64,000 nucleotides of DNA from NCBI GenBank assembly GCA_030704615.1, contig CM060732.1:16306001-16370000 (forward strand), given 5' to 3'. Of this stretch, positions 1 through 64,000 are shown piece after piece. This DNA comes from Takakia lepidozioides (lineage: Eukaryota; Plantae; Bryophyta). Positions within the stretch are counted from its first letter, which is position 1. Every line of letters begins with the position of its first letter. Position numbers and translations under genes: made by a program. The notes below the pieces were generated by a model. It searched no databases. It had not been told where the DNA came from and worked only from the letters and a program-made list of their open reading frames with translations.

Positions 1-1250
1 TTAGTTCTTCTGAGATTGTGGAAGCAAGTGAGCATTTAAACGGATATAAAGCTGGTGGACCTGATGGCATAGTCAACGAGCTTGTCAAGCACGGTGGCGA
101 TCCCATGATAGAGGCCCTAGTTCTCCTCTTTAACCTTATTTGGAAGACTGAAATGATCCCCTTTCACTGGTGACAGGGGGTCATTGTCAATCTATACAAG
201 AAGGGTGACAGAGAAGAACCGAGGAACTACCGTGGCATCACGCTCCTCAATGCTGTTGGCAAGATATTTTGCAGAGTTATAAGTACTCGGCTCGAGGTTG
301 ATCTGGAATCTAGAGGTTGTTTCCACGAAGGCCAAGCTGGCTTTCGGTGAAACAGGGGCTGTGTGGATCATATCTTCACTCTAAACCAGATTATCCAGGG
401 AAGGAAAAAAGAACAGAAACCCACTTATGTTTTTTTCTTGGATGTCAAAAAGGCTTATGACACAGTGTGGAGAGATGGTCTATGGCTCCGCCTCTGGTCA
501 TGTGGGATCAAGGGAAAGATGTGGAGAGTTGTCCATAACTTGTATGCTCACACCAAAAGTTGTGTCACTGTTAATGGACAGAAGTCTAACTTCTTTGACA
601 TAGACCAAGGTGTAGCTCAAGGATGTACCCTCTCCCCTCTGCTCTTCAATGTTTTCATCAATCAACTCCTCGAGGATGTGGAAAGTGAGGGATTGGGGTT
701 AAGGGTGGGTGATGCCACCATACCAGCCCTTATGATTGCGTATGACTTCGCAGGCATAGGGGATACTCCTTCCAACCTCCAGGAGTTGATTGACTCCAAC
801 CAGGCGAAGTCTCTAGAATCCATTCAAGTGGGGGTGCTTAAGGAGTGCATGTCAGCATGCTCCAAAACAGCCAATGTGGCTGTTTGGGGTGAGTTTGGCA
901 TCCCTTCCTTAAGCTCCCGATGAGATGAATTCAAGGTCAGATGGTGGGTTCAGCTGCAACACATGTCCAACACCAGATATCCTAAGTTAATGGACTCTAT
1001 ATCTTGGAAACAGGACCGCCCTGTCAAACAGGCTAAGTCCTGGCAGAAGAGAGTAGAAGAGATTCTCAAGGATCTGAATCTGGATCCGCAAGTCTTGACC
1101 CTGCTGGATAAATCTGACTTAGAGGCTGTAGTGTCCAAAGCCATGTCTGTTGCCAGGAAATTGTCTGATGAAAATGAAGTTAGGCAGAAAACTTCCCTGA
1201 ACTTGTTTCCAGTCTGTGACATGGGGGAGGACATCATGGATGACCTCAAG
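1..1250 (+). pseudogene. Degenerate non-LTR retrotransposon (RTE-like) reverse transcriptase
   Basis: KAGGPDGI, YKKGD..EPRNYRGITLL, QAGFR..RGCVDHIF, FLDVKKAYDTV and GVAQGCTLSPLLF motifs; in-frame TGA near 171 and 348; YADD motif degenerate (AYDF) and followed by an apparent internal deletion. Confidence 0.85.
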
Positions 1251-2300
1251 GGTCTACCCACTCTCGGCAGGAAGCCTACCTTTGAACAGCAAACAGAAGC
1301 AGAGAGGAAAGGGAGAGTGCAATTGCCCGTTGTGTGGGCAACCCGAAGACAATATTCATTCTCTCTAGTCCTACTACTGGAGTGAGCCCTCAGAAAGGTA
1401 GTGTATGTTCCCTCTTGTTCCGCCCGAACCGGGCACAGGGTCTGTGGCCACAAGGCTACGGCAAACTTCTTATGAGTACATTCTCTTGCTCTCTCTCCCT
1501 CTTTCCTTTTCTCAATGATAGTCATGCTTTCTGTATAATATTAAGCTCCACACTTCCTGACAGTTCCTGACAAAGCTTTTCATGCTATGAGAGTGTTGGG
1601 GATTTATCACCGTCAAGCTACAGCCTCCGTGACTTTAACATTGTAATCATATCCATTTGAGTCTTACACAAAGTTTCAAGTTTCCTGAACCCAACATGTA
1701 CTGTGTTTTGACTTCAGGTGGTGGGAAGGCGTTGTGAAAGAACTGAATGACGTGGATGAAAGCAAGATCACTGTTTACTTTCCAGGTATTCACATCAAAC
1801 ATATGACAATGCCCTTTGCCAGATGTCCCCGATAGACCACTGGCTCTGAGGATCATAGGCTATAAATATGAATTGCAGCGCTCTCGATGTCAGACCAAGC
1901 ACTACTTCAGCATGGAGGAAATTTTGATTGTGGGCTTGTAAGTTGGGATTGTTCTTTATCTCATGGCTTTCCAGCAATATGGCTCAACCTCATTATTCCT
2001 CAAGGGTCCCTTAACCATGCATGCTGGTGGAAGCCAGAAGTTCTCCATACCCTTGGGCAAGAACCAACAGTAAAGTTTGATATGTTGTCTTCAAAGTCTG
2101 TAGGGATATGAAAATTGTTGTCTTCTTCTCATGGGCTTTCAAAAGAGAATTTTGTCTACGCTACTGCGCCATTTAAAATGTGATGCATTTATCAATGACT
2201 TATCAATGACACAAACATACCACTATGCTTTCGGCAGCTCAGTCCTTGAGAGTATTTGACGGTTTTACGCGTGTTAAGAAAATCTTGACTCTTTTGCAGG

Positions 2301-2996
2301 GGAAGAGGATACAGCGGTTGTCAAAATCTGGAATTTAAGGCCTTCTTTGATTTGGACAGGTGGCACATGGAGCCCTTGGGCACATTCCTCAGGGGAGGAG
2401 GTAGGGAGTTCTTTATTACTGAGATACTTTGTGTTTAACAGTCTTTGAACCTTTTCACAGTAGTCCTGTGTCCAGTATGCCCACTAACCAATACTCTAAA
2501 TGTGACTGGTATTTTTCTCCAATGTTCTCAATTTGAGACGTATGCATCACACTCATCTTCTGCTCAAGTCTCCCAAAAAATTCTCTAGCAGGATGAGCAT
2601 ACTGCAAAACAGCAGAAGGTGGGGATCAGGAGCAGCACGGGCAAGAAGGAGAAGCACACAAAGAAAAAGAAGCTTATGGAACTCAGTGATGACGCCCCTG
2701 AGGTTTTGCCTCCAAGAACAACCCGACAGATGGGATCAGGTAGCAAGAAGGCAGGGGAAGGGGTAAGTCCAACCAGTGGACGTGATGACCTGAGGAGCGG
2801 GGGTGGGTCCAATAGTAAGCTGGAAAATGTTGGGAAATTACCCTCACTTCAGAACTCTCCAGCAACTCCTAAGAAGCTGGTGTTCGAGGCCAGCAGAGTA
2901 ATTACGTCAGCCAAAATTACAAAGACCAGGCAACAACGTAGAGCAGAGAATGATGTGCGCCGGCGATCCGGGAGGCCATTACAGCCATCTTCCAAG
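2301..2996 (+). other. Exon-like segments of an unidentified spliced gene remnant (Lys/Ser-rich)
   Basis: ttttgcag|...ggag|gtaggg (about 2301-2400) and ctagcag|...tccaag|gtac (about 2592-2996) bracket open frames; no recognisable domain. Confidence 0.25.
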
Positions 2997-4379
2997 GTAC
3001 ACTTCTGTATGTCAGATTACAAAAGTGCATGTAATGTGTAGTTTGTAGATACACCGCTGGGTAAGGGAGTCAGTTGACATCAAAATATTACATTCACTGT
3101 ATCCAATCTCCTGTCAGCATTAGATCTAATCTGCGAGTCAAATTCATGTAGTTGACCTGACTGTCCTACTTAGGAGTACTCAAAAGCATGTCCAGGAGCA
3201 GAGGTGCTTCACAGGATCCGTCACCGCCAACCAACCAACCAATAGGTTAGCGATCCCTCTGGAACCCAGACTGCGAGCACATAATGTGTGCATAATGTAT
3301 GTAAGGCGAATTAAAGGGTTGATGATGAGCTCTGTTTCACCTATCTGTCTTCCTCCCTTCATGTATCACACAGGGTACTGTAACAGGGTTGTCAAACTCT
3401 GGCCAGGTGTAATATTGTGCAATGGAATTCCAGTTCTTTTAATTTAGTTTATTACTTGACAGTTGATTGAAGGTGTTGATTTCTAAGAGTGGATTCAGGC
3501 CCGTGCAAATTAAAGTCCTAAAGTTGCTGAGAAACATGGTTGAGTGCCATGTATGGTCACCCAGTGGTCTGGTGAATTGGTTGTCTGACATGCCTACATG
3601 CTCTTGGTGGTTGCAGGTGTTGGAAGGGATTTGAGAACATGCTCCATAGCGATGAGAACAACTGTGTTGCTGTGCACGCAACTTCTGCCTCCAATGGGGG
3701 GTTTTCTCCTGTTGACATAGTCTCATCTTGGCACATTCTTTGTGACCGCAAAGCTGGTGATCACAGAGGCCATCATAGCCATCTTCCCAGTTCACCGCGG
3801 AAAGTATGACTAGGGCTGTGGCTGTTTGGTTGGAAGCCTGAAATACCTTCTGGGGATGAAGGGAGAGTTGAGGGCTAATTGTATGGGATTAGGTGAACCT
3901 TAACATTGTAAGATATTGGTTCCATGTGTCTGAGATTGTTTTGATTGTTTTGGGCCTAATCATTGAAGTTGTTTTGTTGTTTTGAGCTAAGTATCAAATC
4001 TGCATCTGCATGTTTTAGTTAATGGCAAGGTCGTCTCTGAGCCGCTCAGAAATTGAGCTTACGCTGGCTTGGGCTGATTAGTGAAATCATTCAGTGAATC
4101 CTTAGCTGGCCTCCTTGGAGGTGGAATTGTGCCAGGCATGCTGGACAGAGTTATATGAGTAAACGGGGCCCCTCTTCCTACTCTCTGTGCATGTTGATGC
4201 ATGTTGATGTTGATGAACTTCATGCATTCAGTTGATCGAATGAGTAGTCTCTCCCGGCCAAATTTGGATGATCCTGGCATATTTGGATGAGCGTTGATAA
4301 CTATATCCAAAAGAGTAAGGATACTTGGCGCAACTTGTAAAAGACTACTTTTTGCCACACCAAGAACCTCAAATAAATT

Positions 4380-5850
4380 TCTAGTTCATTTCTAGCTGGC
4401 CGCATCTTTCTTATTGCTGGTCGGGCGTTAGTGGTTAACCAGGTTCGGTTTGGTTCATGGCTTCAGTCTGGTCTCCAGCCATTATCCAACACATCAAAGC
4501 ACTCGTTCAAAATTTACTTTGGGGGGCGACTATTGCCTCTCCCAATCGCAGGGCACTGGTCAGCTGGTCTCAAATCACTCAGAAGAAGAAGCATGGGGGT
4601 CTAGGGATCATTGACCCCTTCTGTCAGATTATTGCTCTGCTCAATGGGTTCCGAGTACTTCATAGCATCTCTCCTCTCCTTGGAGTCTCCTGGTCAGGAA
4701 CCACATAGTTATGTCCTCCCCGATCACTGGTAATTGGCCCCCCTCTCTCCGCTGGATTGTGCAAGGCAATAGATCAGCCAGAGCTAAACCTCTGGGCTCC
4801 AAAGCTTGGCAATCCGTCTGGGCTGCCTGGACCCGCATTAGATCCCTGCTCTCTCAATGCTCTCCCAGGTTTATGGAAGAGACGGCTCGGCAACCCCCTG
4901 TTTGCAAACTATAATTCTGACTCTGAATCTCTTCTCAATTGCTCCAGGCTTTGGGCCTCCTGGGAGCAGGGGGGTATCTCGCACTTCTCTCATATGTGGG
5001 AGAATGGTGGTTTTCTTCCTCCCCATATTGTTACTACTAACCTATCCTCTCGGAGGGCGCTTGCATGGGACATCATCTCGAATGAGATCCCCCCTTTATG
5101 GGTCTCATTGTGTTCACCTCATGCCAACCAGCGTGCTTTACACTCCTAGCTCGAAGGCAATGGTGTCTCCTCTCCGTATGCTCTCTGGTTCTTTGGTTCA
5201 TGGGTGGAGATTCGCCGTGGACAGCGTGGGCACTTTGCTCTCTCCTTCTCCCTCCTCTGCTACTGAGTCTGATCTATTTTCTATCAAGGTTTACTGTATG
5301 GAATCTAGAAAATGTGACCCTGCTCCTCCCATTAACATTCTTCACTATGCTGCATCTTTCTCTTGGTTCCTTTCTGCTCCATTACAGTTGCTTCAATTTG
5401 ATCCAGGAGAATGGCAGTGGATTGCGAAGAATTATCTTCGCTTACATGGTGAAGTTAGGGTATTCCTTGCCTAGACCTCCTATCATTCTCAATGCTAAGT
5501 GGCGTTCTAAGTGGAGACACTTGCTAGACACCCCTTTGGATTGGATCCCCATTTTGAGATATGTCTGGAAGAAGGATAGGTCTGCTCATTATGGAAACTG
5601 GCTAATCGTATTTTCCCTGTCTTATCTTTAGTCTTTGTTTCGCCATGCCTTGTGTGTCACTCTCAATGCCAGGAAACTATTGCATTGTCTGGTGGATTGT
5701 CCATTTGCTGCCTATATTTGGTGGATTGTCTGTAAGCTGTTTGAGATATGGAGGCCGAATTCACTACAACAGATTGCTACTTTTACGTCTCTGTGTTATG
5801 ACTGCAAATGCAGTTATGGAAGCCATTTACGACTTCCTGACTCTGAAGAA
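4380..5850 (+). pseudogene. L1-type LINE ORF2 C-terminal remnant (post-RT region and zf-RVT)
   Basis: GRALVVNQV, LVSWSQITQKKKHGGLGIIDP and HCLVDCPFA motifs across frameshifted ORFs 4457-5871. Confidence 0.7.
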
Positions 5851-5879
5851 GTAGAAGCTTCATGGTTTTAGTCCTGGTT

Positions 5880-8350
5880 AACTAGAATTACCTACTTCTA
5901 GTAACTAAGACATTTTGGATATTTATATTTGTATTTTGTGTGTTGGGACTTCATTTGGTCTCACATGCCAAGTGAGGGTCAAACCTCACTTGGGACATGG
6001 GGATGGGTTTTCCCCTTGTGAGTGTTGAGGAGGGCTCATCTTCTTGTAGTTGAGCATCTATGAGCCTCTCTCACCTCCATAGCTCTAGGTATTGAGAGGG
6101 AGTGTGTTGAGGGCTTTGTAGGGTGGATTCCCTTAGCAAGGGTGCCCTTGGCTTGACTTGGTTTATGTGATTGAGTGGATTCAAGAGTGGAGTGTTTCCA
6201 TTGTGTTCACTTTCATTATCACTACAAGAAGATGACCTTATGCTTGTGAGTGCGGAGTGTAAGGATTAGTTTAGCTCTTGTGTTGGTGTACACCAAGGAG
6301 TGAAAGAGCTAGGAAAAGCTCAAATATCTCACAAGGCTTGCAAGGTATTGCAGGGAAAGGTGCTTGGTGAAGTTGTATGCACCAAGGAATATGAGAGCTA
6401 GGAGAATTTAGCTCTTCACAAGGTTTGCAAAGGTTGCAAGAAAAGGTACTTGTGGTGTTACACCAAAGTGTTGGGGAGCTCAAGAAGGAGCTTGTTTGCT
6501 ACAAGGATTGCAAGAGGGAAGTCTTGTGTGTGTAGAAGCATGGATTCTAGGGTTTGAGAATATTTTCAATGCATTATGGAGTCAATGGTGTATGCCATGG
6601 TATGTGGAAAGCAACTAAAGGATTGTTAGTACTCATTTCACTATCAATCTAGGGTTAAGCAAGCTCAAGTGTGGATGTTGTGGAAGAGAAGCCAAGAAGC
6701 TACATAGGCTTGGGCTTGAAGACAACAATGGCAAGCACTTGGAGAGCATTAGGAAGCTCAAGAGGTTTGAAGGGAAGCATGTGAAGAAGTCTTCCAATCA
6801 GGGTGGTGTAAAGCCAAGTTTAGGGCATTGGAGGGGCTTGGAGAACAACTTGTGGAAAGTCCTTAAAGAAAAGAGATTGTGGCTCAAGGCATGCATAGCA
6901 ACTTCAACCATACATTAGCATGTGACAAGACAAGGAAGGTGAAGGTGAAGCTCATGTATTCATTCCCTTTTGGCTTAAGTTTTGTGGTGGATGGTTGATC
7001 AAGCAAGTGATGCTTATGTGGAGCATGCTTCCCAAGTGTGGCTTCCAATTTCAAGCTTGAGGAGAACTAGAAGGTGAAGGGAGCAAGTTGATTCCCTTGT
7101 GTATGATATGATGCATGTGTGAAGCATGCTTTTGGCTTTGAGCTTTGCAATTGAGAGGAGTGGCTCTTGAGCTAGCAAGTGAAGGGAGCTTGAATGACCA
7201 AGGCTTGAGAGGAGACAAGGCTTGGTGGCTTGCCAAAGGAGGTACAAGCTTGATTTTGAGTTCCAATGAGAAATTGAGCTTGTTGTGTGGCCAATGCATT
7301 GCTAGTTGAGTTGGAGACAAACTTGAGTAGCTTAAGGTGAAGAAGATCAAGGGAATTTGCCTTGGTACCCCATAGAATTCATGGATGCTTGAGGGGATTA
7401 AGCATAGAGCCCCAAGGAGCACAAACCCTAGCTTGGTAAGGCTAAACCTCAAGGAAATAGAGGGGGAAGTGGCTAAAACTTAGGGGGAAATGGCTAAACC
7501 CTAAGGGGAAATGAACTACTCTATGAGGGGGAAATGGCTATTGCCAGGGGGAAATGGCTATTCCTAAGGAGAATACAAAGGAAATACAAGGGGAATACGT
7601 ATAGGCCCAGGAGAATATTGGGGGAATACTATGGCATATTCTTAGGGAACTTGGGAACACATTGGGACGCATTGGGAACATGGTGACATAGGAAGAGTCC
7701 TTGGAGGACTGTTTGGGGTCCTTGGAGGACTGTTTGGAGGACCATTGGGAGTCCTTGGAGGACCATTCGGAGGACCATTGGGAATCCTTGGAGGACTGTT
7801 TGGAGGACCATTGGGAGTCCTTGGAGGACTATTTGGAGTCCTTGGAGGACCATTTGGAGTTCTTTGGAGGAATATTTGGGGTCCTTGGAGGCCAATATTT
7901 GGCGAGCTTGAGGAGTCTTTGGCGACTTGTGTGAGGGACTATTTGGGGTCCTCGAGGGCTAAGTTTTGGCAGGCTCTTGGGGCCTTGGTATACTGTTTTG
8001 GAGTCCCATTGTGCAAGGATTGGGAGCCTTAGTGAGATTGTTTGAGAGACATATTCTTGAGGGCTCCTGGAGAGTTATTTGAGAGACCCTTGAAAGGTAG
8101 TCTTGTCTATTGTTCAAGCAAGGGAGTGTGGAGATAGGGTAGTGGGATGAGGGCATGCTGGGATTAGGAATTGATTTAGTCTCTCTTCCTTGTAATCTTT
8201 CACCCTCTCTGTAGGCCAAAACCTTTCCGTAGGTAGAGGCAAGAGTCAGTCCGAGTTTGGGCTGGGATGTCATTGCAGGGAGCAACACTGTGGAGTGTTT
8301 TTGGTGTGGGGGAGTTGTTGTCTTGATTTTCTTGTGTTTTGATCTCATCC
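5880..8350. mobile_element. Probable long LTR or non-coding retroelement region
   Basis: Non-coding and purine-biased; 6030-6180 resembles 47885-47995 (gggctcatct...agttgagc; ggtgc.cttggcttgacttg); boundaries uncertain. Confidence 0.4.
7460..7900. repeat. Short tandem repeats (ggggaaatggcta, then about 11-bp ttggaggac/ttgggagtcc units)
   Basis: Directly visible; explains the spurious repetitive ORFs at 7629-8032. Confidence 0.85.
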
Positions 8351-8685
8351 ACACCTGCATGCTTGACTGTGCGCCATGTTAGCTTTGTGTGGGCGTTTGT
8401 TTTCATAGGAGGTTGGTCCGGATTTGATCACCGGTCAATCCTAGAGCGTGCTGTCGGTGGTGAGGCTGGGGTGATGACCAGTCAGACCATCATTATTTCT
8501 CTTATGGCGAGACTGGGTTGATGACCAACAGACCATAGGAGTGCTTGCGGTGGATGCAGGTGCAGGTTTATGTTACGAACCTAGTAGTCTAAGCCATAAG
8601 CCGCAACAGGTTCTCTACCCGGTTACCTTGTGGAAAGGGAGATTAGAGACAGGTTTACAACAGGTGTGGTTGTGAGTTTTCAAAG

Positions 8686-9200
8686 GTGCCACCAGTTGCT
8701 GAGGAGAGTGCTGGTACGAGCACCAGCGATACTAGTGGGTATACAAGACGAGATGTGCGGTTTAGACCACCTTCACCTTCAGTGTCTTCTGAGGAAGGTT
8801 CAGACTCAGAGTTAGGAAGATTCTCGCCGAGGGTGCAAGCCATTTCCGTGCCATTGTTGTGGGATACGATGGAGGAAATGTATGGAGCTACCAAGGGGCC
8901 ACGTCGGTACTCTGGAGCTGTGGGCACCATCGAGCTTGATGATTTCATACATGAGTTTGATAGTTGGTGTGATTTGCAGCAGATGCGCAATCCACAACTG
9001 TTTATGCCTTTTTATGGCGTGGAAGTGGCTGTTTCAGCACCTTGAGGGGCCGCCCATGGATGACTACCATGAGTTTAGGCGGGGACATGAGGTGGAGATT
9101 GAGGAATGGTGGGTGTATTGGTCACCTGACTATATTTCCATCACTAGAGGCAGAAGGGCAGTGGTGACACCGGCAGCTACACCGGCAGCTTTTGCAAGTA
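8686..9200 (+). pseudogene. Retrotransposon gag N-terminal fragment
   Basis: RYSG..GTIELDDFIHEFDSWCD...AWKWLFQHLEGPPMDDY resembles the retrotransposon gag capsid N-terminus; frameshift near 9010; truncated. Confidence 0.5.
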
Positions 9201-9386
9201 GTAACTTTGCAACCGTCTGGCAATTCCAAGAACCTCTGAAATAAATTGTTTGGACAATCTTTCTTTCTCAGTTCCTCAGGGAATTTGATTCACATCAAAT
9301 TCTTTAATTCTCCATCCACCCTGATCCCACCAGATGCCTGTCACATCTTGTTGTTCTTGACTCAGTTCTCCAGTATGGTCGCCAAA

Positions 9387-10352
9387 TGTCGAGCGGCTTT
9401 TACTCACCCATCCTTTCGCTATCCGAGGTGGGAACTCCAAGATAGAAGAGTTGGAAATCTCTAAGCACTCAACCCGCTCAGAACAATCAGTCATAACCTA
9501 CAGCTAGTGTATCATGGGGGTGTTTCCTATTTGTATTCCTTCTCGCATTCATGTTAGCAAGTTACCTTACTGTCTGTAATTAAGTATCAGATTGCTTCAG
9601 CAATCTACCAGGTTCCATCCACTCATCCATTCACTCCACAGCGTCACTTAGGTCGCTCTACACAGTGTGAGTATGAAGTATGTATCAGATTAATATCTAT
9701 CAAGTATCAGGCCGAAGCCATGGTGTCTCTAATCTGCTCTACAGTATAACTTTACAGCTTGCATTCATCAAGCATCAACAGATCGTGTCTCCTCCTCCAC
9801 TGTGCACTCCATCCTCTGCTCAAGATCGTCCTTCCCTCCCTGATGACCAAGTCGTGATCCAAGAAGTGTCCCCCTCTGTTGCTACTCTGCCTATTCTACC
9901 TGCAAGCTCTTCTAACCGCCTAACTAACTAACTGTCATTCAAGACAGAATGCACGTCCCCTTCACAGATGTCGTTCCCACAGAGTCCTTCCCCCAATAAT
10001 AATTGTTCCCTGTGAATGTTGTGATGGGTTGTGCCAAACTGTGTCGGGCTGTGACTATGCCGAGCTGTGACTGGCTGTGTCGGGCTGTGACTGGCTGTGT
10101 GAAGCTGTGTCGGGCTGTGATAGATTGTGATCGACTGTGTAAGGCTGTGACAAGTTGTGTTAGGCTGTGTAAGGCTGTGTCAGGCTGTGTCAAGCTGTGT
10201 CTAACTGTGTAAGGCTGTGACTGACTGTGTAAGCTTGACTACCACCCCTAAGGCCTCTGTTGGTCTAAGTCTACCATCCGTAAGTCTGCGCAAAATTAAG
10301 GGTACCCCACAGAACCCGTAAAACTGTCTAAGTCCCAGACAGCCCTCTAACA
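9387..10352 (-). mobile_element. 5' LTR (minus strand) of family X, with PBS
   Basis: TGTCGAG...CTAACA termini; closely similar to 19347-20263; minus strand continues TTTGGCGACCATACTGG (PBS-like) at 9386-9370; internal 10-bp ctgtgtcggg minisatellite at 10030-10230. Confidence 0.8.
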
Positions 10353-10639
10353 GATACGCAAGCACTGGTGTGCCACTGTTTGAAGTACCCACTCTGAGGG
10401 AAGGGACATCCAAGCAGAAAGTCAGATTCCGGCTTTTTCCAGGGGTTAATCAGATTGAGGTTGACAAGAGGGAAAATGAGATTACAATGGGTACAGGGCA
10501 GATAGCCACTGTTGAGGACAAAAAAGAGAGAACACGCCATGAAAGGTCGGGCCAGAGCCCAATCACTGTTGAGAGCAAAAAAAAGAGCTTAGGTCATGTA
10601 GTACGGGATCAAAGCCATATCACAGTGAGAGAAAAACAA

Positions 10640-13050
10640 CCATGGAGTGCATGGGTACTCACAATATAGTGAGGGCTCTGATTTGCATCATAACGCTGGT
10701 CATATGGATTAAAGAAAAATTTGTACAAACGATACAGACCATAGCTGCCAATGAGAGATCTCACAGGAGCATTGAGAGAACAGTAAGAGCAACATTTGCG
10801 TTGATCAAAGGTTGGGGAAAGGCTGTCAAGAGGCTACACTACAAAGGAGGCAGACTCTGGAGGGTGTACTTTCCAGTCAAAAGTCATGAGTTACAGGCTC
10901 AATCGCAAGAAGAAGTACAGGTGCGATACGTAACTGCACAGCAAGGATTGCCAAGGGAGCTCAGCTAAGAAGTGCTGGAACTTGAGCAAGGGGAGAAGTG
11001 CGCACGCACAAGGGAGGCAGTGAGCCAAAACAGTGATGTTGTGAGGGAAGTCACTGCACATCACAAGGCAAATCAAGGCAATGAGGTTACTAAGGAAGCA
11101 TGGGATTTGCCAGGCTGGGACCAGCCGGACAATGTCACATTGCATGAAGGGATCACTGATGTCACTAGCAAGGGAAGGATGTATAGTAGAACAAAAAGCA
11201 GAAGCAAGAAGGGGCTTATCTTTTCTGAGCTGCTGGAGGAACAGTTGAGTGTGCTGCAGGGAGGCAGGCCACACCCACATAATCAGCAATGGGAGCTGCA
11301 ATTCCCAATGGATGAGGATGGGAAATGTTCAACATACGTCACTGAGATAACAACAAAGGTGGTATGCACTGAAGCAGTGACCATTAACTGCTTGGACACA
11401 ATGCCAATGGATGAAGAAGAAGAGCCTTGTGTAGAAGGCAAGATCTGTCAAGGTGACTGCTATGGTGAAGAATTGGCAGGAACCCCGCATATACTATGTC
11501 ATGGAGCAAGTATCAAAGAAGGGCAGAATGTGCATGATGACTGGTTTCACCGAGCTCTGACTGACTCACACAAAAAAAAAAGGAGTCAGTCACTCACCAT
11601 AGAGCTAGATGCAACAGAGGAGGGATCCCTTGATGAGTGCTCATTTGAAGATGAGCCTTGGGATCCGTACACAATGGAGTTGACAAGCCTGCAAGGCCAA
11701 GAGGCAGTGTCTGATCAAGAACAAGTGCAGGAGTTTGATACACCCGGCGTGCGACAAAAAAAGAAAGAAAGCAGATTGGGTAAACTCAGCTTTGGTGAAG
11801 ACTCACCATATAAGCTCAATATTTTTGCATGGAGGGCATACCAGGTCATCAATGAAGGCAGATAATGCCAAGCAGAAGGACAGGGGTGACCCACAGGAGT
11901 TAAAACTGGGAATGCAGCAAGTAAGAATCAAAGAAGAAGAAAATACAGAGTCTCACCTGGCTGGTGCTGAAAGGAGTGAGTGGAAAGAAAATCAGAGGGA
12001 TGGAATGGAAGCAGCAGCATGGGCGTCTCTGATGAATCGACAAACAAAGGTCAGGCCAAGCTTGATGGCACAAACCCAGAGTGAACACAATGGCTTTGTA
12101 AGGCCAAAGCCAGAAGGGCATATGCAAAACCCCAATGAGCATGCACAAGTGGTGGATGCCATGAGCAAATCAAAAGGCAACGAGGGAAGTAAAGGTGGAC
12201 AAGCTGCCAAAGAGAGGGCAGAAGTGATGAAGGATGCGGCAACTGCTGCCATTGGGCAAGGCTCTGATACGGGCAGAAAGGAAAACCCAGGCCCTGCCAG
12301 GGTTCATCTTGCGGAAGAACGAGCTGCTGACAGCAGCAACATGGAGGCAGGGTGGATAGAGGTTGATTTTGACAAACCTGACTCCATCAAACAAGGCATC
12401 AGAAGGCCCAAACGAGGAACACTGCAAAATCTGCAATGACATGAGATACAGTCATCACACATTTACCCAACATGAATCTTGGTAATCTATCAGCAAAGAT
12501 GAGACACTCACAAAGGCAAAAGAGGGGGCAGTACCTCAAGCAAAAATGTATGGAGTGCCTTTTGCAGTGATCAATGAGTACGTGGAAGGAGGAGAAGCTT
12601 ACCCACTACCAAGCACGGAGTACATGATGCAGCCAACAGCACAAGCATCATGTCAGTTCACTGATAGTGAGCTGGAGGCACTGAATGAGCTGGATGAGAT
12701 ATACAACAAGTGGTCACACTCCAAGAAGACTGCAGCAGCACCCCACATTAACATGTTAACACGGGGAAGTGCGAAGAAGGCCAAAATAGGTGATGGGGGA
12801 TGCATATTCTGCAGAAATCCAACCAAGATATCAATGATTTAGGGCAAAAACATGAATTTGGTGAAGAAGAACATGTTGGCATGGACAACATCTGCAGCTC
12901 GGCAGGGTTTGAACGCCAACCAGAGATATTCATGGGAGTGAGTGATAGAGGCGAAGAAGAGGCCAAAACACAGAGCCTTGATGCATTCACTGAAGACTGG
13001 GCAGACAAACAGATAAGAGAAGACAGCTCGCAAAAAAACAGAGAGTGAGC
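10640..13050 (+). pseudogene. Fragmented unknown ORFs upstream of an integrase
   Basis: Chain of A-rich, charged ORFs (10642, 10972, 11735, 12546, 12800) colinear with the downstream integrase; no RT motifs recognised. Confidence 0.4.
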
Positions 13051-13076
13051 TAAGTGAGAAAATTGAGCAGGAAAGA

Positions 13077-14449
13077 GTGAGGCCTTTGACAAAAAGAGAA
13101 CAACTGGAGCTCATTCAAAAGGCAGAAAACGAACATGACAGGACAGAAGGGGATGAGCGAGCATCCACACCAACTGTTCGTGAAGAGACAGCACCAGACA
13201 TCCTGGACGACGTTCAGGTAATGCATTACCTTACGTTTGGCTCTGTCAACGAGTATCTTGACCTAAATGAGAGAAAACGGGTACTGAAGAGGGCAAGAGG
13301 CTATGTATACTGGGAAGGAAAAAATTTATACAAGGGCAAGCACGTACCTGAAAAGAAAGAGAGACTGGGTATCATAGAGGGGATCCACCAAACTTTGGGT
13401 CACTTTGGGGTACACAGAACTCAAGTTGAAGTGTGCAAGCGCTTCTTCTGGCACAATTGCACTCAGGAGATAAAAGACACATTGAAGAAGTGGCTGCCCT
13501 GCCAACAAGGAAAGACACTGGGAAGCCTTAGGTCTAGAGCGAAGAAATTGAGAGACGCGATGGCACCTTACCTGTTCTACAGGACCATATTGAGCATCAC
13601 GAAGTTGCTACCGGAGACAGATAAAGGCAACAAGTATGTGATGATGGCTATTGATCCCAATTCTGAACGGGTGATAGCATCACCGGTGAGTGGAAACTCA
13701 GCAACACTAGCAGGAAGATTCCTAGAAGAGAAAGTAATAGTTCTTTATGGAACTCCAAAGATAGATCAAGGCACTGAGTGGGGCAAATAATTTGAGGAGG
13801 TGTGTGCAAGGTTTGGCATACAACACGATCGATCGGCACCCTACTGGCCACATAGTAATGGCATGGTGGAGCGCATCATCAAATCACTCAAACAAAGCAT
13901 AAGAGTGCTAAGCATACAAGGGAACAATGAGTGGGATCGTGACCTTTACAAGGCACTGTTCGGGTACAGAGTGGGAGTGCAAACATCAACCCGCTTCAGC
14001 CCCTACAAAGTGCTCACAGGCAGGGAACTGCGCATGGACGTGGACAATCGATGGGGCAGAGTCACAGAACTGGTAGACCTGCGCGACAGTGAAGATGGCA
14101 TCAACGCCATGATGAAGGAGAAAGTTGAGCTCTTGGCTCAAATAGGTCCGTCTCATTGCACGAAAATGTTCTCAAGGCGCAGAAGGAACAGCAAGAAGGC
14201 TATGCAGCGCGGAGAACCAGTAACTCCAGCTTGGAATCGTTGGAGCAAGGACAACTCGTCATGATGCTGAAACCAGGGAAACGCAAAGGTATCGAGTCTG
14301 CTTGGGAGGGGACATACACATTCCAGGGGTACAAAGACAAATCACATACTGAAAACATGGAGGGGTCTGATCAAATACGCATGATCGAGGATGCAGCTAA
14401 CAAAAGATGGACGCGATCACGAAGGGACCTCAAGCTGGTGCATCAATGA
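13077..14449 (+). pseudogene. Gypsy-type integrase (H2C2 zinc finger, rve core, GPY/F-like motif)
   Basis: IHQTLGHFG...FFW...PCQ; DQGTEW; HDRSAPYWPHSNGMVER; FSPYKVLTGRE; WEGTYTF; stop at 13788 and a frameshift near 14150. Confidence 0.85.
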
Positions 14450-15345
14450 AGTGAGTGTGCTGACTTGGTGAAAAGAGACTTTCACTCTAAGAAAAAGGGA
14501 GTACTTTACAGCTGTAAGGGGAAAACAAATGCCAATAAAACCCTACGGGTCTATCAAACTAACGATGAACGGACGGAGATAAGGTAGAGTCGGAAGGAAT
14601 GAATGTGGCAAACAGTGATGAATTCGCCAAAGGCATGTGCGGATGAAGAGGATAGGGAGAATGGATGACGTTGGGTATTACTTATGTGCTTCATTACGAC
14701 AACGGATGAACGGATTATGAACAGTCAGCATCAAAGACGGTTCATCGGTGGGGGTAGGAGGCGTGCTTTCACTAAGGAGGGCCAACAAGACTGTGGATGA
14801 ATGAACATTGAGGCTGGATGAAGGTCGAGGAGATGGCGACATGCAGGGCGTTGATGCAATGCAGATCAGCGGCTGAGGGGGCACCGCCCTGAATCGAGGG
14901 TACATGACTAAGCAGATGTTGATAAATACGTTTTGAGCTTAAAGATAATATCAAGACCTCATTAGTTGCCACTTGGCCATGTATTAAACACACATGAGAG
15001 AGGTACACCCAAGGCGGGTAATGTGTTTAGTATTAGAATAATCAGTTGAGCGGTGATCAAAGTGGAGTGGGCTCCAACTAAGGCGCTAACCTACTACATT
15101 TTGGAGGGTACAAGGCAAGTAAGCAGAAAGATAACTAAGCATTCGTAATGATGGGAATCATGACTATCGGAGAGTGAGTGCATATGGTAGACTAAGAACT
15201 GGAGAGAGGAGATGGCCACGAGAGGGTGGTCTGATCACGATGGACGTTGATACCATGAACTTAGGAAGAGATCAGAGGAGAGATTAGTGATGTACTCCAA
15301 TGACGAGACAATACATATGTACATTTTGGGTTCCCCCTTGATCAC

Positions 15346-16072
15346 TGTCGCGGCCCTTTGCCTTGAGGGCAGGGGGTCGGGACGCAGGAGGGGCTGCCCC
15401 TGTGGTGGGGGCAGTGGCAGCGATACGTACGGGGGGCTGAAGCACCCTTGAGTGCCCAAGGCACTCAAGGAGGCGAAGGCGCTCACTAGGTGGAGCCCCG
15501 CACACCGGGTTACGGTGGGGGTGGCTCCACAAGGGGTGGTGGTAGCTTAGCGGGACTTAGTGGGGGTGGCATAGGACTCACCATGGGGCGGAGACCTTGT
15601 GGTGGGAGTCGTGGGGAGTCTTGGGACTCATCACGGTCCAATGGGGCCGTGGTGGATGGGCCAAGACTCACCGCGACTCATCACCAGGAGTCGAGGGTCT
15701 TCGTGGTGGTTCGCCATAAAATGGCAGGGTTGTTTGTGAAACCCCCGCGGACAGTCACAGAAGTATATATAGGGAGTAGTAACCCCCAGAACGGTGCAAG
15801 CCCGTTGGTGACCAAAAAGCTAGTGAGTAAGCGAGCGAGCCGGAAAGCGACCAAGGAGTGGGGAGCTATTCCGGACTGCCATCTACCAAAGGGAATTTCC
15901 ACTAGGCCCAAATTGGTGGAGGGTCTTTTGGAAGAGTAAAGGGGGACCGTTATGTCCCGGTGAGTAGCCGAAGCTCCGAGTTGGTCCGGCGGCCAGGTTG
16001 GGAGTTAGGCGCGCGCATCAAAGCGAGTAACTATGACTTGAAGGGGAGCTTACCGAAGTGAGGTGCGCGACA
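15346..16072 (+). mobile_element. 5' LTR of chromovirus-like Gypsy
   Basis: Perfect inverted termini TGTCGCG...CGCGACA immediately before the PBS; partial copy at 56770-57007. Confidence 0.9.
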
Positions 16073-16074
16073 CT

Positions 16075-16087
16075 TGGTATCAGAGCC
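16075..16087 (+). promoter_or_regulatory. Primer binding site (tRNA-iMet)
   Basis: TGGTATCAGAGCC two bases after the LTR end. Confidence 0.9.
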
Positions 16088-16127
16088 TAGAGTTCAGTAC
16101 GCGATCGTCCTTGGGATTGGCCTCATC

Positions 16128-18965
16128 ATGGGGTCGGGCAAGCCAAAGCGAAAGCGGAACGGCCCGAAAGATGATGATCCTGGTGAGCCCGATGGGGGCG
16201 ACGTGTCACCGAAGCGGCCGTTTGAGGAAGCGATGCATGCTTTTGAAAACGAGGCCGCTCAAGAACGAGAGGAATCTGAGGAGTCGGAGCCCGAGGAATT
16301 CCTGAGAGCTCCGACAAACCAACAGATGCCTCCCATGCCAGCAGCCTTTTGGGAAAGGTTGTTGGCGCAGTTTGGCGGGACGTTGAAAGACGTGTTGAAG
16401 GCGGCTAATGTCACTTCCACTAAGGCAAAGTTTAAGGTGAAGCCTACGGAACCCGACACCTTCGAGGGCGTCCGAAATCGGAAGGCACTCAACACCTGGC
16501 TCTTGGAGCTAGAGCAGTACTTCCGGGCGGCCAAGTTGAGTGACGAGGATCGGGTGGAAGTGGCTCCCACCTATTTGAGGGGCTATGCTCAACAATGGTG
16601 GCAGAAACGCCTTCACGACCGAGGTCCAAACCCGGGAACCTTGAACTGGAGTGGGTTCAAGGAACTTATGAAGAGACAGTTTGTGCCCCTCAACGCGTCC
16701 TGGCTTGCCCGGGACAAGATGAGGAACTTGAAGCAAACGGATGACATTCGGGGATATGTTCAGGCTTTCAATGTGCTGTTGCTCGAAGTCGCGGACATGG
16801 CAGAACCAGAAATGGTCTTCAACTTTGTGGCGGGACTGGCCCCATGGGCTAGGCGGAAGTTGGAGAAGAAGCCACCTAAGACTTTGAACGAGGCAATTGA
16901 GAGGGCTGAATGTTTCTCGGATGTCCCTAGGGGCGAAAGACAAGGCCGTACGGAGCTGAACCACAAGAAGGCCCGGCCCGGCGGGAGGGTGACTCTTTCC
17001 GACCGGAAAAGAAGTGGGATAGGCCACGTGGCGACAATGGCACGTGGAAATCAAAGGGAGGGCCTTCACACGTCAAGGCGGCACCCGGTGCCCCGAAAGG
17101 AAAAGCAGGTGCGGCGGCTTATGGCGGATAGAAGGCGATCTTCGATGGAGTGTGCTTCAATTGCGGGGAGCCCGGGCACTTGGCCAAGAAGTGCACGAAA
17201 CCCCAACAATTGAACATGACTTGGGCGGCCACGGAGCTGTCCGAAGATTCAATCAGCCGTTTGGTGGAGGCGGTGGTCGCCAAGACTTGCAAGGTAGGCA
17301 ACCACTCTTATGAGTTGTATCAGGAAACTGGCGCCTTGCGTAAAGGAAGTCAATTAATGTTCGTGGATGGGATAATTTTCGGAACTAACGTGTCGTTGTT
17401 GGTGGACATAGGAGCGTCGCACTCCTTCATGACATCGGCAATGATACGAAAGTTGGGGCTCCCGACAAGTGACGTGGGGGCCTCTATTGAGGTGCGCTCT
17501 GCCAAAGGAGAACCACAATTGGCGACGAGGTTGGCGTTCGATGTTCCTCTTCAACTGGGGAGTTAGGAGGGACGTGAGAACTTCACCATTTGCGAGATCG
17601 ATGGAGTGGATCTCATTTTGGGGATGACCTTTTTGAGCAAATCCGGAGCGGTCATAGATGGCCGCAAGAAAGTAATCACGCTGCCGTGTGGGAATGGTGG
17701 CGAAGTTTTACAAGTGTCGGAAACGCCCAAACCCATGGGAGGGCGAATAAACCTTCTGTCAGCAAGGGAGTGGGCCGTGGAAGAGCCACACGAACCCCAG
17801 TTTTTTATTTACGTAAGACAAGTGAAGGGAGAAGGCGATAGGAAGCCGAGCCCAGATTGGATCAAGGGGATCTTGGAGAAATACCAGGATGTGATGCCGG
17901 AGGATTTTCCAAGCGGCTTGCCACCGCGAAGGGGAGTTGACCACAAGATTGAGGTGATACCAGGATCGGAGCCGCCTGCCAAGGCGCCCTACCGGTTGAG
18001 CCACAGAGAGTTGGTCGAGCTGAAGATTCAGCTCAAGGATCTAATGTCAAAGGGGTACATCCGGCCGAGTAAGTCAACTTACGGAGCCCCGGTGCTATTC
18101 GTAGACAAGAACAATGGGACGCTGCGGATGTGTGTCGATTATCGGGCTCTGAATAAGGTGACTATCAAAAACCGGTACCATTTGCCAAGGATCGACGACC
18201 TTTTCGATTGGTTGGCAGGAGCGAAGTATTTCAGCCGGATCGATTTGCGCTCCGGCTACCATCAAATCCGAGTGGCGGAAGGAGATGAGGAGAAAACCGC
18301 GTGCATGACAAGATATGGTTCGTATGAGTTCTTGGTGATGCCTTTTGGACTCACCAATGCACCCGCGACCTTTAGCACGCTAATGAACAGCCTTTTTCAA
18401 GAGTGGTTGGATGACTTTGTGATCGTGTATATCGACGACATCTTGGTGTACTCGAAAACAAAGGAAGAGCACCTGGAGCACCTCAAAAGGGTGTTCCAGA
18501 AATTGCGGGAATGGAAGCTGTATGCCATAGCTTCAAGGTGCAAATTCGAGGTCACAAAAGTGGAGTTCATGGGGCATGTGATTACACAGGATGCGATCAA
18601 AATGGATGACAGAAAGGTGAGGGTGATCTTGGACTGGGAGCCTCCGACTTCGGTCCCGGGAGTGCGATCCTTCCTAGGACTCGCCTCCTATTACCGGAAG
18701 TATGCGAGAAATTTTGCCAAGATTGCGGGGCTACTGTTGGACCTTCTGTGTAAATCCAAGGTATGGGTATGGAACACATTTTGTGGCCAAGCTTTTTGCC
18801 GAGTTGAAGCAGCGGATGGTGGAAGCTCCAGTCTTGAAAATCCCATAGTTCGACCGTCCATTTGAGATTCATACGGATGCGTCGGACTTCGCGATTGGAG
18901 ATGTACTCATGCAGGATGGACGTCCAGTGGCTTACAAAAGTAAGAAACTGAATGAAGTGGAGCGA
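16128..18965 (+). pseudogene. gag-pol of chromovirus-like Gypsy (gag, CCHC knuckle, protease, RT, start of RNase H), 3' truncated
   Basis: PDTFEG..WLLELEQYF gag; CFNCGEPGHLAKKC; LVDIGASH (degenerate protease site); [27 protein letters not shown]; frameshifts and stops; similarity ends near 18965. Confidence 0.9.
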
Positions 18966-19346
18966 CCAAAGGAAAAACATGTCATATCCACAACTCAACC
19001 AAAATGGATGACTATACAGAAACTCACCGTGTATAAGTAGTCGAGAAACACCTCCCTTGTCAGGTTGTACCACGTCTCTGACTTCTTGATCGTTGGGCAC
19101 TTCTTCAGTGTGACATCGGACAAGACACTGGCAAACGTTTCCAAAGGCATCGCTCCTATGCTTTGCATACGAAACAAGGTATGCACTACGTTGGTGGTGA
19201 CATGGGATGTCTCCGTGCCCCTGCAATGCAAACACATCAGTTGACAAAGCTTGAAAATTGACATAACAATGAAATGGAAGGGAATAAGTGGGAAAGACTC
19301 TTACTTGTTAATATCGTGCATTGCAGTTAGAAGCTGGGTAAACTTC

Positions 19347-20263
19347 TGTCGAGCAGCTTTTACTCACCCATCCCTTAGCTATCCGAGGTAGAAACTCCAA
19401 GATAGAAGAGTTGGAAATCTCTAAGTACTCAGTCCGCTCAGAACAATCAGTCGTGACCTACAACTAGTGTATCATGGGGGTGCTTCCTATTTGTATTCCT
19501 TCTCGCATTCATGTTAGCAAGTTACCTTACTGCCTATGATTAAGTATCAGATTGCTTCTGCAATCTACCATGTTCCATCTACTCAAGCATTCATAAATAG
19601 GATTCATATTAATATCTATCATGTATCAGGCCGAAGCCATGGTGTCTCTAATGTGCTCTATAGTGCATCTCTACAGCTTGCATGTATCAAGCATCATCTC
19701 GTCGTATCTCCTCCTCTGTGTAAACTCCATCCCTGTGCTCCAAGATCGTGTTGTCCGCCGTGATGCCAGAAACATCTCCAAGCCGTGATCTCCCCAGTGA
19801 CGTCCAAGAAGTGATCCTCTCCCTGTCGCTGCTCTGCCTATTCTACTTGCAAGCTGTTCTAACCGCTTAACTAACTAACTGCCATCCAAGACAGAATGCA
19901 CGTTCCCTCTGCAAATGTCGTTCCCACACAGTCGTTCCCTGCCAATGATAACCGTCCCCTGTGAACGCTGTGACGGGTTGTGTTAAGCTGTGTCGGGCTG
20001 TGACTGTGCCGGGCTGTGACTTGCCGTGTCAGACTGTGACTGGCTGTATGAAGTTGTGTCGGGCTGTGACTGGCTGTGATAGACTGTGATAGACTGTGTC
20101 GGGCTATGATCGGCAAGGTAAGCCTGTGACTGACTGTGTGAGCCTGTGTCCGTCACCCCTAAGGTCTGTGTCCGTCTGAGTCTACCACCCGTAAGTCTGC
20201 GCAAAATTAAGGGTACCCCACAGAACCCGTAAAACTGTCTAAGTCCCAGACAACCCTCTAACA
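19347..20263 (-). mobile_element. 3' LTR (minus strand) of family X, with PPT
   Basis: Same termini as 9387-10352; 20264-20280 reads GAGAAGGGGAGGGATAA on the minus strand directly before the LTR's TG. Confidence 0.85.
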
Positions 20264-20662
20264 TTATCCCTCCCCTTCTCAAAAAATCGTGTCCTCACGG
20301 TTTACTGCTTAGGATCAGCAAACCTTTGTGAACGAGCACCCTTCTGCCGGTGAGAGTCCCTCGGAGGGCTCTATGTGTGAGCCCGAGCCATGTCGCTGGC
20401 TGGTGGGGATGACTGTCGACTAGATGGATCTGACTGCCCTACCTTAGGCTGATATGGAGGTAACTTTTCAGGCATAGGAGATCCCCGTCGTTTCTTTTCC
20501 GCCATTTGTATCGCATAATCCACAGCCATGTCAAAATTCCCGTCCACAGAACCAGTAGTATCCGAATCATCTTCCCCCCGTTGGCCGTACTATTTCTTGA
20601 CCTTCGGTGGCTTCTCAGGAATCCTGACTAGCATACAGTGTATGCCCACCATGTCTGGAAGC

Positions 20663-23600
20663 TTATATTGTAAAAACTTGTGTCAACTTCTTTCGGGCAA
20701 GATTAGTATATGCCCGTAGCTCATCATCTGTATAGCCGAGTGGTGTGCCAATGACTTTGGAGAAGTGTAGCCACTTCCTGGCTTTATGCCCCTTGGGAAA
20801 AATGTGGTCAAGACCCAAGTTCTCCTTGGCCAAGTTCTCCAGAGCAAAAGTAAACCAAGAACGGAGTTGGGGATTCTTCTGAAGCATGATCCTTACATCA
20901 TACAAATATGTGTGTGGTGGAATTGGAGGTAACGTCCAATGCTCCCCACTGGAATAAGTCTGAAACCTCGTCTGCATCTTCTCCTACTCAATGTGGTAGC
21001 GTGAAATAAAACAAGCAGCATAACACAGCCCACAACCCATGACCATGGTGTAGATGAATCCATGAACAATCTAGAAGGCAATTAATTCCTTTAGCATGGT
21101 TCCTGCCTCAGACCAGTACCGTGCAAAATGGTGATCTTCAATGGGTTGGTTAGTTGGGAGAACTTTAGTCCGAGTTGCCACTGGCAACCAAATACGCATA
21201 ATCTGGTAATAGTGTGCCAAAGACTCTGGAGGACTGAATTCTTTCCAAGCCAAATCCATAACAATGGGAATTTGGTTGAAGGGTAGAATCATAGCCCGAT
21301 TGTATTCAAGTGCAGTAGGAGTAGTAGGTGGGTTAAAAGAAGCATCACCCCAAACCTCAGACAGTGATTGCTGCAGTGTCATGGTATCAACACTGTCGAC
21401 CTGGTGTGGCTGCTGTGATGTTGTTGCCACAGTCCCTCCTGATGTTGGCAAGTCATGCACTTCCTGTGTTGAAGATTGGAAAATCAAAGTCCTTGCCTGC
21501 AAATAAGTAGCCATGAGTTGTTCCTAAACAAAGGCATTTTTCTCAATGTTGAAGCTCAAGTCATCTACTTGAGTCTAAAGCCCTTCCACATCCTCCTGCA
21601 ACTCAGCTATCCGACTATAGACATTGTCTATAATGGTTGTGGCAACGTTCTGCACCCGTAACCTGAAATCATTCATCTCGTCTTGGGTGAGCTTCCTTGG
21701 TGTTTTCCCCTCCACTGGCCCTTGTGTTAACCATTCTTGCAAAAGATGATTATCCACCAAGTCCTGTGTAACACCACGGAGATCGTACTCCTTCTTGAGC
21801 CTGTATGTTTCCAACTGTTGTTGTAAAGTCTCCATGTGCTTCGCATGAGCCCAGCCAGAGCTGCATACGCAGCTGACACATTATTGGCTTCTTTCCAGGC
21901 CCTTTCACTCACAGAAAGTTCATTCTCCCGTACTGTGATTGTTTGATGCAACTCAAAGATGTACCTGTCTTTCTGGGCATCGACCTGGTGCAACTGCTGA
22001 ATGGTGTCATCATTGCGACAGAGAGTATCCTTCACGTCAGCAATGAGTTTCCTCTATTCCATTACCTCTGTCTCCGCCGTTATACACCGCTCAGCTTGCT
22101 TTTTGACCTCCATTGCAGCCATCTCCAGATTAGTCGTTAGTGTGGCACACTGTATGAGAACTCTCTGATTGACTGTTTCCAATTCCGTATGAAGCAACTT
22201 TACTTCATGCAACTTGCCTTCCTGCTAAACTTGCATCTGGTATAACTGTTGCTTATGCATTTCATGTAATTTCTCCTGCTCAAGACCCGTCCGAATTAAG
22301 TTCTCATTCGCAAGTTGTAGGGCAGCTTTAGTGTCCTCCAACTCGTTCTGCAACTTGAGGTTGGCTTCCACATCCACCTTGTTTGCACACTCAGTGACAA
22401 TTCTTGCCTCAAGCTCTTGCTTGAGCTCCTCCCGCAATGCTGCCAACTGAGTGGAAGGAACATGAGTCTTGAAATAGGTGCCCAACAGGTTGAGAGTCGT
22501 GCTTATGGAACTCATAACCATGGTCTGCTGTGGGTTTTCATGGAAACCTATTGTTGTTCTTCCTAATTCTCCACAGTTTGATGTTTCACAAACCAATCAG
22601 GCCATGATCCCACAAGATCTTGTTCCTGAGCATCCTCATCTTCCACAGGTGTTGCAGTATCCTCGCCATTTATCCTTCAACCTCTATCACAGTTTTGGGC
22701 ATAACCTGCACATCAGGGATTTCCTTGGGCTGACTCTGTACCTTTGGTACCATGGGGTCTCCGTCCATACCAGAGTTTTCATAGAGAAGATCGCCCAACT
22801 CAATTTTTGCCACTACATGCTCTGTAGTGGGGATGTCCAATCCCTCCCTCTCCATAGTAAGAGGCTCTGGTGTAACAGCAAGTCCAGCTTGAGTTACCAC
22901 TGGGGCAACTTGCTCAACTTGTTGTGCTGGCCATGGTACTAAAGTGACTTATGTCTCCCTCTCTAATGGCCGTGCTTCCAGTAATAACAACTCATTGTGC
23001 TGCTGCACCCCATCCTGCGCAGGAGCTATGGAAACATCATCGTGTGGATTCCTTGTGGCAAGTGGATCCGCCATTACAGTTGCTTCCCTCCTCTGTCTCT
23101 TGGAGTGGTGCTGCCTCTCTAATCCTCTTTCACCTTGTGAAGAGCCTTGCCCCTCAACTGTAGTTGTGGCTGCCTCAAACACCCCCATTACCTTGCGTTC
23201 TTGCGCATCAAACAAGCAAGAATCAAAGATAATATGTGCAATAATTGGGCCAGACACAATGATTGGGGACTTGGCAGCAGTAGTCTGTAATCGTTTCATC
23301 TCCTCCACCACACCACTGTGCATCATCTCTGCCCAAGCTACATCCTCTCCTCTCAAGGCTTTCAAAACCTCATCCGTAAAAGATCTGCTAAGATATTGTT
23401 GGTTCTGTTTCATGGCAAACATAATGTTTAGTACCTGGCCAATTTCCCTCAACCCTGGATACTCGGCTTTGGTGCAAGTGAATCCCTGGTTCCTGAAAAA
23501 ACTCGTTTTTTGGAAAAGATCCCCTACTTGCAATCTTGCCCTGTGCTCGTCCACGCTCACATTACCAGATGGTAATTCAAAAAGCTGTTGCAAGTACTGC

Positions 23601-24592
23601 GGAGTAACTTGTATATCTACGCCCTTCACCTGGATAACTCCCGTCCGTGGCTCAAAGTTCTTGATGAAATGGATCATCAAATCCCGATGATGCAAAGACC
23701 ACTCTTTGCGCAACAACCCCTCCAACCGCAGCTCCTTCAGCAGCTGCACTGCCTGTGGTGTGGCGATTGTTTGCCTCTGTAAGATCGTCGTGCTCTTCAC
23801 TAGTAGATCCTCCATTTCTCTAATTCACTTCATCCCGGACAAACAAGAAGGCCTTGTTTGGAATAACTGCAGGAAAGCTTGTAATGCGTATAGCATGAAA
23901 GTGTGATTAGCACAGAATGAAATAGGCAAGTGGGTGTAAGCCTGCGGGGCTTGCAAATAGTGAATGAGAGAAAAAATACTTTTGACCTGTCCTTCCTTGC
24001 GCCACTGCATAAGAAGTAGAGCTAGTGTATAGTCCGTGATATCCGCCATAGCTACAAAGCTATAGCTTTGGTTGCCCCTCCTGTCGAGACACTGGTTATT
24101 TGGAATAACACCTATTCTTCCACTCATAATTTTCTTAGTTTCTTGTTTTTGTTTCTTGAATGGAGTCTCTTGCACAAAATTCACGTTGCTGATTGGCCGT
24201 TGCCTCATTAGGTAACTTCTCATTTTTACCCTAATCTGTTCACATTCCATCTTGGAATGATCACTAGGACTGCATATGTGGCAAAGGTTCCCCTTTGTCG
24301 GACGCGTAAAGTGTTCCATTACCTGTCCTCTTGATGCATTAATGGGCTCATAATAAGTTTTGGCTGATGTACCGGGTAGGTACTTTGACGGCCCTGTTTG
24401 TCTTTTTGTGTGATGACGCTCGTTATTGCAGTATATGCAATGCGGAGTGCTTTGCCCCTTAGGCCACGTGTTTGATTTCAAACACTCTCCCGTCTCCTTC
24501 TGTCCGCGTGGCACATTCTCCGAGTTTGACTTCCAAACTGTCTTTATATTTACCGGCCACTTTACTGACGTTAACCCGTGTCCACCTGTCAC
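20663..24592 (-). pseudogene. Long degenerate accessory ORF of family X (zinc-knuckle-like, plant-transposon-protein-like, coiled coil)
   Basis: ORFs starting at 24592, 23815, 22900, 21835, 21514 and 20977 share one frame; CIYC..H and CHIC..H..C motifs; LMIHFIKNF...VKGVDIQVT...LFELP; heptad-rich at 21575-22450; no RT or integrase seen. Confidence 0.55.
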
Positions 24593-25629
24593 TGCCCTTA
24601 TGGACTGTGCAACCTGTGTGGGTTGTGTCGCATGTGTTGGGCTGTGGCAGACTGTGGTAGGCTGTGATATGTTGTAATAGACTGTGGTGGGCTGTGATGG
24701 CTATGTGAACACCTGTGTTCTCTGCTATGGCCATACACATTCGGCTTTATGACAAGTGCTTCATGCTCCGCTGGTGCGAGGTTTACTATTTCATGAGCAG
24801 AAACCATGAGCCATGAGCCATGAGCCGCATGAGCCGCATGAGCCGCATGAGCGGTGAGCCGAAGTCTAAGACACGCGGATTTCATGAGCGGACTCCTCCA
24901 AATTTGGAAATGCGGCAAATTAAACAAGTATTATAATAATAATTTTTTATTTGACCTTGCCATTTTTGGAAGTTCCACATCTTGTAATGCAGCGAAGATA
25001 TGTCGTCAGTAACAAGTCCGCTCATGGTTTTTTAGATCCGCTCATGGAAATGATTGACCGTGCAACGAGAAATCCAGTATACCACGGCAAAATGACGTCG
25101 CATACTGGCCTGTATAGAGTATTCCGCGGTTTTACATGCCTTAACATTGGAATGAAGCTGACCCTTCTGCCGCGATTGAACCAATAGAGTCTGTACCAAT
25201 AGAGTCTGCACCAATAGAGTCTGCAGTACTTCACAATTTTGTCATTTTCAGGTATTCGGCGGGAAATATTTGCGACTCAACTTATGCGGTGCCGCATTAG
25301 GGCTCGCACGTGCGAAATTTCTAGGGAGTTTGGTGTTGGCGACGGTCGGCTCCCTTAAGGCTGGGTGCGACTATCTTGCTATGACGAAGGCCGCATCTAC
25401 CAGTACCTACGACGTTACTTGGAAATGCGGCGCCGCATTTCCTTGCCGGGGGTCGAATGAGGAAATCAAAGTTTGGGAGAGTAGAAAAATAGGAACCCTC
25501 CAACAAACAAAAATACAAGCACGTAGAAACATGTGGCCAGACTCAGAGGTACTTGTAGCAGTACAGTTCTACTACAACTGAAACTCCGAAAAGGATGGGC
25601 GTACCATGGTTGGGGACCGCAAGCCAAGC

Positions 25630-28600
25630 TCACTGGTCCCCTGGATCCATATTCAGAAGAGTGTGCACCTCTTGGGGGCTCAACCCTGGTGCATGTATGA
25701 AGTGATGAGTTGTGGAATTACACCGGAGTCTCTTTAGGTACACATAGTACAGATACTTGCAAGGGCAGTATGATGCCCCCTTGTTCGCGATGATCTGGAA
25801 ATCGGTGCAATTGCAGGTGGATAATTCTGAAATGGTGATGGTGTACACCTCATTGCAAACAGCTGAGCCTGCCGTGGCCATCTGATACATACGCCCGAAG
25901 CCTGGTGGGGGCACTTCTGTCGAGCTCTGGATTGTACAGTTCATCCGAAGTGCATTCCCCATCCTTGTCTCGTTCACTTTTGAGGGAGGTCGCCGCCTCT
26001 TCGGTTTCCCCCAACGGTGTGTAGGATGCTTAGAGCTGTCAGGTCCCATTGTTCTTGCTCTCACAGGGTCGGTGGTGGAGGCTGTGGAAGCGGAAATGGT
26101 TGTCTGGGGATGTCAGTGCGCTGCACCATCCGAAATCCTGCGGCGGTAAGGGCGTCGGCCTCAGCCTGACTCAGATCGCAGCCTGGCTCCATCGGCCACA
26201 CCGGGGGAGCCTCTGGCATTGTTTGTATGCCGTACTTGGGCTTTCCATACACGCAAGTCATAATGTCGTGCCTGCAGAACCAGAACTGGGTGGTTGTTGC
26301 AAACTTTGCATGGACAAATCTTCCTGTAAAAGTAGAAGCAGGGACAGCCCCATCTGGATTCCTCCTTATCATCTCTAAACAACGTTGCCGTGTATACACT
26401 CGAATTGCGGAACACCTGCCTCGAAACGACGGCTTTGTGCGAGCAATTTTCCACTGTGACACAGACACAGTCGTCTCCACAATGGCTTGGCCATACTGCA
26501 TAACAGCGGGCGGAATCTGGGGCAAGCGAGCGGTGGGGATTTTTCGCATGGAATCCCCGTTTGAAGGCGATGGCGATCTGGAATTTCTTGGGCTTCCACT
26601 GCTGGAAAACACATTGTGCGGCAACATGACGGGATCTCGAGGTGCTGTCCGAATGTTCCTGTCGGATCTCCAGGAATTCTCTTCGCACCCAGGTTCCTCT
26701 TCAATCCTCCGCCTCACAGGGCGAGTACGGACGTCCTCCTCTAGGTGTTCACCTCTGCGGTGCAGAGGCGTCCCTTTAATCTTCTCTCGCAATGTTGTCG
26801 CCCATTTCAGTGGATTCTTCGACCTCGAAGCTGTTCGTACCAACAATTCCTCCCTGTCCGGCCCAAAGCCCCATTGTTTCCCGCTCAGGAACTTGTAGTA
26901 CGTGGCTTGTTGCATGATTGCTCAGTCGATGTCCTCCGTTGTGGCCGTCACTACGTCCACCAGATGTGCGGCAGAAGACGCTTGCCAAGAGGAGTGGACT
27001 GATTCTGCCATATTCGTGTTCGGCATGTCCGTGTCGGAATCCAAGCACCGCTCCTACAAGGACACAAACAATGGTGAGGGACCAATGGAAAGGTCCGTAA
27101 TATAAAGACAATTGCACAAAAATGACAGCATCATACCTCTCGCATGTACTGTCCGAACTGTCGATACCGGAAATGCCACCACCCCAACCAGCTGTGCAAG
27201 ACTCCCAGATTGGTTGTCTCCACTGCACTTGGTTGTCTCCACTGCACTTGACGTGTTTCACCAAGCCTCGATGATAGCAAACTTAACCTCCGCGTCATCA
27301 AATGTGGGTGCATCCTTCCACGCCGTACAAAGGACACGGTGTTCAGCCTGGAATGAGCTAGCAATAAATTTGGTAGTGTAGTGAGATAGACTCTACATCC
27401 AATGGAATCCACAGGATCTCTCTTTCCCCTCCATTGGAACATTGGGAACCTCACCGTACACACGCCGCACCGCTGCCCAGTTGGCCTGAGCGTTGTCTAC
27501 CATGAATCCCCTGAAATTGGGCTCTGGTAATCCCGCCCTTGCCATCTGCACGTTTATGCCCTCCCACAAATGCATCTCCGACTGTGTGTCCTCCCCTTTC
27601 ATCTCGCAGATTGCAATCGTCATGAGCTACTTGGAGTGATAGTCATAAACATGCGCACCCATAGTCACCCACTGATGGTTTGTAATTCGCTTGATGTGAT
27701 CAAACATCACCCAAGCATTCGACAAGTTTCCAGTTGTCATGCGAGTGACCAAGTCGACTCCACTCCTAGGCCCACATGTCGACATTTTAAAAATGTAACA
27801 ACGATCGGATTCGCTGCCTTGCCCTGGAAACCTGCTACCTTGGATGTAGTCATATCCAGTCATTCGTTTCACCTCCAGGATTGAGTGCATGTCCGACCCC
27901 CGGCCGAACTCCTGCTTGCAAGATACGATGTGATTCCGCACATTCGGACTACAAACGTGCGAGACGGACTCCAACAGGTCAAGCATCTCCTCTTTGTTCA
28001 AGGGCACTCGGTCTGAACCATCTTCAGACATGATTTTGCCAAGAGCAATCTTGTGGGCTGCCTTCAGCTGAATCTGCTTTGGTCTGGCTCCGGGGCTCAA
28101 TTTCACCTCCTCTTTTATGATGTTGTGTGCTTCCTGCACAGCCTCACGCATGTTGTCTCTCGCCAAGGGGTGGCAGTGGACCCCAACGTGTATGCAAGCT
28201 CTAGTCAAGTCCGGGAGCAAATGGATTACGTAATATTGCTTGGCTTTGCACATGGACATGCACGTCGGTGGTTCTTTGCAATGTGTGCACTTGAAAGTAC
28301 CCGCAGGAGCTTGGCTAGAGACAATGAATGGATGATGGGTTGTGCCAGTCCAATCCGTCTCGTTTCTCCGCCCTCATTTGGAGAGAAAGTGGAAGCAGGC
28401 GGGATTGAGGCACCTCAGCTTCCCCGCACAGAGGACGTATCGTACACGAACACCATCAGCAATTTTTGTGCTACTGGTCTTCGTCACACACCAGGGGTGT
28501 CCGTCATGCTTTCGATCCATGTCTGTTAAACCTAAGGTTTTGATTGAGGAAGTAACAGGTGGAAACTTGAAGATGACATTGTCATCGACTTCGGGAGGCA

Positions 28601-29245
28601 GATACGTTACCTTCCTGACTAGAAATTTGGCATAGTCGAGAGCAGCCAGCTCGGAGCGAGAACCATCGGGTGATGTTGCCGTAGGAGCTGCACAATGGAC
28701 CGGGTTGGAGTTATGCTCGAGGGTACATGCGTAGCACCTATAGAGACGTCCATGTCGGATTTGAACGACCATGTGGAGGACATGGGGACCTCAATGCACT
28801 CATCTTCCTCGTCGGAAATGTCGAATACGTCCACACAAGAAGCTATGGAGGGTCTTGATGGTCCAAGTCGGGAATGATTATCGTTGCATACCTCTCTGTT
28901 GGCAGTGGCCGCCTGTCAGTTTCCGGACTCCTTTGTGGATGGTGTGGGCAGCGACTGATTCGGAAAGGGAATGGGCATTCCCACAGCTCGGTACAGGATG
29001 GTGACTGATGGGGGTACGTGCCATTCGATTTCGCAACCTCCGTCATTACCTAGCACGACAATGGTCTCGTCAACCTGTCCAGGAACATCCTTCCTTTCTT
29101 CTTCCAAATAAACTGTGCCCGGTTTGAGCTTGAATTTGGAACAAAGGTAAGTTTCACTCACTCTGCAAAGTCCTCCCTCGTTTGGGATCCAGGCTCTCCC
29201 AAGTTGCGGAGGACAACAAACTATAGCGTAGGAATTCGGAGCCAT
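25630..29245 (-). pseudogene. MULE-type transposase (N-terminal domain, GCM-like zinc domain, DDE core, C-terminal SWIM)
   Basis: DGHPWC..C..C..C..CTHC..C..HVGVHCH; VMFDH, FMVDNAQA, CGFH, TNMAES; CNC...CPCK SWIM-like; several stops and frameshifts. Confidence 0.75.
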
Positions 29246-29633
29246 CGAAGACCGCACGAAGTTGGCAAGTGCGAGGTTCAGTATAGCGACAGACCAAGGC
29301 TCACAGGCACCACGTAAGTGGATCTGCGGAGTCCATCGACAATTCGCACATTGAAGTGAAAAGTATTGTTTCAAGCTATATGCATGAAGGTGGGAGGTGT
29401 GATTCCATAGCCAGTAAGTATGGCAATGATGGCCGATTCGACGACGAAATAACATCTCCTGACAGTTTCTCCTGAGGGTGAATCCAGCAGCATTCTCGGT
29501 GCAGACATGAACGTTCGCACTAACAAGTGTCAGGACTGTTAGTTAAAACGGTTAGACAACCAAGTTGTGCTCATTAATACAGGCCGCGATTATGTTGTTT
29601 CGGAACAATGCAACCCATTGAGGTTCCGCATGC

Positions 29634-30397
29634 AGAAATGAGGTTCCGCATTTCCGTCCGGAGTGATACATTTGATTGCTGTTGGACGGAAATACGGCGC
29701 CGCATTTCCGTTTTACATCTTAGTCATGCACCAGTGCGACGGAAATGCGACACCGAATTTCCGTCCGGGGGAAACCTTTATACTCTCCAGAACGGAAATG
29801 CGGTGCCGTATTTCCATCCAACAAGCACGGTATGTGAAGGTGGAACAAAAATGCAATACCTCATTTCCGTTCTGATTGAGAATCATGAACCACGGGAACT
29901 GAAATGCGACACCGTATTTCCATCCGAGTCGCACCTTCCGACATACCAGAACGGAAATGCGACGCCGCATTTCCGTTTTGTATCTGAGGCATGGAACTGA
30001 GGGGTAGAAATGCTGCACCACATTTCCGTCCGTTTGAGACCTTCATACTCTCCAGATCGGAAATGCGGTACCGCATTTCCGTTCTAACTGAAAATCGTGA
30101 ATCATCAGAACTGAAATGCGACACCGCATTTCCATCCGAATCGCACCTTCCGACATTCCAAAACGAAAATGCGACGCCGCATTTCCGTTTTGTATCTGAG
30201 GCATGAAGCTGAGGGATGAAAATGCTGCACCGCATTTCCGTCCGTTTGAGACCTTCATACTCTCCAGAATGGAAATGGAGCACCGAGTTTCCGTCCGGGG
30301 GAAACCATTATACTCTCCAGAACGGAAATGCGGTGCCGCATTTCCATCCAACAAGCACGGTATGTAAAGGTGGAACAGAAATGCAATACCTGTTTCT
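29634..30397. repeat. Array of 15 palindromic 22-bp repeats (GGAAATGCGGCGCCGCATTTCC) at 53-bp period
   Basis: Repeat starts at about 29634, 29688, 29741, 29794, 29847, 29900, 29953, 30006, 30059, 30112, 30165, 30218, 30271, 30324, 30377; a perfect single copy at 25421-25442. Confidence 0.9.
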
Positions 30398-30959
30398 TCA
30401 TTGTGCTCCCCATTAACTCCCACAGAAAAGAGTATGCATTTTATCCAAAGCAAAGAGCTTGGCCGAGATCTTTATATGCTATTTGAGGACCCTATGACCA
30501 GGTTGCCGACGCTGTGCCTGCATTTTAAAATACACAAATTGCCACATTAACTGATTCACGTTAAAGAGACAGGGGTGGTTGACAGCAGTGTCTGCCTTCT
30601 TATGGATATCATCGTATCCCCCCTTTCATGTATAGTTGTGTGTGTCCTTTCTATCTTGCAATAGTATCTTTGTATCTCATCCATCAGAGACCACCTATGC
30701 TTGTCCCAAAATTTGGACAACCCGTATAGGAATTTAACACAGCTAGAAAACACACATGTAAATTTGGGCCTACTGTGGTCAGATAAGGGAAGGGCGGGGG
30801 GTGGGGACCAGCTGCACTCTGGTGGCATGCAATGAGTCAGTGAGGTTAGATAGTTAGATAGCCAACGGTAGTCAAAGCCATCGGTGCATAGCACACCCTT
30901 ACGGCCATTGGAAATAATTTATCCGTCATTACACCCCCAAACCGCCAGGACGCAATCCT

Positions 30960-33900
30960 CATAGGGCAAATTTGGCTGAAGTCTCGGCCATTGAGTGCTC
31001 TGCACCATAATACTGCCCAAGTAAGTGGAGTTGCCAGTGATTGCAAAAGCAAACATGGAGAGAGAGAGTCCTTCAGCGGAACCCCGTGTTAGGCTCAGCA
31101 AAATTTGTGGAAGGTCCCCAGTCAGGTAGATGAAGGTCATTAGCCAGCCAAGAAGGCGACCCACCATTGGTGACTTTTCATGGTCCTTGTATCTTGCGGA
31201 AATGCTTGCCTGATGCACACACCAGATGGGTGTATGAATTGGAATCAATGCATGACTCCCACATGGGTCGACATCACATATCAAGTACGCCAGGGAGCAC
31301 ATTTTTTTTCATCTTCTCAGAAGAAGACAATTGCAATGAGAAACAAATTGGAGACTTAACTGACCTGAAGAGCCCGCCGTCCGCCAGAGACCACCAAGGC
31401 TTCACGAGTGTGAGCAACATTATTCTGCCCGGAACCAGTGAGAAGAGTAACCCCTAGCCTGAAGCCTCCTACCACCATCATTGACATTGTGAGCTGGCAC
31501 CATCCAAAAACAGAATGGCTGCTGGCTGTTAGAACTCTAAATATCAAATTTCCAAACACTGAACAACTGGAGGCTGGAGGGAGTCTGAAAATGGAGGATG
31601 TAAAGTTACCATGTACAAAATACATGTAGGCTAGAGAAAGAGGGTCGGGAGAGGATATGATGGGTGAAGTTGTCGTAATATCACCAGATAGTCACGCATT
31701 GAATATGCTTGGTTTTGAAAGAAGAATCACATACCCCATGTAAGAGGGGAGATGGGGATGTCCCATATGTGCCACATGAGTTTGACAATATTAGGCGCCG
31801 CAAACTACCGGAGAAAGACCCTAATGACCTGTCAATCCCGTGCATCCCCAGAATGCACCTTTCATAGTTATCCTTAGACACTGCCAAACACTTGCAACAT
31901 AAAGTAAGGGTAACATCAACACGCAAGGAGTGCCTTTCACATTGGCAACTATTTTTCTTCCTTCACTCTCCTTGGCTGCAGAAGTGTTACTGGCAGTGAG
32001 TCTATATTAGGCTGTGCAGCAAACACTCAACTCATTGTATTTCTTGTTTCTTGCTTTCTCTTGTTCCATAAGCTCTTTGAGCTTTCTACGGACATTGTAA
32101 AGTACCATTTCATTTCTTTTCTTCTCTGTAGTGTGCTGTTCTATTCAGCCTCTTCGCCTCTCTCGTCCCGTGGACGTAATAAATTTCTTTGCTGCTTCTC
32201 TCAGAAAGTACATACTTGGCTCATGAGATCAGCGCTAACGTACGGTGATGATGGTAACAAAGGAGCAGTGGGTGGGATTGGGAGTGGAGGCCGCCCCTTC
32301 CTTTTGCTTTGCACTCCTGGTATTTGCATGCCGTCTGCCAATGTAGGGTCTGATGGAAACAAGCCCTCCAGAGGACTGCTCCATGTTGGATTACTTGCAT
32401 TGTGAGCCATAGAACCCTGTTGCATAGGAATTCTCTTTAGAAAAGGGCACTTCTTACATCAATACATAGAACCTCAATCACCATTCTGTTTTCCCCTATT
32501 CACTCTCTCCCTCCAAGCGTGTCTCATCCTGTGGATGCTATCATCAAGGAGCCACAGATTTGTTGACACATACATCTGCATCTAATGTACGGAAGTGAAT
32601 TTGTATGGAGAAGTGAGGAAGGAATGAAATTTTAGACACTTACTGAGGTGAGTGCGGGGAGCGGAGAAGGTGATTTAGTCCTCTGGACACTCCAGTTGTA
32701 CCAGAAGTGCTGCCACACTAGAAGCAGCGTTGTCGCCGTATAAAGCTGTGAGCCATTGCCAAAATGACTCAGAATGACAACCAAAGGCCACTCGGTGTAA
32801 AAGGAAGGAGGAAAAAAATCAGTCAGTTCACGTAAACTTATGTGTCTCAAAGTTTCTTTCTTTCATTAAGAAATGCTCGGAGCTCAAGACACATCACCAT
32901 CACAAAATTCTACGTGTGGAATGGGCATGCATACCACTTCAAACCAATGCCATCTACAAGCCCTTCCTCTGAAAATGTTGGAGACCCAGGCCCTCACAAC
33001 ATCTATCAGGCTCAAAACCACTGGTTTCAAGACCTCCTGGTATGCTCGGGTCTCCAACTTTTTAGATCACAATGGACCCTCCATTGCTTCCCTACTGCCC
33101 CAAAGTACAGAGGGAGTGGAAATTGCATCCAAACAGGACCACAGTAGATGCATCAGACGAGAACTTATGGCACTTCACGTCAGGCGGACATCGAAACCAG
33201 CCAACCTTACAACAGAAGATCTATCTGGAGACATTGTTGGTCCCCCGTAAAGATAGAATCTTGCGACCCAAATTACCTGTCTGCAGCTCTATCTCCCTCT
33301 CTTCTAAGGGCATTGGGGAGGTTCAGTGTGGGCTCCCACAGTCTGCAGATAGAGACAGGTGGGTGAGACAACCTGCAACGTGAGGACCCGCTTGCGCTGG
33401 GAACAACAGGGGAATCAAAAGTGCAGAACATTTCTTCTTTCACTGCCTTTCTACTATGAGATCCGTGGGAGATTTCAATTGTCTATTCTGTGATACCCAA
33501 TCTCTAATGGAGGTCTTCCATTACGAGGATCAGAAATGCTTGGCAGCTTAACTGCATGGTGGTGCAGGTGTGTTGACTCTTAGACAAACCAATGGATACC
33601 CTCTTTGAGCTTTCTGCGGACGTTATAAAGTACAATTTCATTTCATTTAATTCCTTTCTTTCAGTCCAAAGTGTGACGGGCCTTGCAATGACAGCCACAT
33701 GTCTTGCATCTGTACCAGTCAGAGAGGTGCCTTATGCCCTTTCTCACAACACGTAACTTTCCAGTATAACCACCTGTGATGCTTAAGGTAGTGACTTGAT
33801 TAGCAGCGCTGGAATATACATTATGCTTTCTAGTTTGAGACAAGCCAGACTTCAATTTACGCAAAACATGACCGTGTGCTTGCTCTTGACAGTGTGCGAA

Positions 33901-35543
33901 TCTAGAACACTGGCCGCCAATGGCAGATTAACATTCAACAGGGAATCAGTCTCGAAAGGTAAATAATACCTTCACAAAGACTAGTCAATAAGTACACATA
34001 CATCCCTCATCACGAAACTCGGAACTTTAATTTATAGCTCAAAACAATGGTCAAGAGGAGGGTACGTACCACAGCTGTAAAGAATTGTGTTGGTAGCTGT
34101 TGATTTAGGTATCCCATGAGGACCGCAAGAGGTTTCCAAATTGCACATAAGAGCACCCCAACAGACGGAGTTAGGCCCCCATCAAACTTGCAAAAGAACC
34201 CAAGCTCTGTTTGCAGCAAGGATTTCTCAATCTAGCCAAATAATATATGTCCAAGCATGACCTCTTGCAATGATCGTCTCGTGGATCTTAATGGCACAGC
34301 CATTAACTCAATCCATGGTAGTGTACCCATTCCTCTATCCCCTCTTCAAACTGGAGAGGGGTCTATCACAAGAGGCTGCATCAAGCAGGGTAAAAAAGCA
34401 GAATATACTAAATACATTTTCTCACTGTAGTGTCTTCCTCTCAATTAACCAAGCCAACGATGCGCGGCATACCGTCACAGGATTGAGCCAACAGCCCACC
34501 AGATTGCAGATATCCCTGCCACCAACCACTGTGGTCAGAGAGAGAGCATGTCTGCCCCCCTTAGAGCTGAAGTCATTTACCAACATCTACAAGAGATGCC
34601 ATGAATTCATTTTGCATCCCTCTCTCCCTCTCTCTTTCATGGCTCCGGAAAGTCTTGTGTACTTTGTATGGGGTTCTTTACTTGCTCTTGGTTTGTCTAA
34701 CCCTCACCCATGGGCCCCCTTGTGGCCCTATGACGTTATAAAGTTTCTTTCTTTCTCTTCTCTCCTTCTTGGTTCTTTCTTCCTCTTGTCCATAAGCTCT
34801 TTGAGATTTCTGAGGATGTTATGAAGTACCATTTCATTTCTTTTCATTTCTTTTCTTTTCTTTCTTCCTACTAATCCCATGTGTCCACGCCCCCATGAAG
34901 GTTATTAAAACTAGCTGTCTCTGTCTGTCTCTCTCTTTCTCAATACTATGTTGTAAAAAAAACTGGGGTTCAGAGACATAGGTATTTCAGTCACCAGTGA
35001 GGCAAACAGGCGGTAATGGCTATATAACCAGAGGAAGCTTGCCAACAGCTTTTGTGGATCTGCAGGGCATTGCAATTGAAAAACTCATACTGCTTCCGAC
35101 AGTAGTTTTAGATTTGACACCATATTTTCGCATTTGGAGCCTCGCTTGGATTCTTTTGAAGCTCTACCCCATCCAATCCCCAAATCCTGGTTTCATCCCT
35201 CCCATCGACCCTTGGGCCCCAGATGGAAGTTAATAAAGTTATATCTCTTGGAGAGCAATCTAAGGAGCCCAATTTCATACTATGCAAGACACCACAATCA
35301 AGTATGAGGTTGTCAAAGGGTACCCAGTGATCCAAAGAAGAATCAAGGCCAGCGAGACACTCTCGGAGCTGCCAGCGCGCCAGTTCTCCACAATCTGAGG
35401 AATCTCTGAGAAACCCCAACACACGATGCTCACAATGCCCAGTAGAAGGGAGACTGCAAAGTAGTGCATATGCAATCACCCAGATAGACCATCGCCCATT
35501 CTAAACACCCTCTGTCTACCTCGCAAGCTCCATGCCTACCCAT
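30960..35543 (-). pseudogene. PQ-loop vacuolar amino-acid transporter (YPQ/PQLC2-like), probably disabled
   Basis: ATG at 35543 (MGRHGAC..CLEWAMVYLGDCIC), frameshift near 35460, then WGFSEIPQIVENW..SSESVS; exons DICNLVGCWL (about 34473-34515), LPTQFFTAV (about 34070-34096), LYTATT (about 32645-32745); second PQ repeat LPQILL..GSAEGLS; the usual C-terminal helix is lost after PNLP. Confidence 0.8.
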
Positions 35544-36749
35544 TATCTCGTTCCTCTTGAGCTCTTCTGGCATAAAATTCGCTCTGCCTGTGTTGCTTTC
35601 CCACTATCTGCTACGCTGTCCATCAGTGTCGATTTCATGAGTGACTAGCTCCATTTCGTTGGCACTCTATCATCACCAGCCCGGAATTTTTCCGTCTAAC
35701 CCAAGAATTTGGAGAAATTCCTTCCACTCTAGAGGTGAAACATTACTCCTGGATACAACATGTGGGCAAGTTTGTCCGAATGTTTCTCTAGCTCCCTGGA
35801 CCCTTCTCTCTTCCCCCCTGACACGTCAATTGAGCACAATCCAAGCTTTAAAATAACAGTAAGAGCAAGACTGCTGAACTCTCTGAATCAGAGAGGGAAC
35901 TTAGGGTCCAACACGAGGCTATGCAATTTCAAGCCCTGGACTGGAGTTACGGGGGTACCACCAGCTGGCCAAACCTCGCTCATTCTCATTCTTCGCGTCC
36001 AGACATATGCAACTTCAATGGATCTGAAATCGAAATCATGCAGTTAAGATTGAGAGCTGCTAGGTACAAGCTGCCAGCCAAATCCTTCACCTTCTCGTCT
36101 GTCAGAGTACACCACTTGTTACTCAACTGGTTTGGGGAGCTGTCACAGTCCGTTTTAGGTCTTATGGAGTTCTGATCTGTTGGGCCCCACATGCTTCCCG
36201 ACGATAGCCGAAAGTGCCCGGGTCACCACCAGACTGGAGGAGGAGACACGCCCTTGGCTCTAGCATCGACCGTCGCAGATCTGTTTTTGCAGTGTCATTT
36301 TTGTTGTTGGGCGCTTGCCATTGTGATATATTGTGGGGGCCGAAAGGGCTCAATTTCAAGTGTATGGTATAGGGTTGCCGGAGACTCAAAAGTTCAATTT
36401 GATTCTCGAGTGATTGGAGGAAGGGGAGGGTGGCCCGGGGGTGGAAGAGACGGACCTGATTTCAAAGAGGGAGGGAGAAAGAAAAAGAGAGAGGAGGGGG
36501 TTTCGGTTTGGAAAGGAGAAATTCTGTGGGGGCGAAGGAGGAGTGTGGTATGTGAGTTTGTGACTGCAATAAGCAAGACACATATCCCTGAAAGAGAGAG
36601 GGAGAGACATACAACCTCAAGCTCCTTAGTCTCTGCCTTTTTGTGCACTCGATGGCTAAATAGCGCTGCTGCCTTTAGTTTCATCAACCTGCATTCAAGG
36701 AAGCTAGTGGCAACACTCGTTCTGTTCTTGTATATATCAGGAATCAGCC

Positions 36750-39465
36750 ATGACTACCACGCCAGCGGTTGTGGCAGCCCCTAATCACAGCATACAATCA
36801 TCTCTCTCATCTTCCTCTTCATTCGACACACGGCGGTTGAATACCAAAAGGATTGCTGCAATCACTACTATCCACACTCACCCCTGTGTCCGGGTAAGGG
36901 CAGGCTCCGAGGGGGAGACGCCAGCGTTACATCACGCAGAGACCATCCGGAGGCCTGTACTGCGGCGAAAGAAACCTTCGCCATCTCCAGCTGAACCCAT
37001 AGCTGAAGCCGAGGAGGGTTCCGCTCTGCAAACGGTGATGGTAGAAGAGGATGGTGTCTCACTGGAGGGCGTGGCCAAGGTGGACCGTGAAGACAACTTG
37101 GCTCGACCTTCTTGGGGGTAAGTTCTCTCCAGATTCCCCCTCTTCCCTACTACCAAGGTTTATTTATACTGCTCTTATATGCTTGCAGCTGTCTCTACTG
37201 AAGATTTTGCAGTGCACATGCAAAGGTACAGTGAACCACCGTTGTTCTCTGATAGCAGCCATCAATTTTGGAGATCTTAGTTTTCCGATCACCAAGAACA
37301 ATTTGGATTTGAATTTAAGGGGTGTACAGAAAGAGTACTTGCAAATTCGTGACAGAAGGCTTCAACACTCCACACTTGAATTTGAAATTCATCTTTGGAG
37401 TTATCTGGAAAACATTGTTGTTTCTCTTGCAAGACACACTGGTAACTTACCAGTGCGACTTGTGCTGGAGAAACAGCAATGTTTTCGAGATAACTCTAAA
37501 GTGTCATGACAGCAGTAGGAGACTTTAGAGGAGCACAGATTTTTCGAAGAATACGAGCAAGAGTGGGCTTTTCTTTTTTACCTTGGCTGCTTTGCTTGTA
37601 TGCTTTCTATGTCTTGCTGACCCCCTTATAGGTTTTTAGATTTGTAGGGTCCAAACTATTGTGGCTGAGTATCCTAAGGTGTTATGTTACAGTAAGATTA
37701 GGCTCTACTTGGGGTCAGTAAGGTTTGTAGGTTCGAGAAGCTCAGTGTTTTGGTGCAGGCGGATAGGTTTGCTGGCCGGGGGGGACATACTGGCTCTTGT
37801 CACCTTTGCAGCCATTGGACGGTTTAGCCATGGCATGTCAGTTCTGGATTGGGATGCAGTACGCACTGCAGATCCTTTTATCGCAGGTCTGTTTACTGCT
37901 TTTCAGAAGTGCTCAATGTTGTAATTAGGCCCCCCATTACTTATCCTTCCAAAAAGATTACTCTATCCGTTGGGTCGTTGGTTAGAATCCAACCTAGAGA
38001 GTTAAATAAGTAAGCTGCTTCTATTTATAGTTTCTATGATCTGACATGGCAATAACTATTCCTTTTCTGCAGCATCGCTATAGACCCAGGTATACTTTCT
38101 GCTATTGTGCAACAAAAACACATCACCGAGCAAATTAACACCGAATATGGAGAATGAAACCTACTCATTTAGAGGTAAATTATAAACCGCTAAAAGCCGT
38201 GGTATCATATGAACCTCAACAAAACGAGCTGACGGAAGAAATTACGCAAGCCTCCCAAATCCGCCTACTCGAAGCAGAGCTGGCAACAGTAAAGCACTCC
38301 TTCTGGATAGATGCATGGGACAGAGGGCGCACTTATTCAGATAACTGTGCTTCTCTTTGCTCCATCTGGAATGATTCTATGGCCTCAAGTCTGTGACATG
38401 GAAATATCAAATGTACTCTTATCTCTCTCTTACAAAACACACTAAATTCACAGTCTGCCTAAATCTGGATGGATGTACTCCCTTGTGGACCCAGAGCACT
38501 TCACCTGTTGGGAACTGACTTATGAGTAACTGCTGTTATCTTTCCCACTTCCCCGCTATCTCTCACTCACATATTGACCTTCTCACGCCAAAACTACCAC
38601 CATCTTGCACAGTCAGGCTTAGATGTAGGATTTGATTCTTGTTCATTTTTATTCTGAAATATTCTCCTGAATTTGATGTCCATTAATCTTCGTTAGAGCA
38701 CAGGGTGGCTGTTGGGGTCATATTTCTTGGGGGGCTATGGGCCTGAAGGCCAAGGCTTGAAGGGTCTCTCCTCCGCTGCTATTGCTGCTGCCAAATCGTG
38801 GGCAGTGGGTGTTCCTGTGAGCTTGCCCGGTCCTTTCTCAAAATTGTGACAGTTGCATGTTCTTTGTGTATGTTTGCACTTTTGCCATGCCTCTTGGAAT
38901 CATGAAGATGACTTGGATATAATCACATAGAGACTCTAAATCTTGGAGAGGATATGGGATGGGGTGAGACAGCTAGGGCTTGCAATCAGGGGCCTTGCAA
39001 CTGGCCATGTGCCTCCACAGTCCTTCATTCTGTTGTCCTTGGGCAGTTTGTTGGTCCTCATGGTTGGTTGGCGAAGCACATTTACATGGATCTTCCCTAA
39101 TGACGAAAAGAGCTTGGAGAAAACGACAGGCAACCGGCAAGGGGGTGTGTTGGAGTTTTTTGAGGTACAGTTTCTTTCTGCCTGTTGACATTTGCTTCAT
39201 TAGTTGTGTTCATCTCTCATCTCTTGAGGTTGAGGAACTTCCTTCCCTCTTGGCTCTTGCAGATGGGTGGATAGCGGGTTAGGAGGTGAGTGGAGGATAG
39301 ACAGGGTGTGACACAGTGTTTAGGCATTGCTCCAAGAGTGTCAAGAGGATATGCTCTCATTGAGGACAGGGGGCAACATGGAGAGAGACTGAAAAAGGAG
39401 GTGACTGACCAGCATGTGGTGGAATTGTGTCACAGCTTCTGAGTTCACTTGTAAGGAGATGGTAG
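36750..39465 (+). CDS. DUF3054-family membrane protein, intact, 5 exons (36750-37117, 37759-37886, 38704-38816, 38973-39164, 39436-39465)
   Basis: GT-AG junctions keep frame; LAGGDILAL..FAAIGRFSHG..TADPFIAGW..AAAKSWAVGVPLG..GWR..GGVLEFFELLSSLVRRW*; Ser-rich, transit-peptide-like N-terminus. Confidence 0.9.
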
Positions 39466-39749
39466 GACTTTGCAGAACCAAAGCCACAAGCAAGGGCATC
39501 AAATCAATCGAAGCCATTACATGTGGTGTCTGCCTGTTGTAGGGTCTCAGGATCCATTGGTAGCGTGGACTGGAAGGTCTTGCATGTGGCCTCTGGCCTC
39601 TGGCCTCTTACTTACCACTTGCCCCATAGATTGTCATACTCCCACTCTGTTTGGTAAAGGTGAGCTTAATGACTCGCACATCTTGTAGTGTCTTTAATTT
39701 AATGTTTCTTTGGTGTTCCACACGAGGCACAGGTGTTATCACTCTTCAA

Positions 39750-40650
39750 TTCAATAACATCTGGCAAGTCTGGGGTAGGCTTCGCCAGTTTCTGAAAAAG
39801 AGTCCCACTACTTCATACTATGAAACTCTCAGGCAGCATCTTTTCCTCAACACCAACAAACTAAGTAGCCAACAAAAAGTCCAGGCTAAACGATGGTCTG
39901 CCTGGGACTCCTCCGGAATCAGCCAAGTCAACAATATTTGGTTTTTGGATGACCTCAGAAGCATTGAATCCATTGCACAAGTGGTGGGCAGATCAAGGGC
40001 AACACATGGCTATCAGGATTTGATTCAGAGCTTACCTCCTCAGTGGCTAGCGACCCTGCGCTCAGGCCCACAACACCTTTCCTCGAATTACTGGGCCCTT
40101 GCCATTCTTAATGGCCAGCTTACTATCCTTTTTGTCCAAGAATCTACTCAAAGCAACCATGTCACTTTTCCATTCAGCATTGACACTACATCATTAACCC
40201 TCACCCTCCTCTCTCGAAACCCTATCAATATCCCGCAGTCTGGCCCCTGGTCAAAACTTTCTATGGTAACTGGAATCAAAAACCTCTGACACCTCTGGAC
40301 CTACTCTTAAACTATGACTCGAACACCAAGCAAAGATCTCTGAACTGCCCAGTCTTTGAAACCCTCAAGGGATCAACGCTTTGGCACTTATAGAAGGCTC
40401 GACGCAGGAAAACTTCTCGGGGGAAACTGCCACTATCTCTGCACTTCTGTCTAATGTCTTCTATGACCTGATACAGAGTCTCATAAAGTTTGGGCTAAAA
40501 CATGTGCAGACATCAGGCGAAACTCAAGGAACGCTGCAGCCATCCATGTAGGCTTCCAAAGCATCTGGGGCTTCCAAGGAATTATCTGCTTCAGCACCTC
40601 GTGGACGAATGTTCCTGGGCCGAGCTCCCTCCCCCGTGCTGGAGCGATCA
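39750..40650 (+). pseudogene. L1-type LINE ORF2 C-terminal remnant
   Basis: IWQVW..LRQ..LRQHLF..W.AWDSSGISQV..IW parallels the 4800-5100 LINE remnant. Confidence 0.45.
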
Positions 40651-41114
40651 CCGAGTGACCCTCCACAGTATCGCCAGAGTTTGAACGGGATATGAACTGG
40701 AAGCACTTGAAACCAACAGCCAAGCCCTCACGGCTTCATTACAGATAGAGTAGCTTAGCATAGCAAAGGTCAATATCATACTTTTCACCATGACTCTTTC
40801 ATCATCTCTATCGCTCTCATGATGAGGCTCATTCACCATTAGATCCTCAGCGTATTGGATCACAAAACCTGACTATAGAGTTTCATGTAAAAGAAGTCAC
40901 ATGTTTCCATCAAATACCTCATGTTTCCTGTAAATTAAGCTATACAGGTTTACATCATGTTTACACTGTTTCTAGATGTTTCTCCTTCTCTAGGAGGTGC
41001 AGTTCACTTCCTCAGTGAACACAAGTGTGCCTTATGGTGTAATAGGGGTTTTAATTTTTTTCCCCAAATAATCTTAATAATAATATAATATAATATAATA
41101 TATATAAATCAGGG

Positions 41115-41870
41115 CACTGTCCAAAAAGGTCAATGCCTGTCGGAAGCAAACGCAAGTCAGCATATGAACTAGTGCGATAAGTAGGGTTGGGGTCACTAGT
41201 ACATATTAACGTTTTAATGACTATGGATATCACTGCATTTGCAGTGATAAGTGCTTTTACGACTACCTCGATCTACAGTGACAAACACGAAGTCAGTTCT
41301 ACCATGACTACGGAGTGATAAGTGTGAAGTCATGGTCATCACTGAGGACGTGGCATCGGATAGTGATGCAGGGTTTGGTGATGTAGTCATAACAGAAATA
41401 ATTACACGACTGTAAGTTATGACTACATCACTACAGCATTCCGCCTACATGGAGAGGCTTGTGCATGACACGTGGGATCCTTGGGATTTGACATGTGTGA
41501 CCATATGGTACAGTGGACTACACGACTCCACGACTACATGTCATGACTAACATGATAACTACATTACTACAGAAGTCCGCCTACATGAATAGTTGTTTGC
41601 GTGACACACGTAATCCCTCTTCTATGTCACGTGTCCAAATCGTGGGATGGAGTATAGTGATGCAGGCGTAACTTTATGACTACATGACTACATTGTGTGA
41701 CTACACTGATGAATACATAACTACTCAGTACATCGCTGAGGATGACATGTGGCACATTTCCTGAATACATGTATGACTACATTACTATGGGTGTGACTAT
41801 ATCACTACAACACTACAGATGCCACGTGGTCTTGTTGGAGTATGTGTGAATGACACGTGTAGGTCATGTA
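41115..41870 (+). mobile_element. CACTA/CACTG (EnSpm)-like terminus with subterminal repeats
   Basis: CACTGTCCAAAAA followed by many direct and inverted atgactac/catcactac/gtagtcat motifs; other end not seen (gap follows). Confidence 0.55.
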
Positions 41871-42058
41871 GATTTTAATATATTATTCAATTTCAAATGA
41901 CTAATTTAAATAGTAAATTAAAGTAAATTAATATGAAATTTAAACAAACCATGTGGAGCTCTCATAAGCACAGCAATTGGCAAAGCAATTGGCCCTCTAT
42001 ATCAAGACACACCCCCTCTGCCGGAAAGGAGAGCCTGCATTAATCTTCCAATGACCAA

Positions 42059-42558
42059 NNNNNNNNNNNNNNNNNNNNNNNNNNNNNNNNNNNNNNNNNN
42101 NNNNNNNNNNNNNNNNNNNNNNNNNNNNNNNNNNNNNNNNNNNNNNNNNNNNNNNNNNNNNNNNNNNNNNNNNNNNNNNNNNNNNNNNNNNNNNNNNNNN
42201 NNNNNNNNNNNNNNNNNNNNNNNNNNNNNNNNNNNNNNNNNNNNNNNNNNNNNNNNNNNNNNNNNNNNNNNNNNNNNNNNNNNNNNNNNNNNNNNNNNNN
42301 NNNNNNNNNNNNNNNNNNNNNNNNNNNNNNNNNNNNNNNNNNNNNNNNNNNNNNNNNNNNNNNNNNNNNNNNNNNNNNNNNNNNNNNNNNNNNNNNNNNN
42401 NNNNNNNNNNNNNNNNNNNNNNNNNNNNNNNNNNNNNNNNNNNNNNNNNNNNNNNNNNNNNNNNNNNNNNNNNNNNNNNNNNNNNNNNNNNNNNNNNNNN
42501 NNNNNNNNNNNNNNNNNNNNNNNNNNNNNNNNNNNNNNNNNNNNNNNNNNNNNNNNNN
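42059..42558. other. Assembly gap (500 N)
   Basis: Run of N. Confidence 1.
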
Positions 42559-43430
42559 CAGAGGGATGAGACTGCACGACGCGTTTCACTTCGCCATGTT
42601 GCTCAGTTGGTGCAGCGGTACCCTGAGTTGTTTTGTCGGTGTCTGCAATTTGTGGATATCAGCAGGCCTTGCCAGCAGACATTTCGTTGCTGGGGGCGCA
42701 GGATTTGGAGCGGTTGGCTCCATTGATCTTGTAGTTGGGCAGGTTGGCCCTGCCAAGGGCATTCATCAGCCGGGCATGGCAATGGATTGCGAGACTCGAG
42801 GTCGGGTCTGTTTTGGGAGATGGTGCGGGTTTTGCGCCACTTGCAGCTTCATCAAGCTGTATCTCCAGCATACATCTTGGAGAATGTGCCACTGATGGGC
42901 GATTCTCGGGCCAGGGGTGATGGCCAGTGTGCATCAAGTCCGGTCGTGGCTTGGGTCAGCAGTGTTGCTAGATGCAGCTACAGTGGGGTCACGGGCTCAT
43001 CGTCCACGGCTATGGTGGACTAACTTGATGCCACCCGCACTGCTCAAGCGTGCATTTGATGGGGTGCAGCGGCCAGCACATCTCACAGTGGATAACATTC
43101 TGGACACAGGGAGGCAGTCTCAGCGTGTGAGACACGATGACCGTTCGCCTTTGGCAGTGGTCAACAAGGTGGGTCAACCACGAGCAGCATTACCTACACT
43201 GCTCAGCTTCCCAGGATCGCATGCTTTCCGGGATAGTGGACCTGGCCTCCTGTGGGGATGCTCAGTTGCAGCAGTTAGTGGAGCCTAATGCTGACGAGCG
43301 TGAGCGGGCAATGGGTTTTACCACTGGTACCACGGCGGTGTCGTCTCTTTCTGAGGCATCACGTCGTCAAGTGTTGGGGCAAGCAATGGATCTCAATTGC
43401 TTGACCTGGATTATCAGCTTGGCTTGGCTG
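42559..43430 (+). pseudogene. DNMT3-like C5-methyltransferase domain, frameshifted copy
   Basis: GWPCQG, YILENVP, AHRPRLWWTN, ERERAMGF and LGQAM in shifting frames; nearly identical to 62610-63470. Confidence 0.88.
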
Positions 43431-46400
43431 AGCAACGCAGAGTCGGAGTACACTTCCCTCAATGGTCTCTCTGCCTACCGAGACGGTACAGGCAGTGAGT
43501 GGGGGCGAGCATGTGAGGACCACAGGGTGCATGCATCCATGCACACGTGGAGTGGGAGATGCTCGAGGTTCAGAAGGAGTTGGCAGCCAAGGCGGCTGTG
43601 ATGGATGAGGTTGGGGATTCTTCTCGGGTGAGGAGGTCCTCAAGGATGAGATGATGGGGCAGGATGAGGCCTTGTCATTGACTGAGCAGGCAGGGAGTAC
43701 TGCTCAAGAGATTGCAACATAGCAACCACTGGACGCGTCCTCTACCTCTAAGCCCACTGGACTTAAGGTTGCAGTTACAGAGGACAATTGGGAGCCTGAC
43801 ATTGGACCCATTGTCACCGGAGGAGAGAGACGACGTATACGGCGGTTCCTGAGGGCTTACAGGAATTGCTTTGCCTTCAGTTTGAAGGACTTGGGAGCAC
43901 TGAAGGGTCAAGAGATCCGTATTGAGTTGGCCACTGACACGCCAATCTTTCGGAGACCCTATAGATACAGTGACATGGAGAGGTCTTTGATTCAGATGAG
44001 GACTCAAGATCTCTGGGAGGCAGGTTTGGTGGAGCTCTCTGGTGGAGAGTATGCTTCAGCCACAGTGATGCCAGCCAAGAAGGATGTCTATGGCAATTGG
44101 ACGGAAAGACGTATGTGCGGTGATTACCGGCCTGTAAATCGTCAGACCAAGTCCGATAAGTATGCCATGCCAACACCAGTGGAGATCTTTGATGCCATCG
44201 GGCATGCTAAAGGTCTTTAGCACTTTGGATTTACGATCCGGATATCACCAGTTGCCAATCAAAGAGGCGAACAAGCAGAAGACGCATTCTGGGGGATCAA
44301 TGAGCACGGCAAGGATTGCCTATATCAGTGGCGGTTCTTATCATTTGGGCTTAAGAATGCTCCTGCAGAGTTTTCAGAGAGTCATGGATAGGATTCTAGC
44401 AGGGGTGGACTTTGCTCGGTGCTACATAGATGACATCATCATCTTTAGTGTTACGATGGAGGAGCATGAGAGACACCTTCAGGTGGTATTGGAGCGCTTG
44501 AGAGCGCACGGATTGAAGTTGCATCCGGGGAAGTGCAAGTTTTTCCACAACCAGATTGAGTATCTGGGTCACATGATATATCCTGGAGGATTGGGGGTAC
44601 AGCAGACTAAGGTAGAGGCCATTGCACAAATTCCACGCCCCACGGATGTGAGCCGAGTTCGAGCTTTCATGGGGTTGGCAAACTATTATAGACGGTTTGT
44701 CAAGGGATTTAGTACCATTGCAAAGGCTCTAACAAGCTGACCAAGGTGGACAGGAGTGGCAGTGGGAAGATGAGCAGGAACGAGCTTTTCAAGAGCTCAA
44801 GGCGAGGTTGACCTCGGCACCTATCCTGAGACGACCTATCAGGGGGCGTCCCTTTCAGCTGCATACGGATTGGAGCATGCTGGGGCTTGGAGCGGTGCTC
44901 ACATAGGTGGATGATGAGGGAAGAGAGTTCGTAGTGGCTTATGCTAGCCGCTCGAACAACGCTGCAGAGGCTAAATACAGCTCATATGAGGGAGAGTGCT
45001 TAGCTGCAGTGTGGACCGTGGCACACTTCAGGTGCTATCTATACGGCAATCTCTTCACCCTTGTCACGGATCACTAGCCACTCAAGTGGTTGATGGAGTC
45101 AGACAAGCTTATGGGGAAGCTTGCACGGTGGGCACTCATACTCCAGGAGTATGACTTTCAGGTTGTGCATCGACCGGGTTTGGTCAATCGGGATGCGGAT
45201 GGATTGAGTCGCAATCCATGCACGAGCCAGCAAGATGACACTGGAGCTCGGTGGCATGGTGAGACGGACGAGGAGATGATGCCGGGATGGCATGCATCTG
45301 CCTTTTTGTGTATCTTGGCATCAGGAGGTCAGGTTGGACCTACAACAGGGATGACTGTAGACAGAGTGTCTGAGGACCCTGAGGCTAGTGATGAGCCAGG
45401 TGGTACCAGAGATATACATGAGGATTCGGCTGTGTTGGACTACCTCCGTACTGGAGACAGGGCAGCCACTATGACTGCCAATCTTTTCACCCTTGTCACG
45501 GATCACCAGCCACTCAAGTGGTTGATGGAGTCAGACAAGCTTACGGGGAAGCTTGCACGGTGGGCACTCATACTCCAGGAGTATGACTTTCAGGTTATGC
45601 ATCGACCAGGTTTGGTCAATCGGGATGCGGATGGATTGAGTCGCAATCCATGCATGAGCCAGCAGGATGACACAGGAGCTCGGTGGCATGGTGAGACGGA
45701 CGAGGAGATGGTGCCGGGATGGCACGCATCTGTATTTTTGTGTATCTTGGCATCGGGAGGTCAGGTTGGACCTACAATAGGGATGACTGTAGATGGAGTG
45801 TCTGAGGACCCTGAGGCTAGTGATGAGCTAGGTGGTGCCAGAGATATACATGAGGATTCGGCTGTGTTGGACTACCTCCGCACGGGAGACACGGCAGCCA
45901 TTGTGACTGCCAGGGAGAGGGATCGGATCCTGCAACGAGCCAAGAGGTTCAAGTGGGAGGGGATACACCTACTTCGAGTGTGGGAGGATGGTCGGATGAG
46001 GATTGTGCCTCACCCCACACAGCGTGCACGGTTAGTGCGGCATGCCCATGAGGAATTGGGGCATTTTGGAGTGCGACGCACTCACAGTTTACTGCAGGGG
46101 CAGTATTGGTGGCGTGGTATGCATACAGAGGTGCAACAGTTCGTGGCTAGGTGCATGGTGTGTGACAGGGTGCGTGCTTCATTCAACGCCCCTATACCAC
46201 AGTTGCATCATTTACCAATCATGGGATTGGGCTATAGGTGGAGTCTTGACTTCGCAGGACCGTTGCCACTGACTATGCGCCACCACAGATATGTGTTGGT
46301 GATGGTGGAGCACTTCTCCAAGTGGATTGAGTTGGTTCCATTGCCTGACAAGGCTAGTGAGGGGGCTGCGTATGCATTCTAGGATCGTGTGCTTAGCCGA

Positions 46401-47145
46401 TTTGGTGCTCCAGCTGAGGTACTCACGGACCAAGGGAGAGAGTTCTTGGGGGAGTTTCAGGCTTTTGTGTGATAAAGCCTTGATAGGCCACCGCACCACT
46501 TCTCGGGATCATCCTGAGGCCGATGGCTTAGCAGAGAGAGTTGTTCAGACGGTGAAGAGGGGTTTGCGCAAGTATGGCTTGCAGAAGGGACACCTAGGAG
46601 ATTGGGATCTTCAGGTTCCTTGGTTAGCCATGGGCTACAGGTTCAGCAAACAAGCATCACTTGCCTCCTTCTCACCATATTTCCTTCTCTTTGGCCGAGA
46701 GCCGGATTTGCCTGCAGCCATTCGTAGGGACACTGCTCAAGTCCTTAACCTTGACGACCCGGACGTGTGGGTACGTGCATGTGATCAGCGTACAGAGTTG
46801 TTCAAGAAAGTCATGCCCATGGCTTTTGAGAACCTTGCCATTGCACAGCACCGTGATACGTTGAGGTATGCCACTATACGTGGTGGAGGATATCGTCCTG
46901 GGGTTCAGAGGTTTAGCCCTAGTGACTATGTTTATTTGCAGCAGACTGCTCCTACGACTCTGGATGTTACTGCAGGGCGTGTTATTCTGAGGGTTCGAGA
47001 GGTGTTGCCCTCAGGGGTCCTGATCTTGGAGGGTCGGGATGGCATGACTTGGAAGGACCATGTGCGTAATTGTGCGCCATGTCACCTTCCCAATGTCGAT
47101 GGCAGAGTTGACCCAAACTTGGTAGTGATACCTGCAGGTTTGAGG

Positions 47146-47280
47146 TGCATGCTCTGTGGGTCTGCCAAAGGGGCAGCCACCATGCTGGTGTGTGATCGAT
47201 GCTCAAGGGGTTGGCATATGGGATGCTTGACACCACCTCTTGAGAAGGTTCCTGACGGAGATTGGTTGTGTCCACACTGC
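47146..47280 (+). CDS. PHD finger at the integrase C-terminus
   Basis: CMLC-x10-CDRC-x4-HMGC-x-PPL..VP.GDWLCPHC, a canonical C4HC3, in frame with the integrase core (ORF 46327-47289). Confidence 0.92.
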
Positions 47281-47549
47281 TTGGGATAGTGGCAGTGGAC
47301 ATGACTGGAGGCAGCTAACAAGACATGGGAGGCCAAGCTCATATGAGTCAATACATGAGATCCCAAGCTCAAGTTCACAGGTTGCAAGACGGCGACTAAC
47401 GATGGGGCAACTCTTGCACCCGGCCTCTTGATCTATCGAGTTTGAGTGTAGTAGGGATAGTGGTGGAGGACTTAGTGAGGCTATGGTCACTATCACATCT
47501 TGTGGCTACCTGGACTTAGAGGGACCTAAGCACCAGCTAGGGGGGCGAT

Positions 47550-47738
47550 TGTGTGGACTAGTGACTGCCATAGTGGGCAGCATAGTGGCAGCCTAGTGAC
47601 TGACTAGTTGTAGCCTAGTGGTTGGACTAGTGGTTGGACTAGTGGTAGACTAGTGGTATACTAGTGTGTGGTGTGCACATGTGTTGTGTGGTTTTTGGAC
47701 AGCGATGTAGTTGTGTAGCGATATGTATGCGCACGACA
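47550..47738 (+). mobile_element. 3' LTR (189 bp) of the DNMT-Gypsy
   Basis: TGTGTGG...CACGACA right after the PPT; repeated at 48059-48247 and partially at 59067-59177. Confidence 0.88.
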
Positions 47739-47740
47739 GC

Positions 47741-48058
47741 TGTCAAGTTATTTTACCACTAGTGTGAAACTAGCTAGGAAATAGCTAGCTTTTACATATT
47801 GACATTTGGGATTGGCCCAAGTGTCAATCCAGGGGTCAAGGCAGATTTAGGCCCTGAAGTGGTTATCTTCACGGCAAGCGCGGAAGGCTCATCTTTCTCG
47901 AGTTGAGCCTCACCGCGCCTAGCTATGGCGCCGTAGTGTGGATTCCCCATGGCGTGGGGTGCACTTGGCTTGACTTGTATTTGAGTGATGAGGTTATATA
48001 TGCATGAGTTTATGCTTCAGATTTGTGAGCTCGTGCTTGTATTCTTCTTCTTTATCAT
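47741..48058. mobile_element. LTR-like fragment related to 5900-6200
   Basis: Starts TGTCAAG; shares motifs with 6030-6180. Confidence 0.35.
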
Positions 48059-48247
48059 TGTGTGGACTAGTGACTGCCATAGTGGGCAGCATAGTGGCAG
48101 CCTAGTGACTGACTAGTTGTAGCCTAGTGGTTGGACTAGTGGCTAGACTAGTGGTGGACTAGTGGTATACTAGTGTGTGGTGTGCACATGTGTTGTGTGG
48201 TTTTTGGACAGCGATGTAGTTGTGTAGCGATATGTATGCGCACGACA
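48059..48247 (+). mobile_element. Isolated LTR of the DNMT-Gypsy family
   Basis: Near-identical to 47550-47738; abuts chromovirus integrase sequence; no clear TSD. Confidence 0.85.
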
Positions 48248-49292
48248 ATTGCATCGAATCCTTTTGACAGTGGCATAGCAGTCATGAAATCCATCGAGAC
48301 ACTTTCCCAAGACCCCTCTGGAATCGGCAAGGGTTGTAACAGCCCCGCTTGCCTTTTGTACTCGCTCCGGTTTTGTTGGCATGTGGTGCATGTCTTGACA
48401 TACTCCTCAGCCTCCTCCCTCAATTTGGGCTAGAAATATTCTTTCTTCAAGAGTGCCGCGGTGTGCTTGGCTCCGCCGTGGCCCGCAAGCGGGCCATCAT
48501 GGCATTCTCTCAAGAGACTATCCCTGATCCCTCCTTTCGGCACGTAGAGACGCTTTTGCTTGTACCGGAGCAGTCCATTTTGCAAGTGGAACTGCGATTT
48601 AACCCCCATCCTCAAGTCCCGCATCATGGACTTCGCCATCTCATCCTTCCGGTAAGCCTTCCAGATCTTCCTTTGGTGCGCCGTCTTGCCCCTGTACACC
48701 AACATGAGCTGCTGCTTTCTACTTAAAGCGTCGGCCACCACATTGTCCCGTCCCGGTTTGTACTGGATATCCACGTCAAACACTGCCAAAGTGTCTTGCC
48801 ACCTAAGTTGTTTTGGGGACAACTTAGGCTGTGTGGCAAAATACTTCACCGTGACATTGTCCGTGAACACCTTCACCGGGTTGGAACCAACATAGTGACG
48901 CCAAAGCTCAAGGCAATGCACCACCGCCTTCATCTCTTTCTCGTGCGTTGGCCACCGTCGCCCACTTCATTCAGTTTCTTACTTTCGTAAGCCACTGGAC
49001 GTCCATCCTACATCAGCACACCCCCAATTGCGAAGTCCGACGCATCTGTTGAATGTCAAATGGACGGTCAAACTCCGGAATTTTCAAGACTGGAGCTTCT
49101 GCCATCCGCTTCTTCAACTCGGCAAAAGCTTGGCCACAAAAGGTGTTCCATACCCATACTTTGGATTTACACAAAAGGTCCGACAGCGGCCCCGCAATCT
49201 TCGCGAAATTTCTCACATACTTTCGGTAATAGGAGGCGAGTCCTAGGAAGGATCGCACTCCCGGGACCAAAGTCGGAGGCTCCCAGTCCAAG
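48248..49292 (-). pseudogene. Chromovirus-like Gypsy pol fragment (RT connection, RNase H, integrase N-terminus)
   Basis: [19 protein letters not shown] nearly identical to 18627-18965; FTDN, NVVADALSR, CHDGPLAGHGG, CTTCQ, WESVSMDF. Confidence 0.9.
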
Positions 49293-50756
49293 TTCGGTGC
49301 CATTTTTCCATCCGGAGGATGATCTCTATCGGCCATGTGTCGGCCTCTCCCTCCCAGATGACTTCAACCGAATGCCCTCGGATGGAAATTCGGCGCTGTT
49401 TTTCCATCCGGGGGATGTTCTCTGTCGGCCAAGTGTCGGCCTCTCCCCCCGAGATGACTTCATGCGGGCGGCCTCGGATGGAAATTCGGCATCGTTTTTC
49501 CATCCGGAGGATGATCTCTGTCGGCCATGTGTCGGCCTCTCCCTCCGAGACGACTTCATCCGAACGGCCTCGGATGGAAATTCAGCGCCGTTTTTCCATC
49601 CGGGGGATGTTCTCTGTCGGCCAGGTGTCGGCCTCTCCCCCCGAGACGACATCATCCGAGCGGCCCCAGATGGAAATTCGGCGCTGTTTTTCCATCCGGG
49701 GGATGTTCTCCGTTGGCCAGGTGTCGGCCTCTCCCCCCGAGACGACTTCATCCGGGCGGCCTCGGATGGAAATTCGGCGTCGTTTTTCCATCCGAAGGAA
49801 AATCTCTGTCGGCCATGTGTCGGCCTCTCCCCCCGAGACGACTTCATGCGGGCGGCCTCGGATGGAAATTCGGCGCCATTTTTTCATCCGGGGGATGTTC
49901 TCTATCGGCCATGTGTCGGCCTCTCCCCCCGAGGCGACATCATCCGAGCGGCCCCGGATGGAAATTCGGCGCCGTTTTTCCATCCGGGGGATGTTCTCTG
50001 TCGGTCAGATGTCGACCTCTCCCCCCGAGACAACTTTATCCGGGCGGCCTTGGATGGAAATTCGGCGCCGTTTGTCCATCCGGAGGCTGATCTCTGTCGG
50101 CCATGTGTCGGCCTCTCCCTCCGAGACGACTTCATCCGAATGGCCTCGGATGGAAATTCGGCGCCGTTTTTCCATCCGGGGGATGTTCTCTGTTTGCCAG
50201 GTGTCGGCCTCTCCCCCCGAGACGACTTCGTGCGGGCGGCCTCGGATGGAAATTTGGCACCATTTTTCCGTCCGGAGGATGATCTCTGTCGGCCATGTGT
50301 CGGCCTCTCCCTCCGAGACGACTTCATCCGAACGGCCTCGGATGGAAATTCGGCGCCGTTTTTCCATCCGGGGGATATTCTCTGTCGGCCTCTCCCCTCG
50401 AGACAACATCATCCGAGCGGCCCCGGATGGAAATTCAACGCCATTTTTCCATCCGGGGGATGTTCTCTGTCGGCCAGGTGTCGGCCTCTCCCCCCGAGAC
50501 GACTTCATCCGGGCGGCCTCGGATGGAAATTCATCGCCGTTTTTCCATTCGGAGGATGATCTCTGTCGGCCATGTGTCGGCCTCTCCCTCCGAGACGACT
50601 TCATCCGAATGGCCTCGGATGGAAATTCGGCGTTGTTTTTTCATCCGGGGGATGTTCTCTGTCGGCCAGGTGTCGGCCTCTCCCCCGAGACGACTTCATG
50701 CGGGCGGCCTCGGATGGAATTTCGGCGCCGTTTTTCCATCCGGGGGATGTTCTCTG
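49293..50756. repeat. 96-bp tandem array (about 15 units), each with the near-palindrome GGATGGAAATTCGGCGCCGTTTTTCCATCC
   Basis: Units at about 49380, 49476, 49572 ... 50340, one shortened unit, then 50425-50712. Confidence 0.95.
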
Positions 50757-51011
50757 GCAGGCACGTGGGGCCGTTACCCTCCGATTTGACGCATGTCGAA
50801 TTAAATCCTGCCCCTCATTCCTGGGTACGGTTATATGGAATATTGCTCTTTTTCTTTGCCACTTGCCCGACCTTCTCTCGTGACCCACGCGTTTCAAACC
50901 GAGACAGCAACAACACTTCCTCGCTCCGAGCTGCTCTCACTTCAGCTTCCCCACACTCCCCCCTCCCTGCGCACCCTGTCTGCTTCCTGGCAGCCCTTTC
51001 AATAGTCGGCG

Positions 51012-51578
51012 ATGGCGTGCCGGGATCCCAGCAACTGCCCATACAAGCATCTCACCCCGTGGGACTTCTCGCCCAAGTCAGGGGATATTTTCATATACCT
51101 GCAGGATTGGATAGACCAGTCTCAGCAGAGGAGGGTGCACCTGTCCGCTCTTGAGTACCTTCCTGGCTTCCACGATCAGCCTCGCGGGGACGGGCTTGCA
51201 CGGCTTTGGTGCTTGCGAATCGTTGATCTGCAGTATCCGCCTGCATGGAACATCCCCAAAAGCCGCACGACCTTACTACATCATTGGAGGTGCTGCCAGT
51301 GGGCCTACGAGGATTGCATCGGGTGTACGTACATGCCTGAGAGGATTCCATCCCAAATAGTGTATGGGGACATTCTCATAAGCTACGAGGATGAGTCCTA
51401 TGGACACAGAGTCTCCACAGCAAAGGTCTCGATTTACGATGGTGCATATATCGGAGGACATGACACCATTGTCCACAACACCAAGGGCGAATGGGCTGCA
51501 TCCATTGTCTTCACCTACCGACACCCTGTTAGTCATGAGCTTGTTGAGAGGCCAATCGAGGTTCCAGCTTCTTGGTGA
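51012..51578 (+). CDS. Intact 188-aa ORF of unknown function inside MULE copy 2
   Basis: ATG-to-stop ORF with globular composition (W/C/H/Y-rich), lying between the array and the transposase. Confidence 0.45.
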   Translation: MACRDPSNCPYKHLTPWDFSPKSGDIFIYLQDWIDQSQQRRVHLSALEYLPGFHDQPRGDGLARLWCLRIVDLQYPPAWNIPKSRTTLLHHWRCCQWAYEDCIGCTYMPERIPSQIVYGDILISYEDESYGHRVSTAKVSIYDGAYIGGHDTIVHNTKGEWAASIVFTYRHPVSHELVERPIEVPASW

Positions 51579-52165
51579 GAACAGTGCAACACGGGAGCAA
51601 ATTTCCAACTTACTTGAGCATGGATTGCATGCATACTTTTGGCTTCCCTCGGTTTGTGAGGGCATGCATACTTGTCACAGTTCATTATTAATAAATATTA
51701 ATAATGTCTCCTTTGAAGCAAAGTTCCACTTTTTGTGCAATGTTGCATTTTGTTGAATGTTGACTTTTGGCAACGAGGGTCTGGCAGTCAATCTTGCAAT
51801 CAGACCCACCGGAATGCCACCTCTGTCAGTTCCCTCTATCAATGGGGAAGGTGCTTGCACGCTCGCCCCCCACGCTTCTTGTCGGACGCCCCAATTATTG
51901 GTTTGCGCAGCGCATCTGCATTGGTCATATACCTTCTGACTAAATACCGTTGGCAGTTATTGCGCAAAGGCCAGGGGCCGCATTCCGGAGACAATGTTCA
52001 TTAACACTCTAACAGTGGATTTTTGGGAGAGTGGGCTCCCCGGATTTGTGAATAGGCTTCGTCGCTCAGAAAAATCGGCCCTGCATTCCTTCCCCTCGCT
52101 GCATCCCCCTTCTCCCAGGGTGCTTGCCCGAATGCCATCCTCGCAATCTTGTGTGCACATCTCCC

Positions 52166-55100
52166 ATGGCAGAAAACCTGAGCGCTATAGTTTACTGCCC
52201 TCCTCACGAGCATAGAGCTACATTTCCGTGCAGAGGGTACATCTGTTGGGTGATGGAGAAATATCTCTGCGTTCGATACCACCTGAAACCGGGGTCGGTA
52301 TTTTTGGAGGAGGAAAGGAAGGATTCAAACGGAGTTGTAGTTGAAAGTATTGTTGTGCTCCACGATGATTTCGGCAACGGCAGGGAATGGCGAGTTCCAC
52401 CATCGGACAACGTCATATACAGGGCTGTTGGGGACTTCATTTGCCCGCCAAATGTACCTTCTATCCTGGCGCCTTCTACGAAACAATCCGCGAATCAGAG
52501 ACTAGGTACCTCAAAGAGAGAAGTCCGCAATGAAGTAAATCCAGGGCCGACCCCATCAATGAAGATGAGCGAGAACCGGGTTGTTCACAACCTGTCCGAC
52601 TTAGACGAGGTCATGGAAGTTCCAAGATCATCCAGGAGATAAGGAAAGTCCTCAATGGACATCAGCGGACGAGGGAGTCATATTCCCAACACGAGCTCAG
52701 CAATTCGATCCATTCTTGAAATTTTGCAAGGGCTTCACATGGAGGGACACTGCTCGGAGCTGGCTGGGCTGGACTACAACAAGTTCGCAATTAAATCCGT
52801 TACATGCCTTCCCGCAGACGTCGACGGTAATATCTTCTTGAGTTCCCTCCTCGAACGGACTATTCGAGGGCGTCCGGAATGTTGACAGATATGGATAGGA
52901 AACATGACGGTCATCCTTGGTGCGTCACCAAAACCACCAGCATGAAGATGCTCGATGGTGTGCGGGTGCGCTACGTTGTTTGTGCGGGCGCGTTGCGGTG
53001 TTTCTCTCCAACTTGCTTTCACTTTAAATCCAGAGGTCACAGGAACGAGACGGATTGGACAGGCACAGCTCATCAACCATTTCGAGCTCCGGAGAAGGTT
53101 CCAAACTCCACATTTAAGTGTGCGCATTGCAAAGAACCACCACATTGCATGTCTGTTTGTAATGCCAAGCAGTTCTATGTGCTGCACCGTTTCCCTGACC
53201 TCACACGAGCTTGCATACACGTTGGTTCCCATTGTCACAAATTGGCGAGGGGGAACTCGCGGGAGGCTGCCCACGAGGCAGAGCAGCTCGTGCAGGAGGA
53301 GGTTAAGTTGAGACCTGGTGCCAAACCCAAACAGATACAGCTGCAGGCCGCCCATAAGATGGCATTGGCCATAATTATGTCGGAAGACGGCTCCGACAGA
53401 GTTCCTCTCGATGAGAAGGAAATGGAGGCATTGTTGGAGTTCGTGTCCCATGTCTGTTCACCGAATGTCCGAAACTACATTCATGGAAGTAGGTTTCTAG
53501 GACAAGGGACTGAGGCAGATCGTTGTTTTGTATTCAAAATGTCCACGTGTGGGCCTGGCAGTGGCATCGAACTAGTCCACCGGATGACGAGTGGGGACTG
53601 TCAAACAGTTGGGTCATGTTCGACCATATCAAGCGAATTATAAATCACCAGTGGGTGACAATGGGTGCACATGTCTACGACACCCACTGCAGGATGCTAA
53701 TGACAATTGCTATTTGTGAGATGAAAGGAGAGGACACACAATCGGAGATGCTTCTTTGGCAGGGAATAAACGAACAGATGGCCAGGGCAGGATTGCCCCC
53801 TCCCAATTTCCGAGGTTTCATGGCGGACAACGCACAAGCAAATTGGGCTGCCATCCAAAGGGTGTACGGGGAAGACCCCAATGTTCCTATGAAAGACAAG
53901 GAGAGATCTTGTGGGTTCCATTTTCTGCATAGCTTGTCGCAGTACACAACCAGGCTTGTGGTGCCAGATTTCAGAGAGGAGCACCGTTCCATGTGTCTTG
54001 CGTGGAAGCGTGCTCCCACCTTAGATGATGCAGAGACACAGTTTGCATGTATACGGGCTTGGTGGACAACTTCAGGTGCTGTAAAGAAATCAGACGAGGG
54101 AGCAATGGTCAGTTGGCTAACATGGTGGCATTATCATTTCCTCTAGTTCGGCGACATATGCGGGAGGTGAGTTGGACGAATTTGCGTCCCGTTGAATATT
54201 ATGCTACTCGTTCTTTGTAACTTGCTAACCTGAACATGTGCAAGTGCAGGAAATGTGTCTCGACTCCGACACCGACATGCCGACAACAAACATGGCCAAA
54301 TCAGTACATTCTTCCTGGCGTGCCTCCTCTGCGGCGCATCTAGTGGACATCCTCACTGCCACAACAGAGGACATTGTGAGGTCAATTATGCAGCAATGTA
54401 GGTACAACGAGTTCTTGAAAGGGAAACAGTGGGGCTTGGGGCCCGACAGGCAGGAAATGCTGATGCGGACTACCTCCAGATTGAAGAATCCTCGGAAGTG
54501 GGTGGCAGCCTTGCGAGAGGGCCTTCGGGACACGCCATTGCTTCGAAGAGGCCAACACTTGGAAGGAGATGTTCACACCCGTCCAGTGAAACGAAGACTT
54601 GACGAGGCACCTGGCGGAGAAGAGGATTCATGGCGAGCTGACAAGAATATTCACACGCTCCCTCGTGGTCCCGTGATGTTGCCCGAGGAGGTCTCGTTGA
54701 GCATCGCAAGTCCTGCACGTTCAAGATCGCCATCTCCTTTGAGCACAGGGCACGTGCCCGAAGAACATAACGAGCCATCTGTAGTAACGTAATACAACAT
54801 ACTCATTGTGGAGACAAGAGTGTCGGAGTCACAGTGGAGAATTGCAAGGACATTGCCGGCATTTTGAAGGAAGTGTTGCGCCATCCAGGTGGATACGAGA
54901 GCACGTTGTGGTGAGATGATTCAGAGGAACCCACACGGTGCTGTACCTGTACATTGTTTCAGCGACAGATTTTTTACTCCCACATTTGCTCACGCCACAA
55001 CGCAAACATTTTGGTTCTGTAGGCACGACATAATGACTTGTGTATTTGGCAAGCCCAAGTACGGGATTCAGGGAATGCCGGAGCCTCTGGGCGTCTGGCC

Positions 55101-55668
55101 TGTTGCACCGGGTTGCAACCTCTCTCAGATTGAGGCGGATGCTCTTTCTGCAGCAGAATTTTGAATGGTGCAACGCACAGACGTCCCGGCCCACGCATTT
55201 CCAGTTCCTCAGACCCAACCATTGCAGACTGCTTGGTCCAGTAGAGACGGATTGGACAATTATGCACATCCCACAATGCGATTCAGAAGAGTGAAGAGAC
55301 GACACCCTCCCAACAAGTTGAATGAGACTCGGATTGCCAATGCTCTTGGGATGGCTTGCACTATTCAGAGCTCCGTGGACGTACCCCCACCCGGCCTTGG
55401 GCGTGTTTATCGGATGGCAACGGCCGGTTCAGCTGTACGCGACGATGTATACACAATTACAATTGGAGTAGAGCCGACTTACAATTGTACGGATTTCTTG
55501 TTGATGGAAGCAAAGAAGGGTTCAAAGTATTATCCGTGCAAACATCTATATTACATTTACCTGAAGAGGTTAAGGATGAACTTGACTATTGATGACTTTA
55601 TTCATGCACCAACGTTGAGCGTGAATGAGCTGCACAAACTCCTCCGCCGGGATTCCAGAAATCATTGA
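52166..55668 (+). pseudogene. MULE-type transposase (GCM-like, DDE, SWIM), degenerate
   Basis: Colinear with copy 1; VMFDH, FMADNAQA, CGFHF, TNMAKS (catalytic E changed to K); probable intron at about 54167-54249; YPCKHLY SWIM. Confidence 0.78.
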
Positions 55669-56769
55669 TGGGGCAAAGGGAATCCACCATATGGATATTT
55701 TCAATTGCATTTTGATGCATTAGACTTTGTTTTGCAGTGTAATGAAATGTCCGAAACTCCTGGAATGAGACAAGCAATATTCCAGAAAACTGAGTTCCAA
55801 CAGTAGCAGTTGTGGGGCCATTTCTGAAAAAATGGCGCCGAATTTCCTATTTTGGTCCGAAAACTGGCTAAGTCCCAACATGCACGGGAACGATGTCTGG
55901 AAAAATGGCGCCGAATTTCCAATTACATGGCCCAGAACTGCCCAACATCTGTGCAATCCTCGGCACCATGTACCGAAATTTGGCGCTACATTTCCAAATT
56001 TTGGGCTTACACACCTGCCATGTTGGGACCTATAGCCGCGAAATTTGGCACCATCTTTCGCCGGAGACACCTATTATCGCGAAATACATCGCAGATTTCT
56101 CCGGTTGCGGAACCAATACCGCGAAATTCGGCGCCATTTTTGCAGATGTTGCTCGGAATTCGCATGAGTGGAAGACGAAATATCATGAGCGCGGCTCTCA
56201 AAACTACAATTTTTACTTCAAACAATGAATATTATATTGGTTTTTCTGACATATTCCATTAAAATAATATTTTTAATGTTTTTTATTTCCTGAATTTGTA
56301 CTTCTGCTCACGAAAACCGATTGTCTTGCTACTCCGCTCATGCCACTCATGCCGCTCATGCTCATGAAATAGCTAACCTCCCCGCCCGCCCCTCCGGGCA
56401 CCTCCCTGCCGCCTGACCGCCACTATGGCGGTCGTCTGCATGGCCACCTCAGGCGCCTCGAAGGCGACCGCCATGGTGGCGGTCGCCGTGATCGCCACCA
56501 CGTCCGGCAGAGTGGCGACCGCCACTGAGGCGGGCGCTTGCCTCGCCACCGCACCCGGCTCCGGGGCGACCGACGCCAGCTCACTGGCTCCGAGGTGACC
56601 GCCACTTTGGCGTCACACTTGGCACCTCCTTGGGCTCGCCGGCAATTGTGCCATGCTGTCTAAGGACGTGGCAATGTTTTACCCATGTCTTTACCTACTG
56701 ACGTGACGTGTGACCCAAATCCCGTCAGTGTCGCTGACGCCGACGTGACGTGACATCACGTTGGCCTGC

Positions 56770-57007
56770 AACCGGGGTCCTATGCCACCCCCACTACGAC
56801 TCCCTACGGTACCACCACCCCTCGTGGAGCCCCCACCACCGCAACCCGGTTTACGGGGCTCCACCTAGTGAGCGCCTCCGCCTCCTTGAGTGTCTTTGGC
56901 ACTCAAGGGTGCTTCAGCCCCCTTTCCTATTTGTTGCCACTGCCCCCACCACAAGGGCAGCCCCTCTTGTGTCTCGACCCCCCGCCCTCAAGGCAAAGGG
57001 CCGCGAC
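56770..57007 (-). mobile_element. Partial LTR of the chromovirus-like family
   Basis: Reverse complement of about 15347-15590. Confidence 0.8.
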
Positions 57008-57010
57008 CTG

Positions 57011-57380
57011 TGAAGTGATTTTTGAAGTGATTTTCAGAGTGATTCTCAGAGTGATGTCCAGAGTGATTTCCAAAGTTGCTTGAACCCCAGCAGGTGAGGT
57101 GCATGGTATAGCAAAAGTAGGAAGGAGGACCTTCCCATGGTAACCAGTATACCCGAATCATTTTTGAAGGGGCCCGAGGTAACAATTTCCCAAGGTAACA
57201 TTTTCCCAAGGGAGCACTTCCCCAAGGTAGCATTTTCCCAAGGTGGCACATTCCCAAGGTAGCGTTTCCGCAAAGGTAACATTTTCCAGAGGTACCATTT
57301 TCCCGAGGTAACAATTTCCCAAGGTAACAATATCCAGAAGTAACAATTTCCAAAGGTAGCAATTTCCCGAGGTAGCCAGT
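57011..57380. repeat. Minisatellites: 12-bp gaagtgattttt-type (57011-57072) and about 19-bp aggtaacaatttccca-type (57175-57375)
   Basis: Directly visible tandem units. Confidence 0.85.
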
Positions 57381-58129
57381 AGTTCTGAGTATCTTGCACA
57401 GGAGAGTGGTAATGTGCTGAGTGGCAATCGTTCAAGAAATAGCATGGAAGAGTACTGTGGGGGAGATAATGGTAGTGAGGCATGTACATGAATATCTGGA
57501 TAAATGTATTTTAGATCAATGGTATCGAGGGCAAAGGCCCTTAAGTCACAAATAAGTGAGCTAGAGCAACAATTCACAGTTTTTGTAAACTGAACAAACA
57601 CTTGATCACAATGCGGGAAGAGGTAATTCACAGCAGTGGTGACTAGGGCAGAAGCTCTTGAGTGATAGATCTGTGGGTAGCAACAATTCACAATACTTCC
57701 AGCAAGAGAGAACATTTGATCAATGAGTGGAGACAGATGTTTCACAACAATGGAGATGAGGGCAAAAGCTCTCGAATAACAAACATGATGGGAGTAGCAA
57801 TTCATAGGATTTGGAACAAGCTGAAGAGGTTGTCTGAGGCCAGATTTACAGCTAATAGGGGTGAAAACATGGCTTAAGGGGGTGGGAAGCAATTTCTTGT
57901 GCAGGGGGGGGTGCCTTCATATCTGAATCGTATGGATGCGGTGTCCAACGGCGTGTTCCTTGAGTGTGGCTGTTGTGCCCTGTCAGTTCAGTCCAGTCAT
58001 AATGGTAAGAACGTGCAAGCATTACAGGGTTCGTTAATCCAAGTGCAACGTGAGCTGATAGTTGGAATGGAAAGCACGGGAGATAGCATATGCAGCAGGT
58101 AGAGTTACTAGTTCCCTTGGTTGGTTGTC

Positions 58130-58900
58130 AGGAGTGTTTGGTACAACTACAGCAAAACCAGCTCTGAAGATGTCGCCATGGACCTCTTTGCCCTTTTCCA
58201 GAACTGCCAGGGCAGTGTGTAGAGTGACATCTGGTACAACTACAGCAAAACCTGCAAGCATCGCATTCCACGACACCACAACTCGTTCAGCCATAGTCTC
58301 AAACACTCCCTTTGCATCGTCGATGCACCCACATTTTGCATACATGTCCACCAGGGTATTGTTTAGAATGACAGTTGGTACAATTCCAGCTCTGAAGATG
58401 TCGCCATGGACCTCTTTGCCATTTTTCAGATCTGCCAGGGTAGTGTGTAGAGTGACATTTGGTACAACTGCAGCAGGACCTTTAAGTATCGCATTCCATG
58501 ACACAACATCTTGTTCAGCCATAGTGTCAAACATTCCTTTTGCATCGTCGATGCACCCACATTTTGCATACATGTCCCCTAGGGTATTGTTCAGAATGAC
58601 AGTTGGTACAATTCCAGCTCTGAAGATGTCGTCATAGACTTCTTTGCCATTTTCCAGATCTGCCAGGGCAGTGTGCAGAATGACATTTGGTACAACTCCA
58701 GCAAAACCTGCAAGCATCGCATTCCACGACACCAAATCAAATCAGCCATAGTGTCAAACACTCCCTTTGTATCCTCGATATACCCACATTTTGCATACAT
58801 GTCCATCAGGGTATTGTTCAGAATGACAGTTGGTACAATTCCAGCTCTGAAGATGTTGCCATGGACCTCATTACCCTTTTCCAGATCCGCCAGGGCAGTG
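58130..58900 (-). pseudogene. Tandemly repeated PLS-class PPR fragment
   Basis: About 3.5 units of about 240 bp: GKEVHGDI..GIVPTVILNNTLVDMYAKCGCIDDAKGVFDTM..DVVSWNAML; one frameshift near 58740. Confidence 0.85.
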
Positions 58901-59066
58901 TCTTTAATCACAAAAGAAGAGTTGCCACTGAGAAGCTTCACATCTGCTGTGATTAGTGTGGTATAGGTGGATGTGACCTGCTGGGGCAGAATAGGTACAG
59001 TGGATCCGTTTGTTGTAGAGAAACATAGCAGCAGTGGAACTCAGGGGCGAGACAGAGGGGGACCAA

Positions 59067-62000
59067 CACACCACACACTAGTATACCACTAGTCCACCAC
59101 TAGTCCAACCACTAGGCTACTAGTCAGTCACTAGGCTGCCACTATGCTGCCCACTATGGCAGTCACTAGTCCACACAATCGCCCCCCTAGCTGGTGCTTA
59201 GGTCCCTCTAAGTCCAGGTAGCCACAAGATGTGATAGTGACCATAGCCTCAGCATGCTCTGTGGGTCTGCCAAACGGGCAGCCGCCATGCTGGTGTGTGA
59301 TCGATGCTCAAGGGGTTGGCATATGGGATGCTTGACACCACCTCTTGAGAAGGTTCCTGACGGAGATTGGTTGTGTCCACACTGCTTGGGATAGTGGCAG
59401 TGGACATGACTGGAGGCAGTTAACAAGACATGGGAGGCCAAGCTCATAGGAGTCAATACACGAGATCCCAAGCTCAAGTTCACAGGTTGCAAACTGCAGT
59501 CACATCCAGGGTCGTAGGAGCAGTCTGCCGCAAATAAACATAGTCACCAGGGCTAAACCTCCGAACCCCAGGACGATATCCTCCACCACGTATAGTGGCA
59601 TACCTCAACGTATCACGGTGCTGTGCAATGGCAAGGTTCTCAAAAGCCATGGGCATGACTTTCTTGAACAACTCTGCACGCTGATCACATGCATGTACCC
59701 ACACGTCCGGATCGTCAAGGTTAAGGACTTGAGCAGTGTCCCTACAAATGGCTGCAGGCAAATCCGGCTCTCGGCCAAAGAGAAGAAAATATGGTGAGAA
59801 GGAGGCAAGTGATGCTTGCTTGCTAAACCGGTAGCCCATGGCTAACCAAGGTACCTGAAGATCCCAATCTCCTAGGTGTCCCTTCTGCAAGCCATACTTG
59901 CGCAAACCCCTCTTCACCGTCTGAACAACTCTCTCTGCCAAGCCATCGGCCTCAGGATGATCCCGAGAAGTGGTGCGGTGATCTATCAAGGCTTTATCAC
60001 ACAAAGCCTGAAACTCCCCCAAGAACTCTCTCCCTTGGTCTGTGAATACCTCAGCTGGAGCACCGAATTGGCTAAGCACACGATCCAAGAATGCATACGC
60101 AGCCCCCTCACTAGCCTTTTTAGGCAATGGAACCAACTCAATCCACTTGGAGAAGTGCTCCACCATCACCAACACATATCTGTGGTGGCACATAGTCAGT
60201 GGCAATGGTCCTGCGAAGTCAAGACTCCACATGTAGCCCAATCCCATGATTGGTAAAGGATGCAATTGTGGTGTAGGGGCGTTGAATAAAGCACGCACCC
60301 TGTCACACAGCATGCACCTAGCCACGAACTGTTGCACCTTTGTATGCATACCACGCCACCAATACTGCCCCTGTAGTAAACTGTGAGTGCGTCGCACTCC
60401 AAAATGCCCCAACTCCTCATGGGCATGTCGTACTAACCGTGCATGTTGTGTGGGGTGAGGCACAATCCTCACCCGACCATCCTCCCATACTCGGAGCAGG
60501 TGTATCCCCTCCCATTTGAACCTCTTGGCTTGTTGTAGGATCCGATCCCTCTCCTTGGCAGTCACAGTGGCTGCCCTGTCTCCAGTACGGAGGTAGTCCA
60601 ACACAGCCGAATCCTCATGTATATCTCTGGTACCACCTGGCTCATCACTAGCCTCAGGGTCCTCAGACACTCTGTCTACAGTCATCCATGTTGTAGGTCC
60701 AACCTGACCTCCCGATGCCAAGATACACAAAAAGGCAGATGCATGCCATCCCGGCACCATCTCCTCGTCCGTCTCACCATGCCACCGAGCTCCAGTGTCA
60801 TCTTGCTGGCTCGTGCATGGATTGCGACTCAATCCATCCGCATCCCGATTGACCAAACCCGGTCGATGCACAACCTGAAAGTCATACTCCTGGAGTATGA
60901 ATGCCCACCGTGCAAGCTTCCCCATAAGCTTGTCTGACTCCATCAACCACTTGAGTGGCTAGTGATCCGTGACAAGGGTGAAGAGATTGCCGTATAGATA
61001 GCACCTGAAGTGTGCCACGGCCCACACTGCAGCTAAGCACTCTCCCTCATATGAACTATACTTAGCCTCTGCAACGTTGTTCGAGCGGCTAGCATAAGCC
61101 ACTACGAACTCTCTTCCCTCATCATCCACCTATGTGAGCACTGCTCCAAGCCCCAGCATGCTCCAATCCGTATGCAACTGAAAGGGACGCCCCCTGATAG
61201 GTCGTCTCAGGATAGACACCGAAGTCAACCTCGCCTTGAGCTCTTGAAAAGCTCATTCCTGCTCATCTTCCCACTGCCACTCCTGGTCCACCTTAGTCAG
61301 CTTGGTTAGAGCCTTTGCAATGGCACTAAATCCCTTGACAAACCGTCTATAATAGTTTGCCAACCCCATGAAAGCTCGAACTCGGCTCACATCCGTGGGG
61401 CATGGAATTTATGCAATGGCCTCTACCTTAATCTGGTATACCCCCAATCCTCTAGGATATATCATGTGACCCAGATACTCAATTTGGTTGTGGAAAAACT
61501 TGCACTTCCCCGGATGCAACTTCAATCCGTGCGCTCTCAAGCGCTCCAATACCAACTGAAGGTGTCTCATGCTCCTCCACTGTAGCACTAAAGATGATGA
61601 TGTCATCTATGTAGCACCGAGCAAAGTCCACCCCTGCTAGAATCCTATCCATGACTCTCTGAAACTCTGCAGGAGCGTTCTTAAGCCCAAATGGTAAGAA
61701 CCGCAACTAATATAGACAATCCTTGCCATGCTCATTGATCCCCCAGAATGTCGTCTTCTCCTTGTCCGCCTCCTTGATCGGCAACTGGTGATATCCGGAT
61801 CGTAAATCCAAAGTGCTAAAGACCTTAGCATGCCCAATGGCATCAAAGATCTCCTCCGGTGTGGGCATGGCATACTTATCGGACTTGGTCTGACGATTTA
61901 CAGGCCGGTAATCACCGCACATACGTCTCTCCGTCCAATTGCCATAGACATCCTTCTTGGCTGGCATCACTGTGGCTGAAGCATACTCTCCACCAGAGAG

Positions 62001-64000
62001 CTCCACCAAACCTGCCTCCCAGAGATCTTGAGTCCTCATCTGAATCAAAGACCTCTCCATGTCACTGTATCTATAGGGTCTCCAAAAGATTGGCGTGTCA
62101 GTGGCCAACTCAATACGGATCTCTTGACCCTTCAGTGCTCCCAAGTCCTTCAAACTGAAGGCAAAGCAATTCCTGTAAGCCCTCAGGAACCGCCGTATAC
62201 ATCGTCTCTCTCCTCCGGTGACAATGGGTCCAATGTCAGGCTCCCAATTGTCCTCTGTAACTGCAACCTTAAGTCCAGTGGGCTTAGAGGTAGAGGACGC
62301 ATCCAGTGGTTGCTATGTTGCAACCTCTTGAGCAGTACTCCCTACCTGCTCAGTCAATGACAAGGCCTCATCTTCCCCATCATCTCATCCTCGAGGACTT
62401 CCTCAACCTGAGAAAAATCCCCAGCCTCATCCATCACCGCCACTTTGGCTGCCAACTCCCTCTGAACCTCGAGCACCTCCCACGTGTGCCATGGATGCTT
62501 GCACCCCGTGGTCCTCACATGCTCGCCCCCACTCACTGCCTGTACCATCTCGGTAGGCAGAGAGACCAGCGAGGGAAGTGCACTCCGCACTCTGCGTTGC
62601 TCAGCCATAGCCAAGTTGATAATCCAGGTCAAGCAATTGAGATCCATTGCTTGCCCCAACACCTGACGACTTGCTGCCTCAGAAAGAGACGGCACCGCCG
62701 TGGTACCAGTGGTAAAACCCATTGCCCGTTCACGCTCGTCAGCATTAGGCTCCACTAACTGCTGCAACTGAGCATCCCACAGGAGGCCAGGTCCACTATC
62801 CCGGAAAGCATGCGATCCTGGGAAGCTGAGCAGTGTAGGTAATGCTGCTCGTGGTTGACCCACCTTGTTGACCACTGCCAAAGACAAACGGTCATCGTGT
62901 CTCACATGCTGAGACTGCCTCCCTGTGTCCAGAATGCTATCCACTGTGAGGTGTGCTGGCCGATGCACCCCATCAAATGCACGCTTGAGCAGTGCGGGTG
63001 GCATCAAGTTAGTCCACCATAGCCGTGGACGATGAGCCCGTGACCCCACTGTAGCTGCATCTAGCAACACTACTGACCCAAGCCATGACCGGACTTGATG
63101 TACACTGGCCATCACCCTGGCCCGAGAATCGCCCATCAGTGGCACATTCTCCAAGATGTATGCTGGAGATACAGCTTGATGAAGCTGCAAGTGGCGCAAA
63201 ACCCGTACCATCTCCCAAAACAGACCCGACCTCGAGTCTTGCAATCCATTGCCATGCTCGGCTGATGAATGCCCTTGGCAGGGCCAACCTGCCACTACCA
63301 GATCAATGGAGCCAACCCGCTCCAAATCCTGCGCCCCCAGCAACGAAATGTCTGCTGGCAAGGCCTGCTGATATCCACAAACTACAGACACCGACAACAA
63401 CTCAGGGTACTGTTGCACCAACTGAGCAACATGGCAAAGTGAAACGCGTCGTGTAGTCTCATCCCTCTCCACATACAGGTAACGCCGAACTCGTACACCT
63501 GCCTGTAACACAGCAGCCAATCCGGTGCTGATCCCGCCAAACAAGTCCAGAAGACAAATGCCTTCATCCGGATACTGCCACACAATAGGTGTGATATCCA
63601 ATGGTGACAACTGAGGTGGTCCTGGTGCAATCCCCACACTCTCCTCCTCTCCTGATGGTACAAAAGCCTCCACCCAGGCTTGTTGCACCCGTCGATCAGC
63701 AACCCGTTGCAAATCCTTGCTTGTGCCCCATAATGGAGTCTGAGCAACCATGGCAGGCAACTCTGCCATACCATACATGTCATCCTACTCTCCTGGAGGT
63801 GTGTCATCCTCTGAATGAGCGTTGCCCTCTAGCAATTCTCCAGGCCAAGTCACTGCAGCTGTGAATGCTGCTAGTGTCGGCATCTCGCCCCGCTGGGCAA
63901 CCGCAACTCCTCCTATGAACGTCACAGGGAGCTGCACATGCCGGCCCTCCCCTGACTGCCATCCAGGCCTATAGGAAGCTGACTCCTCCCAAAAATCCAG
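59067..64000 (-). mobile_element. Ty3/Gypsy LTR retrotransposon with DNMT and PHD, copy B (continues beyond the window)
   Basis: Protease-end-like sequence (64000-63910), DNMT, RT (62150-61400), RNase H, integrase (60946-59493), inverted PHD segment, PPT (59178-59192), truncated LTR (59177-59067). Confidence 0.93.
62354..63778 (-). CDS. DNMT3-like C5-cytosine DNA methyltransferase within pol (catalytic domain about 62610-63560, uninterrupted)
   Basis: Motif I LDLFGGIST, II YVERD, IV DLVVAGWPCQG (catalytic Cys at 63278-63280), VI ILENV, VIII HRPRLWW, IX ERERAMGF, X LGQAM, in linear DNMT3 order rather than the permuted DRM order. Confidence 0.93.
   Translation of the reverse strand: MYGMAELPAMVAQTPLWGTSKDLQRVADRRVQQAWVEAFVPSGEEESVGIAPGPPQLSPLDITPIVWQYPDEGICLLDLFGGISTGLAAVLQAGVRVRRYLYVERDETTRRVSLCHVAQLVQQYPELLSVSVVCGYQQALPADISLLGAQDLERVGSIDLVVAGWPCQGHSSAEHGNGLQDSRSGLFWEMVRVLRHLQLHQAVSPAYILENVPLMGDSRARVMASVHQVRSWLGSVVLLDAATVGSRAHRPRLWWTNLMPPALLKRAFDGVHRPAHLTVDSILDTGRQSQHVRHDDRLSLAVVNKVGQPRAALPTLLSFPGSHAFRDSGPGLLWDAQLQQLVEPNADERERAMGFTTGTTAVPSLSEAASRQVLGQAMDLNCLTWIINLAMAEQRRVRSALPSLVSLPTEMVQAVSGGEHVRTTGCKHPWHTWEVLEVQRELAAKVAVMDEAGDFSQVEEVLEDEMMGKMRPCH

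Follow-up and report, generated by a model that had tools for sequence, protein, structure and literature searches.

The window (the whole 64-kb stretch of DNA that was analysed) carries two broken copies, A and B, of one Gypsy retrotransposon family that encodes a DNMT3-like cytosine methyltransferase (DNMT). In the stop-bearing clade of this family, the DNMT is the final domain of ORF1 (Gag-PR-DNMT), upstream of a conserved stop codon. Sequence conservation makes it very probable that this UAG-CARYY stop is read through at low frequency, yielding RT-RH-IN-PHD. The kind of element is known (KnitGypsy-Dnmt3 from Klebsormidium). The DNMT at the end of ORF1 before a conserved stop and the permuted ends of the element were missed by the initial annotation.

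The methyltransferase domain and the copies in the window

Copy B is a decayed Gypsy element with the order PR-DNMT-RT-RH-IN, and the PHD is present in copy A. The elements have the Gypsy order Gag-PR-RT-RH-IN with a DDE integrase. The Gag and most of the PR of copy B lie past the window end.

63914-64000, minus strand: C-terminal end of the aspartic protease, copy B (tblastn with Marchantia P0003 PR: 62%, E 4e-10)
63785-63787, minus strand: decay stop TAG in the PR-DNMT linker, copy B (relatives' linkers in frame)
62585-63577, minus strand: DNMT3-like C5 cytosine methyltransferase domain, copy B, 331 aa (open frame, last ORF1 domain; PF00145, motifs, PDB/Foldseek)
63550-63527, minus strand: motif I, copy B DNMT
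63475-63461, minus strand: motif II, copy B DNMT
63292-63272, minus strand: motif IV (PC), copy B DNMT
63157-63143, minus strand: motif VI (ENV), copy B DNMT
63037-63008, minus strand: motif VIII (RxR), copy B DNMT
62740-62714, minus strand: motif IX, copy B DNMT
62659-62642, minus strand: motif X, copy B DNMT
62354-62380, minus strand: one-base indel near 62374, copy B (A/B alignment; family contigs differ here)
61566-62240, minus strand: RT, copy B (RVT_1; interrupted at 61709 by a stop and near 61564 by a frameshift)
59494-61565, minus strand: RT end, RNase H and integrase (H2C2, rve), copy B (stops 61411, 61255, 61132, 60961; cut at 59494)
59067-59492, no strand assigned: rearranged 3' end, copy B (self-BLAST; inverted PHD-end piece 59252-59492, then polypurine tract and partial B repeat)
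42559-43424, plus strand: DNMT, copy A (three frameshifted pieces, beginning at assembly gap N 42059-42558)
43795-47289, plus strand: RT-RH-IN, copy A (broken, 434-bp tandem duplication; PHD finger at the end, about 47146-47280)
8869-9151, plus strand: third family fragment, truncated Gag N-terminus (tblastn with P0003 Gag: 70-78%, E 1e-38)

The copy B domain is contained in a 476-aa ORF (62354-63784, minus strand). The initial annotation described a stop-free C5-MTase with motifs I, II, IV, VI, VIII, IX and X, and this is what is found at 62585-63577; the profile check that it proposed gave a PF00145 match of 44.9 bits (E 1.3e-11) in a Pfam search with a cut-off of 22 bits. The motifs, which we take to be those numbered I-X, are in an unpermuted order, unlike those of DRM. 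The PDB sequence matches at E<=0.001 (n=35) comprise 29 DNMT3A/B/C entries and 6 of the DRM type, of which 4 are named DRM2 and 2 only 'DNA methyltransferase', and no bacterial enzyme names occur among these 35. An AF2 model of the domain has a pLDDT of 84.4 and its best Foldseek matches are DNMT3A/3B (E 9e-18), with DNMT3 only among the matches listed. The domain resembles DNMT3 in sequence and predicted fold, in line with the affinity that the initial annotation had assigned. A Pfam search of the window ORF and 26 aligned family members gave no DUF3444 match, and no targeting domain attached to the DNMT in the window and aligned members. Two columns that are near-invariant in the family (domain positions 107 and 303) are changed in copy B, so the word intact, used for it earlier, holds for the open frame and the catalytic motifs only.

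A protease tail was also claimed upstream in the DNMT frame apart from one TAG, and both are there (64000-63914; TAG 63787-63785). Asp_protease_2 matches are present in 14 of the 26 aligned family members. The TAG is attributed to decay because the relatives' linker stretches listed have no equivalent of it and 7/34 PR-DNMT linkers are wholly stop-free; the linker is in frame in 31/34 elements. The early ORF end at 62354 results from the one-base indel near 62374, at which copies A and B differ, as do many family contigs. A candidate -1 frameshift site near 62410 was dropped, as the shift reflects an indel at the level of single copies and the relatives stay in frame.

Copies A and B share 96% identity as well as the RH decay stops 61132 and 60961, so a family trait is not independently proven by copy A on its own. 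The initial annotation had argued from the same domain at the same place in copy A that the domain is element-borne; the family membership is proven by relatives, but copy A does not count as a separate witness. Transitions between A and B are more frequent at CG (0.124) than at CHG (0.066) and CHH (0.037), a pattern consistent with ordinary host methylation. The CpG o/e of the family is 0.50-0.57; the window has 0.55, a LINE 0.29 and another Gypsy 0.35, and depletion of CpG or CHG as a family-specific mark was not found in this comparison.

The family and its conserved stop codon

At E<=1e-10, 784 representative proteins match, and relatives are found in Marchantia, Riccia, Calypogeia, Sphagnum and green algae, with chromosome-scale liverwort and moss records among the sources. 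There are no relatives among viral contigs, and in the best DNA sequencing run the family reaches a very high abundance. The PQ-loop fragment had no homologue at E<=1e-8 and did not help to place the host. Over 194 full-length domains, which diverge to about 33% identity, the motif IV Cys is conserved in 189/194, the motif VI Glu in 194/194, and the motif VIII Arg residues in 189/194 and 187/194. The dN/dS check proposed by the initial annotation gave values of 0.07-0.24 in the 7 of 15 pairs with estimable dS, the other pairs being saturated, for the 6 of 60 elements in which both domains are stop-free. These values point to a DNMT domain under purifying selection and not to neutral evolution. 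The DNMT and RT trees, both built of retroelement sequences (retroelement DNMTs only in the former), give the same groups, and the stop-bearing elements form one group with SH-aLRT of 94 (RT) and 95 (DNMT). The family DNMT belongs to a large clade of retroelement DNMTs with algal elements among them; this placement and the lack of DUF3444 argue against a recent acquisition from the DNMT3 of a land-plant host. The relatives, the selection and the matching trees uphold the earlier claim that the domain belongs to the element and is not a one-off capture.

Occurrence in a land plant had been put forward as the novelty, and named land plants do carry the element, but the kind is already published for a charophyte as KnitGypsy-Dnmt3. 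No land-plant description of such an element was found in searches of the open-access literature; later papers mention 'streptophytes (Gypsy-DNMT3)'.

The DNMT had been placed directly before the RT as an ordinary Pol domain. Both points need correction, as an in-frame TAG intervenes in copy B, in copy A and in relatives, and the DNMT is instead the last ORF1 domain, 5' of the conserved stop.

62307-62315, minus strand: in-frame TAG and CAACCA (UAG-CAR-YYA), predicted site of readthrough from ORF1 into RT-RH-IN-PHD (TAG at 62315-62313)
43720-43728, plus strand: TAG-CAACCA junction, copy A (TAG at 43720-43722)

UAG-CAR-YYA is the Type I stop-codon readthrough motif in the available text of PMC3542737. 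A stop followed by CARYY is located 54-75 nt before the RT in 31/41 junctions (25 TAG, 6 TAA). Many loci are near-copies, which leaves about five independent lineages; the motif spans five lineages with identity down to 50% and four different YY pairs. The 3' hexamers (CAACCA, CAACCC, CAACTA, CAGTTA, CAATCA) encode Q-P, Q-L or Q-S, and this difference in encoded residues indicates that the constraint acts on nucleotides. Identity of the flanks between the deeper lineages is only about 30-60%, and the background rate of CARYY after TAG is 60/5,238 TAGs of family loci. The window and three other lineages have the exact UAG-CAR-YYA motif; the sixth base deviates in the peat-moss-like set, which is the largest and features CAACCC and an ATG two codons past the stop. 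The 10/41 junctions that lack the motif have a sense codon (L022, L026, L031), an altered CAR (L029, L030), decay (L040, L048, L049) or no stop (L054, L055), and the last two fall outside the stop-bearing group. Whatever the length of the DNMT-to-RT spacer (282, 327, 339 or 408 nt), the frame is preserved. Among the differences listed between family contigs and the window (40 of 386), none is at the junction stop. No stimulatory RNA structure was found 3' of the stop (z -0.0 to -3.1 versus base shuffles, no shared fold).

Database proteins of 1,150-1,380 aa correspond to Gag-PR-DNMT, with termini about 70-125 aa past the DNMT. The Marchantia models Mp_4g09160, Mp_Vg00370, Mp_Vg00540, Mp_5g06330 and Mp_5g06860 are Gag-PR-DNMT proteins of about 1,280 aa that form one 90% cluster. 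In the wider family the DNMT is also found in a stop-free polyprotein (P0038, P0199, L055) or between RH and IN; these related elements thrive, so Gag-level supply is not required by the wider family. A 2,173-nt contig of sequencing run X12, which may be DNA and is only guessed to be RNA, spans the junction unspliced and was for that reason left out of the argument.

Element ends and the proposed role of the methyltransferase

The ends of the element are split direct repeats of a DIRS-like type, seen at the copy A 3' end and in L037, L015, L052 and L010.

47539-47548, plus strand: polypurine tract, copy A (abuts repeat B1; also precedes B in the relatives listed)
47549-48247, plus strand: 3' end B-A-B, copy A (B1 47549-47738, 2-nt spacer, A 47741-48057, B2 48058-48247)

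The layouts in the family are A-coding-B-A-B or A-coding-B; two equal terminal LTRs were not found in copy A and relatives, and the predicted A-B-A-coding-B form was not seen at 8/8 5' ends. In copy A, B1 and B2 are 98.4% identical and the B|A junction reads GACA-GC-TGTC. Target duplications, a further check proposed earlier, are exact and 4 bp long in 3/4 relatives with both ends (L037, L009, L039), and L022 has 3/4 bases. The ends and the 4-bp duplications read as a cDNA circle that would have been opened at an internal GACA-NN-TGTC site. Additionally, the sequence just 3' of the 5' repeat in relatives can pair with a complementary site within the repeat, about 31 nt beyond a TATA box; in a single lineage this match is at the expected place with 1-2 mismatches in 11 nt in 5/8 copies, is deleted in 2/8 and has lost the junction in 1/8. 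These features make it somewhat probable that self-primed reverse transcription gives a B-A LTR, followed by circularisation and integration via the internal GACA-NN-TGTC site.

The rve integrase takes the place of a tyrosine recombinase, the DIRS/Ngaro trait, which was not found. Nor was a chromodomain, the chromovirus trait, found at the integrase C-terminus, where a PHD finger is present instead (E 4.5e-11 in copy A), on the integrase side past the junction stop. Its nearest solved relatives are CHD4, KDM5B/5A PHD1, PHF12 and ATXR5, which we take to be binders of unmodified H3 tails, and by analogy the PHD may bind such tails.

In the proposed mechanism, ORF1 would make Gag, protease and the DNMT3-like methyltransferase and would terminate at UAG-CARYY, and rare readthrough would add RT, RNase H, integrase and PHD. 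From its position upstream of a leaky stop, the DNMT would be made at the Gag level; particles would contain it in numbers like those of Gag, far exceeding the copying enzymes, and it would methylate the element's own new cDNA before integration. We give this explanation as a whole an even chance. Release by the protease, catalytic activity and cDNA as the substrate, judged from sequence, are together an equally balanced proposition. A camouflage role of a retroelement DNMT was already proposed by de Mendoza et al. 2018, in whose available text (PMC5890265) SymbioDIRS-Dnmt3 domains produce de novo CG methylation in yeast and the K. nitens retroelement DNMT produces none, a result the authors call inconclusive. 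More tentative is the full picture of particles with capsid-level DNMT via a plant-virus-type leaky stop, a circular cDNA methylated before the host sees it, and a DDE integrase that integrates the circle at a palindromic site inside the LTR.

The ORF1 methyltransferase might instead act mainly in trans, freed from Gag and nuclear, on host DNA, rival elements or the element's own integrated copies as self-limitation. Placement in ORF1 means that output is high even if no particles form, the family has a very high abundance, and host-methylome and self-limiting roles are raised in the available text of de Mendoza et al. (PMC5890265), but the DNMT has no attached targeting domain, the PHD sits on the integrase past the stop, and K. 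nitens retains an ordinary plant-like methylome (PMC5890265, available text); we consider action in trans unlikely. Still less likely is a domain kept for RNA methylation or for a non-methylating job such as nucleic-acid binding or a particle scaffold. Gag-level abundance would suit a structural protein and the K. nitens domain is inactive on yeast DNA in the available text of PMC5890265, however, the catalytic Cys, Glu and Arg are near-invariant in the 194 domains.

Improbable to almost the same degree, and a shade more so, is that RT-RH-IN-PHD arises via splicing, reinitiation or a subgenomic RNA and not readthrough, with the DNMT still an ORF1 product. Splicing between PR and RT occurs in Ogre elements and is a precedent, gene models P0007 and P0036 treat the region as an intron, and the peat-moss-like set offers its ATG for reinitiation. 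That ATG, however, is missing in the window and three other lineages, every spacer length preserves the frame, the CARYY pattern persists despite amino-acid change, and the gene-model introns are predictions. The broken state of both window copies could suggest a neutral passenger, a one-off host DNMT3 capture or an algal or bacterial contaminant contig, and L059 is a match in a cyanobacterial genome bin. Yet L059 is a whole Gag-PR-DNMT-stop-RT-IN element with a frame-preserving spacer and the sole match among 185,579 prokaryote genomes, which makes it likely a mis-binned eukaryote contig; with the 784 proteins, the purifying selection, the trees and the chromosome-scale liverwort and moss records, these readings are refuted.

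On the preferred reading, in which the particle-borne DNMT acts on the element's own cDNA, the move of the enzyme to the abundant side of a leaky stop points to a dose that matters. The question of what retroelement-borne DNMTs do dates from 2018 and was posed in algae, for which few tools exist. Marchantia polymorpha has several long open Gag-PR-DNMT gene models labelled as hypothetical host genes, and the presence of the family in this model liverwort makes the DNMT role testable with existing mutants and sequencing; if the reading is true, a pre-methylated, circle-integrating retroelement is accessible there. These copies may inflate the counts of host methyltransferases in bryophytes. Searches for paired LTRs would overlook such elements, perhaps owing to the permuted ends, which also hint at integration by an unusual route.

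Comparison with known systems

The closest described element, KnitGypsy-Dnmt3 from Klebsormidium nitens (PMC5890265), shares the Gypsy domain set, an unpermuted DNMT3-like domain, purifying selection and a DIRS-like repeat layout. The comparison is by description, with no named K. nitens protein among the matches listed; the A-coding-B-A-B layout is spelled out for SymbioDIRS (Fig. 1e) and that of KnitGypsy comes from the Fig. 4c legend. In the available text of that paper the KnitGypsy DNMT is described inside the Pol ORF, whereas here it ends ORF1 before a conserved stop, and that text mentions no internal stop, readthrough, PHD, target duplication or integration model. KnitGypsy-Dnmt3 is described from an alga only, with few copies, in contrast to the land plants and high abundance of the window family. 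SymbioDIRS-Dnmt3 and SymbioLINE-Dnmt (PMC5890265) and the EpiLTRs of Cymbomonas and Euglena (bioRxiv 10.64898/2026.05.21.726589) likewise carry a cytosine methyltransferase. They belong to other retroelement classes or to another DNMT clade (sister to DNMT4), and the available descriptions give them a tyrosine recombinase, or DAM and a chromodomain.

The host PpDNMT3a/b (Yaari et al. 2019, PMC6453930, available text) have a DNMT3-type catalytic domain in seed-free plants, as here, and carry a C-terminal DUF3444; the family domain lacks this and is intronless in a retroelement. The Type I readthrough of tobamoviruses, benyviruses and pomoviruses (PMC3542737, available text) depends on a single conserved in-frame stop that keeps the polymerase scarce relative to the protein upstream of it, with the same 3' hexamer as in the window family. 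Tf1/Tj1 self-priming LTR elements (PMC4600332, available text) resemble the relatives in the complementarity between the sequence after the 5' repeat and a site within the repeat, but the window family has a PHD and no chromodomain, and its ends are permuted and not two equal LTRs. The gag-stop-pol elements Tj1, Tosmo, Tca2 and MLV (PMC4600332, bioRxiv 2022.12.06.519325, available text) have a single conserved in-frame stop that holds polymerase at a low level compared with the protein upstream, as proposed here. In Tj1 and Tosmo a TGA lies between Gag and PR, whereas in the window family the stop follows Gag-PR-DNMT, which places protease and methyltransferase on the abundant side.

The methyltransferase domain of the two window copies

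Copy A and copy B are two broken Gypsy elements carrying a DNMT3-like C5 cytosine methyltransferase domain (DNMT), and they lie among the following features.

Features of the window
62354-63784, minus: open frame of 476 aa, copy B
63577-62585, minus: DNMT domain, residues 70-400 of the copy B frame
63787-63785, minus: TAG between DNMT and the protease tail upstream, copy B
62315-62313, minus: junction TAG (between DNMT and RT), copy B
43720-43722, plus: junction TAG, copy A
42560-48247, plus: copy A, 95-96% identical to copy B, with a PHD finger at its end
58034-58901, minus: PPR repeats, presumably PLS-class, three 228-nt tandem units 89-92% alike, adjoining the truncated 3' end of copy B
25662-28790, minus, and 52052-55668, plus: DNA transposon, two diverged copies (~68-70% DNA identity)
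16062-20263: conventional Gypsy element (Gag, RT)
48430-49295, minus: relative of this conventional Gypsy
48991-50800: tandem array of ~106-nt units with long open frames kept; similar array at 29680-30390
10969-14264: further decayed Gypsy with Integrase_H2C2
351-1385: LINE-like RT
30919-31308, minus: PQ-loop fragment

The copy B frame matches PF00145 with 44.9 bits (cut-off 22), and residues 70-400 feature motifs I, II, IV, VI, VIII, IX and X in ordinary order, under the customary numbering; this bears out the uninterrupted domain of the initial annotation. Its assignment as DNMT3-like is likewise upheld, as 29 of the 35 PDB matches (E<=0.001) are DNMT3A/B/C and 6 are DRM type. An AlphaFold2 model built from 26 sequences (pLDDT 84.4, pTM 0.87) was searched with Foldseek, and all top matches listed are DNMT3 catalytic domains (best E 9e-18). 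At domain positions 107 and 303, both near-invariant in the family, copy B has a deviating residue. The RT, RNase H and integrase downstream of its DNMT are each broken. The presence of the domain in copy A had been taken as proof of an element trait. The trait stands through relatives elsewhere; the proof does not, because two decay stops in RNase H are common to both copies, which are thus not independent witnesses. Copy A contains a 434-bp tandem duplication (94.7%) within RH-IN (45047-45912) and numerous one-base indels beside an N gap, part of which may be assembly errors. The DNA transposon copies gave no Pfam match, and Atlas gave only leads below 0.9 to MULE/Mutator transposases. The 3' stretch of the conventional Gypsy (19347-20263) is 77% like 9387-10352.

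The stop between DNMT and RT

DNMT had been placed directly before RT. RT does lie downstream, and an in-frame TAG that was overlooked lies between the two: both window copies read TAG CAA CCA in the RT frame, 72 nt ahead of the RT match. The copy B frame ends early, at 62354, because of a one-base indel near 62374. Related loci came from a metagenome scan (58) and a prokaryote scan (one), and a viral scan for family relatives returned no locus. Among these 59 loci and the two window copies the junction is present in 41. In 31 of the 41 the homologous position is a stop (TAG in 25, TAA in 6) and CARYY comes next. A sense codon replaces the stop in L022, L026 and L031, CAR is altered in L029 and L030, the junction is decayed in L040, L048 and L049, and L054 and L055, both outside the stop-bearing group, have a stop-free junction. 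Many loci are near-copies, and in effect about five lineages are represented: the window (hexamer CAACCA), L003/L032/L033 (CAACCA, CAACTA), a large set similar to P0036 of Sphagnum, a protein (CAACCC), and L019/L021 (CAGTTA) and L041/L053/L059 (CAATCA), each with a DNMT ~50% identical to that of the window. Because the second codon after the stop varies among Pro, Leu and Ser, what is conserved is the nucleotide pattern. CARYY follows 60 of 5,238 TAGs in these loci, true junctions counted in, and the frame is kept across DNMT-to-RT spacers of 282, 327, 339 and 408 nt. Database proteins of the Gag-PR-DNMT type terminate shortly past DNMT, in agreement with the junction stop; they include five Marchantia protein models of ~1,280 aa in one cluster.

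The whole element L059 (CADCWO010000201.1), with a TAG-CAATCA junction, lies in a bin labelled Synechococcales cyanobacterium and is likely a mis-binned eukaryote contig. The protein P0092, labelled Candidatus Obscuribacterales, may reflect the same sort of error.

The available text of PMC3542737 describes UAG-CAR-YYA as the type I readthrough motif of tobamoviruses, in which UAA also works, and gives 0.3-5% readthrough for leaky stop contexts. In-frame gag-pol stops are described in the consulted parts of PMC4600332 and bioRxiv 2022.12.06.519325 for Tj1, which requires its stop, Tosmo, Tca2 and type C retroviruses. The stops of Tj1 and Tosmo lie ahead of the protease, whereas that of this family follows Gag-PR-DNMT.

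Family range, selection and phylogeny

A search of longer proteins matched DNMT 70 times at E<=1e-10. Calypogeia fissa (73%) heads the list, with Marchantia polymorpha proteins at 60-72% across the entire domain and Sphagnum, Closterium, Chromochloris and Monoraphidium ranked lower. A near-length search gave 243 matches, the best 120 of which add Marchantia paleacea, Riccia sorocarpa and Sphagnum tenellum, and a representative protein library gave 784 (E<=1e-10). The land-plant range derives from named-organism records and not from the window. No fern, lycophyte or seed plant appears among the named matches listed in either protein search, names standing on a minority of rows and ~8,000 candidates being scored. 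The V (male) sex chromosome carries four (P0328, P0329, P0330, P0333) of the 15 members listed for the Marchantia cluster.

The best-matching DNA sequencing run contains 52,812 contig pieces on the element stretch, with a summed depth, which is not copy number, of 0.84-1.25 million on DNMT versus 0.86-1.36 million from RT to integrase (one junction bin, 0.59). The bulk of the family is therefore not without DNMT, a point on which the annotation had asked for a check. Of 194 full-length domains, 189 retain the Cys of motif IV and all 194 the Glu of motif VI; the two Args of motif VIII are retained in 189 and 187. Of 15 pairs, 7 allow an estimate of dS, and their DNMT dN/dS is 0.07-0.24; synonymous sites are saturated in the remaining pairs. 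Neutral evolution, which would have counted against the annotation, is not seen in the estimable pairs. RT gave 0.03-0.15 (4 pairs). This set comprises the 6 of 60 elements in which DNMT and RT are both stop-free.

Trees were built from 31 of 75 rows, with near-copies and two thirds of the RT-RH-DNMT-IN group left out, and FastTree on all 75 rows agrees. Both trees unite the stop-bearing elements in a single group (support 94 for RT, 95 for DNMT), separate from the stop-free DNMT-RT forms as well as the RT-RH-DNMT-IN forms. Within the DNMT tree the window element groups with P0007 of Marchantia (SH-aLRT 99), the P0007 group label being given by placement. This grouping points to a seed-free land plant as the probable host of the window; a search with the PQ-loop fragment gave no placement. 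A large sister group has the same DNMT in another place, after RNase H and ahead of integrase (RT-RH-DNMT-IN-PHD; 33 of 327 proteins are complete, for example P0042, P0045 and P0065, loci L042, L043 and L047, and one protein named Chromochloris zofingiensis). It is one group in both trees, and therefore DNMT changed slot within one PHD-bearing lineage.

Element ends, proposed mechanism and published systems

The 3' end of copy A (plus strand) consists of a polypurine tract, repeat B (190 nt), 2 nt, repeat A (317 nt) and B. L037 is a whole A-coding-B-A-B element of 9,210 nt; B-A-B is seen in L015 and L052, L010 is A-coding-B-A as far as the locus end, and L009, L039 and L022 have the form A-coding-B. 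Elements start with TGTC and end with the final CA of B, and where both ends are present, 3 of 4 elements are flanked by an exact target duplication of 4 bp. The B|A junction is GACA-NN-TGTC. The polypurine tract adjoins B1, and the 11 nt past the 5' A could base-pair, allowing 1-2 mismatches, with a site in A ~31 nt beyond the TATA box (5 of 8 copies, one lineage), a complementarity like that of self-priming elements in the portion of PMC4600332 consulted. Reverse transcription should therefore define the LTR as B-A, with A|B as its end-to-end join. A-coding-B-A-B would then result from opening a two-LTR circle at its internal palindrome. A-coding-B would come from a one-LTR circle or from a linear cDNA with cuts at both palindromes; B-by-B recombination is another route to this form. 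The mirror form A-B-A-coding-B is absent at all 8 of 8 5' ends.

Transcription would start from A, and ORF1, whose Gag-PR-DNMT layout is observed, would be translated as such, with RT-RH-IN-PHD very probably made by occasional readthrough of the junction stop. The nearest relatives of the PHD are the fingers of CHD4, KDM5 PHD1, PHF12 and ATXR5, and it would tether integrase to unmodified H3 tails. The protease would release DNMT inside the particle, in many-fold excess over RT and integrase, and the freed DNMT would methylate new cDNA, perhaps at the circular stage; we regard the chances of this as even, and methylation in the particle of a circle that then integrates as doubtful.

Three points count against this mechanism. 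Yeast DNA was not methylated by the K. nitens domain, whereas SymbioDIRS-Dnmt3, from another retroelement class, did methylate it (PMC5890265, in part); base composition reveals no family-specific CpG loss; and sister groups operate with other domain layouts. DNMT acting in trans on host DNA is unlikely, and a role that is non-catalytic or on RNA, set beside the near-complete retention of the motif residues, is less likely again. Splicing or reinitiation as the source of Pol, set beside the frame kept across spacers of differing length, is slightly less probable still, and a passenger domain or a contaminant contig is scarcely credible next to the dN/dS values and the named-organism records.

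The observation itself is real. In the parts consulted, de Mendoza et al. 2018 (PMC5890265) describe KnitGypsy-Dnmt3, a Klebsormidium nitens Gypsy with DIRS-like repeats, as an acquisition in the K. nitens lineage, and Sarre et al. 2025 (PMC12344493) and Fernandez-Moreno et al. 2026 (bioRxiv) cite it as 'streptophytes' with no land plant named. The consulted parts of Neumann et al. 2019 (PMC6317226), Yaari et al. 2019 (PMC6453930), PMC10952607 and bioRxiv 363937 do not mention it, and no land-plant description or CARYYA readthrough in such an element was found in the mostly open-access literature. What is new is the land-plant range of a DNMT-bearing Gypsy family, the position of DNMT in ORF1 ahead of a conserved stop of plant-virus type, and a testable reading of the permuted ends. 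By its partly consulted published description, KnitGypsy-Dnmt3 works alike and has the same repeat layout, but its DNMT is in the same ORF as RT, whereas in the stop-bearing family the two are divided by the stop.
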